From contig CM119385.1 in assembly GCA_051294905.1 (NCBI GenBank), positions 4,650,001 to 4,714,000 on the forward strand: 64,000 nt of DNA, in the 5' to 3' direction. Positions within the stretch are counted from its first letter, which is position 1, and each line of letters opens with the position of its first letter. This document shows, one piece after another, positions 1-64,000 of the stretch. The notes under the pieces were generated by a model. That model ran no database searches. It was not told the origin of the DNA and worked only from the letters and a program-made list of their open reading frames with translations. The position numbers were made by a program, and so were the translations under genes. The DNA comes from Botryllus schlosseri (lineage: Eukaryota).

Positions 1-138
1 TAGAGGTTTTGTTCTTTTGTCTTATTTCAGATACCTCTGATTATGCGTACATAATACTAATGCATATTTAATATGACTAATGCATATTTAATATGACTGA
101 ACGGACACTATATAGACAAGAAGTCAGTCGCATTTTCT

Positions 139-2972
139 TTGGCAATTTCTCTGGATGACATTCCTGGACCACATTCGACCCCAAAGCATTCAGAGATAGT
201 AAGGTCGTGGAAAAGACGTAGGAGAGCCGCGTCTGCAAAGAATATAGAGATTGTTCGATGTCTGTGGAGGAATAGCTCCGAATTCAGGGCCAATGTGATT
301 ACGTTCTTCCGCCAACATCATGAATTAAACACCGATAACTCGATCTATTTCTTCGATTGAGTCACCTGAAGTTCGTGGAGCAGAGAGAAATTCAGAGCTG
401 ACGTCGGATGTGATGCAAAAGACACCCATACAAACACCATTTTCGGACAATGATTCGAAATACGATGAAGTCATGGAACCTGTATTTTTGTTATTGCAAG
501 CGACCGTATATAATGGAGAGTTTATGGTGAAATGCAATGATTGCAAATTGTGGTTTCATCCTGCATGCGCTTTCCCATCGGACAGTAAAGAAATCACATT
601 TGATCGTAATAAATGGCGTATAACGTCTTTAGCTTGTGGACGTGGTAAAGACCATAACACCGGCAAAAAAAATCGCCGGGTTTACACTCACGCACCGCAG
701 CGCACTGAAAATCCTAATGTCGACAAGGAGTTATTTCCCCCCAAGTCTCCCAACGGTGCAGGTGTCACAGAAATGGATGGAATGGTAAATCATTCAGATG
801 ATGCTTCTCTGAATCCTAATGTCACTGAAGATGATGCCATGGAAAAAGATGGAATATTGGATTCTTCATATGATGCTTCCCTGTATCGCAATATCACCGA
901 AAATGATATCACAGAACATGATGGAATATTAAATCATTCCGATGATGCTTCTCTGAATCCTAATGTCACTGAAGATGATGCCACGGAAAAAGATGGAATA
1001 TTGCATTCTTCATATGATGCTTCCCCGAATCGCAATATCACCGAAGATGATATCACAGAAAATGGTGGAATATTAAATCAATCTGATGACGCTTCTCTAA
1101 ATCCTTACGTCACTGAAGATGATGTCACCGAAAAAGATGGAATATTGGATCCTTCATATGATACTTCCCTGAATAGTAATGTCTCTGAAGATGATATCAC
1201 AGAACAAGATGCATCTGATCATACAAAATCGTTTCCAGATTCCCGGATGACGTCGAATTCTAAACCAGTCGCGCACAGCGAAATTAATGAAGCATGGGTG
1301 AGTGATTCCGCAATCGAATCGATTGGAAGAATGACAGCGAAGATATCGGACAAGATCAAAGAACCTGATGAGGTGAACTTACGACGGTCAACTTCAATCA
1401 CCGTACAAGAATGGGAAAGGGCCATTAAAAATCGCGGCCAACATCATTTTGACAATAATTCTCCTTACAGAACGACACTTATACGGGCTCATCGGCAAGT
1501 TTATGATTCATGTGTGCCTATGATAAAAAGTAATTATTCGCGTGCTCCATACAAAGTGACAGAGATTACGACGGAATCTGAGCGATATTACGAAGGCAAT
1601 GTCATACTGTACTGCGGTCATAAAACATGTTGCGAATGTACGGTCACTATCCATGCTCAATTGTACAGTATGGTGAATTCGACGCAAATCGACTTTCTTA
1701 TAACTGGAGACAGGCATCATCGTCACGAATGCACTAAATCAAGAAGAGTTAAAGGCGAACAGCGGCTGAAACTGAAAGAGGAGCTTAATTAGAAAACCCC
1801 GACTCAAGTGCATCGAGATTTATTTGATACATTGTCAGAAAATGAACGGTTTTTTGGTTCACATACATTTGCACCCTCGACTGACGTTTTGAAAGACATC
1901 AAAAGAGATGACTGTCCAGTGGTAGAATATTCTAAAAACTTGCTATTCTGCATGTAGAAATTGGTGAAAATTTTCACGAATGAGAAGAAAACTAATTTTT
2001 TGCGTGCGTGGTCCGCGAATCCCCCAACCGTAACTATGAACAATTATGGGCAAATAAATATCTATAAAGAGCTGTGTCGCGTGGACTTCCTTTTCATCGA
2101 TGGCTCAGGTGTTGTGCGTAGCAGTAAGGGCTTTGAAAATTTTCAAATCTATGTGCTTTTAGTACGAAACCCAAGAAAGTGTCGACCGGGAATGCCGGTG
2201 GCAAGCTTTCTCACAAGCAAGCATGACACAATAACAATAGGAAACTTTCTGCGAGACTTCATACGCGATTCTTCGGGTAGAGAGCGATCCACGAAACCTC
2301 TCATCATTGTGATATACGGTAGTAAAGCCGTATGGAATGCAGTTTTGGATGCGTTTAACAGATGCTATCGCATTGTAACTGGCAATGCTGCGCAAAATGA
2401 CATGGAAAATACATTCGTAATAAATTGCTACAGTCACAGCATGAAAGCTGCATCCATCCTGTGTCGCAAGTACTACAAAAAGGCATTTGTTGCAACTGCA
2501 ATGTTTTGGATCGGTCTATTACTGTCGCAAGATATGCTATCAAAAATGGACGAGATAATGCGCCACATTTGTATTGTGTTGATTTCTCCAAAATGTACGT
2601 CATTTGTTAAGACCAGTTTTGCGTCTCTGTTATCACTGCAGAGAGAACAGGAATATCCAACTGATGCTGCTGGAATTGATGTCAGTGAGCCAATGCCACG
2701 ACGAGGATTATTTTTCTGGAATAACTCACGTCGAAAAAAAGCAAGAGTTGCAGTCTCCATTTTATACTCGATATCGCAATCTTGAGAAAGAGTGGATGTC
2801 AGCAACCGTAATTGATTCCGACCTGGAAAGTCAGTGCGACGATAACGTTTATTACTCTCCGTCATTTTACACCAAGTTCGTTGAAGTAATCGCTAGTCGA
2901 CTCGGTGTAACCTCGCGTCTTCTGCTAGGAGACTTATCAAGGCACAGTCGTCCTGAAATTCCTCCAAATCAT
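139..2972 (+). pseudogene. Mutator/NOF(Rehavkus)-like transposase, 5' part: PHD finger, acidic repeats, Zn-finger-like region, first half of DDE domain (stops and frameshifts)
   Basis: ORFs 410-1792 and 1961-2785 share one frame, separated only by two TAG stops. Motifs: MVKCNDCKLWFHPAC (PHD); C..C...H.H then RRVKGEQR; FLFIDGSG (Asp at 2099); PVASFLTSKHD; NCYSHSMK (MULE-type CxxH). After a frameshift the 2604 frame gives NVYYSPSF...SRLLLGD. Confidence 0.75.
776..1207 (+). repeat. Coding tandem repeat, 6 x 72 bp (24 aa), alternating A/B units
   Basis: Units DGxLNHSDDASLNPNVTEDDAxEK and DGILDSSYDASLxRNITExDITEx read directly in ORF 410-1792. Confidence 0.95.
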
Positions 2973-3254
2973 TGCTATTCAACCTGTGTGACGGTTCGCA
3001 CTAGTGCGAATGAAAAAAAATTCAGTGCGAATGACGAAAGTGGTGCGAATGGTGCGAATGAAAATCCGGATCAAGTGCGAATGAAAATCGTGAATAATAG
3101 TTAACTTTTCTAACGTGTAAATTCAAATAAACCTAATATTTAAGATCAGTGTAACATTTGCAGTTGTGACGCAATTGTAAAAGCTTAATACGACACACCA
3201 CTCATCGTAGCTCTCATAAGCCGTAGTGAATAAATATTCATGAACTATAATTAT

Positions 3255-3530
3255 GTTTTGTTTTGGGGTATTCATGGTGTCTGTCGACTACTATGGTCAT
3301 TTACACCAGGCCGATATTCTTCTTATTTTCCGTAACTGCCGACTTATAGCACGGCCCACCTCTAGGCTTTTTGTAAGACACCGCTGACGCGGATGAGGTG
3401 GCGAGGAGGAGCCTAGGTAAACCTCCAACACTTAGGTATCGGAATTCGGAAGTCGACCTCGGTCGGACTCGAACCCGCACCCATTGGTGTAGCAGCCGCG
3501 GATTATACCACTGCGCTATCTCGCCACAGG
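3255..3530 (-). mobile_element. tRNA-derived SINE
   Basis: Minus-strand head GGCGAGATAGCGCAGTGG (A box) ... GGTTCGAGTCC (B box); A-rich tail (ccccaaaacaaaac); perfect 14-bp TSD tgaactataattat at 3241-3254 and 3531-3544. Confidence 0.85.
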
Positions 3531-5030
3531 TGAACTATAATTATTACATAACCAAAAGCCGGGTTTCGAAGCTGGTGTAGTGACAGTATATATAGATATC
3601 TATAATCTCAATAAGTCTATGGTGGCGGACATACAGTATATCAGCCCGTCTGAGCCTGCGACAGGCTGGAAAAATGACATCAAATTGACTTTCTGCTTTC
3701 TTTCGCTAAACAATCATCATATTTTCGTCATAACTATTCGATTAGCGCGAGGCACGAGGATAGTAGTAAATACCATCATTACAGACTCACATTTGCAAGT
3801 TACTGTAAAGCAAATTTTTACCCCTTCAAGGGTTATTAAAGTATGAAGGTTATAATTTTGGGTCGACACGGTGCCAGAGCTAACTGTTAATATGTATGCG
3901 ATATTTATTGAATTTATTGCAAAGAATCTGGCGATCGTTTTTGCATATCCAAGATCACTGCGTTATGGGTAGGCCTACTGTAGCCAATAAGCGAGACACG
4001 ATAAGATTTGTCCGACTGTTTTTTCTTGAAAACATGGTCGAAGACCGTTGAGATCAACTAGTGTAGGGGTGTGCAACGAGCGAGTCCAGGCCTATGAGAC
4101 TCATTCATTTCGAGGCCAACCTCTTCTGAATCGGGGCACATGAAGACGTAAAGTTTTGGCGAACAAACCGCTGATAAAATGCGGCGCCAAAACATAAGCG
4201 GCGACATAACCTCGGTCTAAAATTGACCGATGCTGGATGACCAAACCTTTCGAGAGGGATATGCTCCGTTGTCGGCACGGAATAGTCCCGTTCTTGCAAT
4301 CTGAGTAGACAGTAGTACAACAACTGCGATACGCTGAGGAATTTATTCCGCCCTAATTTGGAATCGCGTACGTCAGACAAGTTTTGTAGAGCTGTGTTGG
4401 GTGGAATTGTGGTGTGCGCGTTCTGTATATGTCATACATGCCCGTAAAATCGTAGCATACAACAGTAATATTTAGAAAAATCGTTTTCATGGGTGCGGCT
4501 CGGGTCGCGAGATGCCACAAAAACTCAGATTTTGGTGGAGGTCTAAAAGCTGATTTACCGTTATTAAACTGTCATGAATTCTCAAGTCAGATAGAGTCGA
4601 TAGAGTAGAGTAGAACACAAAGTATCGTGAGTTATTTGCTCTTCTCATGAACTTGCGAGACAGAAGTTGGAGCAACGTATCATCAGGTAGCGAGCTCTAA
4701 TGTGCCTACTCTCCTTGATTGTTTTGCACCTTATGTTCAAAAGACATAAGGCAAAAGCCTCAACACGAACATGGCGTTTTTTTTTTCGACAAACTGGACC
4801 CTCGCGGGACCTTTGTGTCAGCTCTCAAAAACGATTTCTGCCAGCAAGCATTTTTCACTCGCGAAAAATACGCTCTATTTTGGATAGGAGTGCAGAACAG
4901 ATTATAAGACCTTGTCATCCAAGCACTAGTAGACGTTCTTGTACAAATTTCCAATCAACATTGTTTGGCCGAGAAGGGTTTTAGTGAAATAATTGAAAGC
5001 AAAACGAGTGAAAAAAGTGGTGTCCGGTCA

Positions 5031-5103
5031 ATACCGAGAATGCTATTACCGAGAAGGACAATACCGAGAATGGACATTACCGAGAATGGAGAATACCGAG
5101 AAT
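5031..5103 (+). repeat. Short tandem array of (a/t)taccgagaa motif, 5 copies at 14-16-bp spacing
   Basis: ataccgagaa tgct attaccgagaa ggac aataccgagaa tggac attaccgagaa tggag aataccgagaa seen directly. Confidence 0.85.
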
Positions 5104-5280
5104 ATTGAGACACTTGATAGCTTAAGCTACATAGTAACCAATTTGTTGCACATCTGAACAATTATTGTTAAGTAGGCCTATCTTCATCTTCTTTTTGTAT
5201 AACACTTTTCGATTAGTTTGTGCGAATGAAATTTATTTTACAAAAAAAGTGCGAACGGAGCTCAAAAAGGTTGAAAAGCA

Positions 5281-5684
5281 CTTCTCCAAATCATTACATG
5301 AAATATGCAAATTGGTGGAAACAATTGAAGAAATATCCTGGGCGCTCAATCTGCGACGGTACAATAACGCAAGGTTCAATTGAGCAATTTTTCCGGCAGT
5401 TGAAGCGAAACTATCAAAACAACAAGCGTGCATCAAATGTACCAAAGTTCGTGTGGGACTACGAAGATGCAACGAGAGTGACTGACAGATCGTTTGCTGA
5501 TGATTTAGTGAAAGTCAAGTACTGCTCGCGGCCTGTACCGAAACGGAAACTCCAAATATATCATCAAGAAGAACAACCGGTAAATAAAAAGTCAAAATTT
5601 CTAGAGACGAAATTCAAGAGACGAAGCCAAAGAGAAGGATATTACGGAACTCCCACGGCCGCCGAAAAAAATCAGGGATCGTAA
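5281..5684 (+). pseudogene. Mutator/NOF-like transposase, 3' part of DDE domain
   Basis: TITQGSIEQFFRQLKRN resembles the T-x3-E-x2-F-x2-LK motif carrying the catalytic Glu (5382-5384); in frame with the 5' part after the insertion is removed. Confidence 0.7.
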
Positions 5685-5694
5685 CTCAAAATCA

Positions 5695-6438
5695 TTGACA
5701 CCGGAGGAAAAACTCGCAGAAAAGTTATGGGAGTCGATAAAAGAACACGCCTTATCGACTGTCGGTACGAAATTGACAGACACTGCGATCAAATCGAAAT
5801 TCGAAGTCGCTGTGACGAATGCTGATATAGTGTCTGTTTGCCCCAACCCATCGGAGAAAATCATTCATAATATCAATGAAATCATGACAAATGACACTAA
5901 ACCAGGATGGCTAACAGACGGTATTGTTAATGCTTTTGTAATCCAGTGTGCGCTCAACGGAAATTCTCAGTTAAATGAAAGTCATTATGGGTATCTGACA
6001 ACGGACATGACTCATTTCATACTTTGTGGAAATAAGCCTCGAGCAGTTCCAGACACTATCCTTGATCACAATCGGCACTTACGCGAAGTCATACTTTTAC
6101 CAATTCTTATTCGTCGGGATTTCAATCATTTTGCTCTTCTCTGTTTTCAAGAAAAGAATAAAATATTCATATTTTACGATTCTTCTGGTGCCCGTGATAC
6201 GGAGGAGCAACACGAGATTTCATCGTCAATTACAGAATACCTATCTGGTATTTCTAGGATAGATATGAACAACGTGACGAAGGAATTTTGCGGCGACTTT
6301 CTTCAAACCGACTCTTCTTCTTTGCGGTGTTTGTGCATGTATGGCAGCGTGGAGCATATGTTTGCAAGAAGCACCGTACACATTTGCAAAATGAATTCCG
6401 TCATACAATCATTTGGGAGCTACGTCAAGACTGCCTGA
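5695..6438 (+). pseudogene. Ulp1/SENP-like (peptidase C48) domain of the transposon
   Basis: GWLTDGIVNAF; His in NHFALL; Asp in FYDSS; oxyanion QTDSSS followed by the Cys codon (TGC GGT, 6323) shifted by one extra T. Confidence 0.8.
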
Positions 6439-6496
6439 CATCATCCCACATTGTGCGAAATGCTGAGGTTGAATGTGGCATTATTACTCAGATATA

Positions 6497-7284
6497 CCTG
6501 GACTCGAAAATCTAGGAAATACATGCTGATTCAATTCTGTTATGCAAGCATACTCTCATGTCACACGGCCGAGATTGGGGCCACTGGATGAGAGTAGGCA
6601 AATTCACGGGGAATTCGCAAATACACTTATCTCGTTGACAAACTTGAAGGCGGTTGCAAGTGACGAATTAATGAATGCTGTTAAAATTGCATGTGAGAGA
6701 ACTAAACTAGAGTTTGGTAAGCAGCGCGATTGTCTGGAGTTCTATTCACTATCTTCCTTGCCACAAGTATTGGAAGATATTCGTTGGAAGCACGAATTGA
6801 AATACGAGCGGATCATCCACTGCAACGAATGTCAAACGAATGGAACAACAGTACACCGAGAAAAAATCTTAAAGGTGAATTGCGGAGCTGCATCGATAGC
6901 AGAAGCATTTCAGATTTCACAAATCAAATGTGAAAAATGTGATTCCGCGATAAATACTAATGTCAAGCTCACTGAAATTCCGAATCCAGTGACAGTGTGG
7001 CTCGACCGTGCGAATTCTATGGGTAAAAAGATGGAAAATACTGTCTTTGCCAACCGGAACCTCGACATTCAGGGACCTGATCAAGATTGGATCGGATATT
7101 CGCTCAAGGCTGTAGTAGTTGCACACATCGGATCGGATGGAGACGGACACAATATCGCATATTTAATTCATTCGAAATGTATGGTACGGCTTTGCAACGA
7201 AGAAATTGTATAGAATTTGTTGATTCGAACGCAGCTTTCAACGCCATGTCAAGGAATGTATACCTCTTTATTTATCTCAGAAAG
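6497..7284 (+). pseudogene. Ubiquitin-specific protease (USP/UCH, peptidase C19) domain of the transposon
   Basis: Cys box PGLENLGNTC*FNSVMQA (TGA at 6527) in frame with ORF 6542; QRDCLEF (QDxxE box); CNEC...CEKC Zn pair; His box YSLKAVVVAHIGSDGDGHNIA; terminal box SRNVYLFIYLRK after a frameshift near 7205. Confidence 0.85.
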
Positions 7285-7779
7285 ATGAAGCGAAGATTAC
7301 CGCTGCAAAACTTCTCCAAGCAAGAATATTTCATGCAAAGTCTGCCATTAGAAATGATGGATATCAATGAAGAAACTAAAGCAATCGGTGACACAATATT
7401 TCAGGACATTGTAAATATTTGTCATCTTACATTACACGATTCGCAAAAGGACGTCCGTAGTCAGCGACATTCCCTTTTTCTCGAAAACAAACACGCTGAA
7501 TTGCAGAAAATTATCGTACCTGTTGGACAAAATGACAGCGAAGAAATCAAAGTCATATTCCAATATATCAAAAACAAGACCTGCGTCTTACATGCGAGAT
7601 GGATCAGACATTTGAACACAGGAACAGAATACGTCGCATACAACACATTTTCGCGAATAATTTTCAACAAGGCTGTGGTGCATGAGGACAGTGAGCTCAT
7701 GAAGAAATTAGCACCAACGCACAGCAACGACAAGTATTTCAAGTTGGTTGTGTTGCAAGTAGTGTTTGTCCATCACTGA
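7285..7779 (+). CDS. Uninterrupted 164-aa C-terminal extension of unknown function, in frame with the USP terminal box
   Basis: Part of ORF 7087-7779, contiguous with VYLFIYLRK; no motif recognised. Confidence 0.4.
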   Translation: MKRRLPLQNFSKQEYFMQSLPLEMMDINEETKAIGDTIFQDIVNICHLTLHDSQKDVRSQRHSLFLENKHAELQKIIVPVGQNDSEEIKVIFQYIKNKTCVLHARWIRHLNTGTEYVAYNTFSRIIFNKAVVHEDSELMKKLAPTHSNDKYFKLVVLQVVFVHH

Positions 7780-8923
7780 GAAGAGAACATACGAAGAAGT
7801 TTTGGAGAATCTGAATGTAGGCCTACCATATGAATGGCGAAAAAAATTAATTACAAGTTTCGTTTCTACAGCTTTCACATCGTATTTTGAATATACTTTT
7901 TTGTTGAAGAACTATCGAATTTCATTTCATTGGTAGTTTTGTTTTGTTGGTTTACTTTTGTTCTGAAATCGCACAAGACTTTTAAATAGCATATGAAGAC
8001 CGACATTATGCAGAGATTTGCGTCACCAAATATTGTACTGAAGTCAGAGGTATAAACGCATCTCGTAATTTGCAGTGGCGAGCAATTTGCAGTCGTTAAG
8101 GCATATAAGTTGAGTCGGCATTATGAGAAAACTGCTAGTGAGATACAGACACCGGGCGAGGCTTACAGAGAGCGCGAATTTCGGATGGCTTACTAGCAAA
8201 ACCAGGTTTATTTTACCAAACTGCACAAACCTCGGAATGCAGCGACCAAAACCAAGAATAATGACCCTGGATATATAAGCCTAATATTTTTTAGTAAATT
8301 AACCTTAACTTTTCATTACCAAATATTAATACACCAGCTACAGCAGCTTGTGTTAACAATAGCATAAACTAGCTGTCTTCTTCGTCTTTAGAAAAATATT
8401 AAAAGGGTCAGATTTTATCAGAGTCGGGGCCAATTAGGGGCATATCTCGAAATAACAATAGTGCGTAAATAGGGAAATTTTGGTGGATGAACGGTAGTCA
8501 TATTATTAGTTCACACAGCTATCAAAGTATCCTGCTGTCAGTAGGGAATAACTGACATCAGATAAAAGTGATACCGACAATCATAAGTCCTCAAAATTGA
8601 GTCATCAAAAACACTCAGCATGCACTGTGCAAAAGCGTAATAATACGGAAAATTAATTATCCTATGCTATTTGTAATAGCCAGGAAGATCTGGAATCTAA
8701 AAAGAAATTTTAATGAAAGTAATTTGAAAGCTCTTTCCGATGATGTGTTAATTATCTGAATTGTAGGTGAGGTACACTCTTGAATCCGGCCTTGAATGTG
8801 GAATTTGACGTACACTGGAATTGAGGCCAAGAATGCCCGACAGCGCAATGTAACGTAACTTTGGTCCTCGTGTTCGTAATTAAGCAGGACGATCTGGAAT
8901 CTAAAAATGGATTTGAATTAAAG

Positions 8924-9075
8924 TCAGCCTCGAATTTTTCGTTGTTATGGAGATTGGCATTGGGACGCAACAATGCTCTCTGGCTCTTTTTCTCTTGAGC
9001 TACTCTCTCGTTTCGCCAGACAGCATTGTTGCGTCCCAATGCCAATCTCCATAAAAATGAAGAATTCGAGGCTGA
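8924..9075. other. Long hairpin: 61-bp arms, 30-nt loop
   Basis: 8924-8984 is the reverse complement of 9015-9075 at 57/61 positions. Confidence 0.9.
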
Positions 9076-9638
9076 TTGTGGGAGTTCCAGGGCCACGAGC
9101 TGAATAAAATTTATATTTTCGTAATCAGTGCAGAGTCAGCTTTCGATTGATACCCGTTTTACCAAATTTAATGCTCGGCAAGCCGGTCAAAAATGACTGT
9201 CAAATTGCCTGTAGCCAAATGGAAATTGTGACGTTATGCAATTTCACTGAGGCGTGAGATTTGCCTGTGTCGACACCATAAAGGACACTATGGTATAACG
9301 CATACTCCGTTTTTGAGGTTTTTCTTTATCGTTACGCTTCATCTAAACTTGCATTGTACTTGGTTCACTGTGTTTATATAGCTCAATGGTCCTACAGGGT
9401 TGGTTCGATTATGTTCACAATAAGAGCAATTCTGTTCACAATAAGAGCAGTCTCATGTTCACAATAAGAGCAGTCATGTTCACAATAAGAGCAGTCTCAT
9501 GTTCACAATAAGAGCAGTCGTTGTATTCACAATTAAATCAGTCGCAGCACCACCATATCCCCCTGACACCATGTCCGAGTGGCAACATAGTCCGAACACA
9601 ACCCAGACATGATGTCCGAACACCCCCAGACACGATGT

Positions 9639-10032
9639 TATGGGAAGGTGTGACGTCTGATAACCTGCTAAAGTTGTGACCTGAGTCCAACGTAATGTGT
9701 GGCTGGGTAGATATACTTAGCTCTTTTCGTAGCAGACGCACGTCTCTGCGTTTAGTCCTTGTTGATCTGACAACTTCAACGTGAATGCAACGACAGGATT
9801 GCCTCAGATAGATATATTGGTCGAATATGCATGGAATATATACAGTAGGATATCGCAGATGAGTCTAGCTTGTAAAATGAGATGCACGAGCTGATAAATG
9901 GCAAGTCACGTGGTAGCGAGAAGAAAGATATAAGTCACGTGATATACAGATATGGGCGATGTTCCGATGTACCATAATGATGTTGTATCTTACAAAGTGT
10001 ATGAACCGTGAGAGGGCGCAGGGCGTCCCACA
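9639..10032 (-). repeat. 3' LTR
   Basis: Direct repeat of 14131-14524; on the minus strand it is preceded by the polypurine-like tract at 10033-10044. Confidence 0.92.
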
Positions 10033-13000
10033 TCGCCTCCTGCTAAAAAGGCGTGATTATAGCGACAATACAAAATGAAATTTACATGCATTGAATAGCA
10101 GTACAATTACGAAACGTAATAATTGCAACGGATATCACATAGTGTGTGGTTTAACGTGGTAAGACCGAAGTGTGTAGTTAATAAAGTATTGGTAGAAAGG
10201 CGATAACACCAATTTAAAATGCAATATTGTAGCCTGATGTTGCAATATTTATACAACATGATAGCAATGAAACCATATATGAGATAGTGTATTGATAACA
10301 CGTTAAGGGTTAGATTAAATCTAGTCAAAATGGCGAATTGGTCATATCTGAGGCAATTTTTGTGTTTTATTAAAAGAACAATAAACGAAAGAAGAAAAAA
10401 ATATGTACACAAAGGAATTGACATTAGGTCTGGCGAATGCGTCATACGCTAGAACAAATTGGTGGTAACTCGAAAATGAGTGTATGTTATTTGTACATGC
10501 AAAATCCTATAAGCGGAATGTAGTGTATGGTTTGGGAGCATATTAAAGTCAAAACTACTTTTGAAAGTAATCGAAACACGTGGTATAGGAAGTAACGAAA
10601 GTAGGAAACTGGTGTCTGGGTTTTCTAGCGACCAGAGACTGCTTTTATGAGTCAATGGAGTTGAATAGAAAAAATTACTCAAATGATGATCTGGTAGTCG
10701 AACCGCTTAAAATGGCGAGATTTGTGGGAAATTTCCTGAACCATTAAGATTAACGACCATTGAAATAGTCACAAAGACCGGGGCCCGAAATTATGCGAGC
10801 CGTATATATTTTCGGCAAGAACAGTCGTATTGACGCATTCGCTAATGGGTAGCCTATACGAATGAATCTTGAAATGCTAATAAGTCCGCGTGGGAGAGAT
10901 AGATAAAAGTCATGAATCATAATCGAGTCTATAGGGATTACGAAATTCGCCGCGTTTGAAAAGTGAACAGTCCATCAGTCTTTTGGAAGACCGAATAATT
11001 ATTTATATACAGATAAGCCATGCACCGGGGGCCGCGAACCTGCCTGGAATAATTAACAGTCAATGCTCATAGCTCATTAAGGGTTGTATTTAGATCCAAT
11101 TAGTTCACTCCGCCAAGGTTAAAACGCGTATCGCCTGCTGTGCGAATATTCTTCACGACTGTTCAAGTCGGCTTTAAAATGCGTATAATACGTGGTTTTA
11201 CCAAAGCGCCATACGGAACTTGAAATTCCCGTAATGTCTGATAGGGCGGCGTCGGCTTAGCAGAGGTTGTTGTGTAGTAGAGAGCATTTCGGCGGTTCGC
11301 GATAGACCCGTGGCAGGCGACGACGAATTCTAGAATGCATTATAAGCAATATCGGCAGCAAGATGATATTTCACAAGGTGGTAATTAGCATAATATCATA
11401 GCAATAATGGCGATGACAAATTGAAAGAAAGTAAAATACAAAAACACATCGTTCGTCAGTGAACCAGATATGAGGTGGTGAAAATCTGCACCGATAGGGA
11501 GTATACGCTATAATGTGAGCGTAAGTACTAAGTATTGAATCGATTCCATACGTGACGGAGCGACGCAAGGCGGTTATATAAGCCTTGTGAGTAATTGGAG
11601 CTTTCAAGTAGAAGTTAATAAAAATTTACGGAATCTCGAAGTGAAAGGAAATAATGCCGGGTTATTCGGGTGTTTTGATCAGCTCAAAAGTATAGTAATG
11701 GAATATTCGCATCAAAGCATGTCAAGATGAATGTAATCGTAGCGTAACGCTGGGACTTCGTCATAAATAACGAAGTAACGTCGTGAAAGTAGAATGTACA
11801 AAATGTAAAGAGAGGTAATAACAATAGCTTAAGTAATGACAAATGTGTGTATTGTTAGGTAGCCTAATGGCATTGTTAGTGTTTAGTGCTGCGAACCGCA
11901 GTCATGTCGAAAAAAAAAGTCCCTAGCGATGTACATTGTACACAGCATGGTATACCACAAATCCATACACATTGATGAATCTGCGCGCCATATGCTATCC
12001 AGATATATAAAAAGGTTTCCGGAAATAAATTGACGTGATTTAATCAAGAATTTGGTCCACTAACGGATCGAAAGAAGGGATAAAAATAGTAATTAATCAT
12101 CACTGCACGCCACTTAACATATCGCAAGTGTGAGAACGTGCGCCCGCTACTTCAATAATGTGCTTCGAAGACTTACACATGGCAATGCCTAATGACGTAT
12201 CGACCGGTAAGATACATCTAAAAAAACAGTAAGTATTAGGTCAAATTCCCTAATACCGGATAAATAATTCATCCAACCGTATATACACTAATAGTGTCCG
12301 ATCGTGGATCATTTCGAAAAAAAAGCGTACGGGCGAGACGCGAGTCGACCGAATTTCACCTCAACTTCGTTATGTAATGATGGAAGCTTATAGCATGAGT
12401 TAAAATCGCATGTTTACAACCCATAGATTCCCCGGCCGGTAGAATCGCTGAGTCACGCACAAGCAATTCCCATGTCTAAAAACGATTTGGCGAGATAACA
12501 TGGCCAAACCCACTCATTACACACGATCCTAGGAGCAAAAGTGAAATCGTAGACCCGGTACTTCGACCATAACCTTAGTTAACGAGTTCCCCGTGTAGCG
12601 ATAATATGGGCAACGTGATATTGAAAATTTAACAGATTCGTGACTATACAAACGTGTCACGGATAGGTGACAAGATGTCAGTAATAGGTAGCCATGCCAT
12701 GAAATGTACAATGTATAAAGGTAAAAGATACGTATAGCTAATCGCATGTAACTATAGGTTGCAAAATCTGAGTATGTTCAGATGACATTATCGCGGGTAA
12801 GTATATAAGGACGTAAATTACGGGAAAAAAATGACAATTTGTCACCGTGTTAAAGCGGCCTTATTTAAGTATAGGTAATTAGAAGTAAGCGAAAATGTCA
12901 AAGACCTAGTATAAAGAAAGTAAGGAAGTCAATGTTTGAAGAAAATAGGGAAGTAACTTCCGTATTTATAAATTCCAGCAAAGCGCTGAGTGAGAAGTAA

Positions 13001-14112
13001 CGCTAATATGTGATTAAAATCGAATTATGATTATGGGTAATTGCAGCAAAAGCGAGGTTATGCGAATACGTGTAGTGAGATAAGATGAAGTTGCGTTATG
13101 CAGAGTTAAGTTAGTTATAAAATCCCCATTCCCAGTGAAACTGGTATATTTCAATAATTCAAAGCCGAAATCTAAATTGTCGGTTAAAAATAGCAGAATT
13201 TGCCGCGGAACATCATATAGAATCCCGATGGAATTCTATGCTATAGTCCGGCGAAAAGCCGTGTCAATATTTTTATCGAAGTAACATTGACGGTATAGTT
13301 ACGGTGGTTAAAAAGGGTAGCGCTTAAATACGCGCGGAAGTCAATGTCGCATGAATGACATATGAAATCACAAAAATTAATATCCTGAAATTGGTAATTA
13401 TGTTCCACGGAGATGCCGTGAATTAAAAAAACGAGCAAGAAAATAGATTGGTAAATTTCCACTGTGGTTGGCAGTGATTTACGCGGTAATATGAAGGTAG
13501 GAAAAACCGCAAAATTTATAATCAGAATCGAAATGGGGGTGTTAAACAATAAAACAACTGTAAGCAAATGGTATGTTACACGACTAAGGTAGGCTATTCG
13601 TGCGAAAGTGAAGTTGTATATATGGAAATAGTGAATAGTGAATCGGTAGTAATTATTCGATTTCACGGGAGAGAGAAGCAATTTTACCGGGCGATCGAGA
13701 GTGTAATTCCCGACGAGGAATGGATGTGATAATTTCGTTAGAAAGCAAAACGCTAAGATTCAAATAATAGTTTTTAAGGCCGTAATATAAAAACGAAACC
13801 AATGCACAATGTTCTGTCAGTGTCAGAGTATCACTCAAATCTGGTTCTCTGAATGTCATGGCGATGAATATAGGAACACAAACAACGAACATAATTATAT
13901 GGAAAGCACGAATCGAGCAATAGCGAGGAAATTTGCTGCTAGCCGATAAAGCCAAGTGAGATAAATCATTCTCGCTGCAAAATGCATTCCCGAAATTCGA
14001 AGTCAAGTAAACGGATTTACCGTGTAAGGGTGGAAAAGTCCTGGATGGCTCCATAGCAGTTGTTAGTCCAATTGTGTAGGAGGCGATTCGTCCTTCGTTG
14101 AAGCTTAAATCA

Positions 14113-14130
14113 TCTCACGAGCGTGCACCA
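14113..14130 (-). promoter_or_regulatory. Primer-binding site (tRNA not assigned)
   Basis: TGG-starting 18-mer immediately after the 5' LTR. Confidence 0.6.
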
Positions 14131-14524
14131 TATGGGAAGGTGTGACGTCTGATAACCTGCTAAAGTTGTGACCTGAGTCCCACGTAATGTGTGGCTGGGT
14201 GGATATACTTAGCTCTTTTCGTAGCAGACGCACGTCCCGGCGTTTAGTCCTTGTTGATCTGACAACTTCAACGTGAATGCAACGACAGGATTGCCTCAGA
14301 TAGATATATTGGTCGAATATGCATGGAATATATACAGTAGGATATCGCAGATGAGTCTAGCTTGTAAAATGAGATGCACGAGCTGATAAATGGCAAGTCA
14401 CGTGGTAGCGAGAAGAAAGATATAAGTCACGTGATATACAGATATGGGCGATGTTCCGATGTACCATAATGATGTTGTATCTTACAAAGTGTATGAACCG
14501 TGAGAGGGCGCAGGGCGTCCCACA
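14131..14524 (-). repeat. 5' LTR
   Basis: Termini TGTGGG...CCCATA on the minus strand; 390/394 identical to the 3' LTR. Confidence 0.92.
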
Positions 14525-15106
14525 ATGTCCTAGTGTCAACGCAGTTCGAACACACTCCTGACATGATGCCCGAACACCCCTAGACACGATGTCCGAATGT
14601 CAACGCAGTCCGAACACATCCCAGACACGATGTCCGAACGCCCCCCCCCCAGACACACCCCAGACATGAGGTCCGAACACCCCCCAGACATCCTCCATAC
14701 ACGATGTCCGAACTCACCACGCCCCAGACATGATGTCTGAGTGTCAACGCAGTCCGAACACACCCCAGACACGATGTCCTAACGCCCCTTCCCCAGACAC
14801 ACCCCAGACATGATGACCGAATACCCCCCAGACATCGTCCAGACACGATGTCCGAGCTCGCCACGCCCCAGACATGATTTCCGAGTGTCAACGCAGTCCG
14901 AAGACACCCCAAACATGATTTTATGAACACACCCTAGACTTGAAATTTGAACACAGGCCGGGACATGATGTCCGAACATCATTTCCGATTGGCAACGCAG
15001 TGTGGACACACCTCAGTCATGATATCCAAACACCCCCAGACATGATGTCCAGAGTGTCAATGCAGTCCGAAGATACCCCAGACATGATAATACAATAAGA
15101 TCAGCC

Positions 15107-15995
15107 ATGTTCACAATAAGAGCAGTCTCATGTTCAGAATAAGAGCAGTCATGTTCACAATAAGAACAGTCCTATGTTCACAATAAGAGCAGTCATGTTC
15201 ACAATAAGAACAGTCTCATGTTCACAATAAGAGCAGTCATGTTCACAATAAGAGCAGTCTCATGTTCACAATAAGAGCAGTCATGTTCACAATAAGAACA
15301 GTCTCATGTTCACAATAAGAGCAGTCATGTTCACAATAAGAACAGTCTCATGTTCACAATAAGAACAGTCTCATGTTCACAATAAGAGCAGTCGTTGTAT
15401 TCACAATAATATCAGTCGCAGCACCACCATATCCCCCGGACACGATGTCCGAGTGGCAACATAGTCCGAACACCACCCAGACACGATGTCCGAGTGTCAA
15501 CGCAGTCCGAACACACTCCTGACACGATGCCCGAACACCCCCAAACACGATGTACGTACGTAAAGCAGTGTGGCAACGCAGTGTGGACACACCTCAGTCA
15601 TGATATCCAAACACCCCCAGACATGATGTCCAGAGTGTCAATGCAGTCCGAAGATACCCCAGACATGATAATACAATAAGATCAGCCATGTTCACAATAA
15701 GAGCAGTCTCATGTTCACAATAAGAGCAGTCGTGTTCACAATGAGAACAGTCTTATGTTCACAATAAGAGCAGTCATGTTCACAATAAGAACAGTCTCAT
15801 GTTCACAATAAGAGCAGTCATGTTCACAATAAGAGCAGTCTCATGTTCACAATAAGAGCAGTCATGTTCACAATAAGAACAGTCTCATGTTCACAATGGG
15901 AGCAGTCATGTTCACAATAAGAACAGTCTCATGTTCACAATAAGAGCAGTCATGTTCACAATAAGAACAGTCTCATGTTCACAATAAGAGCAGTC
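15107..15995 (+). repeat. Two minisatellite arrays of atgttcacaataaga(g/a)cagtc(tc), 18/20-bp units, within a ~0.6-kb tandem duplication
   Basis: Arrays at 15107-15393 and 15688-15995; shorter copies at 9411-9519 and inverted at ~16700-16809. Confidence 0.95.
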
Positions 15996-17754
15996 GTTGT
16001 ATTCACAATAATATCAGTCGCAGCACCACCATATCCCCCGGACACGATGTCCGAGTGGCAACATAGTCCGAACACCACCCAGACATGATGTCCGAACACC
16101 CCCAGACACGATGTCCGAGTGTCAACGCAGTCCGAACACACTCCTGACACGATGCCCGAACACCCCCAAACACGATGTACGTACGTAAAGTAGGTGCGTA
16201 CAGGTACAGCGACCCAGTCGAGACCGATAGATTGATGACTCGAAGTTGACTCAAAAAAATTAGCTTTGAGTCACGAGTCAATTTACATTTTGAGACACAG
16301 AGTCAAGTTAAGTCGTGTCTGGGGGGGGGGTTCGGACATCGTGTCTGGGGTGTGATCGGACTGCGTTGACACTCGGACATCATGTCTGGGGCGTGGTGAG
16401 TTCGGACATCGTGTATGGATGAGGATGTCTGGGGGGTGTTCGGACATCATGTCTGGGGGGGGGGGCGTTCGGACATCGTGTCTGGGGTGTGTTCGGACGG
16501 CGTTGACACTCGGACATCGTGTCTGGGGGTGTTCGGGCATCATGTCAGGAGTGTGTTCGAACTGCGTTGAGACTCGGACATCGTGTCTGGGGGTGTTCGG
16601 ACATCATGTCTGGGTTGCGTTCGGACTATGTTGCCACTCGGACATCGTGTCCGGGGGATATGGTGGTGCTGCGACTGATGTTATTGTGAATAATACAACG
16701 ACTGCTCTTATTGTGAACATGAGACTGCTCTTATTGTGAACATGACTGCTCTTATTGTGAACATGAGACTGCTCTTATTGTGAACAGAATTGCTCTTATT
16801 GTGAACATAATCGAACCAACCCTACTCCAATGGTCAAGACAGTCAAGAAACTGCTGAAACCGTAAAATATAGCTGGGCACTATTATCTAATTGATTTAAC
16901 GATTAAATAGGTGAGATGAACAGAACATGGATAACATTTTTCAGCATACACAACTGCTTTCTGCCTGTTCAGAACAGATCCGGAAGAAACCGGTTGACGA
17001 TTCGAACATCTGTTTGTTTATCTAAACAAATTGCATAATAAGTTCCATAATGGTGTGTGTCTTGGGTTGAAGCTCTCTTAGCTCTGGAGGTTTTATGTCT
17101 TATCTTATGTTGTGTATATGGTGGATCGTACTGTTTGGTATCCGTATGAAGCAGGCAAAAACCTAGAACATATGTTGTATATGACATAGATAAGTCGTTG
17201 GGACAGTCCTTGCCTTGACGAGTTTAGCATTGCTGCTGCACCAGTATGGAATCGGTGTCCAAGGCACGCAGGATCACGCCGACTTGGTCGCCAGTTGCAC
17301 GCGATCACGCCGTCACGGGTCGTTGATTTCATTAAAAAAATAAAATTAAAAAAAAAAAATTTGAAAAAAAGTCAATTTTCTCAGCCACCTCAAATGCTAT
17401 ATTCCCGTTAGTATGTGGTATATAATGTTTTGACCTAATCCTCTAGCCAGGATCTGTTGATTACTGTCTGTTGGTAAAGTATTTGCACCTTGCCAGTGCT
17501 AAAGGACAGAGATTCCAATCAGGCTGCTGCAGTTTCACACGAGATGTCCAAGGCCCAAGGGATAGTATTCAGCTTATTTAGTCGTAACGTAACGTATAAC
17601 TCATATCAAACGTATATTTTACAATTTTTATGGAATGCTTCATGACTGTTCAAGAGTTATCCCCTACTGTAATAGTGTAATTCACAATTTTCATTCTGAA
17701 AATGTTCAGATATAATATGGGTGAAGACATAATCGTTAGTAAAAATTGCAAAGC

Positions 17755-19905
17755 ATGATGATACAAATGCTTCGAATATCGCCTTGCCTACAAACTGGAC
17801 GACAACTGGCCAGTACGAGTACAAGAAACCATGTTTTCACACGGATAAAGATACAGGACTGGCATTTCCACTCTCTTGCCCAACATAAATTTGCTCAAAG
17901 CACAGTCGTCGGGTTGAGATATTTCCATGTCACGCCGGTGGTTCAGAGCGATCAACATCAATCCAAAAAAGAAAATAGTCCCAATGACAAACTCCCATTC
18001 TTCTTTGGACTTGGCCTGTCGGCTTTCATCTCATACATGCTGTACATTACATTCACTGATGGAGGATCCAGTGACTCTCCTTTCAAATTTTCAATGTCTT
18101 TCAAAGATTTTGTGGAAGAGGTGTTACCAACTGGTGAAGTGGTAGCGTTGAATATGAATTCATATTCAGGAGGGCACAAAGCCCGTGCTATGCTTCGACG
18201 TGGGGCTTCTTTCAAGGGTAATTCTTACCCTATTCCTGTTTTGATCGAAATAACCGACATCAAAAATGCAAAAGAGTTTGAGAGGATCATTCGTAATGCG
18301 GAAAAAGCAATGGGACTCAGTCCGACTGAAGGAATACCAATCAGACATCAACTTGTGAGTACCGGTGATGCGTTCGCTGCGGTGGGATTACTATTGGCAA
18401 CTGTGACATTGGTGATATTGTTAATATCACGTGCGCAATCTGTTATGCGCAGTTCAGGCGGAATGACGTCTGTTGGTAAGCTAACGCCAAGTAGTAACAT
18501 AAAGAAAGTCCAAACTGGCATCAAATTCACAGATGTGGCAGGTTGTTCTGAAGCGAAACAAGAGGTAATGGAATTCGTCCACTATTTAAAGCATCCTGAA
18601 AAATACCAAAAACTAGGCGCTAAAATGCCGAGAGGCTGTCTTCTCACAGGCCCACCCGGTGTCGGTAAAACCTTACTAGCGAAAGCAGTTGCTAGTGAGG
18701 CAGAAGTCCCGTTCATATCAAAGGCCGGTTCTGACTTTGTTGAAATGATTGGTGGGCTCGGTGCCAAAAGAGTACGTGAGCTGTTTAAAGAAGCACGCTC
18801 GGTAGCGCCGTGCATTGTGTACATTGATGAATTAGATGCTGTCGGTGCGAAACGGTCTTCCGATAATTCTCAAATGTCAGGCGCCTCTGAACGAGATCAA
18901 ACTTTGAATCAAATTCTAGTGGAAATGGACGGTATTTTGAGTACGGCTCATGATGTAATTGTTATGGCGTCGACGAATCGTGTTGATATGTTAGATAAAG
19001 CTCTTTTGAGACCCGGTCGATTCGACAGGCATATTTCAATCGATTTACCGACTAAAATTGAAAGAAAAGACATTTTTGAGATACACATGAACAAACTGAA
19101 ATTGAAAGATCCACACTCTCCCTACTCTGATCGCTTAGCGGATTTATCTCCAGGCATGAGTGGCGCCGACATCGCTAATATCTGTAATGAAGCCGCGATT
19201 TGTGCAGCCCGAGATAAAGACACTCACATCGACGCCAGTCACTTCGAACAAGCCTTCGAACGAGTGCTGGGCGGATCCAAGAAAAAATCATCCGCCCTTT
19301 CCCCGGACGAGCGAAAAATAGTTTCGGTTCACGAAGCCGGGCATACTCTCGTCGGTTGGATGCTAAAGTACACGGACACGCTCGTTAAAGTTTCGATAGT
19401 CCCGAGGACCAAGTCTGCGTTGGGTTTTAGCAGGACGTTACAGCGCGAAACGAAAATGTACACAAGTCGGATTTTGATGGAAATCATGGCAACGAGATTG
19501 GCGGGAAGGTCGGCCGAGAATCTAGTCTTCGGTACGGTGACGCACGGGGCCGAAGACGACTTGAAAAAAGTCACGGACATGGCATATATGAAAGTGAAGG
19601 AGTTTGGACTCAATCCTGTTGTCGGAAATTTATCGTTTTCAAAAGACGAGGAAGAGATAACGAAGCCGTACAGCGACTCGCTGGCGCAAGAGATCGATAT
19701 TCAAGTCAAAAATACCGTAATCGAAGCTCACCAAATTGCGCACGACATACTAGTTGCTAACCGATCGAAATTAGATATATTATCCAAAGAACTGCTTGAG
19801 AAAGAAGTGTTGAACTACGACGATATCAAAAATCTTATTGGCCCCCCTCCATACAGTAATCATGGTGATAAAATTATGGATGATGTTCCCAATTTGAATA
19901 CTTGA
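17755..19905 (+). CDS. SPG7: Paraplegin, mitochondrial m-AAA protease subunit (single-exon CDS, 716 aa)
   Basis: N-terminal transit-like region and two TM segments; Walker A GPPGVGKT; Walker B IVYIDELD; SRH ALLRPGRFDR; M41 HEAGH and GAEDD. GGLGAKRVRELFKEAR..APCIVYIDE and HEAGHTLVGW match paraplegin better than AFG3L2. First ATG at 17755 (the ORF-track start 17746 is TTG). Confidence 0.9.
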   Translation: MMIQMLRISPCLQTGRQLASTSTRNHVFTRIKIQDWHFHSLAQHKFAQSTVVGLRYFHVTPVVQSDQHQSKKENSPNDKLPFFFGLGLSAFISYMLYITFTDGGSSDSPFKFSMSFKDFVEEVLPTGEVVALNMNSYSGGHKARAMLRRGASFKGNSYPIPVLIEITDIKNAKEFERIIRNAEKAMGLSPTEGIPIRHQLVSTGDAFAAVGLLLATVTLVILLISRAQSVMRSSGGMTSVGKLTPSSNIKKVQTGIKFTDVAGCSEAKQEVMEFVHYLKHPEKYQKLGAKMPRGCLLTGPPGVGKTLLAKAVASEAEVPFISKAGSDFVEMIGGLGAKRVRELFKEARSVAPCIVYIDELDAVGAKRSSDNSQMSGASERDQTLNQILVEMDGILSTAHDVIVMASTNRVDMLDKALLRPGRFDRHISIDLPTKIERKDIFEIHMNKLKLKDPHSPYSDRLADLSPGMSGADIANICNEAAICAARDKDTHIDASHFEQAFERVLGGSKKKSSALSPDERKIVSVHEAGHTLVGWMLKYTDTLVKVSIVPRTKSALGFSRTLQRETKMYTSRILMEIMATRLAGRSAENLVFGTVTHGAEDDLKKVTDMAYMKVKEFGLNPVVGNLSFSKDEEEITKPYSDSLAQEIDIQVKNTVIEAHQIAHDILVANRSKLDILSKELLEKEVLNYDDIKNLIGPPPYSNHGDKIMDDVPNLNT

Positions 19906-20293
19906 AAAGCACATATTTTATGACTATTCCGCAATAAAGGACTGTTTACTAAACACTGTGCGTTACTGGTATATTGTAAGAACCTGAATAGATTTTTTTA
20001 GAAAATCATTCTCATTGACAATAGCACTATAAAAGGGCATCTCAATAGCTTGTCCTACTGAAGATAATATTCCTATGGTTGTGACCAAGTTCCTAATAGG
20101 CCTATATTATCGATTGTAAGAATTTATTTCTTGGCGTGAAGTGAACTTTCAAGGAATAAGTGTATGTAGTAGAACGATCCTGTCGTGCCTTAGGGTTGGT
20201 CAAAGTGGTACCGTACCAGAGTAAAAGTAGTCATTTCTACCTTAAGCCTGAGCAGAAATACAACAATAGGTTTGAAAAGGAAGAGAGTGCCAC

Positions 20294-22948
20294 ACAGGGT
20301 TATAATGACTCCAGTCATTTTCTCAAAATACGGATAATGACTGGACTTGTGTATTGACTCAATTGGCAAGACCGACATATCATTGTAATTTCGAAGAATA
20401 ATAAAGTTACCACACCATTATTATTTCATATATTAGTAGGCCTACTTGAAAATGCGACCAGAAACTGTGAAAAGTAAGGAAAAGTAGTATATTATGAGTG
20501 CGAAGCATTTGGCATCACTTCGCAGAGCTGTAAAAAGTGGGTTTAACAAGACAAGACACAATGACTTGGACTCAAGTCATTACACTATGACTTGGACTCG
20601 GTCCTCTACTCACTGGCTTGGACTCAAACTTGACTGAATGGCAAATTGAAAATGACTCGAGTCACAACTTTAAAATTGAGATAAACTCGTCACCCAAGTA
20701 GAAATAACTGGTAAATTTCTAATCAATTACAAAGTCATGTCCAAACTACTTCCCTGAGTAGAAGTAGGTAATGAAACTACCAAAGAGTACCCAAAGTGAT
20801 CCATGTTGCAACTCTTGAAGTAGAAGTTACACTGTAAAATTTTCTCAATTACAAGTAGAAATTTAAACTACTTTGAGTAGAAGTAGAAAATTACTGTTAT
20901 TTCCAAAGGTAGATTTGATCACAGGGTTGCATACAGAATATTTAAGATATATTCACTACAGTCGTATTTCACTTGGCTATCATGACAACTTCTCTCATAA
21001 CAATGATGCAGATTTATACCCAATCTTCTTTCTACTTTTTAAAATCCTCAAAAACATGTAGTGCTTCAAAATGTGTTCAAATAGAACAGGGATATCAAAA
21101 TACCCCTGAAGTAGAAGTAGTCTATAACACGGGGTTACCATATTTTTGAATCTCGGAAGGAGGACACTTTTTACCAATCACAGAAGTTAGATTACCGGAC
21201 TAGATTACTGCTGCATCTAAAATTTTTACAGGAAAGCCTGTCGTGTGGACTAAAAAAGGTCATTTTCCAGTTTTACGCCAGAAAGACACGCTCGAACATC
21301 CACATTACAGAATCCGCGTCATTTATGGCATTTTTTAGTTGCGTCTGTCCATTAGTTTGGCTGTAAAAGCTGTTAAGGGCATTTTCGATTTCCTGAAAAA
21401 GGAGGACATATGGTATTTCCAAATAACATAGCCCCTCGTGTAAGTACTCCAAAATTTGGAGGTCTGTGTACTCCAAAAATTAGGACTGCTGTATCGGGAC
21501 TTCATCACTCACCACAACAAAAGTCTCCATTTCAAAGGCACGCCTGTACTCTTAGTAGGGTAAAGGGTGTAGGTTTCAAAATTTCAACATTAGAAACAGC
21601 TTGAACTAGTGTGTTGAAGACTTCCATCTTTATGTGTACTGTGACTGGCCTCAAGATTGTGCTAGAAATCTCCGAGGCTCATGGTGCGGTTCCCAGCTAT
21701 ATTGCAGGATCATAGAAAACTCTTCGAGTTACAGTACCTAGGATAAAATATTTTAAAACCATACATCTTGTCCTAGTCCAATTTTTCAACTACAGTATTC
21801 ACTTTCAAAACTTAACTATTCCACCTTTGCAGTTTTGTTATATTGCTACTCTACATAGAGTGGATCAATGGCATTGTGACAGTTTAACTTGATTAGGGCA
21901 TTATAGTATTATGCTGGTGTAACGACACAATATATATCCTAACATCTACCTACACGGCAAAATGCATTGACTTTGTCACGAAACCCCGAAACCAATCACT
22001 AAGATGGCCAATCGTCATGTACATAGAAACTTCATGTATTAACAATATCATATGACAGATACCAAAAGAGAATTTTTTGCTGTATTAGTAGGCCTACTAC
22101 ATCAGGCACTTCAAGATGCAGTATGGATTTAGAGATGTCACAACAGTATGAATGATGTGTAATGTTCAAATATGTGCCTTTTATGCCACTGTAAAGAATA
22201 TAATACCAGTTCTGCATCATAATAACGATAATGTGGTATTTTTCTATCATAGCTATGATATTTCACTTTTTGAAAATGCTCTGAGTCACGACTTCCCACA
22301 AATGTCATATCCACTAACATGAGTAGCTCTGTACGGTACTACATGTTTTGTATGCTGCGATTCGACCAACCAAAGTTTACAGCCTTTTGACAGTGAAACA
22401 TAGTAGGCCTACCGAAACTATAATTCTAGTTGAAAAATTAACTTTCAAGGAACATAAGACTTGACTCGAGATTTCTGGTGACTCAACTTGACTCGAGTAC
22501 TTGGTTCATATGCGTGGAATGACTCGATTCTAGGCAATTTTTGTGTTGACTCGACTTGTACTCGAGACTGGGACAGCCAAGACAGACATCTCAATGTCGA
22601 AGAATAGTAAAGTCACCAAATTATTGGTATTTCGTTTAGATTTCACCAAATTATTGGTTTTTCGAAAATATTATGAACACGAGTCATTTAATATCACTCG
22701 AGCAGCGTTGATAAAAGGGTTTGAACCGCATTGAACTGAAAACTGGTGTAGTGAACATAATGAGTTGAACTCGGACTCCATGAGTTGAACTCGGACTCGA
22801 GTCAAAACACTATGACTCGGACTCGACCCTTAACTAGCTGACTTGGACTAGGACTTGACTCGGTGGTGAATTGAAATTGACTCGAGTCAAAACTATAAAA
22901 GTGAGATTGACTTGCAACTCGGAACCTTGTGACTTGGTTATAACCCTG
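20294..22948. repeat. Patchwork of MITE fragments (gactcgagtc family and aagtagaagt family) between SPG7 and HAUS6
   Basis: cagggttataatgactc at 20294 and ttggttataaccctg ending at 22948; the same motifs recur at 31082-31400, 40535-42050, 45760-46149 and 49696-50186. Confidence 0.6.
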
Positions 22949-23469
22949 CTTTTGTAAACCTCAAGTGGTGGTGACGCATCATACGAAATACATAGCACAA
23001 AGTCAAGCACTATGTTGAAAATGGCGTATCTGAGAAGTCATGAACAGCTCACAATCACAAAGTGCAATGGAATGGATTTGGTCAAAAAAATACTTAATAA
23101 TCTTGAATGTGATATCGGACTGGCATTATATCCTTTGTGATCGCATAAAAATGTACATCTTTCAACTTTCCACATCATTCGTACTGCTGTAATGTCATAA
23201 CGAGTGATACTCGAATGCTCAGATTCTCGATTCAGACGTTGGTCAATTGATACGCACAGGCAGGTGCAATGAGGTAGTAGCATTACCAGAGACAACAGTA
23301 ATATGAACATTTAACATGACACTTTGATCAAGCTCCGCGGATGCAGGCGAGCGTGATTTCATTCAGCCTTGATCATCTGATGTAGGCTTTTGAGAAGGAT
23401 ACCATCATTTGTTACGTCCACAGTGTAGCCTAATCTTTTCCCGTTGAGCTTAAAAACACTGTTCTGCTT

Positions 23470-25512
23470 TCAAGGAGGAGTCCTGGCTACTTTATCAACT
23501 GACGTGAATACAGCATTATCCAACTGCCTCGTTACATCAAAACCATTCTGACACTCATAGTCTAATGGTGATTCAACAGAAAGCGCTTGGTTTCTTTGAA
23601 GCGTAAAATCAACGACGTGCTGAACAAGATTGTCGACGGCGCGTTTCTTTCTCTCTGACTGTTGAATTATTGTTGAGCTATCGCTTGTAGGCACCAGACG
23701 ATAAGGACTTTTTTGTGGACAGTTTTCTCTCGGATTAATCGGCTCAAAACTGTCGAGTAAATTATGCTTTAGCGGTGACGATGGTCCCAGTGATAAATGT
23801 CCACTTTTCAGTTGCGATGACAAAGCATCGGCGCCCCAGCAAGAAATCGCAGGTGTCGGTAAATCTGGTATCAAAGGCGACATATTGCTTGGAGATACAT
23901 GATCCTCCATAACATCAGGGACAGGAGACTTAATTTGCGGTTCAGGAGAAAATTCAATCTGGTTTCGAGAATCTACAAGGTTATTAGGAGATTGGGGAGT
24001 AGGCGGCGTTTGTGGTCGATCAAAGTCTGTATACTGCGGTGCTGTTGATTCGAATTCTGGGAAAGGAGGAAGAATTGATATCATACGTATCACGGAAGGG
24101 GATAATGGTGTTTCGGGAGCTCCCGTTTCCTTCAATATATCATCGTCAGTAAACTGTAGGGGGGGACTTACACGCGGAATGTTCAGGCTATCGTTAGGAT
24201 CAAATTTAGTGGTGGCACTACTGTTCTCTGGAGCTACCAGGCCAGGAATTAGGACAGTTTTATTCATTTCGTCTTTGTAAATACATTCGTCCACATTCTT
24301 ACGTAATTTACCATTCATTTCCTCGGCAAGCATTGTTCCACGCCGTAAATCATTCAACAAAGTAGAGAGACCAGCCGCCTGCTTTGAATGGACAATGTTG
24401 CTGGCCTTCAGCGTGACAATGAAGCTTTCGAAATCAGGCATACCTTCGTGCATTTGCGATAATATTTGTTGCAACGCGATGTTTGTTAATTTTATGAAGC
24501 TGACAAGGTCAAGCATCTCGGATTGGTAAAGGTCCGTGCCGACTTTTTCAGCAATCTCCTGGTTGCAATCTTTTATCAAAGATGAAGGTATTTTCAGGTC
24601 TAAATCGGCTGAACTTAAAGTTTTTGCAGTGCTGCTTTGGGATAGTATCGATGCTACGATTTCTCTCTCAACTCCAGTTTCGTCGCATTTTGATATGATC
24701 AAATCCCATTTTTTCATCACCGACTTCAATTCTGATCGTAGCTCGCTCTCCAATTTTTTGATGGCATCCTGATTCGGTAAGGTGGCGTTGCGTGGTACTG
24801 GTATCTTCAACTTTCCAAGCAAATCAAGCTTCTGATTTCGGAGTTCCGTCATCTTTTTTTCTCTTTCTCTATACTTTGACAGCATGGAATGAATGAAGCG
24901 TTCCACCTCAAAATCCAATTCCCGGGACACCTGCAAGGTTTCGGTAAAACCAGACATGGCGCAACCAGTTGCAGCTCTCAGGGCTGCTTTTTGGAAATCT
25001 TCCAAGCGAGAATCTTGGCAGGATGGAGGCGGCAGAAGTATCATATCATCATCCGGACAAAGTCTTCTAGCGCATGCGTCAAGAACATATGCCGAGAACG
25101 TAAAAATAAATTTCGTAACTTCCGGGCCGCTGGCTTTCATGAATAGCGCAGGCCCGATTGAAGGAAAATCAAACGCAGTGTCTTTTGCACATTCTCGCAA
25201 CCACGATATGCATATCTTTTGAAATTCTTGCTCATTCTTTTTATAGTACGTCGGGTAACAATGTTTGAACACAGAGAGACACTTCTTCCGATCCAACTTG
25301 TGAAATAGGAAATAGCAGAGAGCGATAAGTCCGCGGATATTGGGTTTGTCAAACATAGACTTTTGTATGGTGACAGAGCTCTTCTGTCTAAGCTCCTCGA
25401 AAGGACATTGCAGTAAGCTGAGATTCTGAAAGGTCAACTCCATGTGTTCGTCAAGAACGTGATTTGATTTTGTTTTGCTTGCTTTGCGTTGAATCCTCGG
25501 AGCAGTAGCCAT
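23470..25512 (-). CDS. HAUS6: HAUS augmin-like complex subunit 6 (single-exon CDS, 680 aa)
   Basis: MFDKPN..LCYFLFHKLD..F..CYP...EQEF.K.C..WL...FP.IG.ALF...GP matches the HAUS6 N-terminal domain; coiled-coil middle; S/P-rich tail with DNLVQHV. Confidence 0.85.
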   Translation of the reverse strand: MATAPRIQRKASKTKSNHVLDEHMELTFQNLSLLQCPFEELRQKSSVTIQKSMFDKPNIRGLIALCYFLFHKLDRKKCLSVFKHCYPTYYKKNEQEFQKICISWLRECAKDTAFDFPSIGPALFMKASGPEVTKFIFTFSAYVLDACARRLCPDDDMILLPPPSCQDSRLEDFQKAALRAATGCAMSGFTETLQVSRELDFEVERFIHSMLSKYREREKKMTELRNQKLDLLGKLKIPVPRNATLPNQDAIKKLESELRSELKSVMKKWDLIISKCDETGVEREIVASILSQSSTAKTLSSADLDLKIPSSLIKDCNQEIAEKVGTDLYQSEMLDLVSFIKLTNIALQQILSQMHEGMPDFESFIVTLKASNIVHSKQAAGLSTLLNDLRRGTMLAEEMNGKLRKNVDECIYKDEMNKTVLIPGLVAPENSSATTKFDPNDSLNIPRVSPPLQFTDDDILKETGAPETPLSPSVIRMISILPPFPEFESTAPQYTDFDRPQTPPTPQSPNNLVDSRNQIEFSPEPQIKSPVPDVMEDHVSPSNMSPLIPDLPTPAISCWGADALSSQLKSGHLSLGPSSPLKHNLLDSFEPINPRENCPQKSPYRLVPTSDSSTIIQQSERKKRAVDNLVQHVVDFTLQRNQALSVESPLDYECQNGFDVTRQLDNAVFTSVDKVARTPP

Positions 25513-25823
25513 TTGGATGATCGATATAAATAACTGAACAAAACACTAGAAAAAATATAATTCATGATTTGATCATGTCGATATAGATACCGCCTGCTGG
25601 TGTGGTCAGACTGAATTTTCTAAATGTGTAACCATAGAACTAGACTACAACTGACGACCTCGAAAAGTCAGCAACTACCGGTAACTGACTAAAACCCAAC
25701 TGAATTAAGTAGAATAAATTACTAAGCAACTAATTAATTTTGATTTTATCGGAATCAGATCGACTTATGAACATCACAGTATAAGTTTGAAATGGGAGGG
25801 AGGGGTATTGAACCCTAAAACTC

Positions 25824-27076
25824 AAGAGGTGGTCAGTAACGAAGTACCTCTGCTTTTTCAAAGTACTCAAGTAGTTTTCCTCTGCTTTTGATACTTACTC
25901 AAGTAGATCTTTTTTTGCTACTTCTACTTCGTAATATTTTGTGAACTACTTACTTACTTTTCGCTATTTTCAGTTTGTCAAGTAGAAGTAGTTTAATCCG
26001 CCAATAGAAAAAATATTCCAAGGAATTTCGGGGCGGTTTCCACGTAGTATCAACATTTAATTTTTATAATATCACGTAATACCCGGAATTTTCGTTGCTC
26101 TTCGCGCACAGTATATATGGACGAGTAACAAATATGTTTTTACGAAAGTATCACTGACTATAATTTAGATACCGTATGGCGTGGTTCCATTCACACCGCA
26201 TTGTCGCCTATATGAAATATTTCGTCACAGTAAGTATGGCGCCCCATATCGTTTGAAACTACCGTTTCGCAATCTAGCAATTACCTATAATACCTAGCAG
26301 CCCATGACGTGTCCTAATCTGGAAAAGTGGGATTTGACTTTTTTCAACGTTAGACCTCTTTTAACAGACAGACGTTGAAACTTCTGGACAAAAGACAAGG
26401 AATATATTTCCCGCTTTCAGAAGTTGTATTTGTATTTTTCTTTCAATTACGAGTATGACGGTATAAATTGAGTTTTAATTATAATTTTAGTTATTTTGTC
26501 TGGAGAACATACATGTTAAAGTATAAAAGCAAGTGTAGTAATGCCTTATATTTTTCGAAAATGAAGCTATACGGCATTTTTGCGATCTGCCATATTTTAA
26601 TCAACGTATAGCCTACTAATCGCGTAAAATGTTAAAGCCGTATCCGACACAACTTCTCTGTATTGCTCTTCCACTGAACTAGGGTCCTTATAATATGGGG
26701 GAGGGCGCCATACCATGATATTTTCTAAAACGGGGTGTTCGAGTAAACAAAGGATGAGTATTTCATTACCATATCAATACTATTATTTACACCACATGAT
26801 GTGGACGACTTCTTATTCTGTCAAAAATTGGCACCTCCTTGGATACATCAATATGAATGAAGCTCTCTACACCTTCCGCATAGCTCCATTTGTAGCTTTT
26901 GACAGTCCATGCGAACGAATTATGATCGTTTTCAAAACTACTTATTTACTTGAGTAGATTTAAAGTCAAACAATTCTACTTCTACTTCATGTAGTTTTAG
27001 GTTGCTTACGTAAGAAGTACTACTCGTACTTGAGTAGATTCTTTCGTCGCTTTCTTGACTACTTTGACCACCTCTG
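25824..27076. mobile_element. hAT-like non-autonomous element, aagtagaagt family, copy 1
   Basis: Ends aagaggtggtca / tgaccacctctg; flanks ctaaaact / ctaaaacc; collinear with 38797-40071. Confidence 0.75.
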
Positions 27077-27355
27077 CTAAAACCACGTCTATAGCTATGC
27101 CACTGTGAGATGTGATGATTCTGAGCTAGCAATCAATGGCTGCAACCTGCCAACCTTCAAGATCATCACACAACAGAACATAGGTATCAGTAGCATCACG
27201 AAATTTGTGACGCGAATCACCACGCTAAATGACAACTTTCGCTGCGGCCCTGCGCTAAAACGATCACTTTTAAAAATCCGTTACGAAAACTATACAGCTA
27301 CTCAAAAAACCAAACAGTATAGTTAGTCATCTAACTAAATTGACAGGTATAAATG

Positions 27356-28319
27356 GGCACTTCTTCGATGGCAGTCAGAGATCGAAAAGTGTTCACCATG
27401 ATCACCAATGAATGTTTTCCATGAACACGAATAAAAATTTATAAACGTCAAAATATATTGTTTTTGCGTTTGGAGAGGGTTAGGGTCAAAGTTGGATTTT
27501 GGGTGTCCCAAGGTTAGGGTTGGAGTATTAGGGTGGCGGAGGGGGATATCAGGGTTGCGGGAGGGGGGATATTAGGGTTGTGAGAGGGGGATATTAGGGT
27601 TGGGTTAGGGGGGATATTAGGGTTGGGGGAGGGGAATATTAGGGTTGGGGATATTAGGGTTAGGGAAGGGATATTAGGGTTGGGGAGGGGGAGATTAGGG
27701 TTGGGGTTAGGGGTATATTAGGGTTGCGGGAGGGAGGATGTTAGGGTAGGGGATATTAGGGTTAGGAAAGGGGGATAGTAGGGTTGGAGAGGGGGATATT
27801 AGGGTTGGGGGAGATTGGAGGTGGGGTAGGGTATCCCAAGATTAGGGTTGGGGGGGGGATAATAGGGTTAGGGAGGGGGATAGGAGGGTTGGAGGTGGGT
27901 TAGGTTCAAAGTTGGGGTTAGATTACCCCTAACCGGGGTTTAACCCACCTCCAATCTCCCTTTCCCCTAACCCTAATATCCCCTCTCCACAGCCCTAATA
28001 TACCCCCTTCCCCAACCCTAATCTTGGGATACCCTAACCCACCTCCAATCCCCCTAACCCCAATCCTAATATCATGCTAACTCCCAAGGTCCCTGATACC
28101 CCGCCTCTCCCAACTCTAATCTTGGGATACCCTAACCCCAACTTTGACCCTAACCCACCTCCAATCTCCCTTTCCCCCACCCTAATATCCGTCTCTCCAA
28201 AGGCACAAAAAAAAACAATTTATTTTAACGTTCATAAATTTTTATTCGTGTTCATGGAAAACATTCATTGGTGATCATCGTGAACACTTTTCGATCTCTG
28301 ATTGCCATCAAGAAGTGCC
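27356..28319. mobile_element. Merlin-like foldback MITE with internal telomere-like G-rich repeats
   Basis: TIR ggcacttct / agaagtgcc (GGNRM-type end); perfect 8-bp TSD tataaatg (27348-27355, 28320-28327); ~120-bp unique arms, then TTAGGG-containing G runs facing their C-rich complement. Confidence 0.7.
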
Positions 28320-28374
28320 TATAAATGTACACAGTAACAACGATGAGTGGTCAACTGTTTATGTTCATGTTCAT

Positions 28375-28997
28375 TAGGGCTGTTCAAAAATAACTTTTTT
28401 TCCTGAATCTTGCTGGTTACTTGATTAAATCGTTAGGTTGCCTTAAAAAACGACGCACACCAAATTTGAAATCATTCCGACAAATATTCGCGGGTTACGT
28501 AGAGTTTGAAAATTTTGGATTTGCCCAAAAACGCAAAAAATTTTTTTTTCCAAATTTTTCTGCCAACCCCATGAAATTGTTGGGCTGTCTTCAAAAACTA
28601 TGCAAAACAAATTTGACTCAATTCCAAGCCGTAGAAGCGGAGTTATTTCAGTTTTTATTCGATAATTCTGGGATTATCCTTGATTGTTGGATAATCCAAG
28701 AATTATCACCGAAAAACTGGAATAACTCCGCTTCTACGGCTTGGAATTGAGTCAAATTTGTTTTGCATAGTTTTTGAAGACAGCCCAACAATTTCATGGG
28801 GTTGGCAAAAAAATTTGAGAAAACTTTTTTTTTGCGTTTTTGGGCAAATCCAAAATTTTCAAACTCTACGTAACCCGCGAATATTTGTCGGAATGAATTC
28901 AAATTTGGTGTGCGTCGTTTTTTAAGGTGCCCAACCTAACGATTTAATCAAGTAACCAGCAAGATTCAGGAAAAAAAGTTATTTTTGAACAGCCCTA
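28375..28997. mobile_element. Fully palindromic hAT-type MITE (tagggctgttcaaaaa family), young copy
   Basis: TAGGG...CCCTA ends; perfect TSD atgttcat (28367-28374, 28998-29005); whole element is an inverted repeat. Confidence 0.9.
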
Positions 28998-29164
28998 ATG
29001 TTCATGCTCATGCTCAATCACCATATATATCACATACCGGCTTTTACTTTATGACTGATCGATAATCGCCATACGACATACGTTAGACAGTTCATTGCAG
29101 CAAAGCATACCGTACTGTTTAGAACACTGTGATTGCATTTGCAGCCAGCAACTACGATTTCAGT

Positions 29165-29751
29165 ATAGAAATTAAACATGGAACGGCAACGACCGATTTT
29201 GCAGCTTCGTTCCGCTTCGCCGAGGCTGAGTGGAGAGTGGATTTGCGTAAGCGACTGTAGGATTTATGGCTATCCAAAAGCTATCTTCCCGAGCACAGAA
29301 ATTATTGAATATGGTCTTGATCGAAAGCCACTGTTGCACCGATTCCGAAAATATAAATTAAAATAATGATCAGACACTGATCCACCTAGAATCCGTCCTC
29401 CAAGTCGAAATATCGGCATTGTTCGAACAATCAGAGAGTCGCAACGGGTCATTGTTATGGTCATTGTGTTGCGGTTACCCGATTGTTCTGAACAATGCCG
29501 ATATTTCAGACTTGGAGGACAGATTCTAGGTGGATCAGTGCCTGGTCATAATTTAAATTTATATTTTCGGAATCGGTGCAACAGTAGCTTTCGATCAAGA
29601 CCAGATTCAATAATTTCTGCGCTCGGGAAGATAGCTTTTGGATTGCCAGAAATCCTACAGTCGCTTACGCAAAACAATTCTCCTCTCCAGCCTCTGCGAA
29701 GCGGAACGAAGCTGCAAAATCGGTCGTTGCCGTTCCATGTAAAATTTCTAT
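29165..29751. mobile_element. Palindromic MITE, Mutator-like by 9-bp TSD
   Basis: ~270-bp inverted arms atagaaatt.../...aatttctat; flanks gatttcagt / aatttcagt (8/9). Confidence 0.75.
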
Positions 29752-30542
29752 AATTTCAGTGTATTCGAAGTTACCGCTCGCTTTGCTTGCTTACCACAGA
29801 TATCCCTGATAAACCACTGTTTGTACGCTTCATCGGGTATCACCACTGAGCTATATAAACACCCAACGTGGAAGTTATTTACTATCGAATGTTTACATAC
29901 GATTATTATTACCTTACTGACTACTTTTATCAGCTAATTAGTATAACCGGACTTATGGATTTTGAGTGGATTTGACTTTCGATGTTCGGGAATGGTTTCA
30001 AATATTCATTAAACTTCCGATTACGAGTCGGAACCAGCAGATTCCATACTTCATAATTTAGGGCTACGCTGCGGTTACCAAGATTTAAGATTACAAATAA
30101 CAAAATTTATAATATCGCAGGAGAGAATTGGAAGTAGAAGAGTTTTAACGGAAATACTGTCGTGTTGAATAAAAAGGTCATTTTTCCAACTTGACTACCG
30201 GAAGACCTCCTCTGACGTAAATTAGGTTGTGGTTGACCTTATTTTAGTCAACCTTGCCGTCACTGCCGTCGAAATCCAGATTACGCATCATTTCTGGTGT
30301 TTTAGTTGTGCCTGAACAATCGCCTGGCTGTCAAAGCTATAAAGGAGGACGAATTGGAAAAAAATAGGACAGTAGCGGACGTCCTCGGAGGATATTTTCG
30401 ATTTCTCGAAAAAGGAGGACAAAAGAGGACGTGGGTAACTAACCAACCCTATAGATAGATAGATAGAGAAAGAGGTATAGTACTCTTTTTTGCCTGCACC
30501 AACGAGATGCTTTGGCGACGGAGATGCGATATGGCCTTTATA

Positions 30543-30987
30543 TAGGCTTACCATACGTCCTCTTTTAAGAGGATTTGTCCTCTTTTTTGACTTTTTTGAA
30601 AGTGTCCTCGGAGGACGCCCTTTTGTCCTCTTTTTTGAGATTTTGTCCTCTTTTTTAGGATTTAGAGCAGATTTAGAGCAAATTGCGAGTGATATGCCAC
30701 ATAGTAGCACAGACGTGAAGCTCCGACGGGTGAAAAACGGTGAATTTAGCTCTGAGCGAAAAGATGACCTTTTTTTTTTAGTCATCCACCTGGCAATGTG
30801 GGGAGAAAAACGGTATTTTGAGTTCTGAGCGGAAGAGATGACCTTTTTTTTTTTTTTTTTTTTTTTAGATAACCAGTCACAAAGTGGGAAAAATTAACCG
30901 GTTTTTGAGAATTCTACTCCGATTTTGAAAGTTGGAAATTTATGAAAAAGTGTCCTCTTTTTAGATTTCCAAAATATGGTAAGCCTA
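30543..30987. mobile_element. hAT-type MITE
   Basis: TIR taggcttaccata / tatggtaagccta; perfect TSD cctttata (30535-30542, 30988-30995). Confidence 0.85.
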
Positions 30988-31033
30988 CCTTTATAGGAAA
31001 GTCATCTAGTCTAGACTAAGGCTTAAATAAAGA

Positions 31034-31057
31034 CTCTCTCTCTCTCTCTCTCTCTCT
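31034..31057. repeat. (CT)n microsatellite
   Basis: 12 CT units seen directly. Confidence 0.95.
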
Positions 31058-32734
31058 AGTCTATAATAGAACAGTGTTCGACAGGGTTGTAACCAAGTAA
31101 CAAGGTTCCGAGTCACAAGTCAATCTAACTTTTATTGCTTTGACTCGAGTCAAGTCGACAATGTCTGTCTTGGCCGCGCGAGTCTCGAGTCAAACGACTT
31201 GGTTTTCAATTCAATTTAATCAAGATTTCTCTATGTTCCCGAAGGCCTAGAGCTACAATTCTGGTATCAGATTGTATAACTCCAAGAGTTACATGTCATG
31301 CACAATGACTCGAGTACAAGTCGAGTCAATACACAAACTGACTCGAGTCGAGACATTTTACGTATTTAAAAATCGTGACTCGAGTCATTTTACAACCCTG
31401 GTTCGGATCAAGTTCATTACTATTGTCGAGCCACAAGTCATGCCGAATCATTGCACATTTGAAACGAGTCAAGACAATTAAAGTCACTTAATTTATTAAG
31501 GCGACTCGAATCAAGTCACGTCACTCGATTTTGGTAGGTGCCTCAAGTCAAGTCAAAGCCAATAAGCCGAATAAACGAAGTTTTGCCCCATCGCATTTTC
31601 TAAGATGATTTTAGAAAATCCTATTTAAACTGCATCTTAAAAAGTTTTACGACTATAGTCAGATTGTGCTCTGGCAATCTCGGTGGTATCGAGATTAGTC
31701 ATCATCGCTTTCTTCACCCGTTGTGAAATTTCAGACACGTATATACATTTGCTCACTCTTCCACTTTCTCGGCACTAGCTCCGCCGTCTTAGCCCAAAAT
31801 TACTCGAAAAATTAGTGATACGTCATGATGCAACAGAACAGAATCTCAGTTCATAACTTATTGCGACATATAGGGGAAGGTGGGGCACAATGGGCCAAAA
31901 ATACATTTTTAATCATAAATATTTTTCGAATCCAGAAATAATACAAATGAACTGTAGTAGCAAAGCGATGGATGAACATGAAACGCATATTTCTAGACAA
32001 AATGATTGCAAAATACGAAGAAGAGCCTATACCCAAAGGATTTAGCCGTTTGAAAAGGCTACGTTTTTGGCCCATTGTGCCTTATTGGCGGGGGGACAAG
32101 CGCGGTAGGGGAAATGGGACAGTACTAAAAAATTGAACACCGCATCAGTTAGCAAGAAACTGAGAACCGTTGAAGTAAGGATGGAACAGAATAGTTAACA
32201 TCCCGAAGTTTTGAATCGTAATGAAATTTGCACGAAGATCGCTACCGCGATTTGCCACGTTGCCGTGATTTTAACGTCCTCGGGTCAGATAATTCTAGTT
32301 GTCTACTTTAACTAAATTAGATTACAATGCCAGTAATCTAATTCCAATCTAGTTTGTAAAATGTTTCTATGCTCTAATTATAACACTAATCTAATTTGAG
32401 AATTGTTGTTGCTCTATTATTTCTAGTTCTAGTCTAATTTGTGAAACGTTCGTATGCTCTAATTTTAATTCTGATCTATAATTTATTGTATTCCTGAAAG
32501 TGCCTATTAGTCCGCGGTATTTTGCAGCGGGTTAAAACAAGAATATCCACCTCGCGCATGGAAATCCAGTGTCGAGCCGCCATCGCATTTTAGATCTACT
32601 TACACCGTACAGAAATAGTATTTATTATGCGACTAATAATATCCATGCTGGCATAGTATATAGCTTGTAGTCTGCGAACAACATTCTAGTTTCGATCACA
32701 TACAGAACAGCAACGATGAAAAAGAGATATTTAT

Positions 32735-33692
32735 TAGGGATGGTGTGAACCTCTGAAAGGTTCAGGTTCGTGTGAACGCGAACCTTTTTGAAAGGTTCTG
32801 TGTGAACGCGAACGTGAACCTCGTGACGTCACGTGACGTCATATTGCTAATTCCAACCCTATCTTTCAATGAAGTGATAGCCTATATTAATGTACACGAT
32901 ACCTAGCGACGACGGGGGTCACATAATGCCATAATGCTAAAGTACATTTTGGCGATTTAAACGTCGCTAAATGTATCAACTGGGGCAATCATATGATATA
33001 ATACTCCTAATATCATCCGTGGCTTTGCCAATAACTTTGAAGAGGTGTTGCCAGGGAATATAAGCTAACGCCTTAGCGGTCTTGACCAGACCATGTAATG
33101 TATTCGTGTATGAGTATTGCTACATTGGTATTGGGCAGAGTGTAATACAGGTTTTTATACTTGCTACCGATATTAGGCTACCCCAAAACTTATACAGCTG
33201 TAGCCAACACCTCAATCGCACGTATTTGGTTTTAATGATACAGTAAACATATGAAGTGAAGATAGACCCCGTACGCTAGCTAGATTTGTTACATCAAAAA
33301 ACGATATCAATCTCATTGATTGGTTGAATCGCTATCTACATGTTATGTATGTCGCTCGTGATGTTATGTGATTGCGCGTCAGCTCACAGCAGAGAGTCAC
33401 TATATATTCACAAACGGAAAGTTGGATATTTAGAGCAAAATCTTTGAGATTGTCAAAGTGGATGCTCGTTTTGAGTTGTTTTTTTTATGCTGCCGGCGTC
33501 ATTCATAGAGTGGCCCGCAGTTGAAATGCAATAAATTCGAACCAAGGATGTCATCATGAAGTGAAAATTGTAATATATGAAAAAGGTTCACAGTGCAGAA
33601 CCTACCAATGTTCTGTTGTGAACGCGAACCTCCAAATTCCCGAGGTTCACACACAGAACGCGAACGTGAACCTCGCGTTCACACCATCCCTA
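32735..33692. mobile_element. hAT-type MITE
   Basis: TIR tagggatggtgtgaac / gttcacaccatcccta; perfect TSD atatttat (32727-32734, 33693-33700). Confidence 0.9.
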
Positions 33693-33780
33693 ATATTTAT
33701 CACAGTTTTGTTCAGTTTCGTGCCCTCAACTACAACTAGAAAAAACAGGATGATTTCTTCAGATCTAACAAAAGAAAATA

Positions 33781-33922
33781 TATTAGAGGATGAAGCGGAA
33801 AGCTATTTCACAGCAAAGAGTCATAGCATGGACTGTGATATTTTGAGTTACTGGAGAACAGAAAATCGTTTTCCCCATCTCAGGGCTGCTGCTGCTCGAG
33901 AACTCGTATGCATGACGGCAAC
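33781..33922 (+). pseudogene. hAT transposase C-terminal dimerisation-domain fragment
   Basis: EAESYF...DILSYWRTENRFPHL...ARELVCMTAT matches the D.L.WW....FP.L...AR..L..PAT pattern. Confidence 0.7.
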
Positions 33923-34115
33923 ATATCAGCTCCACTGGAAAGAGTTTTCAGCCATGCAGGAGAAGTGTATAGTGCAAGGTCTCCATCTCAAAACGGGTCG
34001 CGGCCCGCGGGTCATTTTTCAAAATTCGTAGACGCCGCGGGCCGCAAAAATGCAATATCGAAACAAATTAGGTTACACATTTGAGCAACCACGTTTTTAA
34101 AACTTTACGTTAGTA

Positions 34116-35423
34116 CAGGGCCGTAACAGCACTTCGTCAGGCCCCCCCCCAAAACGTTGGCCTTGGGCCCCCAATAGGGTGATAAACATAACTTCTGGGG
34201 GGCTTCGCCCCCCAGACCCCCCTTCGGCTATCCGCTTTTTGACGCTATTTGACATGAGCATTGAGTGTCCGTTTTGTGGGTCAGCTTTTCCCGCCTAGAC
34301 GCGCGAAGCGCGAAAAATTTCTGTAAATCATGATTGAATCGGCCAATATGATCGGGAATTACATATATAGCCTACTGCTATCAATTTTGATCCTCTCTCT
34401 ACTCACGTAATCAGATTTACCGGTAGAGCTGAGCGAGGTCTGTTTTAAAACGTAGGACCGCCCAATAATAATTAGACATCTTCGGGCGTACCCGTTGGCA
34501 CGAACGAAACAGCACTTCGTCAGCCCGCCCCCCACAAAAATTGGGTTTTGGGTTCTCATAGGGTGATAAACATCACAGTGTTCGCTTTTGCCACGAAATT
34601 AGCTGCACTGTTTAGTGAGCCAGCTCGAAGCGCGAAAATTTTCGATAATTCATTATATAATCGGTCAATAAGATCGGGAATTGCATTAATATTGCTATCA
34701 ATATCTTGTCCTCTCTGCTCACGTTATCAGATTTACCGGAAACTGTAGGGCCCGTAAATAATAATTAAACATCTTCGGGCGGGCGGACCCGTTAGTATGA
34801 CTTCGTTACATGATTTTATTTCGTGACCTCCTGTCTGCTATATCAAAAATATAGAATCGCTCAAACGTACTAAACTAAAAGACGCACACGATTTCAAATT
34901 GCTATTTCTTCACTGGCATATATTTTTCCTGCTGGATGGTATTTGTCTTATGAGGTTCAGATTGCCAAGGCAGGAACATATGGCGCCAGTCATTTAGGCG
35001 CCTATAGACAATTAAACCTATTATTTTGTATATATAACGAAGTTTTCGGTCTGCGTAAGGGCAGTCCGTTTCGGCCAAGCTTTTCGCGCTGCCGATCGTT
35101 CTGGCACACTTCTTGGAGTCGCATGGAATAAGCTCAAAATCGTTATATATCTTGGTGCGTACTGCGTAGTGGCGTGTTAATGGCCAACGCCGATATGTCC
35201 ATTTCTATAAATCTTGCGTGTTTTTTCTTGGGGGAAGAGTACCAAATAATCAAGATATTTGGCAACTTTAAATCGCGCGCAGCGCGAAAAATTTTGGAAA
35301 AAATTGCATAAATTTTCAAAAAATACTCTATAATTTATGCTAATTCACGAAATAATTTGGGGCCCCCTTCGAGCTCGGGCCCCCCCCAATTGGGGGGTTT
35401 GGGGTGCGGCAGTTACGGTGCTG
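34116..35423. mobile_element. hAT-type non-autonomous element with an internal ~0.3-kb duplication
   Basis: Ends cagggccgtaac / gttacggtgctg; perfect TSD cgttagta (34108-34115, 35424-35431). Confidence 0.85.
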
Positions 35424-35468
35424 CGTTAGTACAGTGCCGCGGTCACTAGCATAAAGCATATTGGCGAT

Positions 35469-35790
35469 GGGCATGCTGGTTACCATGCTGGGTGAGCGTA
35501 GTCGCCCATCAATCTGACGGACTCGGTTCGATTTCTGTCTGAGGTTTATCTGGTTTATCCGTTCTTATACGGCGTCACAAAAGCCCAGAAAAAGACCCGA
35601 CGAAAGAAAGCACTCACAAGGAATGGAAAGAACTATAGTAGAAAAGGCCGCGGCATCAAAAAGATCAACATCGAAAAGAACTGTGACATCGGGTAGGCCG
35701 AGGTGGATGTTAGAGTAAAAGATCGCTACTGATGCGTGTCGTTCGACATCCTTCTATCTGTTCATCACATCGCATTGTGTCTTATCGCAT
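35469..35790 (+). mobile_element. Possible degraded tRNA-derived SINE
   Basis: B-box-like ggttcgatt at ~35526 after a tRNA-length GC-rich head; no TSD found. Confidence 0.3.
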
Positions 35791-36919
35791 TGTACATTGT
35801 GTCGTGTGACTTGTTCAGATGAAAAATATAACCCAACGACATATAGGCTATATATATATACCACAAAAGAAGTAATATGTTACTAATGTATTTACATACT
35901 ACAAAAAATATCACGATCATAAACTTCATTTTATTTTAAACTATATGAGTTGCGCACGATACCTCACAACCAATGTTCCCTCTAAGCTGCGCACGTGCGC
36001 AAATGCGCAGTGCTGAAACGGTCTCTGCGCACAGAAAATCTAGGCTGCGCACAAAAAATCCGAAGTGATGATTTTTTTTTCAGTCGTTGCACACTGTTGT
36101 CCAAGGGACCGCGCAGGCGCGCAGAAAAATTATAGGGAACATAGCCAGGGGAAAATAGTGCTATCGCTGAAGTCTGAAGCCGAGGTACAAGTGCTGCCCG
36201 CAAAGGTAGATATTGCGCTCCGTGAAGAAATGAGAATCTGCAATCACGTGCGCCTCACGAACGAGATTTTTCTTTTAGTATGGTCTGGTACGCGTGAGCG
36301 ACACTGATTTCATTTCAATAGCGCATCTTTTCTAGGGATGGCGAAATAAAATGGTTTAACAAAGTTATAAATATAACAATGGGCTAGCTCAAAGTTAATC
36401 TGCGAGAAACTAACGAATATAGTCTTATCCGCGTGGCATGAACATTGCGTAAGATTTACTGTACAATTACATGCCGTGAATTTTCGAAGTCATCACCTCC
36501 ATCAGGCAAATCTGATCACGTATGGTGAGATAGGATAATATGCAAGTCAAATTAACAAATAAGTGCGATTCGTTTAACATGAAATGGTTGTCGGAGCATG
36601 TTAAAACGGAAGAAAAAATTGTAAAATTAGTTGAGAATTTTTCTTTTTCGAGCGAGAAAGGTCTGCTCTGCAAAATATGTCTAGAACAGTGGTTCTTAAT
36701 CTTGCCACCAGCGCCCCCCAAGGGGCGCTGGCAATTTTGAAGGGGGCGGAAACGCTCAGGGGGCGGAAACGCTCAGGGGGCAAAATGGGGGACGCTGGGC
36801 TCAGGGGGGCGGTATGGGGGGCGCTGGAGACAAATGGCTTCGCAGTAGATGATGTGGTGGACTGGTGGTAGGGCATATCCTTAATGAGTATTCAGAGCAA
36901 TTAACACCGAGAACTTCGT

Positions 36920-37725
36920 TAGCCTATATATAGCCTACAAAAGACATATAGGTTTAATTGTCCATGGGCGCCTAAATGAATGGCACCGAATGTTCATGTC
37001 TTGGCAATCTGAACCCCAGAAGAGGAATTCCATCTGGCGGGGAAAAATTATATGCCAGTGAAGAAATACCAATTTGAAATAGTGTGCGTCTTTTAGTTTA
37101 GTACGATTGGGCGACAGGGATATCTAAAACTAGATATTCCTGTTGAGCGATATCCCTGTTGGGCGATTCTATAGTTTTTGATATAGCAGACAGGAGGTCA
37201 CGAAATAACATCATGCAACGAAGTCATACCAACAGGTTTGCCCGCCCGAATATGTTTAATTATTAGTTATGGGCCCTACAGTTTCGAGGACACCTCAAAA
37301 TGTTCGCCCTACGTTTTGATGAGTCTGCGCACACTCAACAACTCACTGCGCATACCCTTGGACAACAGTGCGTAACGACTGAAAAAAGGTCATAACTTCG
37401 GATTTGTTTTGCGCAACGTAGATTTTCTGTGCGCAGAGACCGTGTCAGCACTGCGCACGTGCGCAGCTTAGAGGGAACATTGCACCTCACTCAGCTCTAC
37501 CGGTAAATCTGATTACGTGAGCAGAGAGGATAAATATTAATAGCAATATATATGCAATTCCCGATCATATTGACCGATTCAATCATGAATTATATAAAAT
37601 TTTCGCGCTTCGCGCGTCTAGGCTATACACCCACTAAAGGGACACCCAATGTAGATGATAAGTTGCGGCCCAAAAAGTAGTTGCCGAGGGGGGTCTGGGG
37701 GCGAAGCCCCCCAGAAGTTCGGTTT
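36920..37725 (-). repeat. Inverted partial copy of the interior of the 34116-35423 element, with a nested caatgttccctctaag MITE fragment
   Basis: Reverse complement of ~34190-35030 (e.g. taggtttaattgtc...ggcgcctaaatga vs tcatttaggcgcc...gacaattaaaccta). Confidence 0.75.
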
Positions 37726-38796
37726 ATCACCATATGGGGGGGGGGCTTGGTTGCGCACTGTTGTTCATGGGCCTGCGCAGTAAGTTGACGTATTTGCGCA
37801 GACTCGTGAAAAATTAGAGGGAACATTGCTCACAACGCTTTTCAAGGACTACTGAATCGATGTTGGGGCTATAGTCAGACATGCTACTCGCTGAAAGGAT
37901 ATCTCCAATCATCCTAAAGATTGATCTTGTGGGGACGCCCGTTTTCTAATCGTCTGGGTGTTGGCAGCTCTGGGCCATTGCACGTCACGGCAATGTGCTT
38001 ATTCATGTCAGCTGACTCTCCATGGATGGAATGCTGTCGCCTTCGCCGAAGCCATTTCAGCTAGTAAGGAATGGTGTTGTTGGGCACATGCGAATAGCTT
38101 TATATAACAGAACTACAATAATTTGGAACTCAAATCTATTTCAGCATATCGAAATGTTTTATTTCGCGTTCTTCCAAATTCACAAGTCAGATCGACGGCC
38201 GCAAAATATGACCTCGCGGGCTACGTGTTGATGATCCCTAGTGCAAAACGAGCAAAGCTTGGAATACAGACTTTAATAACCGTTCTCATGGTCACGAGAC
38301 TCCACTGTGATTTGATATGAACTGAACTTTTGCTGTATTTATTTCTCATTCACAAACTCATTCAATTTCCAAGTTTTTGCGAATTCGGTAATTTTAATTC
38401 TAATCTTATTTGAAAAAAAAAACTGTGTAGCTCTAATTCTAATCTAATTTGGAAAACGCTGTGCAGGTCTAATTCTATTTCTAATCTAATTTGGAAAAAT
38501 TGTGTAGCCTATAGCGATACTAATTCTAAAAACTGTTCAGCTTTAAATCAGAAATTTTCTACTAGTCCAAGTCTGCCTCAAGGCAGCTCAAATGTAAAGA
38601 AAGTCTTGAAACTATGGACAGCAATTTAGACTTTACAGTAGTTGTAAGCAGAGGTTTCAAGTATTCATCGTCGGTAGCCTATCGCAAGTAGAAGTATAGT
38701 AGTAGTAATAAACGTGGTAAATTTCTACTCAATTACCATAGCCGAAAAAGCAATTTCCAATCTATTGGTGTTGTAGTTGTAGCTGTGGATCATACC

Positions 38797-40071
38797 AAGA
38801 GGTGATCAGTAACGAAGTACTTCTACTTTTTCGAAGTACTCAAGTAGTTTTCCTCTATTTCTGGTACTTACTCAAGTAGATCTGATTTTCGCTACTTCTA
38901 CTTCTACTTCCTAATATTTTGTGATCTACTTACTTACTTTTCGCTATTTTCAGTTTGTCAAGTAGTAGTTCAATCTTCCAATCAGGAAGATAGCCTGAGA
39001 AATTTCGGAGCTGTTTTCACGGAGTATTAACATTTAATTTTCATAAAAGTTTAGTAAAGCACAAAATTTTCGTCGCGCTTCGCGCGCAGTGGATACGGAG
39101 TGACCAGTATGATTTCACGAAAGTATCGGTGAATATAATTTAGGTGGAGGGTTGGCGTGGTTCCGTTCACACCACATTGTCGCCCTTCACCCATATGAAA
39201 TAATTCATCACAGTATATATATGGCTCATCATAACGTTTGAAACTAATGGTTCGCAATCTAGCATTTTCTTGTCATATCGTAATCTAGCATATATGTCCA
39301 TGGCGTGTCCTAATCAGGAAGAGTGGACTTTGACTTATTTTTAGTTTTAGAGCTGTTTTAGCATACCACCTTTGAAACTTTCTGGACTAAAAACATGAAG
39401 TACATATTCTGCTTTTAGAAGTAGTATTCATATTTCATTTTCAATTCCCAGTATCATATACTTTGAGTTATAATTAATATCAGTTCTTGTCCGAATAACA
39501 TACATGTTGAAGTATAAAAGCAAGTGCAGTAATGCCTTTAATTGCTGGAAATAAAGCTACACAATATGGCATTTTTACGGTCCACCATATTTTTTATTAA
39601 CGTTTACTAATCGCGCAAAGTGTTTACACCGTATCTTATACAACTTCTCCATATTGCTCTTCGACTAAACTACGCGCCTTATAATATGGGGGATGGCGCC
39701 ATACCATGCTATTTTCCAAAACGTGTTGTTCGAGAAAACAGAGGATTAGTATCGCATTTCCTTATCAATACTTCATTTTCATCCCATGATGTGTACGAAA
39801 ATTGGATACCTGCTGGTATGCATCAATATGAATCAAGCTCGTCACCCATCACATAGCTCAATTTGCACCTTTTTATAATCCATCCAATCAGGATCGTTTT
39901 CACAACTACTTACTTACTTGAGTACTTTTAAAGTCAGTCAATTCTACTTCTACTTCAAGTAGTTTTAGGTTGCTCATGAAAGAAGTACTTCTACTTGTAC
40001 TTGAGTAGATTTTTTCGTCGCTACTTCTACTTCTACTTGAATAGCTTTCTTGAGTACTTTGACCACCTCTG
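38797..40071. mobile_element. hAT-like non-autonomous element, aagtagaagt family, copy 2
   Basis: Ends aagaggtgatca / tgaccacctctg; TSD atcatacc (38789-38796, 40072-40079). Confidence 0.85.
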
Positions 40072-40832
40072 ATCATACCACACTATATGCTATCCTGCTG
40101 CTCGCACGCAGAGACAACCTTGTTACCAATATGCAGATGCAGCCCTCTTACTGGTGATGCCTAGTGTATGAATTGAATAAATGAGTAGCTTATTTGTTTC
40201 AAGAGAGTGGTAACATTACTGCGCAGTGCGCACGTAGTCGCCAGTTTCCTCTACTGTAGGCCTGCGTCTGGGTGAAGGTGCGTGCATTTTTAGTAATCAC
40301 CAGGTGGGTTGCGGAACATTGTATCATATCGGAATTTCGGTCGTAAAATGGTTGGAAATTCCTATAGTCCAATTGGATTATCATCGAAAACAATCCAAGT
40401 GTTTTCCATCCCTCTGGTATCATCAGTAATAATTAAATCTCCCATATCCACGTTAAATCTCGAAAACTCGATTCTCTATAATTAGCACACCCACCTGGGA
40501 TAAAGCCGAACATATAACTTATGTAGGCCTACCCCAGGGTTGTAATGACTCGACGCGAGTCACGATTTTTTTGGGATTGGAGTCACTTTTTCGAATGGGT
40601 AAAATGACTCGACTCGAGTGAATTTGTCGATTGTCTCGACTTGTACTCAAGTCATTGTGCATGAATCGAGACTAGGACGGCCCAGACACACATGTCATTG
40701 TAACTTCGAATAGGGAAGTCACCACATTATTGGTATTTCGTCTATCAGTCCTGGTACTTGGAAAATAAGACCAGAAACTGTTACGACTGAGGAAAATTAA
40801 GATATATGAATGCGAGCCATTCTATATGTCAC

Positions 40833-41829
40833 CAGTGTTGGGATCAAGTCACTACCTTCGAGTCATGAGTCATTTCGAGTCATCGCACATTTTGACTCGA
40901 GTCAAGTCAAGTCAATCGATTTTCGAAGGTGACTCGAGTCAAGTCAAGTCAGTCGATTTTTGGAGGTGACTCGAGTCAAGTCGAGTCAAGTCAAGTCAAG
41001 TCACAATTCAAGTCAAATTGCCTTTTCGAGGTATGAGGCGTGATTACGTCATTGTATTTTGCTCGCTGTCTGAAATACAGATTGAGTGGTCATTGATTTT
41101 GAACTGATGAACGAATATAGAGTTCAATATACACGCAAGTAAGGCGCTGTATCGCTCACATTTAAGTAGAACTAATAAACTCAGTAAGTAATTGCACAGC
41201 CTCAGTTTATAGTTACCAGCCTAAATAGAGAACAGAAAAACGAATTGATAAGATGCAATACATTACCTTTTTGCAAATTTATATGATACAATTCGAGTCA
41301 TCGCCAATGGTTGAGGACTATATAAACTATTTTCGAATTCAATTTCAATAAAACAAGAGGTTTGGTTAAGTTAAGAACACAGAACAGAAATAGACATTTT
41401 GCTATTAAATTACTTTACTATACTATAGTTTACGACAACGTAGGCTGTAAGCTTCGATCACTTCGTTTGCGATCAATATATTTGTGAGAGAACAATGGAG
41501 GCTCATTAAAACGCACGATCATTGAATGATTGGTCGCTCTCACGGGTTACACCAGCGTTGCGCGAACAATCCGAATCTATGCAAGATACAGTGACTTTTA
41601 TCGACACTGATTACTTAATGACTTGAAATTGACTCGTGAATTTTGCTCCGAGTCACGAGTCAATCCACATTTCTGATACGCCGAGTCAAGTCAAGTCAAG
41701 TCATTTTAGCAAAGTGACTCGAGTCAAGTCAAGTCATACGAAAAAGTGACTCGAGTCTGACTCGAGTCAAGTCATGACTCGAGTCATCCCAACACGAGTC
41801 AAGTCATGACTCGAGTCATCCCAACACTG
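40833..41829. mobile_element. hAT-type MITE nested in a gactcgagtc-family element
   Basis: TIR cagtgttggga / tcccaacactg; perfect TSD tatgtcac (40825-40832, 41830-41837). Confidence 0.88.
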
Positions 41830-43215
41830 TATGTCACTCGATCAGAGTTGAAAAAGTGGGTTGAACTCAACTCAAAACTGAACAGTGAACACAAATGACT
41901 TGGACCCGAGTCACAACAATCACTCGACCCTTTACTCATACTCACTGACTTGGACATGACTAAATGATGAATTGCAAATGACCCGACTTACTCGAGTCAA
42001 AACTATAAAAGTGAGAATGACTTGTGACGCAGTTACACCTCTGATGTACCCCTAACTTTGCGGCGAAGTTAACATGAAACGCCCGTGAAAATCGGTGCTC
42101 GGTCCATAATAAATCTTTGCAGCACCTAGCCATATCAGTTTGTCACACTACCACCCGACAGCAACTATGAGATTCCGACCCCTACACCACAGCTTTTAAT
42201 CGGCAATGGCCATCATTGCCGGCTAGATCGATCTTTACCTTGTCGGTCGAACAAATTGACTTCTGCGATTTATGTCTTGAATTTGCCAACAGCCCAGGCA
42301 TCAATTAGCACTTATCTGACGACGACAGTCCAAAACTTTCATGTGACGACAAATCATCATAGAGTGAGAAATTAGCATCCTATTTAGGTAGCCCACATTC
42401 AGATTGAAATATGACTTCGATCGAAGGAGACAGTGTATTTTATATATGGTACAGTTTGTACATATTTGATATAATGCTGCACGCTGGAGCAGTCATGAAA
42501 GTACGAACGACAAAGATCATTCACAAAGTACTTGCAAGTATGCAAAAAATTACTGTGAAATAGTGAAAACAGACTCGAACTACATACGTCATGAACAGGA
42601 ATCACATGTGTGTGGAACATGCAGAAATCACCTTCCGAGAGGGTTTAGAATTCAGAAATAGAATGATTTCAAGTTGAGTACTTTTATCATTCAACAAATA
42701 GCACAATCAACAAAAAATTTATAACAAAAATGATTGGTTACATCGCTACTACATTGCAGAAACGAGACACATTATCAAATGATAACGTTTCATACTGTTG
42801 GAGATTAATACACACGTACCAGGATATACTAAATACACATATAGTATCATCAACAGTGATTACGACGTTGACATGCTGTGCTCAGATTGGAAATAATTCA
42901 GCACTGGTATTCTGACAGCGGACGTCTAACAACTGATTAATGTTGAATTTCATATTAGTGTATATTCGGACTAGACTATATCTGGTAGGACTACGCAAAA
43001 AAGCTTTTCAGATATGCAAAGATCGATATATTATAGATACTGTAGATTATCATGCTAAACGTAATATTAGCCAGATGCGGTGTGGTGGGTATTGCAAGTC
43101 GACGACTGTGATTTTCATTAAATCATTTTTGATAGCTGACAAACGATACAATAAATCGTAACATATGTCCATATTTTCCATTTTTGGGCCATCGCGAACG
43201 AATCAAATCGACATT

Positions 43216-43264
43216 TCAGATCCCATAATCAGTCTTCCGTAGCTGTACATTGACGAATGGATTG
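43216..43264 (-). CDS. BAIAP2: BAIAP2-like terminal exon (NPFVNVQLRKTDYGI*)
   Basis: tttttgccag acceptor, phase 2; resembles the NPFAHVQLK WH2-like tail. Confidence 0.65.
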
Positions 43265-46200
43265 CTGGCAAAAACAAAAATCGATTAGACCATCTGCGTA
43301 ATATTGTGGGGAAACTTACCAAAAGTGAGGGTATTATTGCTAATGCTAGCTATAACCTCATACACTTCAAATGACGAAACAGCAGCCAATGAAGGGATCT
43401 AGTGCGAACTCTACCAATCCACTACCATGCAACAACACCTATATTACACCACAAGAAGGTAAGCTGCAATGTACACTACAAAGAAAGCACACCGATCGAA
43501 GAACTAGGGCGGTTCTCAGAAGTAGAACTCTGGCAAGCAATTGGTGACCTGGCCAGACTTGTACAAATAAAAGAATGCCAGTTTCACAACGGAAATATAA
43601 TTTAGTGTACTTTCGGTCAACAAACTAACGTTTGTTAGTTGTTCTAGTTCTAGCTTAGGGTTACCATATTTCTGTAATCCAAATTCCGGACACTCTTCAG
43701 CGCCCACTACTGGATTTCAAAATGAGTTGTGACGTCACACGAGCAAAGCTTTACTCATAGACCAGAGGTGGTCACGAATCACGATCCGTTTCAGGAGTAT
43801 GTGGCTGTGTAACCGGAACCGAAACCACTTTTTTCATCCCCTTCCCGCCCAAATGAACAATGACTTTGAGCCCACCATAGGGTAATCGATGCCACGTTCG
43901 AGGGGGGGGGGGGTAGGTTGCTGCATGATTCTGTATGCATCTGGTCGTTAAATTGTTTTGAATTACTTCTGTCTATAATATTGGTTGTTTCATATATTAC
44001 TATATAGTTACTACTCTCCGCCCACATGATCAGAGTTAGCGGTAGAGCTGGTGGAGGATGATGAATACGAAAATACACGTAGCGTAATTGTACATCGTCA
44101 AGTCATGTTCATGTCCCACCGATAAGATTGTTTATCAGCCTTATGCCGGTGCGCACCACGGAGCTTTATAAACACGCCACATCCAGTGGCTTCCAACCTT
44201 TTATGGTCGCGACTCCATCTCCAATTTGAAAATGTTCCATGGCCCAGATCAAAATTTGACGAGCTGATTACAAAAAAGAAGTCATCACCTTTGCCCAGAC
44301 TTAGTCGCGGGCTATTTTGGAAGCTGATTACGTTCAACATGTTCGCGAACCCCAGAATAAAGGCAAACGACCCCCCGTTTGGAACCACTATCTTTGAATA
44401 AAGAATTTAAATTTGGCGAGGGTGGTAGTACCCATATTAAAATTAATAAATGTGATAGTAAATCGCGCGTAGCGCGAAGAAAAATGTCATGCATCAGCAT
44501 AAATATTCATAAAAATAATGTTTTTATGTTGATTTACGAAAAAATTATGAGGCTACGTCAAAATTTCGGACATTTGGCATATTTTAGAAATTCCTCCCGG
44601 ACGCTACTTTGAACAGTGAAATTCCGGATATGTCCGGGAAATTCCGGACGTATGGCAACCCTCTTCTAGCTGCGGATATTGAAAGGTGTATCACTTTGTG
44701 TGTCTGGGAACGTCGGTAAAGAACCATTGATACAGTTAGTTGCGCATTTTTATCAGCCATTAGTTGTAGTTGCAAATTTTTAAATAGTGAGTAGTTCTAG
44801 TTCTAGTTGCGAGTTTTAAAAATTGAGTAGTTCTAGTTCTAGCGTTAGTTTTAAAAAGTGATTAGTGCTAGTTGGGATTTTGAAAATTCAGTAGTTCTAA
44901 TTCTAGTTCTAGTTGCGAGTTTTAAAAAGTGAGTATTTCTATTCTCTACTAGTTGCTGACGATTACCCCTGACGGGTGTCAGCCAAAATATTCGGGTTAA
45001 TTTCAATATGAATATACTATTCAATTGTATATTTCTATTCTCGTTAAGATTATGAAAATTCAGTAGTTCTGATTCTGGTTCTAGTTGAAAGTTTTAAAAA
45101 ATGAGAAGTTCTAGTTCTAGTTGTGGAATTCGAAACTTCAGTAGTTCTAGATCTAGTTGTGAGTTTTAAAAAGTGAGTAGTTCTAGTTTGAGTTGCGGGA
45201 TTTGGATTTGGGAAATCAAGTAGTCTGTACAAGTCTGGGCCTGGCAACCAGGGTCGTGGAGTCACACAAATTTCAATGCGATTCCACTCTTGTCTATCGT
45301 AAAACTACAGAATGTGATATGACTAAAATATAATCCATATAATACCAACCACCAAGTGATGACAGATCATTACCAGAAAAATAGACAGGGGACAACATTC
45401 AAAGAAACGGTAAAAAAGAAAATACCAACATGCGTCTCGTTAGTAGAATACATCGCTGGTTCTTGAAGGTCTGGTCGCAAGCGGACTGTGTTTGTAGAAG
45501 GAAGAAAGTGTTTTATAAAAGCAAGAGTCAGCCAATTACATTTCTAATAGTACTACAACTACAGAGAAAAGTATCCACACCATGACAAAGCATCAATTAG
45601 AAATGATTGATTACAAGGTCGGCATAGTCCCGCATGCATGCACTACCAAAGCGATTTGAGTTGATTGGAGATAATCTAATTCATAGGAAGGTAATTCCCA
45701 TCCCAAGTGTACCTGATTACTATAATAACTGCTTCACTAATAATGTATTTAGTGCACAGAAGGGTTGTAACCAAGTCACAAGGTTCCGAATCGCAAGTTA
45801 ATTTGACTTTCCTAGTTTTAACTTGAGTCAATTAGCCACCGAGTCAAGTCTGAGTCCAAGTCATAGTGTTTACTGTTCAGTATCGAGTTCAAGCAGAGTT
45901 CAACTCACTTCCGTGAGGCTGTTTGGTGATAACGAAGGGCTCTGAATCGTAACATAATCATTTTTCTCAGTCTAAACATGTTTATTCAATCTGATAAAAG
46001 ACAGTTTCTTGGCCTGTTTTTCAATTATAATCGGTCCTGAGATACCAGACTTGCATAAGTCATATAAAAGGTGTCGAGTCAACACACAAATGCACTCAAG
46101 TGAAGTCGAGTTCACCTAAAAAATTGGGACTTGAGTCATTAAAACCCTGGTGTACAGTTATTTTGATCATTGATTTTTGTTCCACTGCGGAGTCAAGCGA

Positions 46201-49200
46201 TTTCCGTAATTTCAGTGTTTACTGTCTACGATGCCGTAAACATTTCCGGAAGCACATCAACATAATGATATACGCACGCCCAACTGTTGATTATCTTTAT
46301 AAATTTGATGGAAACAGAACCTTACGTCAGGCTATGCCAGCTTCAAAATGTTTATAACAGATAATTGTCTTCTACAATCGAATCTGCACTCTTTCGTGTT
46401 TGCTGTGTGCCTCAACACAATGTCCGTATAACATCTGTCTGCTTAGTTGTTAGCATTAGATCCCACAGATTGAATTTCAATCATTGCATTACTGATGTTA
46501 CAAATTGCTAATTCTGATTCAGTTGAATTTTATCGAGCAGAGCAAAGAGAAATCGTGCAGACTATTTAGTCGGATTCAAAAACCTTATAAGCCCTAAGGA
46601 TCATGTACTGAACATTCAATGCCAAACTCGATTCGACGTAAAAACATCCAATTCATAAATTTGTCTAAACTTTACACTCATCCTAGTTATTGCATATCGG
46701 AATTTTGGCGTGAAAGATTAAACCTCAATAGATAGCCCAAAGTTCAAAGGCACATTTATGATCTAAATCGCCAAGTTCACTCCTATGAAAGTCTCATGAA
46801 GTGAAGATCATTCGAAGAGAATATTCTGTCTTGATAACATGCAGGACTTGATTTCACATAGTCCGTAACAGGTGGGATAGCTGGCAAATTTCAGTTTGAT
46901 TGCCAAGTTAATATTTAGGCATCTTATGAAACTAAGTTTTATAATCAAGGTGTTGGATACAATATTTGATTATTATATACATTATAAGGGCAAGCTAAAA
47001 GTGAATAACAGAGATAGTTTGGTAGCAAAAGATGTTTGTGATCGATAGGCAAATCAAGAAGTTGGCCACAAATCAATGGACGCGAAAACGTAATTGGTAC
47101 GCATATATTTATTGCTCACTAGGCATCTCCATCATCAAGGTGCCAGTTGATGTCGCAGACGACATGAAACGATTTAAGCCATATGGATTATATAACCACT
47201 GTAGAACTAAAAGAAAGAACCAATCCACGGTATGAAAATTACACATGCTCGCGAAATCCGTATACTACCCAAATTTCAGGAAGGCCGACAAATTAAACAC
47301 TACAAAGCTACCAGGCAACATTAAGACGAAGATTTTACCCCTGGAAAAACTCGTCCTTCATAGTTTTGTACGGATTTGGTGGCCTGCGTTGGTCAAGGTA
47401 ACAGTTAAAACCAAAGAATGACAACATTGCTTGCGATAAATGATCTTGAATTGAACAGTGCTAGGTTGCCAGCGTAAAAAACTGTGTGGATGAACATTAT
47501 CTGCGGCTAGAACTACCCCATCTGTTCCTGTTTAAACATGGAGATTCGATTACATTTTCAGCGCACGTCGCAGGTGCCATAGGTCTATGGTACAAAAGCA
47601 TAAACAACATCACTATGGTATGGCCAAATGCGGCATCTGAAATTTAGCCACACTCCATCAAAATTGCACAGGGCAACTTTTTTTTTCAAATTTTACTGGC
47701 AACTTGATAAAATTGTTGAGTTACCTAAAAAACACAGGTCACCAATTTTGGCTAGATTCCCACCTATTTAATTCATACTCCAAATTGCACTGGCTACCCC
47801 ATTAACTTCTTAGGTTGTCTGAAAAACAGATTTACAACAAATTTGGCGCAATTCCAACCAGCGGAAACTAAGTTATTGATGTTCAAAATTTAATAATTCA
47901 AATCCTCGTAATTGTATAACATATAATTAAAGAATTTGCCACCGCCCTCAGTGTAATTTTTTTTTAATATAAAATTTAGTACCGGTACTCCAATAACTTC
48001 ACTTCTACTGGTTGGAATAGAATCAAATTTCTTGTGCATCTGTTTTTTCAGACAACCTAATATTTCATAGTGTAGCCAGTAAAATTTGAAATTTTTTTAT
48101 ATTTCTTGTTATTAAATAAATCCAAAACATTTTTCTTATACAGCAATGGCTCTGTATATTGGATTTGAGTCAAAATAGGTGGGCTACCTAACAATTTTAT
48201 CAAGTAGACAGTAAAATTTGAAAAAATAAGTTATTTTTGAACAGCCCTAATATATTATATTTTCCCAAACGGTCCACAGAAAAATATTGTCAGGGAGGGC
48301 AGTTATTTTGACACCAATAGCATTGTTAATAAAGTAGTTAAAATGCCTAAAAATCCCAGATATCACGTTCTTACCCAGCCTCTGATTGATTGCCTCCATT
48401 CTGAAAAGATAATGACATCGTCATTAGTAGATTATCACATAATAACAGGAGAAAATGCCCATTTGCAAACAACCCGTAAAAGACTCACTTGAATGCCGTT
48501 CATTACATTGTAATCGGCAGGTGGCAGTGGCATATGTCCTTGAAAGAGGCTGCGAACAAACGTTACACGTCAGATTGAAATCATAATCTCGGTCGCCAAC
48601 CAATACCCACGCTGGCACATGAGCAAATAGTCTCGTGAGCTAAGTAAACAGGAGAGTAAAGAAAATTTCTATATAATTCGTAGGCGCCGAAAATACCGGG
48701 TCAGTCGTGATCGTCCACTATTTGCTGAAACCTTTGTCGATACTTAACGCTCGTGCTTCTCAATTGTGGAAAATTTCAGCGCCAGGCATAAAAACACACA
48801 TTTTCAAAGTTTCCTTACAAGAAGGAATGATAACGTCAAGAACAGAAAGGAAAAACTCTGTGTGATTATACTGTTTAATGGAACCCACGCCCATAGAATT
48901 CGATCAACAAGTATTTTTGGAATTCACAATTTGCAGCAAAACGTAAGAATGTGGACACTGGATTGTCAAAATTTACTCAGAAAATTAGGCCAATAGCTAA
49001 ATAGGCTTTTAGAAGTAGGCTACTGAACTTAGAACAGACACAAACTGGACTGTAAAATTCTCCAAAACTCTTTCTATAGTTCGTTCTGTCGTAAGCCAAC
49101 AGTTTAATACACCAACAGAGTAGAGTTATCTGATTTCAAATATCCTGCTGGATTGCATTGAATTTTATGGTCACTTGAGTGATAGCTTTCGATGCCGGCC

Positions 49201-52200
49201 AAGAGATGGTCATTTCAGGCATGCCATGACATGTTTTGCGGCCAACTTAATATGATATGTTTTTATACTTGGCAGTATTGTGCCACGCATTGAGTTGGAC
49301 ATCGGCAATAACTTTGGAATTTTCTTTGATTTGCTGCATTTCAGAGGTGATTAGGCTAGTTTTTAGCGAAAGCAGGGTTGTTCAAAGATGAATTTTTTCT
49401 CTAAATTTTATTGGCTACCAACTCCATTCCAACCTGTAGCCGCAAAGCTACTGGAGTTACAAATTTTTTTTTACAGATATCAAAAAAGGAGGGACAACTG
49501 CACTGTATGTTTCTGACTTACTCGTGAGGCCGTTCATTTTGCTGCTCCATAAGTTTGGTATAGGAATATGGAAACCAACCCCGTCTGAAATAAAACATGT
49601 TTATAAGAGCCTGAAACATAAAGACGTTTTGACCTATGTCTATCAAGCTCCGAGTTAAGAAACTGCACGGCAAACTTGAAAAAAAAATTGGAAATTTTTC
49701 TGATGACTCGACTTGACTCGAGTTATTTCTCCAAATTCGGAAATGACTCGACTCGAGTCAACCTGTGTATTGACTCGACTTGGACTCGAGTCATTGCGCA
49801 TGACTCGAAACGCAAACGGCTACGACCGACAATTCATTTTAATTTCCAATAGTAAATTAACCACACTATTGGGATTTCGTCTAATGGCACTGGCACTTGA
49901 AAATGCGACCAGAAACTGCTAAAAGTGAGGAAAACTAGTATATTATAAATGCGAAACATTCGATATCACCAAACAGAGTTATAAAAAATGGGTTTACCAA
50001 GATTTTAGCTAAAAACTGAGCAGTCAACACTTGGACTCGGACTCGAGTCAAAATAATATGACTCAGACTCGACCTCTGCTCGCTGACTTGGAGGTGAATT
50101 GAAAATGACTTGACTTGACTCGAGTCAAAACTATAAAAGTGAGATTGACTTGTGACACCGAGCATTGTGACTTGGTCACAACCCTGTTTGAAATTTCAAA
50201 ATTAAACTTCTCCAAGACGAGTTGCACCCAATCTTTCAAAATTTAGCAACATGTAGAACAGTCCTAATACTTCCTAAAACAGGCGTTAGATTGGAAAAGG
50301 AGCATCACAATTTTGTGTTACAATGTTTCGCTTGTTGGCACACTAAATCCAAATCCCTTGGCGTAGAACTACAAATATCGATAGCGGAGTGTGAAAATTT
50401 TATGGGCATGGGGGTAGCCCTGTTTAGATGCTAGTCCCCTTGATGACACTACTAATATGTGCGTTTTTTGAATACATATCTGGATATCGTGATACAAGAG
50501 CTATTTCGAACAGTTGTATTGACAATTGTGCTCAAAAGATTGATGCAAACATATCCCAAAACTATTTCCAACTTTACGAAACCAAAAATTAGAAAATTAG
50601 TGACTTTTCCTGAAAAAATTGAGTGGAAGTGGATGCAAGTGTTGAACACAACCAATTGAGTAAGTTATGCAAATAGGCATAGGCTAAGCCGTGTGTGTAC
50701 TCCAAAAAAGTAAAAGTTTTTTGTCACTGACAATGTCAACCTCTGAAATTTAGTCAAATTGTATAAGTCTAAGATGAAAAATTATTTCACAGCGACGGGC
50801 TTCATATGCCTACATAAATTCATACGCTGCATCAACAAATGAATATAATCTCACTTTTTCGTTCGATCGTTCTCTCCGTAATGCCACCCATCTCTAGGCT
50901 GCGGTATCATTAAAATAACAACATCGCCCTGAAAGAAACGCACGAATGAATACCATTCTATTCAATATCACATATGACATTGTATTCGAAAAATTCCATA
51001 ACAGTACCATTACACAAAAGCTGGTGAGGTATTGTCCGCGCCACACCTTTTATTATGATAGCATAGAGGCCAGGGATGGGCAATTATTTTCCCCCCGCGG
51101 GCCAAATCTGAAGCAGAGAATATGTTAACGGGCCAAGTCAAAATTTTTTTTAACTATGGTCTAATTTTATTTCAAAATTGAAAGCAGTGAATTACATTGT
51201 TAATACAGTGTGGATGTATTGATATTATTCAGGTATTAAGAAAATGATGGGTAATTAACAAAAAATGATATTTATCCACCGTCATAATTCAACAACGGTA
51301 AACATTTGAACTCTTTTTAATCCCCAGGCCCGTTTATCTATTAAGACATTAAAATGCATTTAGGATACTACAAAGCTTGTCTTGGTCGCTGCCTCCTGAG
51401 CAGTGTGCAGCTTGATGAAATACCCTTATTCTTGCGGATGGAAACTAGCAGTGCTTGTGAAATATGCACTCCCCTAGCCTTCTATCTTCGTGTATTTTGC
51501 CATAATACCGACTTATACTCCCCCATGGATTAACATTAAAAAGTAGGTTTTATGTTCGTAATTTTTTCACGGGCCGCGCATTGCCTAGCTCTCATATAGG
51601 CACAGTATTTTGTGGGGAACACAAAATAGACGCTACCAGCCTGTCAACGCAGATGGCTGTCTTTAATAATTGCTATTTGGATTAAAGTTGTTATATCTAC
51701 TAGCAGATGTGGCATACTCTTTATCCGTGTCTTCACATGCAATCTTTTCCTAAATAAGGAACAACCCAGTGTAACAGATCCATTTCTTAGGAGTTGTTAC
51801 TTGTTTTTGTGCAGTTATTACAAGACTTAATCCCAAGTCAATCTTCAAGATTGGTGCCAGTTATTTTCCCACTTAGCAGTTACCTACAAAAGATAATATG
51901 ACTCAAAATGTAAGAGTCTAGGTCTATAAAGAGTGTCGTCCAAATGCTGACCTTTTCAGTGTCAAATCCGGACGTGATCTGTCTCAATATTTACTGGCCT
52001 TTTTTTTAACAAAACCAAGATTTAAAGAATTAGAAAGACATGAAAATGCCAATTCTTCTAACAGAACAATAAATACATTGTGGTTATTGCATTTGCTAAC
52101 AAAGATTTTTTATATAGTTATACTGAATTACATTTGTATGCCTGTAATTCATTAGGCCTGTTATTATCTATCTACAAACATTTTCAGTGTATGAATTATT

Positions 52201-55200
52201 GTCAAGGAGCATCATAAATAAAACCGGTCAATATTAATAGAGTGAACAGTGTTACATAATTCAAAAATCTCATCCTACAAAGGTATAGCTACTATTCAAT
52301 TCACATTATCCCAAATCATTCGCTTAGGTTTGGTTAAGGTGACATTCCAATCTTCTTGAAATTTTAACATGGAGCCTAAACTGACCTCACACATTACAAC
52401 AGTATCGGCAAATAGAAAGCCCCATGAAAATGTACAGGAAACCAATGCAAATTTGACTAAGGTAAGAAATATCATGTACCGTATAAAACAAAACCTGGAA
52501 ACATTCGCGCGAAGATAGATACCTTTTCAAAAGCCAGTTGAGTCGGACTACCAGGCACACTGTGGCTATGCTGGGCACAGACCTTCTTCCTGAAAACGCA
52601 ATATCAACTCCGGTAATGAATAGAATACTGAAATATTAATGAACGGTAGGTGATACCGCTAATGAACTTTACCAATCCTTACAGAACTACATCAAAAGAC
52701 ACAATAAGAACAATACCGGTATACATAGAACATGTACAAATATCAAAAATAAAAAGGAACACAAAAAGCCAACATTCAATGATTCAATATTAGGGTATTT
52801 TACCCAACAATTAGTGCTTTTACAAATTATGTGTTAGCAAAAGGGCTTCGAAGCTAATGCCTCGGAGAATGGCATTTTTTGCGTAACTGGAGCCAGGTGT
52901 TTGAAATATAGCTCTGGCAACTATGTATTTCACAAGATGCTGGCTGAATTCACCTAATTTATTCACAAAATCAAGAATTGTTGCTAACATACCAAGTTGC
53001 GGGGAGCAGCAGAACAGTCAAATATTCATAACTGCAGGTGATCCACTTTTTCTCTAGGGTATTTATATTGAATTTAAAGGGTGTAACTTATTGCGCAATA
53101 AGTAGGTCTCTGTAGTTCCTGTAGCCAGAGACTCAGCAACAACGTTGTGGACACTAACTTTGTCTGATTGATACAATATATCGTGATTAGAATTGCAGTA
53201 TTTTGGACTTGAATATTTTAATACGGTACCAGCCAAATCAGTAATGGAAACAAGGAAGCTGTCTCTCAATCATTTTTACCGAGCGGATGGACATGTTATT
53301 TGTAAAATTTGAAGAGATGGAGACATTTGTGCATTCAATTTAAGAGTAAAATTGTCCAATTTGAGACGTAGTACGGAACGCCGTCACCGTGCCATTATCA
53401 AAACCATTCCTGTTTTTGACACACCGGAGCCGGAGCCACAGGTAGTTTATCATAATACAGATTATAGGAGCTGGAGCAATTAAATATTTGTCCTGCTCGA
53501 AAGCCCTAGGTGGACATCAACTAAATAGTGGATCAGAGCCGTCGAAGACTGATCTTGGTCTGTTTCAAGGCAAGCGCCAACAACAAAAACTAGTCATAAC
53601 TAAACGGTGACAACATGACTGACTGCCTTAATGTTACTTGTATTTTGCTCTCATCATAATTATGTATGTCTTCACAAATCAAATGTAATATTGAAAGATA
53701 AGCTCATAAATACAAGCGTGAGATTATGGTGATTAAAGTCATGGGCTAAGGATTAATAATTTTGCAATCCAACTGTACCAAATTGGCATCCATTATCAAT
53801 AAGAAGATTTGAAAATGCAAAAGGACTTTAAATTTCGAGAATGGACGAACTGTAGTTGCTTTAGTTCCAGTAATGTTCGATTTATATTAACAGGCCTGGG
53901 ACTGTCATTGCCATTACAGCCAGAAATAGAACTATGAGTAATACACAAACACTCCTCTAGTCACAATCCACGCTGAAGTACTTGGCAAATAAGAAAGATC
54001 ATATTATTTTAATGCCACATTTGAAAACATGCCTGAAAAATATGCGATTTCGAATACAAAACGCTGGCTCGATAGAAATAATATTACCTGCTGTCTCGCG
54101 GGATTATATTATGCCCCGTTGAGTCTGACGTTGACGCGTCTTCAAACGTAAACCCATGCAAAATGGAAAAGAAACATGCAAACAAAAAAGCAATCCAGTA
54201 AAAATGGAGCTGGATTCACCTTCTTGAGACCTCGCGGCCGAATAAATCATCCCAGTCGACATCATACTGAAACCGTCGCCCTGGAATTGCAGAAGTAAAA
54301 TAACTCAAAGAATCCATCTACCGGCACTTATTCACCAAAATTAATTATTTTCACGAATTAGGCGAATCCAAGCCGTGAAGGTTTAATATAGATACGGTAA
54401 TAGCATCCCGTAAGGCTATATTCCATAAAATAGCAGCATTAAACTATTTATATTTGACTGCGCCTAAGCGGATATTTGAATGGAAAACTTTGGGAGAGAT
54501 TTGTGTTTATGATAGTGAATAACTAGCTTATTAATGTACGGCATTACTATAGCTCACGGTGTACGCTAAACAGGGCAAATTTGGTTATAAACTCACCAAA
54601 TGCTGGAATGCTGGTTTGTTTGCCATTGATTGTGTTTTCAATATTGTGATCATAATACAGCCACATTCGTTCATCTATCACATTGGCCTTGAAAGCTTTC
54701 TGACTGGCAGTTTTTAACTGTATTTAGTCCAGAACAGTGGTGTCAAACATGCGGGTCATGGGCCAGATCCAACAGAACACTGCATCTTAAACATGAACAT
54801 TAGGACCAAACATTTTCGACCAGTAAATTGTATAAAACGCTAGTATCAAAGCAAGCTGATCACACATTTCAACCGCGCTAATAGTCTATCAGCAAGCAGT
54901 CATAGATAATGAGATAATCGCAAGGTAGATAGATATAACCTACAACTTGATCTGAGACACAGTGATCTCGGCGGAAACAAACTATAATTAAAACAAGGAA
55001 TCATTTTGCCCGCTACATGCCACACCGAGTGACGTAATATGAAATTCGAGCACGCTACGATTTGGTAAAATACTAACTGGTTGCATGGCAGGCATGGCGG
55101 GAGGCTCGGGTATGGAATAAACCGATAGCGTATCCTCCGATTTCACTTGTCCAAGAAGTTCCACTGTACTTTCCGGCAGTCCCTTAACGTCCGCGCACGC

Positions 55201-58200
55201 TTCCAACCATTTGCTCAGTTGATTGTTTAGTGATTCTATGGCCTGAGAAGACAAATCATAGAACATTCTAAGACGGCTAGTATTAATGAATGAACGATGG
55301 TAATAGCAGCTTTTCAATAGTGTTGCTAAATTTAATGCAATGTTACCAAAAGGATAACGGATTTAGAAAATTTGTATGGAGTGCACAAATATTGGAACCA
55401 TTAAACAGTTCAGATGACATTATCGACTTTGAATCAAGCTAGCTTTAAGAATGGATTATTTCCGATTCTTCACTAGTTGCTGGTGTCCACACAAGCAGCA
55501 GCCGAAAATTTTCGGGTTTATTCCAATATGAATACAATTTTTAATTGTACCACAAAGTGTGGTTAACTTTGGACACTGAGCAGTAAAGCATTTAAATGGT
55601 TATTGATGGAAAAGTGTACTGTCACTGGAGGTTCAATTCTTTTTTCACAAGACAACAGGACCATAAGTAGTCTCAATAAAAGGTGGATTCATTTCACTAC
55701 CAGACAAACTTGACCCATCATTGGTAAATTAATGGTGGGGGTCGATTGTATCAAAATTGATGGTTGTAAAACTTCTTACGACCAAACATTAATAGCATGT
55801 GAGAGGTACTTAATTATGACAATGAAGATTTTGGTTGATTTAATTCTAATCTTTGCTCCATAACCATAGAAAAACACATAACTTATTTCCCATGCACTCT
55901 AGCATTTATATAATAAAGCGAAATTGTGAAAAATTGTTTGAAGTACCCCCACTTTACCGTGCATTGTTTTACCTTTTGATGGTACATGATAGAACGCTTG
56001 ACGTATTCCGCTTGCTGTTCGACAAAAAAGCAATACCGTCTTCTCTCTTCGATAAATGCCTGCTTCAGACTATCGTGCTGAAAATCTTCCATCCCCTTCT
56101 GTTTCAATTCCACTTCAGCCGACAACTGTCAAATCGAAAATCATCACATGAATTGAAATTGAATATACAAATATTCAACAGCCGTGGTTCTCATTCTTTT
56201 TAGCTTGGGGACAAATTTTGCGGGCTAATGAACCTTCAACAATCAAAATTAACCTTACAAGTAATTATGCAAATGTATGCAACTCAAGTCATTGTAAACT
56301 TCAATTTAATGAGAAATTGACTGCTGTCATTTTGATATAAGACGTGTGATACACGGTTCTATTGAAGCATCTGCAAGGCGAAGTCTTGTTGAGAAAACCA
56401 TAAACTTGATTTTCGTTGTTCAATTTCTTTAAAAGAAGTTTGACTTTGATATTGTTTACCTCTATTCTACTGCCCGCTAAATTTTACAGTCGAAAGGAAT
56501 TGCTTGAAGTGCCTTTTAGCTTTCACACATATATAACTAGTCTAACATTTGCATCGTTGTGACTTATGCCAGGACCATGAATGATGACACATTGAAGAAA
56601 TTTATTTGACGTTTTATTTTTCTAATTAGTGGACAAGAATCCAACTTATAAGGACGTAGTATATGATTACAGTGGACACGGACTGGCACTACTCCAGAGA
56701 AGGATCTTCATTTCACTAGAAGAGGTAGGTTATAGTTCTCACAGTCATCAGATTATTAGAAAATGATTAGCCAAGAGAATTAGAACTGTAGCAGGACTGC
56801 ATGAAAATAATCACCAAACAATTTTTAAAACTGATTTGATGCCAAAACATTAACAAGCAGAATCCAAATACATTACAAAATCTCCAAAGCCCTTTTATCA
56901 TATCATAACCATCATTACTATATGAAAGGCTTACTATGAACCAGGTACTTCATGGCTAACATTGATAAGTTTAGATCATGGATGAAACCACAACAGGAAT
57001 GTAAAAAATATCTTGAGCATGCTGTCGGCTGCTCCTCATAGATCTACGGAAAATAAGAATTTTGAAAGATTGCAATGTCATGCAGTTGTGACAATGATAC
57101 AGGCAATAATTATACACCAAGTTGAGCAGCTGTGATATGATCAATTGAGTGATGAACGTTGACATTGCTTCTCATGCAAGCTGAATTCACGATTGTCCTA
57201 CATCATACTTCGCTTGAAATCTTTAGGAGTGCAGATATTTGTAAGTATGAGTACAATTCATTCAGATTGAGATAACATATCCTTGTCAATGTATCCAGAT
57301 AAAATAGGTGCGCACCTGGCCAACGACCTACATCATTTCCATCATCAACCTTGCTATATCTACAACAACAGCCTGTGACTGCCCCTAATTAATATTTAAT
57401 TTGAACCTAGGCTCAAAAAGATAGATAGGCCGAAATAGAGTAGTAGAATTCTTCTATATTTACTGAAAGTCATAATAATATATTCTGCGGGTTGCTTTGG
57501 CCTTGTTACATTATATTTAGTTTGTCTGGGCCTCGAATGAAAGCGTGTCACGATTCTGATAAATTATTCATTCCAACAGCCGGAATCATCGCTCTGACTG
57601 ATGACCAGTCTGGTATAAATTACTACAATCAAGCTGTCACGATATCATCCAAGAAAAATAAATTCATCACCCTGGCAGCATCCGAGCCCCGCTATGAAAA
57701 GAGGGAATTTTCAATAATTAGACAGGATACACAAATGAGAAGTTATTATTGCAAATGAGCATCAGATATAGAGTAGCCTTACGGTTCATAGTAAACTCAT
57801 AAATGGTGTGAACTAGAAACTTGCTAAAAAGACTGTGGCAAGGCAGGAAGGTACGGTATTAAAATGGTAAATCCACAACATGTAGGAGGCTACATTAGGG
57901 TTGTTCAAAATTAACTTCCTATCTGGATTTTGGGAATTCACGGATTAAATTGTTAAGTTGCCTAAAAAGATGCTGCACACCAAATTTTACTTGATTCCAA
58001 CAGGTAGCTGTTAACGCACCGGAGTTTAAAAATTTTGAATTAATAAAAAAATGATTGAAAAAACTCAAATAACTACGCTTCTACGAGTTGGGATTGTGTC
58101 AAATTTGTTTTATATCGTTTCTGTAGACAGTAAAATTTGAAAATTTTGTAAATTTTTTATAATAAATTCAAAATTTCAAATCTCCTGTGCGATCACATCT

Positions 58201-61200
58201 ACCAGTTGGAATCGAGCCAAATTTGGTGTAGCCTACATTGTACATTTTTAATTTTGATCATGTCATATTGACTGCATGCACAGATTTGCTATTTCTTCCA
58301 GAATCCACAATTGTAAAATCCTCAAATCAACTCTAATTTACTGTAAGCTACTCAATAATCTTCATACGTAGTAGGAAGAAAACAACGGGATTTAAAATAA
58401 GTACTGGCACCTCATTAAGATAGACTAGAGGCTTTTAACCTCTAACAATCAGGTTAAGCTTTACAAGCCTTTGACGAGCCCGAAATTTTCATCAAGTCAC
58501 AAAACAAACAACTACCGCATTGCACATCTAATACATTACAATAGAATAGGCATACTGGTATACAAAATTAACAGTGCAGTAAGGTTGTTCAGAAAATAAC
58601 CTTTTCTCAGATTTCCGTCGCTATTAGCTAAAATTGTTTTTGTTAGGTTGGCTAAAAAACGTTGCACACTAAATTTAACTCAATTCCGTCCAGTAGAAGT
58701 TGGAAAATTTCATATTTATCGTAAAAAAAGTTTTTTTTAAAAATTTTACTCTCAGTCTCTGGTCAAATAGTCTAATAAAACGATTCACAACAAATTTGGC
58801 TCAATTCCAACTGTTAAGCGATGTTGTTGGATTTGAAAATCTTGGATTGGAAAAAATACTATGTACCGTTGGTAATCCAAGAATTATTAAAGACAAACTC
58901 GAATAACTTCACTTCTATGGGCTGGAATTGAGTCAAATTTATCTCGCATAGTTTCTGTAGACAACTAACCAATTTCATGGATTAAGTCAATAAAATTTGG
59001 AAAAATATTTTTAATTTTTTAAAAATAAATTAAAATTTTCAAATTCTAACACAGCTTCTCTTCTACTAGTTGGAATTGAGCCAAATTTGTTGTGCAACTT
59101 TTTAACCAACCTAACAATTTTAGCTAATAGTCGCAAAAATCTCGAAAAAAAAAGTTATTTTTCAACAACCCTACTGTATAGTGACAAAGTGTCATAAGAA
59201 CAGCACGATTAGGACATGATTTCCAGAAATACTGGTGCACAAATTGAACTCTGCATCAACTTCAGTGTTATAAGAACGACACCATTAAAACATGATTTCC
59301 ACACAAAACAGACAGATTAGGCTATACGATACCAGTAATGAATATTTATATTTACTGAATATCAGCACAACTTCTGGTGTATCCCGGCCTCCAGCAAACA
59401 ACTGTGTTATGAGTGAAACTCAGAAAAGAACCACTGAGATAGGCTGAGGACATGGACTTTGGAGGGTTCTTGAGATTTGATATGAAAATATGGAATGCAA
59501 GTCACCAATGTGAGCCTGGGAGTGGTGTCACTATGAGTTCAGAAATCAACTTCATAATCCAAGTTATTTGATCAGCAACAACAATAAGGAGGGCTATGAT
59601 TGATGCAACTAGAGAAATCCGAACACAAGTTATGAGTAATAACTGCCTTTTGAATATTAAAATACAGTGGCGAATTCAATTCAAGAAGGCAATAATTGTC
59701 TCCACATAATCCAAGTTGACAGGTTCACAAGTGGAATCATACCCTGGATTTTGAAGGAAAAGGACACTCAACGCCATCGAGTGCATCTCACCAGTTTGAA
59801 GAGTGCTTGACGTGCCGTGTGTACACAATCAACTCTCGTTTGGGCAAATTCGAGATTAGTATTTGACCATACATGCAATAGACATTTCACAAAACACATT
59901 TCACCAAATGCTGGGTTATCTTTGCAAAAGTATGCAAACAAAAGTTGTGGCTGGAATGCATTGAGTAAACACGAAACACTCGTAACTCAAAAGTTACTCA
60001 TTAAATAGGTCTGTGTTCAATAATGTATCAACAAGGCAGCATTGATAAATGGACATTGGACAGCATCGGTTTGTGAAAATGTATCATTAAATGCGATGAA
60101 ACGCTACATTGCAAATAGGAAATCCATGAACTGAAATCTTATTTGGCTCGATTTCAACTGGTAGATGTGAACGCACGGAATTTTTAAAATTTTGAATTTA
60201 TTAAAAAAATTAAAAAAAGGTTTTCTGAAATTTTAGTGTCAACCAAATAAAACTGTTGAGTTATCTAAAAGAACAATGATTAACAATTTTTGCCCACTTC
60301 CATCCAGTAGAAGTTAAGTTATGGCAGTTAAAAATTTTGGATTCACAAAAATAGCCTAATCCCAGAATTATTAATGAATAACCCAAATAACTTCATTCTA
60401 CGAGTTGGAATTCCCTCAAATTTGTGTTATATCGTCCAAAATTTTCAACTGCTATAAGTAGAAGTGAGTAAAAATTCTTAAGCATTGTTCTTTTAGATAG
60501 CTCAACAATTTCATAGGGTTGAGTGAAAATTTGAAATTTTTTATACATTATAATCTATTAAATTCAAAATTACCAAACTTCTGTAGTAGTCTATGTTCAC
60601 ATCTACCAGTGGGTATTGAGCTTCATTTGATGTGCAGCGTTTCTATAGGCAGCTTAACAAATTAATTGAATCCCTGAAGTCCGAAAAAAAACTGAACAAC
60701 CCTAGTGAGCATGAATGGCAAGTTGAATCAAATTATAGTTAAGTAGCACTCCGGTAACTAACTTCAATGTTCAATTTTTATATTCGAAAATTGACCTTAT
60801 GAATTCGAATATCAATATACTGTTCTTTTGCATTGAAATGTGTTGGTGTTTCTCAGGTTTGATGTATATAAGAACCAGAGTTTCATACTGGGAAGTGCGT
60901 TTAAACAGGATTATTTAAAGTATCCCTCGTTTATTATTACACTAGAAGAGTTTGCAATCACTGCGTCATACCTTCCGGATAAATATAGACAGCAAAGTGA
61001 AGCCATTAAATTTATTTTTCAAGTTCTGAATCGCCAAATTATAGTTAAAACATGAACCATATGGAATTACAGTCAAGGTATCATCTAATAGCGCTATAAA
61101 ATTATGTTTCCTCTTCAAATCAGGGTAATTGGCAGTTAGCTATAGTGGTTTTATTTTATGAAACAATGTAGCCATGCCATTGTAAGGCAGTTCAGTTCAG

Positions 61201-63622
61201 GCACCTTTAATATGATAAAGCTATTCATCATGTCACAACAGCATCTACATCTTTGTCAATACGAATTAAAACGTACTTAAGAACTAAACTATATAAAAAG
61301 TTGTTTGAATGTCAACCTAGCTGGACATAAACATCAATGCTTCACTAAGGTACGTTTGTAGTGAAACCAATAATAGGAACCAAATCAAACATTACAAAAC
61401 CTCACACTTTAAAGGAGACTAATAAATGTGACCTCCAGCTGAGACAGGCGAAGTATAAATTGACAGAAGCTGATAAGCGGTTACCAAGAGTCCAGTATGG
61501 ATTTGGCACTTGCGCAATTGACAAAGTAAATTTCTAACCCTTGATCAATCTGATGAAATTCACACAAATAATATTGTCAAGACAAGTTCGTATAAATAAG
61601 TTGAACACTTGAAATCGATATGAAAAACACTAAGCCCTATTAAATCATTGCACTAAAGTTACGCCACCGGTACAAAAAAGGCTGTGTAACGCTCCCAACA
61701 CAGTCATATCGTAATAACCACATCAGGGTTTTTCAAAAATAATTTCTTTTTTTCGGATTCTGGGGATTCACTGATTAAATGCTTAGGATGCCTAAAAAAC
61801 GCTGCACACAGAATTTGGCTCAATTCATACTGGTAGGCCTGGATGTGAACGCACAGGTTTTGGAAAAATTTCAATCAACCAGTAGAAGCGGAGTTATTGC
61901 AGATGAAATTTTTGGATTCACAAAAATAGCCTGAATGGTAAGTAGGCTATACCCAGAATTATAAATGAAAAACTCAAATAACATCGCTTCCACGGATTGG
62001 AATTGCATCAAATTTGTTTTACGTTGTTTTTGTAGGCAAATCAACAATTTCATGGGGTTGACAGTAAATTTTGAGAAAACTAAAATTTTTTTATAATAAA
62101 TGCAAAATTTTCAAACTGCTGTGCGTTCACATAGTTGGAATTGAGCCAAATTTGGTGTACAGCGTTTTTCTAGGCAACCTAACAATTAAACCAATGAATC
62201 TTTGGAATCCTGAAAAAAGTTATATTTGAGCCTAAAACGCATTTTTCGAGCAGAAAATAGATCATTGTGTCGGAAACAATATGATCCTACCTCCTTCTGC
62301 TTGTCGTCATATTTGTAAGATTTTCTTCCGGAGACACTTTTTTTCTTGACTTTCTGATGATAGGCAACAGATCTTTCAAGTTCCTGCATACGACGATAAT
62401 ATGATACATGATAAAACACATATACATGTAGTTAGATCCAAGAAATATCAACACCTCACCTCTGTTTTCACTTTGTAATCCATTTGGTACGTGCGGTAGG
62501 CGCCATAGATATATTTCTGATCATGTTCCAGTTTATTTTCAAGAGGTGTGATGACTTCATCTCCCAGAAATCGATTCTGAATTCGATTGGATTGAATTGA
62601 CTGGTAAATATAAACAGCTATATAGTCATAAATATCTACCATTTTACACATTTCCAAAATTAAGAATAGTAGATGCAATGTTTAATAATGATAATATGCT
62701 AAATCAGTGGTTCTCAACCTTTTTATCTTGCGGACTGGTATAATTTCCAAACAAATATTTCAGACTTTACGACTTTCAAAAATCAGACTGAACTAGAATG
62801 TAATCACGACAAAACCAAGAATTGGAACTAAAATTGAACGAGAAACTTTCTGCTGCAATTGAAGAAAGTTTATTTCGTTTGCACCACATCAACACAAAAT
62901 ATATAACAAAACTTACCGTCTCATCGTGATGGAGTTGAATCTGCCTCAAAGTCTCAGACATCTGACTCATACTTTCCCCTGTTCAAAGAAATTTGGATTT
63001 GAATTGCTGTGATGGCAAACATTGACTAGAGCCTATTTGCTGCCCACTTAGACTTTCAAACTAAAAAAGAGAATACGTATATGATGATCAGAAAAATCTT
63101 CAGGTAAGTAAAAAAAGGGTCAGGCTTATTTGACAGTGATAGTAATTCATCTTTTCTTGCAACTCTTCAAGGTTTTTTTGCCTTCTGAAAGAGTTAGACC
63201 CAAAACAGCAACACCTTTCCTTCTATAGGACTAATTTACATGTTTTAATCATGAAGCGTACGTACACTACTACCTGCCATATGGATAGTACCTGATTTTA
63301 TCACATGAAAATGGTGCTATAAGTCTTACTGAACCAAACATTAGTTACATTATCCATATTGATATATACCAAGTGACTCGGTGAAAAACTTACACTTAGC
63401 ATTACACAACTGTTAGCGTAACCATAGCCTATGTACCAATTTCCTTTATTGATATCAAGTGAAAAAGAAATATAAATAAATGCACAAGTGCATTAGTACT
63501 GCAGCTAGAATTTTGAACAACAGATTTCACTTTACCTAATTCCTTTGTATTTGTGCTGTTGCAGGCAATAATGCCAAGCTTGTTCATCGCGTCATAGTAA
63601 TGTCTGGATGCATTGGAAACCC
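43216..63622 (-). CDS. BAIAP2: IRSp53/BAIAP2-family I-BAR + SH3 adaptor, multi-exon; 5' exons outside the window
   Basis: GT-AG exons with consistent phases: 63536-63622, 62917-62978, 62460-62576, 62291-62383, 55973-56125, 55078-55242, 54220-54280, 54088-54139, 52523-52589, 50855-50928, 49522-49584, 48489-48549, then 43216-43264 (a linking exon between the last two was not found). Translation follows the I-BAR, SH3 (GWHYG, RGWFPYSY), PLPPADY and NPF-VQL motifs. Orthology versus BAIAP2L1/L2 is not resolved. Confidence 0.85.
43656..44663. mobile_element. hAT-type element with nested MITE ends
   Basis: tagggttaccata / tatggcaaccctc; perfect TSD ttctagct (43648-43655, 44664-44671). Confidence 0.8.
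44790..45200. repeat. Degenerate tandem repeat tagttctagttctagttgcgagttttaaaaa
   Basis: Several ~40-45-bp units seen directly. Confidence 0.75.
45760..46149. mobile_element. gactcgagtc-family hAT MITE
   Basis: aagggttgtaa / ttaaaaccctg; flanks gtgcacag / gtgtacag (7/8). Confidence 0.7.
48489..48549 (-). CDS. BAIAP2: BAIAP2-like exon (LFQGHMPLPPADYNVMNGIQ)
   Basis: cag / gtgagt boundaries, phase 2 to 0; LPPxDY motif. Confidence 0.75.
49522..49584 (-). CDS. BAIAP2: BAIAP2-like exon, SH3 end (RGWFPYSYT)
   Basis: tttcag / gtaagt boundaries, phase 2 to 2. Confidence 0.9.
50855..50928 (-). CDS. BAIAP2: BAIAP2-like exon, SH3 core (GDVVILMIPQPRDGWHYGENDRTK)
   Basis: tttcag / gtgaga boundaries, phase 0 to 2. 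Confidence 0.92.
51070..51592. mobile_element. Degraded hAT-type MITE
   Basis: cagggatgggcaat / attgcctagctct; flanks catagagg / catatagg (7/8). Confidence 0.55.
52523..52589 (-). CDS. BAIAP2: BAIAP2-like exon, SH3 start (KKVCAQHSHSVPGSPTQLAFEK)
   Basis: ttttcag / gtatct boundaries, phase 2 to 0. Confidence 0.85.
54088..54280 (-). CDS. BAIAP2: Two small BAIAP2-like linker exons (54220-54280, 54088-54139)
   Basis: GT-AG boundaries whose phases (0 to 1, 1 to 2) exactly bridge the flanking exons; no conserved motif. Confidence 0.6.
55078..55242 (-). CDS. BAIAP2: BAIAP2-like exon, end of I-BAR (AIESLNNQLSKWLEACAD..LPE..VELL)
   Basis: ctcag acceptor; gttagt donor inferred. Confidence 0.8.
55973..56125 (-). 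CDS. BAIAP2: BAIAP2-like exon, I-BAR (KQAFIEERRRYCFFVEQQ)
   Basis: EERRRxCF signature; gacag / gtaaaa boundaries; 153 bp. Confidence 0.93.
58580..59173. mobile_element. Older copy of the palindromic tagggctgttc hAT MITE
   Basis: taaggttgttc / caacaacccta; same internal motifs as 28375-28997. Further copies or fragments at ~47670-48249, 49373, 57896 and ~60130-60704. Confidence 0.75.
61724..62234. mobile_element. Older copy of the palindromic tagggctgttc hAT MITE
   Basis: cagggtttttcaaaaataa / ttatatttgagccta; flanks aaccacat / aaacgcat (6/8). Confidence 0.7.
62291..62978 (-). CDS. BAIAP2: Three BAIAP2-like I-BAR exons (62917-62978, 62460-62576, 62291-62383)
   Basis: GESMSQMSETLRQIQLHHDET / NRFLGDEVITPLENKLEHDQKYI..YQMDYKVKTE / ELERSVAYHQKVKKK..KYDDKQKE align without gaps to the IRSp53 I-BAR helices as recalled. 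Confidence 0.88.
63536..63622 (-). CDS. BAIAP2: BAIAP2-like I-BAR exon (GVSNASRHYYDAMNKLGIIACNSTNTKELG)
   Basis: tttctag / gtaaag boundaries, 87 bp, phase 1 to 1. Confidence 0.9.
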
Positions 63623-64000
63623 CTAGAAAAATGCGAATACAGCTGCAAAACCACAATCTTATAAAGCAATAGAAAATATTGCATTGAGTAGGCCTACACA
63701 GTAAAGCATGCTAAAAAGTAAGGACACACATGGGTCGTAATTTGTAAAATGATGAGCATATCATGTGATGGAAATTTCAAACTCAGTTTATAGCCGGCTA
63801 TAAGCAATGATAATCCTTAAAACACCCCCACTAGATAATGATATCTTATTTCATCATCAAAAAATTATCAATGTGAGATATAATGAAGTAAAAGGATTAG
63901 TGTTCAGTGGTGGCGGCTATTCAAGTAGAGACAATGCCGCAAATTGATACTAGAGCACAGGAGATAGGGAATTTCCCAAGAAATTTGAAACGAGCTACAA

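Follow-up and report, generated by a model that had tools for sequence, protein, structure and literature searches.

A dead copy of a probable Foldback-type DNA transposon whose predicted family protein joins a PHD finger, a DDE transposase and tandem C48 and USP proteases

A decayed multidomain transposon copy

Positions 329-7779 of the window (the whole 64,000-nucleotide stretch of Botryllus schlosseri DNA analysed here) very probably hold a dead copy, incomplete at its 5' end, of an autonomous cut-and-paste DNA transposon of the Foldback type, which would encode one multidomain protein of ~2,000 residues; we put the probability of this reading at roughly 0.85. The remnants follow each other on the plus strand as a PHD finger, acidic repeats, a Cys/His domain, a DDE core, a C48 protease, a C19 (USP) protease and a tail. 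Every piece of the collinear plus-strand series described in the original prediction was thereby found in its stated order, and its view of the locus as the remnant of a giant DNA transposon is supported. The start that it had placed at 139 was not upheld, as there is no homology at that position and similarity to relatives begins at ~422. The 5' end of the element lies beyond the window, and neither arm is visible for the window copy. The relatives used for comparison come from 13 loci in eight public metagenome samples.

That this copy is dead, as had been claimed, is evident from four frameshifts (near 2650-2700, 5672-5704, 6315-6323 and 7205), six in-frame stops (1790, 1955, 6392, 6461, 6467 and 6527), a 2.3-kb insertion and the replacement of the second catalytic Asp of the DDE core by Tyr (2315-2317). 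The PHD finger has furthermore lost its first Cys pair.

N-terminal domains

The PHD finger remnant lies in frame 2 at 464..688 (+) and retains the C..C-W-H..C core. Its Pfam PHD score is 23.2 bits, and single-sequence scores for the window and its relatives range from 17.7 to 23.2 bits, just below the cut-off of 24. A family PHD profile compared with the PDB matched 58 sequences, nearly all of them PHD fingers (best E 8e-9), including those of Spp1, DIDO1, BPTF, PHF2/8 and TAF3. Both this profile similarity and the Cys4-His-Cys3 zinc-binding pattern place the family domain among the PHD fingers. It is probably closest to readers of H3K4me3.

Acidic tandem repeats follow at 763..1211 (+), in-frame and in units of 72/144 bp as found by TRF and self-BLAST. 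At this position the relatives carry other repeats or none, and the acidic repeats are a lineage-specific linker. The next segment, at 1367..1954 (+), was delimited by alignment and comprises a Cys/His-rich domain (1367-1789; C..C, C.H..CC.C, H...C) and a conserved linker motif (1793-1954), with in-frame stops at 1790-1792 and 1955-1957. The Cys/His domain, for which there was no match in the PDB or Pfam, shows 24 invariant columns in an alignment of six lineages and is presumed to bind DNA.

The DDE core and its interruption

The N-terminal part of the DDE core (1958..2973, +) was identified by tblastn with intact relatives, alignment, a structure model and a fold search. It contains the first Asp (2099-2101), the Tyr at the place of the second, a CxxH motif and a conserved Trp, and it shifts from frame 2 to frame 3 between 2650 and 2700. 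The C-terminal part (5296..5681, +, frame 3), recognized by alignments and tblastn, includes the motif of the catalytic Glu (5382-5384) together with a basic patch that resembles an NLS. Between the two parts lies a non-coding insertion of ~2.3 kb (2974..5295, +), the ORFs of which gave no Pfam match. An exact 12-nt direct repeat (2962-2973 = 5284-5295, one copy being inside 2974..5295) marks its borders, and its imperfect inverted ends measure 19 nt (2973-2991 / 5262-5280); the flanking protein segments are contiguous in L002, L003, L007 and L009. All of this agrees with the one nested insertion proposed earlier. Alignment shows that the catalytic D-D-E residues are retained in better-preserved copies, with ~260 residues between the second Asp and the Glu.

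An AlphaFold model of the core was obtained for a relative (L009:6266-7642; pLDDT 74.5, pTM 0.77). In this model Asp49 ends strand 1 (45-49), Asp123 ends strand 4 (119-123), the CxxH motif follows strand 5 and the Glu motif is inside a helix, which is the RNase H-like DDE layout of an Asp on strand 1, an Asp after strand 4 and a Glu on a later helix. The best 28 Foldseek matches to the model were all DDE transposases or recombinases, among them ISCth4 (probability 0.96-0.98), the P element, Hermes, RAG1 and Transib, at modest E-values of ~2e-3 and TM-scores of about 0.2-0.3. Sequence comparison did not yield the same signal: profiles of the core had zero matches in the PDB, and no Pfam transposase family was significant for the core in the window or the relatives scanned, the best scores being those of MULE (E 0.041) and ZSWIM1-3_RNaseH-like (E 0.036), in one member each. 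The DDE assignment of the original prediction is thus supported by the structure model and Foldseek, but not by sequence profiles or Pfam.

Affiliation of the transposase

Our best guess is that the transposase is a divergent member of the MULE/IS256-related group. The label "Mutator-like" is weakly supported. Pfam MULE (PF10551) remained below its cut-off, with a best score of 14.8 bits against a gathering score of 27.6, reached in L007 ORF1 only, and no match in the window pieces or the other members scanned. The label is favoured by the (C/D)(2)H motif, the Foldback ends, a possible 8-9-bp target duplication and the fact that an IS256-family transposase has the best Foldseek probability. 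This is ISCth4, an IS256-family enzyme; the IS256 family is the bacterial kin of MULEs. The evidence for a target duplication is an exact 8-mer in L007, whose offsets from the inverted repeat are unequal (2 and 7) and which would occur by chance with a probability of 0.046; the L006/L002 copy showed no duplication.

It is unlikely, though still a serious alternative, that the enzyme belongs to another superfamily (P/Galileo, hAT, Kolobok or Zisupton/KDZ) or forms one of its own. The non-significant MULE match would fit such an origin, as would the P element transposase, which has the highest Foldseek TM-score (0.32, probability 0.84-0.91), and the matches to Hermes and RAG1. The distance from the second Asp to the Glu points the same way, since it exceeds typical MULE spacing. 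Foldback structure is known in the P superfamily as well (PMC4079207, PMC3169594), and a (C/D)(2)H motif 15-45 residues past the second Asp, together with a Trp upstream of the Glu, is common to hAT and MULE (PMC5499845). In the present family the CxxH is located 46 residues past the second Asp, and both it and the Trp of a W-I motif are invariant in eight lineages; these features do not separate MULE from hAT, because hAT has both too. Against a non-MULE origin, no member scanned had a THAP, P-element, hAT-dimerisation, KDZ or CxC Pfam match. This covers the P superfamily with its Foldback-like Galileo, and for the KDZ transposase and CxC zinc-cluster domains of Zisupton/KDZ it holds at E up to 0.1-10. 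Moreover, the sole weak Pfam matches are MULE-type, and the highest Foldseek probability is that of ISCth4. A relationship to the P element transposase at the level of the modelled fold remains.

Two cysteine proteases and a conserved C-terminus

A Ulp1/SENP-type peptidase C48 was located at ~5740..6391 (+) through a SENP8 match, a family profile, tblastn and translation. Its His (6127-6129), Asp (6178-6180) and Gln (6304-6306) are in frame 1 and, after the frameshift near 6315-6323, its catalytic Cys (6323-6325) is in frame 2; all four catalytic residues are therefore kept, with the Gln split from the Cys. The window piece alone matches SENP8 (E 2.6e-4). With the family profile, all 14 PDB matches at E <=0.1 were SENP1, SENP2, SENP8 or Ulp1 (best 6e-4), while single-sequence Pfam searches gave E 0.02-0.04 only. 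The Asp, Gln and Cys columns of the alignment are invariant and the His is kept, so that a His-Asp-(Gln)-Cys set and Ulp1/SENP profile similarity together identify the domain as C48.

The USP (peptidase C19) occupies 6500..~7290 (+), as delimited by Pfam UCH, a family profile and translations. Its Cys box (6500-6526, Cys 6524-6526) is directly followed by a TGA (6527-6529); then come a QQD-like motif, a zinc ribbon, the His box (His 7148-7150) and, after a shift from frame 2 to frame 1 near 7205, the terminal strand motif in frame 1. Pfam UCH scores 30.3 bits in the window, above the cut-off of 23.9, and 49-70 bits over the full profile in relatives, and the family profile matches USP36 in the PDB (E 3.6e-13). 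The UCH score above the gathering threshold, with the Cys and His boxes, assigns the domain to C19. The "complete USP domain" claimed earlier is true of the family, in which the Cys box, QQD motif, zinc ribbon and His box accompany full-length Pfam UCH matches of 63-70 bits. The family profiles of PHD, C48 and USP all match the PDB.

The C-terminal domain (~7291..7779, +, with a stop at 7777-7779) had been called an orphan tail. The C-termini of L001, L007 and L008 can be aligned to it, which makes it a conserved domain; no PDB or Pfam match was found for it. In the alignments, both protease catalytic sets are conserved across lineages that share only 25-50% identity.

Possible function of the proteases

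We propose the following mechanism. The Cys/His domain would bind the repeated units of the arms, by analogy with the Foldback MULE Muta1, in which subterminal repeats serve as binding targets (PMC5499845). The PHD finger would tether the protein to active chromatin and the DDE core would cut and paste the element, while both proteases might act in trans to remove SUMO-like and ubiquitin-like modifiers where the protein is at work. Their targets could be host factors of chromatin, silencing or repair, or the transposase itself, and modifier removal would favour expression or transposition. Both transposon silencing and double-strand-break signalling depend centrally on SUMO and ubiquitin. We tentatively suggest, as a possibility with the odds against it, that this is a giant Foldback lineage with its own chromatin-targeted counter-defence, in which an H3K4me3-reading PHD finger brings a fused deSUMOylase and deubiquitinase to chromatin to erase the SUMO and ubiquitin marks needed for transposon silencing in animals and for DNA-break signalling. 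If true, it would be a protein-level anti-silencing system such as none described for any DDE transposon. Any protease function, the anti-silencing role included, is inferred from the domains.

An improbable alternative is that the proteases cut the element's own polyprotein into a transposase and accessory proteins, rather than host substrates. Both proteases are endopeptidases and follow the transposase in the fusion, and viral polyproteins use embedded cysteine proteases for such cuts. However, C48 and USP enzymes need a folded ubiquitin-like domain and cut behind its C-terminal Gly-Gly. A ubiquitin- or SUMO-like domain is absent by Pfam from every member scanned, and a conserved LRGG-type motif is absent from the alignments. 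Self-processing is considered less likely than anti-silencing because no such domain was found in the protein.

Signs of mobility

Copies within one sample or genome are 86-96% identical, and clustering of proteins at 90% identity gave groups of 29 and 44 members. Kilobase-long inverted tandem-repeat arms flank the coding region on those long-read contigs that include both ends of the element. The L006/L002 arms measure 2.1 and 2.6 kb and consist of 207-bp units, those of L007 measure 3.9 and 3.0 kb, and the left arm of L008 has at least 10 kb of 617-bp units. Since such inverted arms of tandem repeats flank the coding region, the elements are Foldback-type and 14-18 kb or more in length; long terminal inverted repeats built of tandem repeats are the hallmark of this type and were found in the relatives.

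Values of dN/dS were 0.37-0.40 for the USP plus tail and 0.32-0.56 for the transposase part (approximate Fisher test, p between 2e-4 and 1e-3). A dN/dS below 1, and the fact that PHD, C48 and USP domains are typical of chromatin regulators, could also be expected of an immobile family of host genes in many copies, or of a domesticated transposase, with protease functions in chromatin. We give this explanation a very small probability, as long inverted arms at ~96% identity enclose the coding region, there are tens of copies per genome that are mostly broken by stops or nested insertions, and the better copies keep the catalytic D-D-E residues.

Domain linkage in relatives

The window pieces occur in the same order in L001, L002, L003, L004, L005, L007 and L008, and the L007 and L008 proteins map in that order onto L009-L014 and L015. 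Single ORFs of relatives place PHD, zinc finger, DDE, C48 and USP in one protein, which goes beyond the adjacency seen in the window and confirms what had been proposed. P0013 is a single, unbroken ORF of 1,963 aa that extends from the PHD finger over most of the USP and is interrupted ahead of the His box of this protease. The Glu motif, C48, full USP and tail share one ORF in L007:7669-10728 (1,019 aa) and in L008:12706-15729 (1,007 aa); the reading frame of L009:3818-8095 stays open for at least 1,426 aa, from the PHD finger up to the beginning of C48; and in L001 a single ORF contains the Cys motif of C48 together with the Cys box of the USP. No fully intact copy was seen among the relatives found. 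As far as these ORFs show, the PHD-DDE-C48-USP fusion is the normal design of the family, the order being PHD, variable linker, Cys/His domain, DDE with a helical insertion, basic patch, C48, USP and C-terminal domain. That C48 and USP are host gene remnants beside a transposase pseudogene, and the collinear protein an artefact of stitching, is scarcely credible: the window pieces do lie in differing frames with stops between them, and a search with the USP piece alone yielded only one weak relative among 1.84 billion proteins, but the same order recurs in all 13 loci and eight samples, unbroken ORFs span the transposase-C48, C48-USP and USP-tail junctions, and the single ORFs in L007, L008, L009 and L015 refute a separate host-gene origin.

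Comparison with known elements

Accessory enzymes known from transposons include Ulp1 (plant MULEs, CACTA elements), OTU and UCH (Helitron-like elements) and TET/JBP (fungal elements), and some have been proposed to blunt host silencing. Here, two different modifier proteases and a histone reader are fused to the transposase itself. Should the proteases have host substrates, the family would lend itself to studies of how silencing and break signalling depend on SUMO and ubiquitin.

C48 is carried by plant KI-MULEs/Kaonashi and by Zisupton. It is carried by CACTA cut-and-paste elements as well (PMC8978399). In C48-bearing DNA transposons the protease mostly has an ORF of its own or is the sole accessory domain, and none has been reported with a tandem USP; the KDZ and CxC domains of Zisupton are, in addition, absent from the window family. 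Helitron-like elements stably carry UCH, OTU and Peptidase_C48 domains at fixed positions according to the HELIANO survey (PMC11417382), but they are rolling-circle elements with a Rep-helicase, not DDE elements, and tandem C48 and USP on one protein are not described for them. The novelty originally claimed is accordingly narrower: a transposon-borne USP is not unprecedented because UCH was reported in Helitron-like elements (PMC11417382), whereas in the literature searched we found no published DDE transposon with a USP, or with C48 and USP in tandem.

The Foldback MULEs (Drosophila FB/FB-NOF, Aedes Muta1, Meloidogyne Tm1 and some Phantom) resemble the window family in their long inverted repeats of tandem subterminal repeats with one transposase gene between, and in a zinc-binding domain placed N-terminally to a DDE core that contains a (C/D)(2)H motif (PMC3169594, PMC5499845, PMC4079207). 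The possible 8-9-bp target duplication of the window family, with a few non-inverted terminal bases, would resemble what is described for Tm1. In contrast to these elements, the family protein is three to four times longer and adds the PHD finger, C48, USP and conserved tail, and Pfam MULE and FLYWCH do not match it; no protein named NOF was among the search matches, as judged by name only. Rehavkus, a MULE-related group in Repbase, similarly has a PHD finger in its transposase protein, repeats near its ends and animal hosts (PMC6446971); compared by description only, it differs in its single ORF, in a minisatellite that precedes the 3' inverted repeat and in the lack of proteases. The present family would give Foldback-type elements, whose transposases are poorly known, a well-defined autonomous partner, and its elements are probably under-annotated because Pfam misses the transposase core. 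Its closest Foldseek match by probability, ISCth4 (PDB 6xg8, 6xgx), shares the RNase H-like DDE fold with a helical insertion at TM-scores of 0.22-0.33, but is bacterial, of ~400 residues, without accessory domains and only ~10% identical.

Linkage of the protease, PHD and transposase domains

A phmmer search with the ubiquitin-type protease (USP) piece of the window copy against 1.84 billion proteins returned a single weak match, P0001, and the metagenome contig encoding it (L001) was found to carry the full domain series in the same order as in the window. Further loci were collected by profile searches and contig look-ups: L002, L004 and L005 from the sample of L001, L003 from a second ENA sample, L007 and L008 from two additional ENA samples, L009-L014 from JGI metagenomes and L015 from the sample of L007. 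Word-index searches, whether started from the transposase piece or from profiles, recovered family members only, none of them named or annotated by Pfam. When the pieces were mapped by tblastn, one order was observed throughout all loci.

Single reading frames were then used to assess whether these domains belong to one protein. In L007 and L008 the Glu motif of the transposase core, the SUMO-type protease (C48), a full-length USP and the C-terminal tail lie in single ORFs of 1,019 and 1,007 aa, respectively. In L009 a frame that stays open over at least 1,426 aa covers the PHD finger, the Cys/His domain, both catalytic Asp residues, the Glu and the beginning of C48, and runs beyond the end of the locus. 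The family protein P0013 is a 1,963-aa ORF, unbroken from the PHD finger through most of the USP domain. P0013 shares 97% and 90% identity with the two L007 ORFs, and the frameshift between these is therefore a private lesion of L007. Every domain junction was thus spanned by some uninterrupted ORF among the relatives. This confirms the original prediction that PHD, DDE, C48 and USP domains are linked in one protein, and the alternative, in which other copies would have protease segments unlinked from the transposase, fails.

The transposase core

The core is marked by motifs that were kept, in this order, in eight lineages: Y-F-D-A-T-G-S with the first Asp, I-D-G-S-x-A-x-W-N with the second Asp, N-C-x-S-H 46 residues beyond the second Asp, a W-I motif, L-G-D-L-S-R-H, and N-N-x-T-Q-G-x-I-E-Q-x-F-x-x-L-K with the Glu. 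No Pfam transposase family was matched by any of the window pieces or the 13 aligned members; two isolated weak scores were both Mutator-type (ZSWIM1-3_RNaseH-like, E 0.036; MULE, E 0.041). A sequence-profile search of the PDB with the core gave no match.

The fold was modelled with AlphaFold. A shallow alignment gave an unusable model (pLDDT 42); with extra lineages aligned, the model of L009:6266-7642 reached a pLDDT of 74.5 (pTM 0.77). In this model the first and second Asp end strands 1 and 4, respectively, and a CxxH follows strand 5, a layout in agreement with the canonical RNase H-like arrangement (PMC5499845). The best 28 Foldseek matches of the model in the PDB were all DDE transposases or recombinases, Hermes, RAG1 and Transib among them, at modest E-values of ∼2e-3. 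The top probability (0.96-0.98) was obtained for ISCth4, an enzyme of the IS256 family (bacterial kin of MULEs), and the top TM-score (0.32) for the P element transposase. The conserved motifs, the modelled fold and these matches point to a DDE transposase, as had been predicted, and we accept this assignment. Within the DDE enzymes a Mutator-like core is our best guess, with a probability of roughly 0.6. Zisupton, which combines a zinc finger with a SUMO protease, was rejected because the KDZ and CxC domains are absent.

Content and lesions of the window copy

The window has ∼40% G+C and is free of N runs. Three-frame translation of 1-8400 and the ORF listing revealed a series of open pieces on the plus strand at 329-7779. 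Pfam UCH was matched by the piece at 6542-7213 (30.3 bits, cut-off 23.9) and PHD fell just below its cut-off (23.2 against 24 bits), and no Pfam family was matched by the window pieces provisionally assigned to the transposase and to C48. The C48 piece alone did match human SENP8 in the PDB (E 2.6e-4). Judged from the window pieces alone, two of the predicted domains are firm, one is weak and the putative transposase is without support. Homology to intact relatives extends from ∼422 to 7776, and on both strands of the window no other family homology was found. The closest relative of the window copy, identified by word-index search, was P0002 on a 927-bp Logan contig (58% identity).

This copy carries many lesions. 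The PHD finger lacks its first Cys pair, in-frame stops occur at 1790, 1955, 6392, 6461, 6467 and 6527, the second catalytic Asp is replaced by Tyr (2315-2317) with a nine-residue deletion beyond it, and frameshifts lie near 2650-2700, 5672-5704, 6315-6323 and 7205. Of these, the frameshift near 6315-6323 separates the C48 Gln from the catalytic Cys, which is retained in frame 2. In the USP the Cys box, G-L-E-N-L-G-N-T-C, runs into a TGA at 6527-6529, a codon that is Trp in relatives. A non-coding nested insertion of 2.3 kb (2974-5295), with a 12-nt direct repeat at its boundaries and 19-nt imperfect inverted ends, interrupts the series, and its removal restores the reading frame. A 16-nt tandem repeat lies inside this insertion (5029-5103). 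Neither arm of the window copy was seen in the window, and a search around 1-10000 found no inverted repeats bracketing the coding region. Searches of the window against Rfam and a viral contig scan gave no match.

Transposon nature and Foldback ends

Copies within one sample were 86-96% identical at the DNA level and the majority were disrupted, in some cases by nested insertions of hAT-like or reverse-transcriptase type. Specifically, L001 contains two minus-strand insertions (3409-5570 and 7113-8421), one hAT-like (DUF4371 / FAM200-ZBED5 RNase-like) and one a reverse-transcriptase fragment (RVT_1). Protein clusters at 90% comprised 29 and 44 members on separate contigs.

On long-read contigs that cover both element ends, the coding region was seen to be flanked by inverted arms of tandem repeats. 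The joined L006/L002 element of 18.4 kb has arms at 6535-8636 (left) and 22338-24919 (right) built of a 207-bp unit at ∼96% identity, and the 14.3-kb L007 element has arms at 997-4904 and 12296-15291 with a unit of ∼207 bp. In L008 the left arm is at least 10 kb long with a 617-bp unit, and the right arm is cut by the locus end. The family is therefore a transposon of the Foldback type. L007 has a possible target duplication, an 8-mer at unequal offsets two and seven bases beyond the repeat ends; no target duplication was found for the L006/L002 copy. A few non-inverted terminal bases are known for the Foldback MULE Tm1 (PMC3169594).

The arm repeat unit contains codons 1 to 19-41 of the long ORF (L007 4850-4904; L015 19546-21969), which means that in both loci this ORF begins in the innermost left-arm repeat. 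The right arm likewise encodes this peptide along its length, in the opposite orientation.

Accessory domains and selection

The C48 family profile matched only SENP1, SENP2, SENP8 and Ulp1 in the PDB, and its His, Asp, Gln and Cys are retained in L001, L007, L008 and P0013. The USP of relatives aligned with Pfam UCH from end to end, at scores of up to 70 bits, its profile matched USP36 (3.6e-13), and the Cys box, QQD, four-Cys ribbon and His box were all found. The PHD profile matched PHD fingers (best 8e-9), led by Spp1, DIDO1, BPTF, PHF2/8 and TAF3, which are H3K4me3 readers. The Cys/His domain and the tail are both strongly conserved in the family and matched nothing known in Pfam or in PDB sequence-profile searches. 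A basic, NLS-like patch follows the Glu motif. Between the Glu motif and C48, L007 has lineage-specific in-frame peptide repeats (8200-8500; ORF2 residues ∼180-290) that are similar in kind, and dissimilar in sequence, to the acidic repeats after the window PHD finger.

Among diverged copies, dN/dS values, estimated roughly from Nei-Gojobori counts and assessed by an approximate Fisher test, were 0.37-0.40 for USP plus tail and 0.32-0.56 for the transposase part. This indicates that the protease end is constrained like the remainder of the protein.

Proposed mechanism

The domain identities, their fusion, the mobility-type structure and the conservation were established above; beyond these, we propose the following model. 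The DDE core would move the element by cut and paste, the Cys/His domain would bind the repeats of the arms, and the PHD finger would tether the protein to H3K4me3 chromatin. The two proteases may act in trans, freeing host factors or the transposase itself of SUMO-like and ubiquitin-like modifiers. Self-processing, which had also been proposed, is less likely since neither a ubiquitin-like domain nor a Gly-Gly junction was seen.

Relation to known elements

C48 on DNA transposons is already known. UCH and C48 have been found in Helitron-like elements (PMC11417382), and a PHD finger is present in Rehavkus (PMC6446971). In the literature we found neither a USP on a DDE transposase nor a C48 and USP tandem, and only the Helitron report was recovered for transposon-borne USPs; an equivalent entry may exist in the repeat catalogues Repbase and Dfam.

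Other features of the window

A separate Foldback-like element occupies 9392-16827, with inverted repeats (9396-9527 and 16692-16823) that are 100% identical over 132 nt and consist of tandem units of 23/44 nt and 23/64 nt. Four bases beyond each end of the element lies an exact copy of the 8-mer CAATGGTC (chance ∼0.01). Its 4.9-kb interior is non-coding, and additional internal copies of the left-arm modules lie at 14521-16202. The element starts 1.6 kb past the coding remnant, which is the right-arm spacing in relatives; its 23-nt unit has no occurrence in 1-9395, and a tie to the dead copy is therefore unproven. Between the remnant and this element lies a 61-nt inverted repeat (8924-9075; 93% complementary, 30-nt loop).

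Two long intron-free ORFs, which could be retrocopies or true intronless genes, encode a 719-aa FtsH/YME1-like AAA protease with Pfam AAA and Peptidase_M41 domains (17746-19905, plus strand) and a 680-aa protein with a HAUS6 N-terminal domain (23470-25512, minus strand). A plus-strand ORF at 33561-34031 weakly matched the hAT C-terminal dimerisation domain (E 0.063) and is possibly a further transposon remnant.

Follow-up and report, generated by a model that had tools for sequence, protein, structure and literature searches.

The USP/C19 domain at 6497-7284 of the window, by which we mean the whole 64,000-nucleotide stretch of Botryllus schlosseri DNA that was analysed, is real, and it is neither a hidden host gene nor a fresh capture from mRNA. 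It belongs instead, as one of several modules, to a foldback DNA transposon that is present in multiple copies, is decayed here and has transposase motifs of the Rehavkus/MULE type. The best explanation overall, which we consider likely, is that we see here a USP module, now dead, from a foldback transposon whose intact copies encode a PHD-DDE-Ulp1-USP protein, and that the module in its intact form would be an active deubiquitinase that protects the transposase together with Ulp1. The part of this explanation that concerns identity, that is, the anatomy of the element, the fusion, the decay of the window copy and the conservation of both catalytic sets in distant relatives, is held with high confidence.

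The USP/C19 remnant and the decay of the window copy

When the window copy was translated, the Cys box described in the initial annotation was found from 6497 as PGLENLGNTC*FNSVMQA, with the Cys at 6524-6526 and the TGA at 6527-6529, and the first ATG of the downstream called ORF was found at 6542, which is indeed 45 nt 3' of 6497. The other USP motifs follow in the order that had been reported, CNEC at 6821-6832, CEKC at 6929-6940 and the His box (His at 7148-7150), all in the same frame as the Cys box, and a 2-nt insertion near 7208 precedes NVYLFIY, which lies in another frame. The corrected domain, with X at the stop, matched Pfam UCH with 51.4 bits (E=1.5e-13) against a curated cut-off of 23.9 bits and so passed the refuting check set in the initial annotation, and the called ORF by itself matched with 31.7 bits. 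It had also been proposed that the TGA likely came from TGG and that sister copies be checked for TGG or TAT at this codon. Among 19 sister loci the Cys box was present in 16, and in these the codon was TGG in 14, TTG in one, TAG in one and TAT in none. The description of the domain as complete holds for the order of the motifs but not for the window copy itself, which carries a stop (6527), a frameshift near 7208 and Glu (7199-7201) in place of the Asp in the tail of the His box, a residue that is Asp in 31 of 31 element rows, so that neither an open frame nor a full catalytic set is left. The frameshift at 6491 separates the USP from the upstream Ulp1 frame.

When the window copy was aligned with the ORF of an intact sister, an alignment that leaves out bases 1-1150, it proved to carry stops at 1790, 1955 and 6527. 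Indels that shift its frame lie at 2693, 5664, 6320, 6368, 6491, 7208 and 7766, and a compensating indel pair lies near 7311-7316. Two catalytic residues are substituted, the second Asp of the transposase by Tyr and the USP Asp by Glu. The window copy is a pseudogene and a dead relic. Its left terminal repeat lies 1,076 nt upstream of the window start, and a search of the window that allowed up to 5 mismatches revealed no right counterpart. DNA contigs placed over the window copy leave a gap at 6698-7232, from which nothing is inferred. The parts of the copy are given in Table 1.

Table 1. Parts of the decayed element, in positions of the window
Feature	Position	Strand	Remarks
Element ORF, 5' part, broken	97..1792	+	N-terminus, PHD finger, repeat, Cys/His-rich region
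PHD finger	about 470-730	+	Pfam E=7.6e-5, just under cut-off
Coding tandem repeat	763-1211	+	72-nt unit
Cys/His-rich putative DNA-binding region	within 97..1792	+	
DDE transposase, N-part	1958..2973	+	CxxH motif; first Asp 2099-2101; second Asp replaced by Tyr, 2315-2317
Secondary insertion, 2.3 kb, splitting the transposase	2974..5283		Inverted ends; target duplication of about 9-12 nt
DDE transposase, C-part, then basic linker	5284..5700	+	Catalytic Glu 5382-5384
Ulp1/C48-type protease remnant	5870..6440	+	His 6127-6129; Cys motif broken by frameshift 6320
USP/C19 domain remnant	6497..7284	+	Motifs and Pfam UCH
C-terminal domain of unknown function, conserved, broken here	7285..7846	+	About 190 aa in intact sister
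Right subterminal repeat arm remnant	8544..8926	+	Family of about 204-nt units

The insertion at 2974-5283 ends in a very high-copy inverted-repeat element, with many loose contig ends at 5282, and it probably consists of nested non-autonomous elements. Further repeats and genes were seen in the rest of the window. Another unit that resembles a foldback element occupies 9396-16823. Its inverted ends are perfect over 132 nt, it contains a 44-nt and a 64-nt tandem array and an internal duplication, an 8-nt flank duplication with one mismatch is plausible, and no coding match was found in it. Long inverted repeats typical of MITEs lie at 28441-28927, 29228-29687 and 34721-37303, with related dispersed copies at 47.8-62.2 kb, and a weak match to the hAT dimerisation domain (33525-34031, forward strand, E=0.07) is likely a transposase relic. 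Two genes each occupy a single ORF: a 720-aa FtsH/m-AAA-type protease (AAA and Peptidase_M41) at 17743-19905 on the forward strand, intronless over its length, and a 691-aa HAUS6-like gene at 23470-25545 on the reverse strand.

Intact sisters and the placement of the transposase

When the same genome (495 Mb in 219 contigs) was searched at the DNA level, all 28 candidates scored were matches, and in several of these sisters a single frame runs from the transposase through the USP. An intact sister on contig 14 has one ORF of 1,674 aa between inverted ends, in which the order of domains is PHD, DDE transposase, Ulp1, USP and a C-terminal domain of unknown function. Pfam matched PHD, C48 (E=2.3e-5, 24.8 bits, cut-off 20.7) and UCH (60.9 bits, cut-off 23.9) on this ORF, no Pfam family matched its DDE region, and a sequence search of the PDB with the DDE profile returned nothing meaningful. 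In the coordinates of this copy (L031), the Ulp1 domain spans 7403-8065 and the USP 8084-8878. This copy is 11.6 kb long and has about 17 units of 203 nt behind its left end; subterminal arrays of the element are built of units of about 200 nt, and long inverted arms were seen in two of the five copies compared. The terminal motif was matched 60 times genome-wide (31 forward, 29 reverse) and its reversed-pattern control not once, and the perfect terminal repeat measures 23-72 nt. An exact 8-bp target duplication flanks 13 of the 15 end pairs examined; a 9-bp duplication fitted none of the 15 and was rejected. A copy on contig 12 apparently has its right-end region duplicated and inverted upstream of the ORF, which is the type of rearrangement that yields long foldback arms.

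When 39 DDE rows were aligned, the catalytic positions were D525 in 37, D598 in 39 and E855 in 34, and after the second Asp a CxxH motif was kept (C644 in 38, H647 in 39), so that the DDE triad and the CxxH are as expected for a MULE transposase. The MULE superfamily is described in the available text of PMC6446971 as having terminal inverted repeats and 8-11-bp target duplications, and the element has both inverted terminal repeats and an 8-bp duplication. Rehavkus, a Repbase group placed with or beside the MULE superfamily, is given in the same text one ORF, a PHD finger, a minisatellite and a 9-bp duplication. The element likewise is a one-ORF element with a PHD finger and a subterminal minisatellite, and the likeness extends to its subterminal tandem repeats and foldback ends (PMC6446971; bioRxiv 2024.12.02.626372, as far as their text was available). 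Compared by eye, the DDE motifs match those of the six Rehavkus rows given in the supplement of PMC13359780: a D[AS]TG first Asp, an S-x-[KR/E]-H-D stretch, a long spacer before CxxH, SPFY, N-Y followed by LW, and a final E-x-x-F-x-x-x-K. The differences are that Rehavkus is listed with a 9-bp duplication whereas the element has 8 bp, that no USP domain is listed for Rehavkus in the available text of PMC6446971 and bioRxiv 2024.12.02.626372, and that Rehavkus hosts are insects and annelids whereas relatives of the element reach further hosts. Because the duplication length differs and the likeness was judged by eye, apart from any joint tree, we call the element Rehavkus-like and not a member of Rehavkus.

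Relatives, age and constraint of the protease domains

Scanning the genome with Pfam UCH yielded 131 candidates and, from these, 97 matches, and all of the 20 matching regions that were inspected resemble the element protein, the more distant families being 21-34% identical. In families whose USP shares 21-26% identity with the reference domain, the USP sits in frame at the same position, and the Cys, His, Asp and most of the CxxC cysteines are kept. When 1.84 billion representative proteins were searched with a profile of the DDE-Ulp1-USP core, at least 150 hits were listed, and since this profile included the USP it favours USP-bearing hits. A scan of 155 proteins, many of them fragments, with our own profiles found DDE in 126 and the USP in 32 of those, and when 31 long hits were scanned with Pfam 24 had DDE, and of these 15 had UCH and 10 had UCH and C48. 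The order DDE-USP-Ulp1 is found in most relatives, and DDE-Ulp1-USP in the families of this genome and in the relative P0007; the ends and target duplications described above are those of the latter order, from this genome. A relative from the shrimp Palaemon carinicauda has DDE, UCH and C48; one from Oryzias has C48 and PHD but not UCH; one from Actinia has a partial UCH below the cut-off; one from Clytia is labelled ubiquitinyl hydrolase in UniRef, with Pfam UCH absent in our scans; and those from Holothuria and Mugilogobius had no Pfam hit. Word-index searches for relatives found few (1, 4 and 1 hits), a metagenome scan gave one weak locus, and no USP relatives were found in viral contigs by a search sensitive to close relatives only. 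In this genome, a small contig (C23:47937-83565, loci L055-L058) has four USP matches of equal score whose orientation alternates; together with those on C85 (L051, L054) they are possibly a tandem or an organelle-like or contaminant repeat.

The Asn, His and Asp of the USP are kept in all 31 element rows and the Cys in all 30 rows that cover it, and a Trp follows the catalytic Cys in 29 of 30. The dN/dS of the USP between subfamilies is 0.26-0.55 (5 pairs, not independent, no confidence intervals) and that of the DDE core is 0.13 (one pair), which is a tighter constraint than on the USP. In a tree of 55 USP rows all element USPs and four fragmentary hits group together on one side, apart from the sampled host USPs, with support of 99/96, and this grouping holds (SH-aLRT 99) in a mixture-model tree from which 15 of the 55 rows (long branches, near duplicates and the pseudo-USP outgroup) were dropped. 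Host sampling in the USP tree is small, with 9 host and 11 other host-type rows, which limits it, and the element USPs could also be drawn to one another by long-branch attraction. Across 18 proteins, USP identity and DDE identity rise and fall together (rho 0.53; 0 of 5000 permutations), as expected from long joint inheritance, although relatedness alone inflates this test. Within this clade of transposases, then, the USP has a long history. No USP was seen in 15 of the 39 rows with DDE, and about 7 changes on the DDE tree are needed to account for where it is present. Thus, it is either dispensable or often truncated in gene calls, and losses, truncations or swaps are common.

In the Ulp1 domain, all 26 rows have the catalytic His, Gln and Cys, the catalytic Asp position holds Asp in 23 and Asn in 3, and dN/dS between subfamilies is 0.39-0.56 (2 pairs, no intervals). 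The C-terminal domain (L031:8879-9442 in the intact copy) is conserved in several families and in the relatives P0002 and P0013; three references were left out of its alignment or of the trimmed sets. Its model has a pLDDT of 86, and a Foldseek search with it found nothing at E<=0.001, the best structural alignment having a Z of 4.2 and an rmsd of 4.7 over 88 residues. The absence of a clear structural match to this modelled domain does not show that it is a new fold.

The model of the USP has a pLDDT of 89.2 and the thumb-palm-fingers USP fold. Its Foldseek matches are USPs (best E=8.1e-20, TM about 0.7), at 14-21% identity in the top structural alignments. The USPs of cells (USP36, USP18, USP30, USP12/46) and of giant viruses (Megaviridae, Pithovirus) share with it the common fold, the Cys and His boxes and the Zn-finger pairs, whereas the element domain differs from them in being compact (about 265-315 aa), in its low identity and in the Trp after the catalytic Cys. 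We name no donor, because cellular and giant-virus USPs match the model about equally. USP28/25 was considered as a donor and rejected, since that single-sequence PDB hit rests on the 18-residue Cys box and the profile ranks USP36 first.

Proposed role of the two proteases

The QxDxxEF-type box, the Zn-finger pairs and the fingers bind ubiquitin in known USPs, and SUMO leads on to ubiquitin-dependent removal of proteins. The intact USP domains of the element quite probably cleave ubiquitin, as far as their conserved residues and predicted fold can tell. Among the rival mechanisms we favour tethered protection of the transposase complex, tentatively and at a little under an even chance, because the two enzymes that would undo the tags are both carried by the transposase and are found side by side in two domain orders. 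According to this proposal the transposase would bind the repeat-rich ends and cut and paste with 8-bp duplications, the PHD finger would bind chromatin, and the DNA-bound transposase would become a target of SUMOylation and then of ubiquitination. The tethered Ulp1 and USP would reverse both tags in cis, on the transposase or on nearby repair or chromatin proteins, and by this reversal more transposition events would be completed. Related roles have been suggested in the available text of the literature: a role in repair after transposition (PMC2836005), and prevention of the degradation of transposition proteins (PMC9741609), where activity in vitro is reported for the VTD domains of Helitrons only.

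The main rival to tethered protection is anti-silencing, in which the proteases, guided by the PHD finger and by end binding, would strip SUMO and ubiquitin from chromatin or silencing factors at the copies and thereby raise transcription. A PHD finger within the same protein and the retention of both proteases in two domain orders would fit this as well, and the structural neighbours of the USP include chromatin deubiquitinases such as Ubp8, although these are not ranked above other USPs and histone-directed USPs were not singled out by the fold search. The RNA data count against it, as they do against the favoured explanation, in that the element family looks largely silent in the four runs sampled. 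From the 3-13% of each run that was sampled, the intact copy drew 26, 27, 297 and 145 reads, mostly in the 3' flank, and RNA depth over the intact ORF was mostly below 1, with a weak signal in one orientation toward the 3' end in one single-cell run. We regard anti-silencing as less likely than tethered protection.

Much less probable is that one or both proteases cut the long transposase polyprotein and not ubiquitin or SUMO conjugates. The element does have one very long multi-domain ORF, and C48-fold enzymes include viral processing proteases (the intact sister gives a weak Peptidase_C57 match, E=0.03), but the features named above as binding ubiquitin are all present in the USP, namely the QxDxxEF-type box, the two CxxC pairs of the Zn finger and a full fingers subdomain.

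The initial annotation had argued from the lack of introns that the domain was captured from mRNA or was a long-established module of the element, and only the second of these alternatives gained positive support, from a USP that is in frame with DDE and Ulp1 in intact sisters and is shared by deeply diverged families here and by relatives elsewhere. The context of transposase and Ulp1 and the dead state of this copy were not part of that annotation. MULE-type elements do capture host sequence, as described in the available text of PMC6446971, and a recent Pack-MULE-like cargo from host mRNA, having no role for the element, would lack introns as this domain does. The missing introns carry little information, however, because host USP domains in this genome are often single-exon (in 7 of the 9 top host-type USP hits a single frame without stops spans the Pfam domain completely) and because two long single-ORF genes lie in the window. 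The HAUS6-like ORF and the single-exon USP domains suggest an intron-poor gene set in this genome. Recent cargo is made very improbable by the best sampled host USP being only 24% identical to the element USP, by the shared in-frame position in families that are 21-26% identical, by the invariant catalytic residues with dN/dS <1, and by the genome matches to N.GN[ST]CWF, all 34 of which look like element families when judged by their position or codon string. Introns are absent from the element ORF as a whole, and an ancient RNA-mediated capture of the USP is conceivable. Finally, a host USP gene that still works or is recoded, and that ORF calling overlooked through read-through or an assembly error, would explain motifs that are all in order around one stop inside the domain, but three stops, seven frameshifting indel sites, two catalytic substitutions, a nested insertion and TGG in the sisters leave it next to no probability.

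Parts of this arrangement have been published: Mutator and Ginger1 elements with Ulp1, Helitrons with OTU and VTD, and a single Trichomonas protein that joins C19 to a transposase (PMC2836005, PMC9741609; available text). In Ulp1-bearing Mutator elements of plants, hydra and lancelet and in Ginger1 with Ulp1 or OTU, the modifier protease is likewise C-terminal to a DDE transposase, sometimes with a PHD finger, but these have one protease class each (C48 or OTU) whereas the element described here has C48 and C19 together (PMC2836005). The Trichomonas protein XP_001314237.1 joins transposase_11 to Peptidase C19 and is thus a published USP-class domain on a DNA transposase; compared by description only, it is a single protein of another transposase family for which that text mentions no Ulp1 (PMC2836005). 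The OTU and VTD deubiquitinases of Helitrons and Helentrons retain their active sites and sometimes come as two classes per ORF, but these are rolling-circle elements with different protease folds and have neither USP nor SUMO protease in the text of PMC9741609. No USP, or USP with Ulp1, on a MULE/Rehavkus transposase was found in the available full-text literature, including PMC6446971, PMC13359780, PMC6431247 and two preprints; Repbase and subscription journals lie outside this scope and may hold a prior description.

A wider reading is possible but doubtful: a cross-phylum Rehavkus-like clade, with its own ancient USP subfamily, Ulp1 and PHD finger, may constitute a dedicated counter-defence module that reverses both steps from SUMO to ubiquitin at element DNA, its pairing of proteases rebuilt in two domain orders and one lineage adding a C-terminal domain for which no structural match was found. 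That SUMO and ubiquitin proteases aid transposon movement has been proposed since at least 2010, and the available text of PMC2836005 and PMC9741609 puts it forward as a suggestion without demonstrating it. Since both protease classes sit on a single cut-and-paste transposase in an intact natural copy, their role can be tested cleanly, and an unannotated USP subfamily of this kind can inflate the counts of deubiquitinases in animal genomes.
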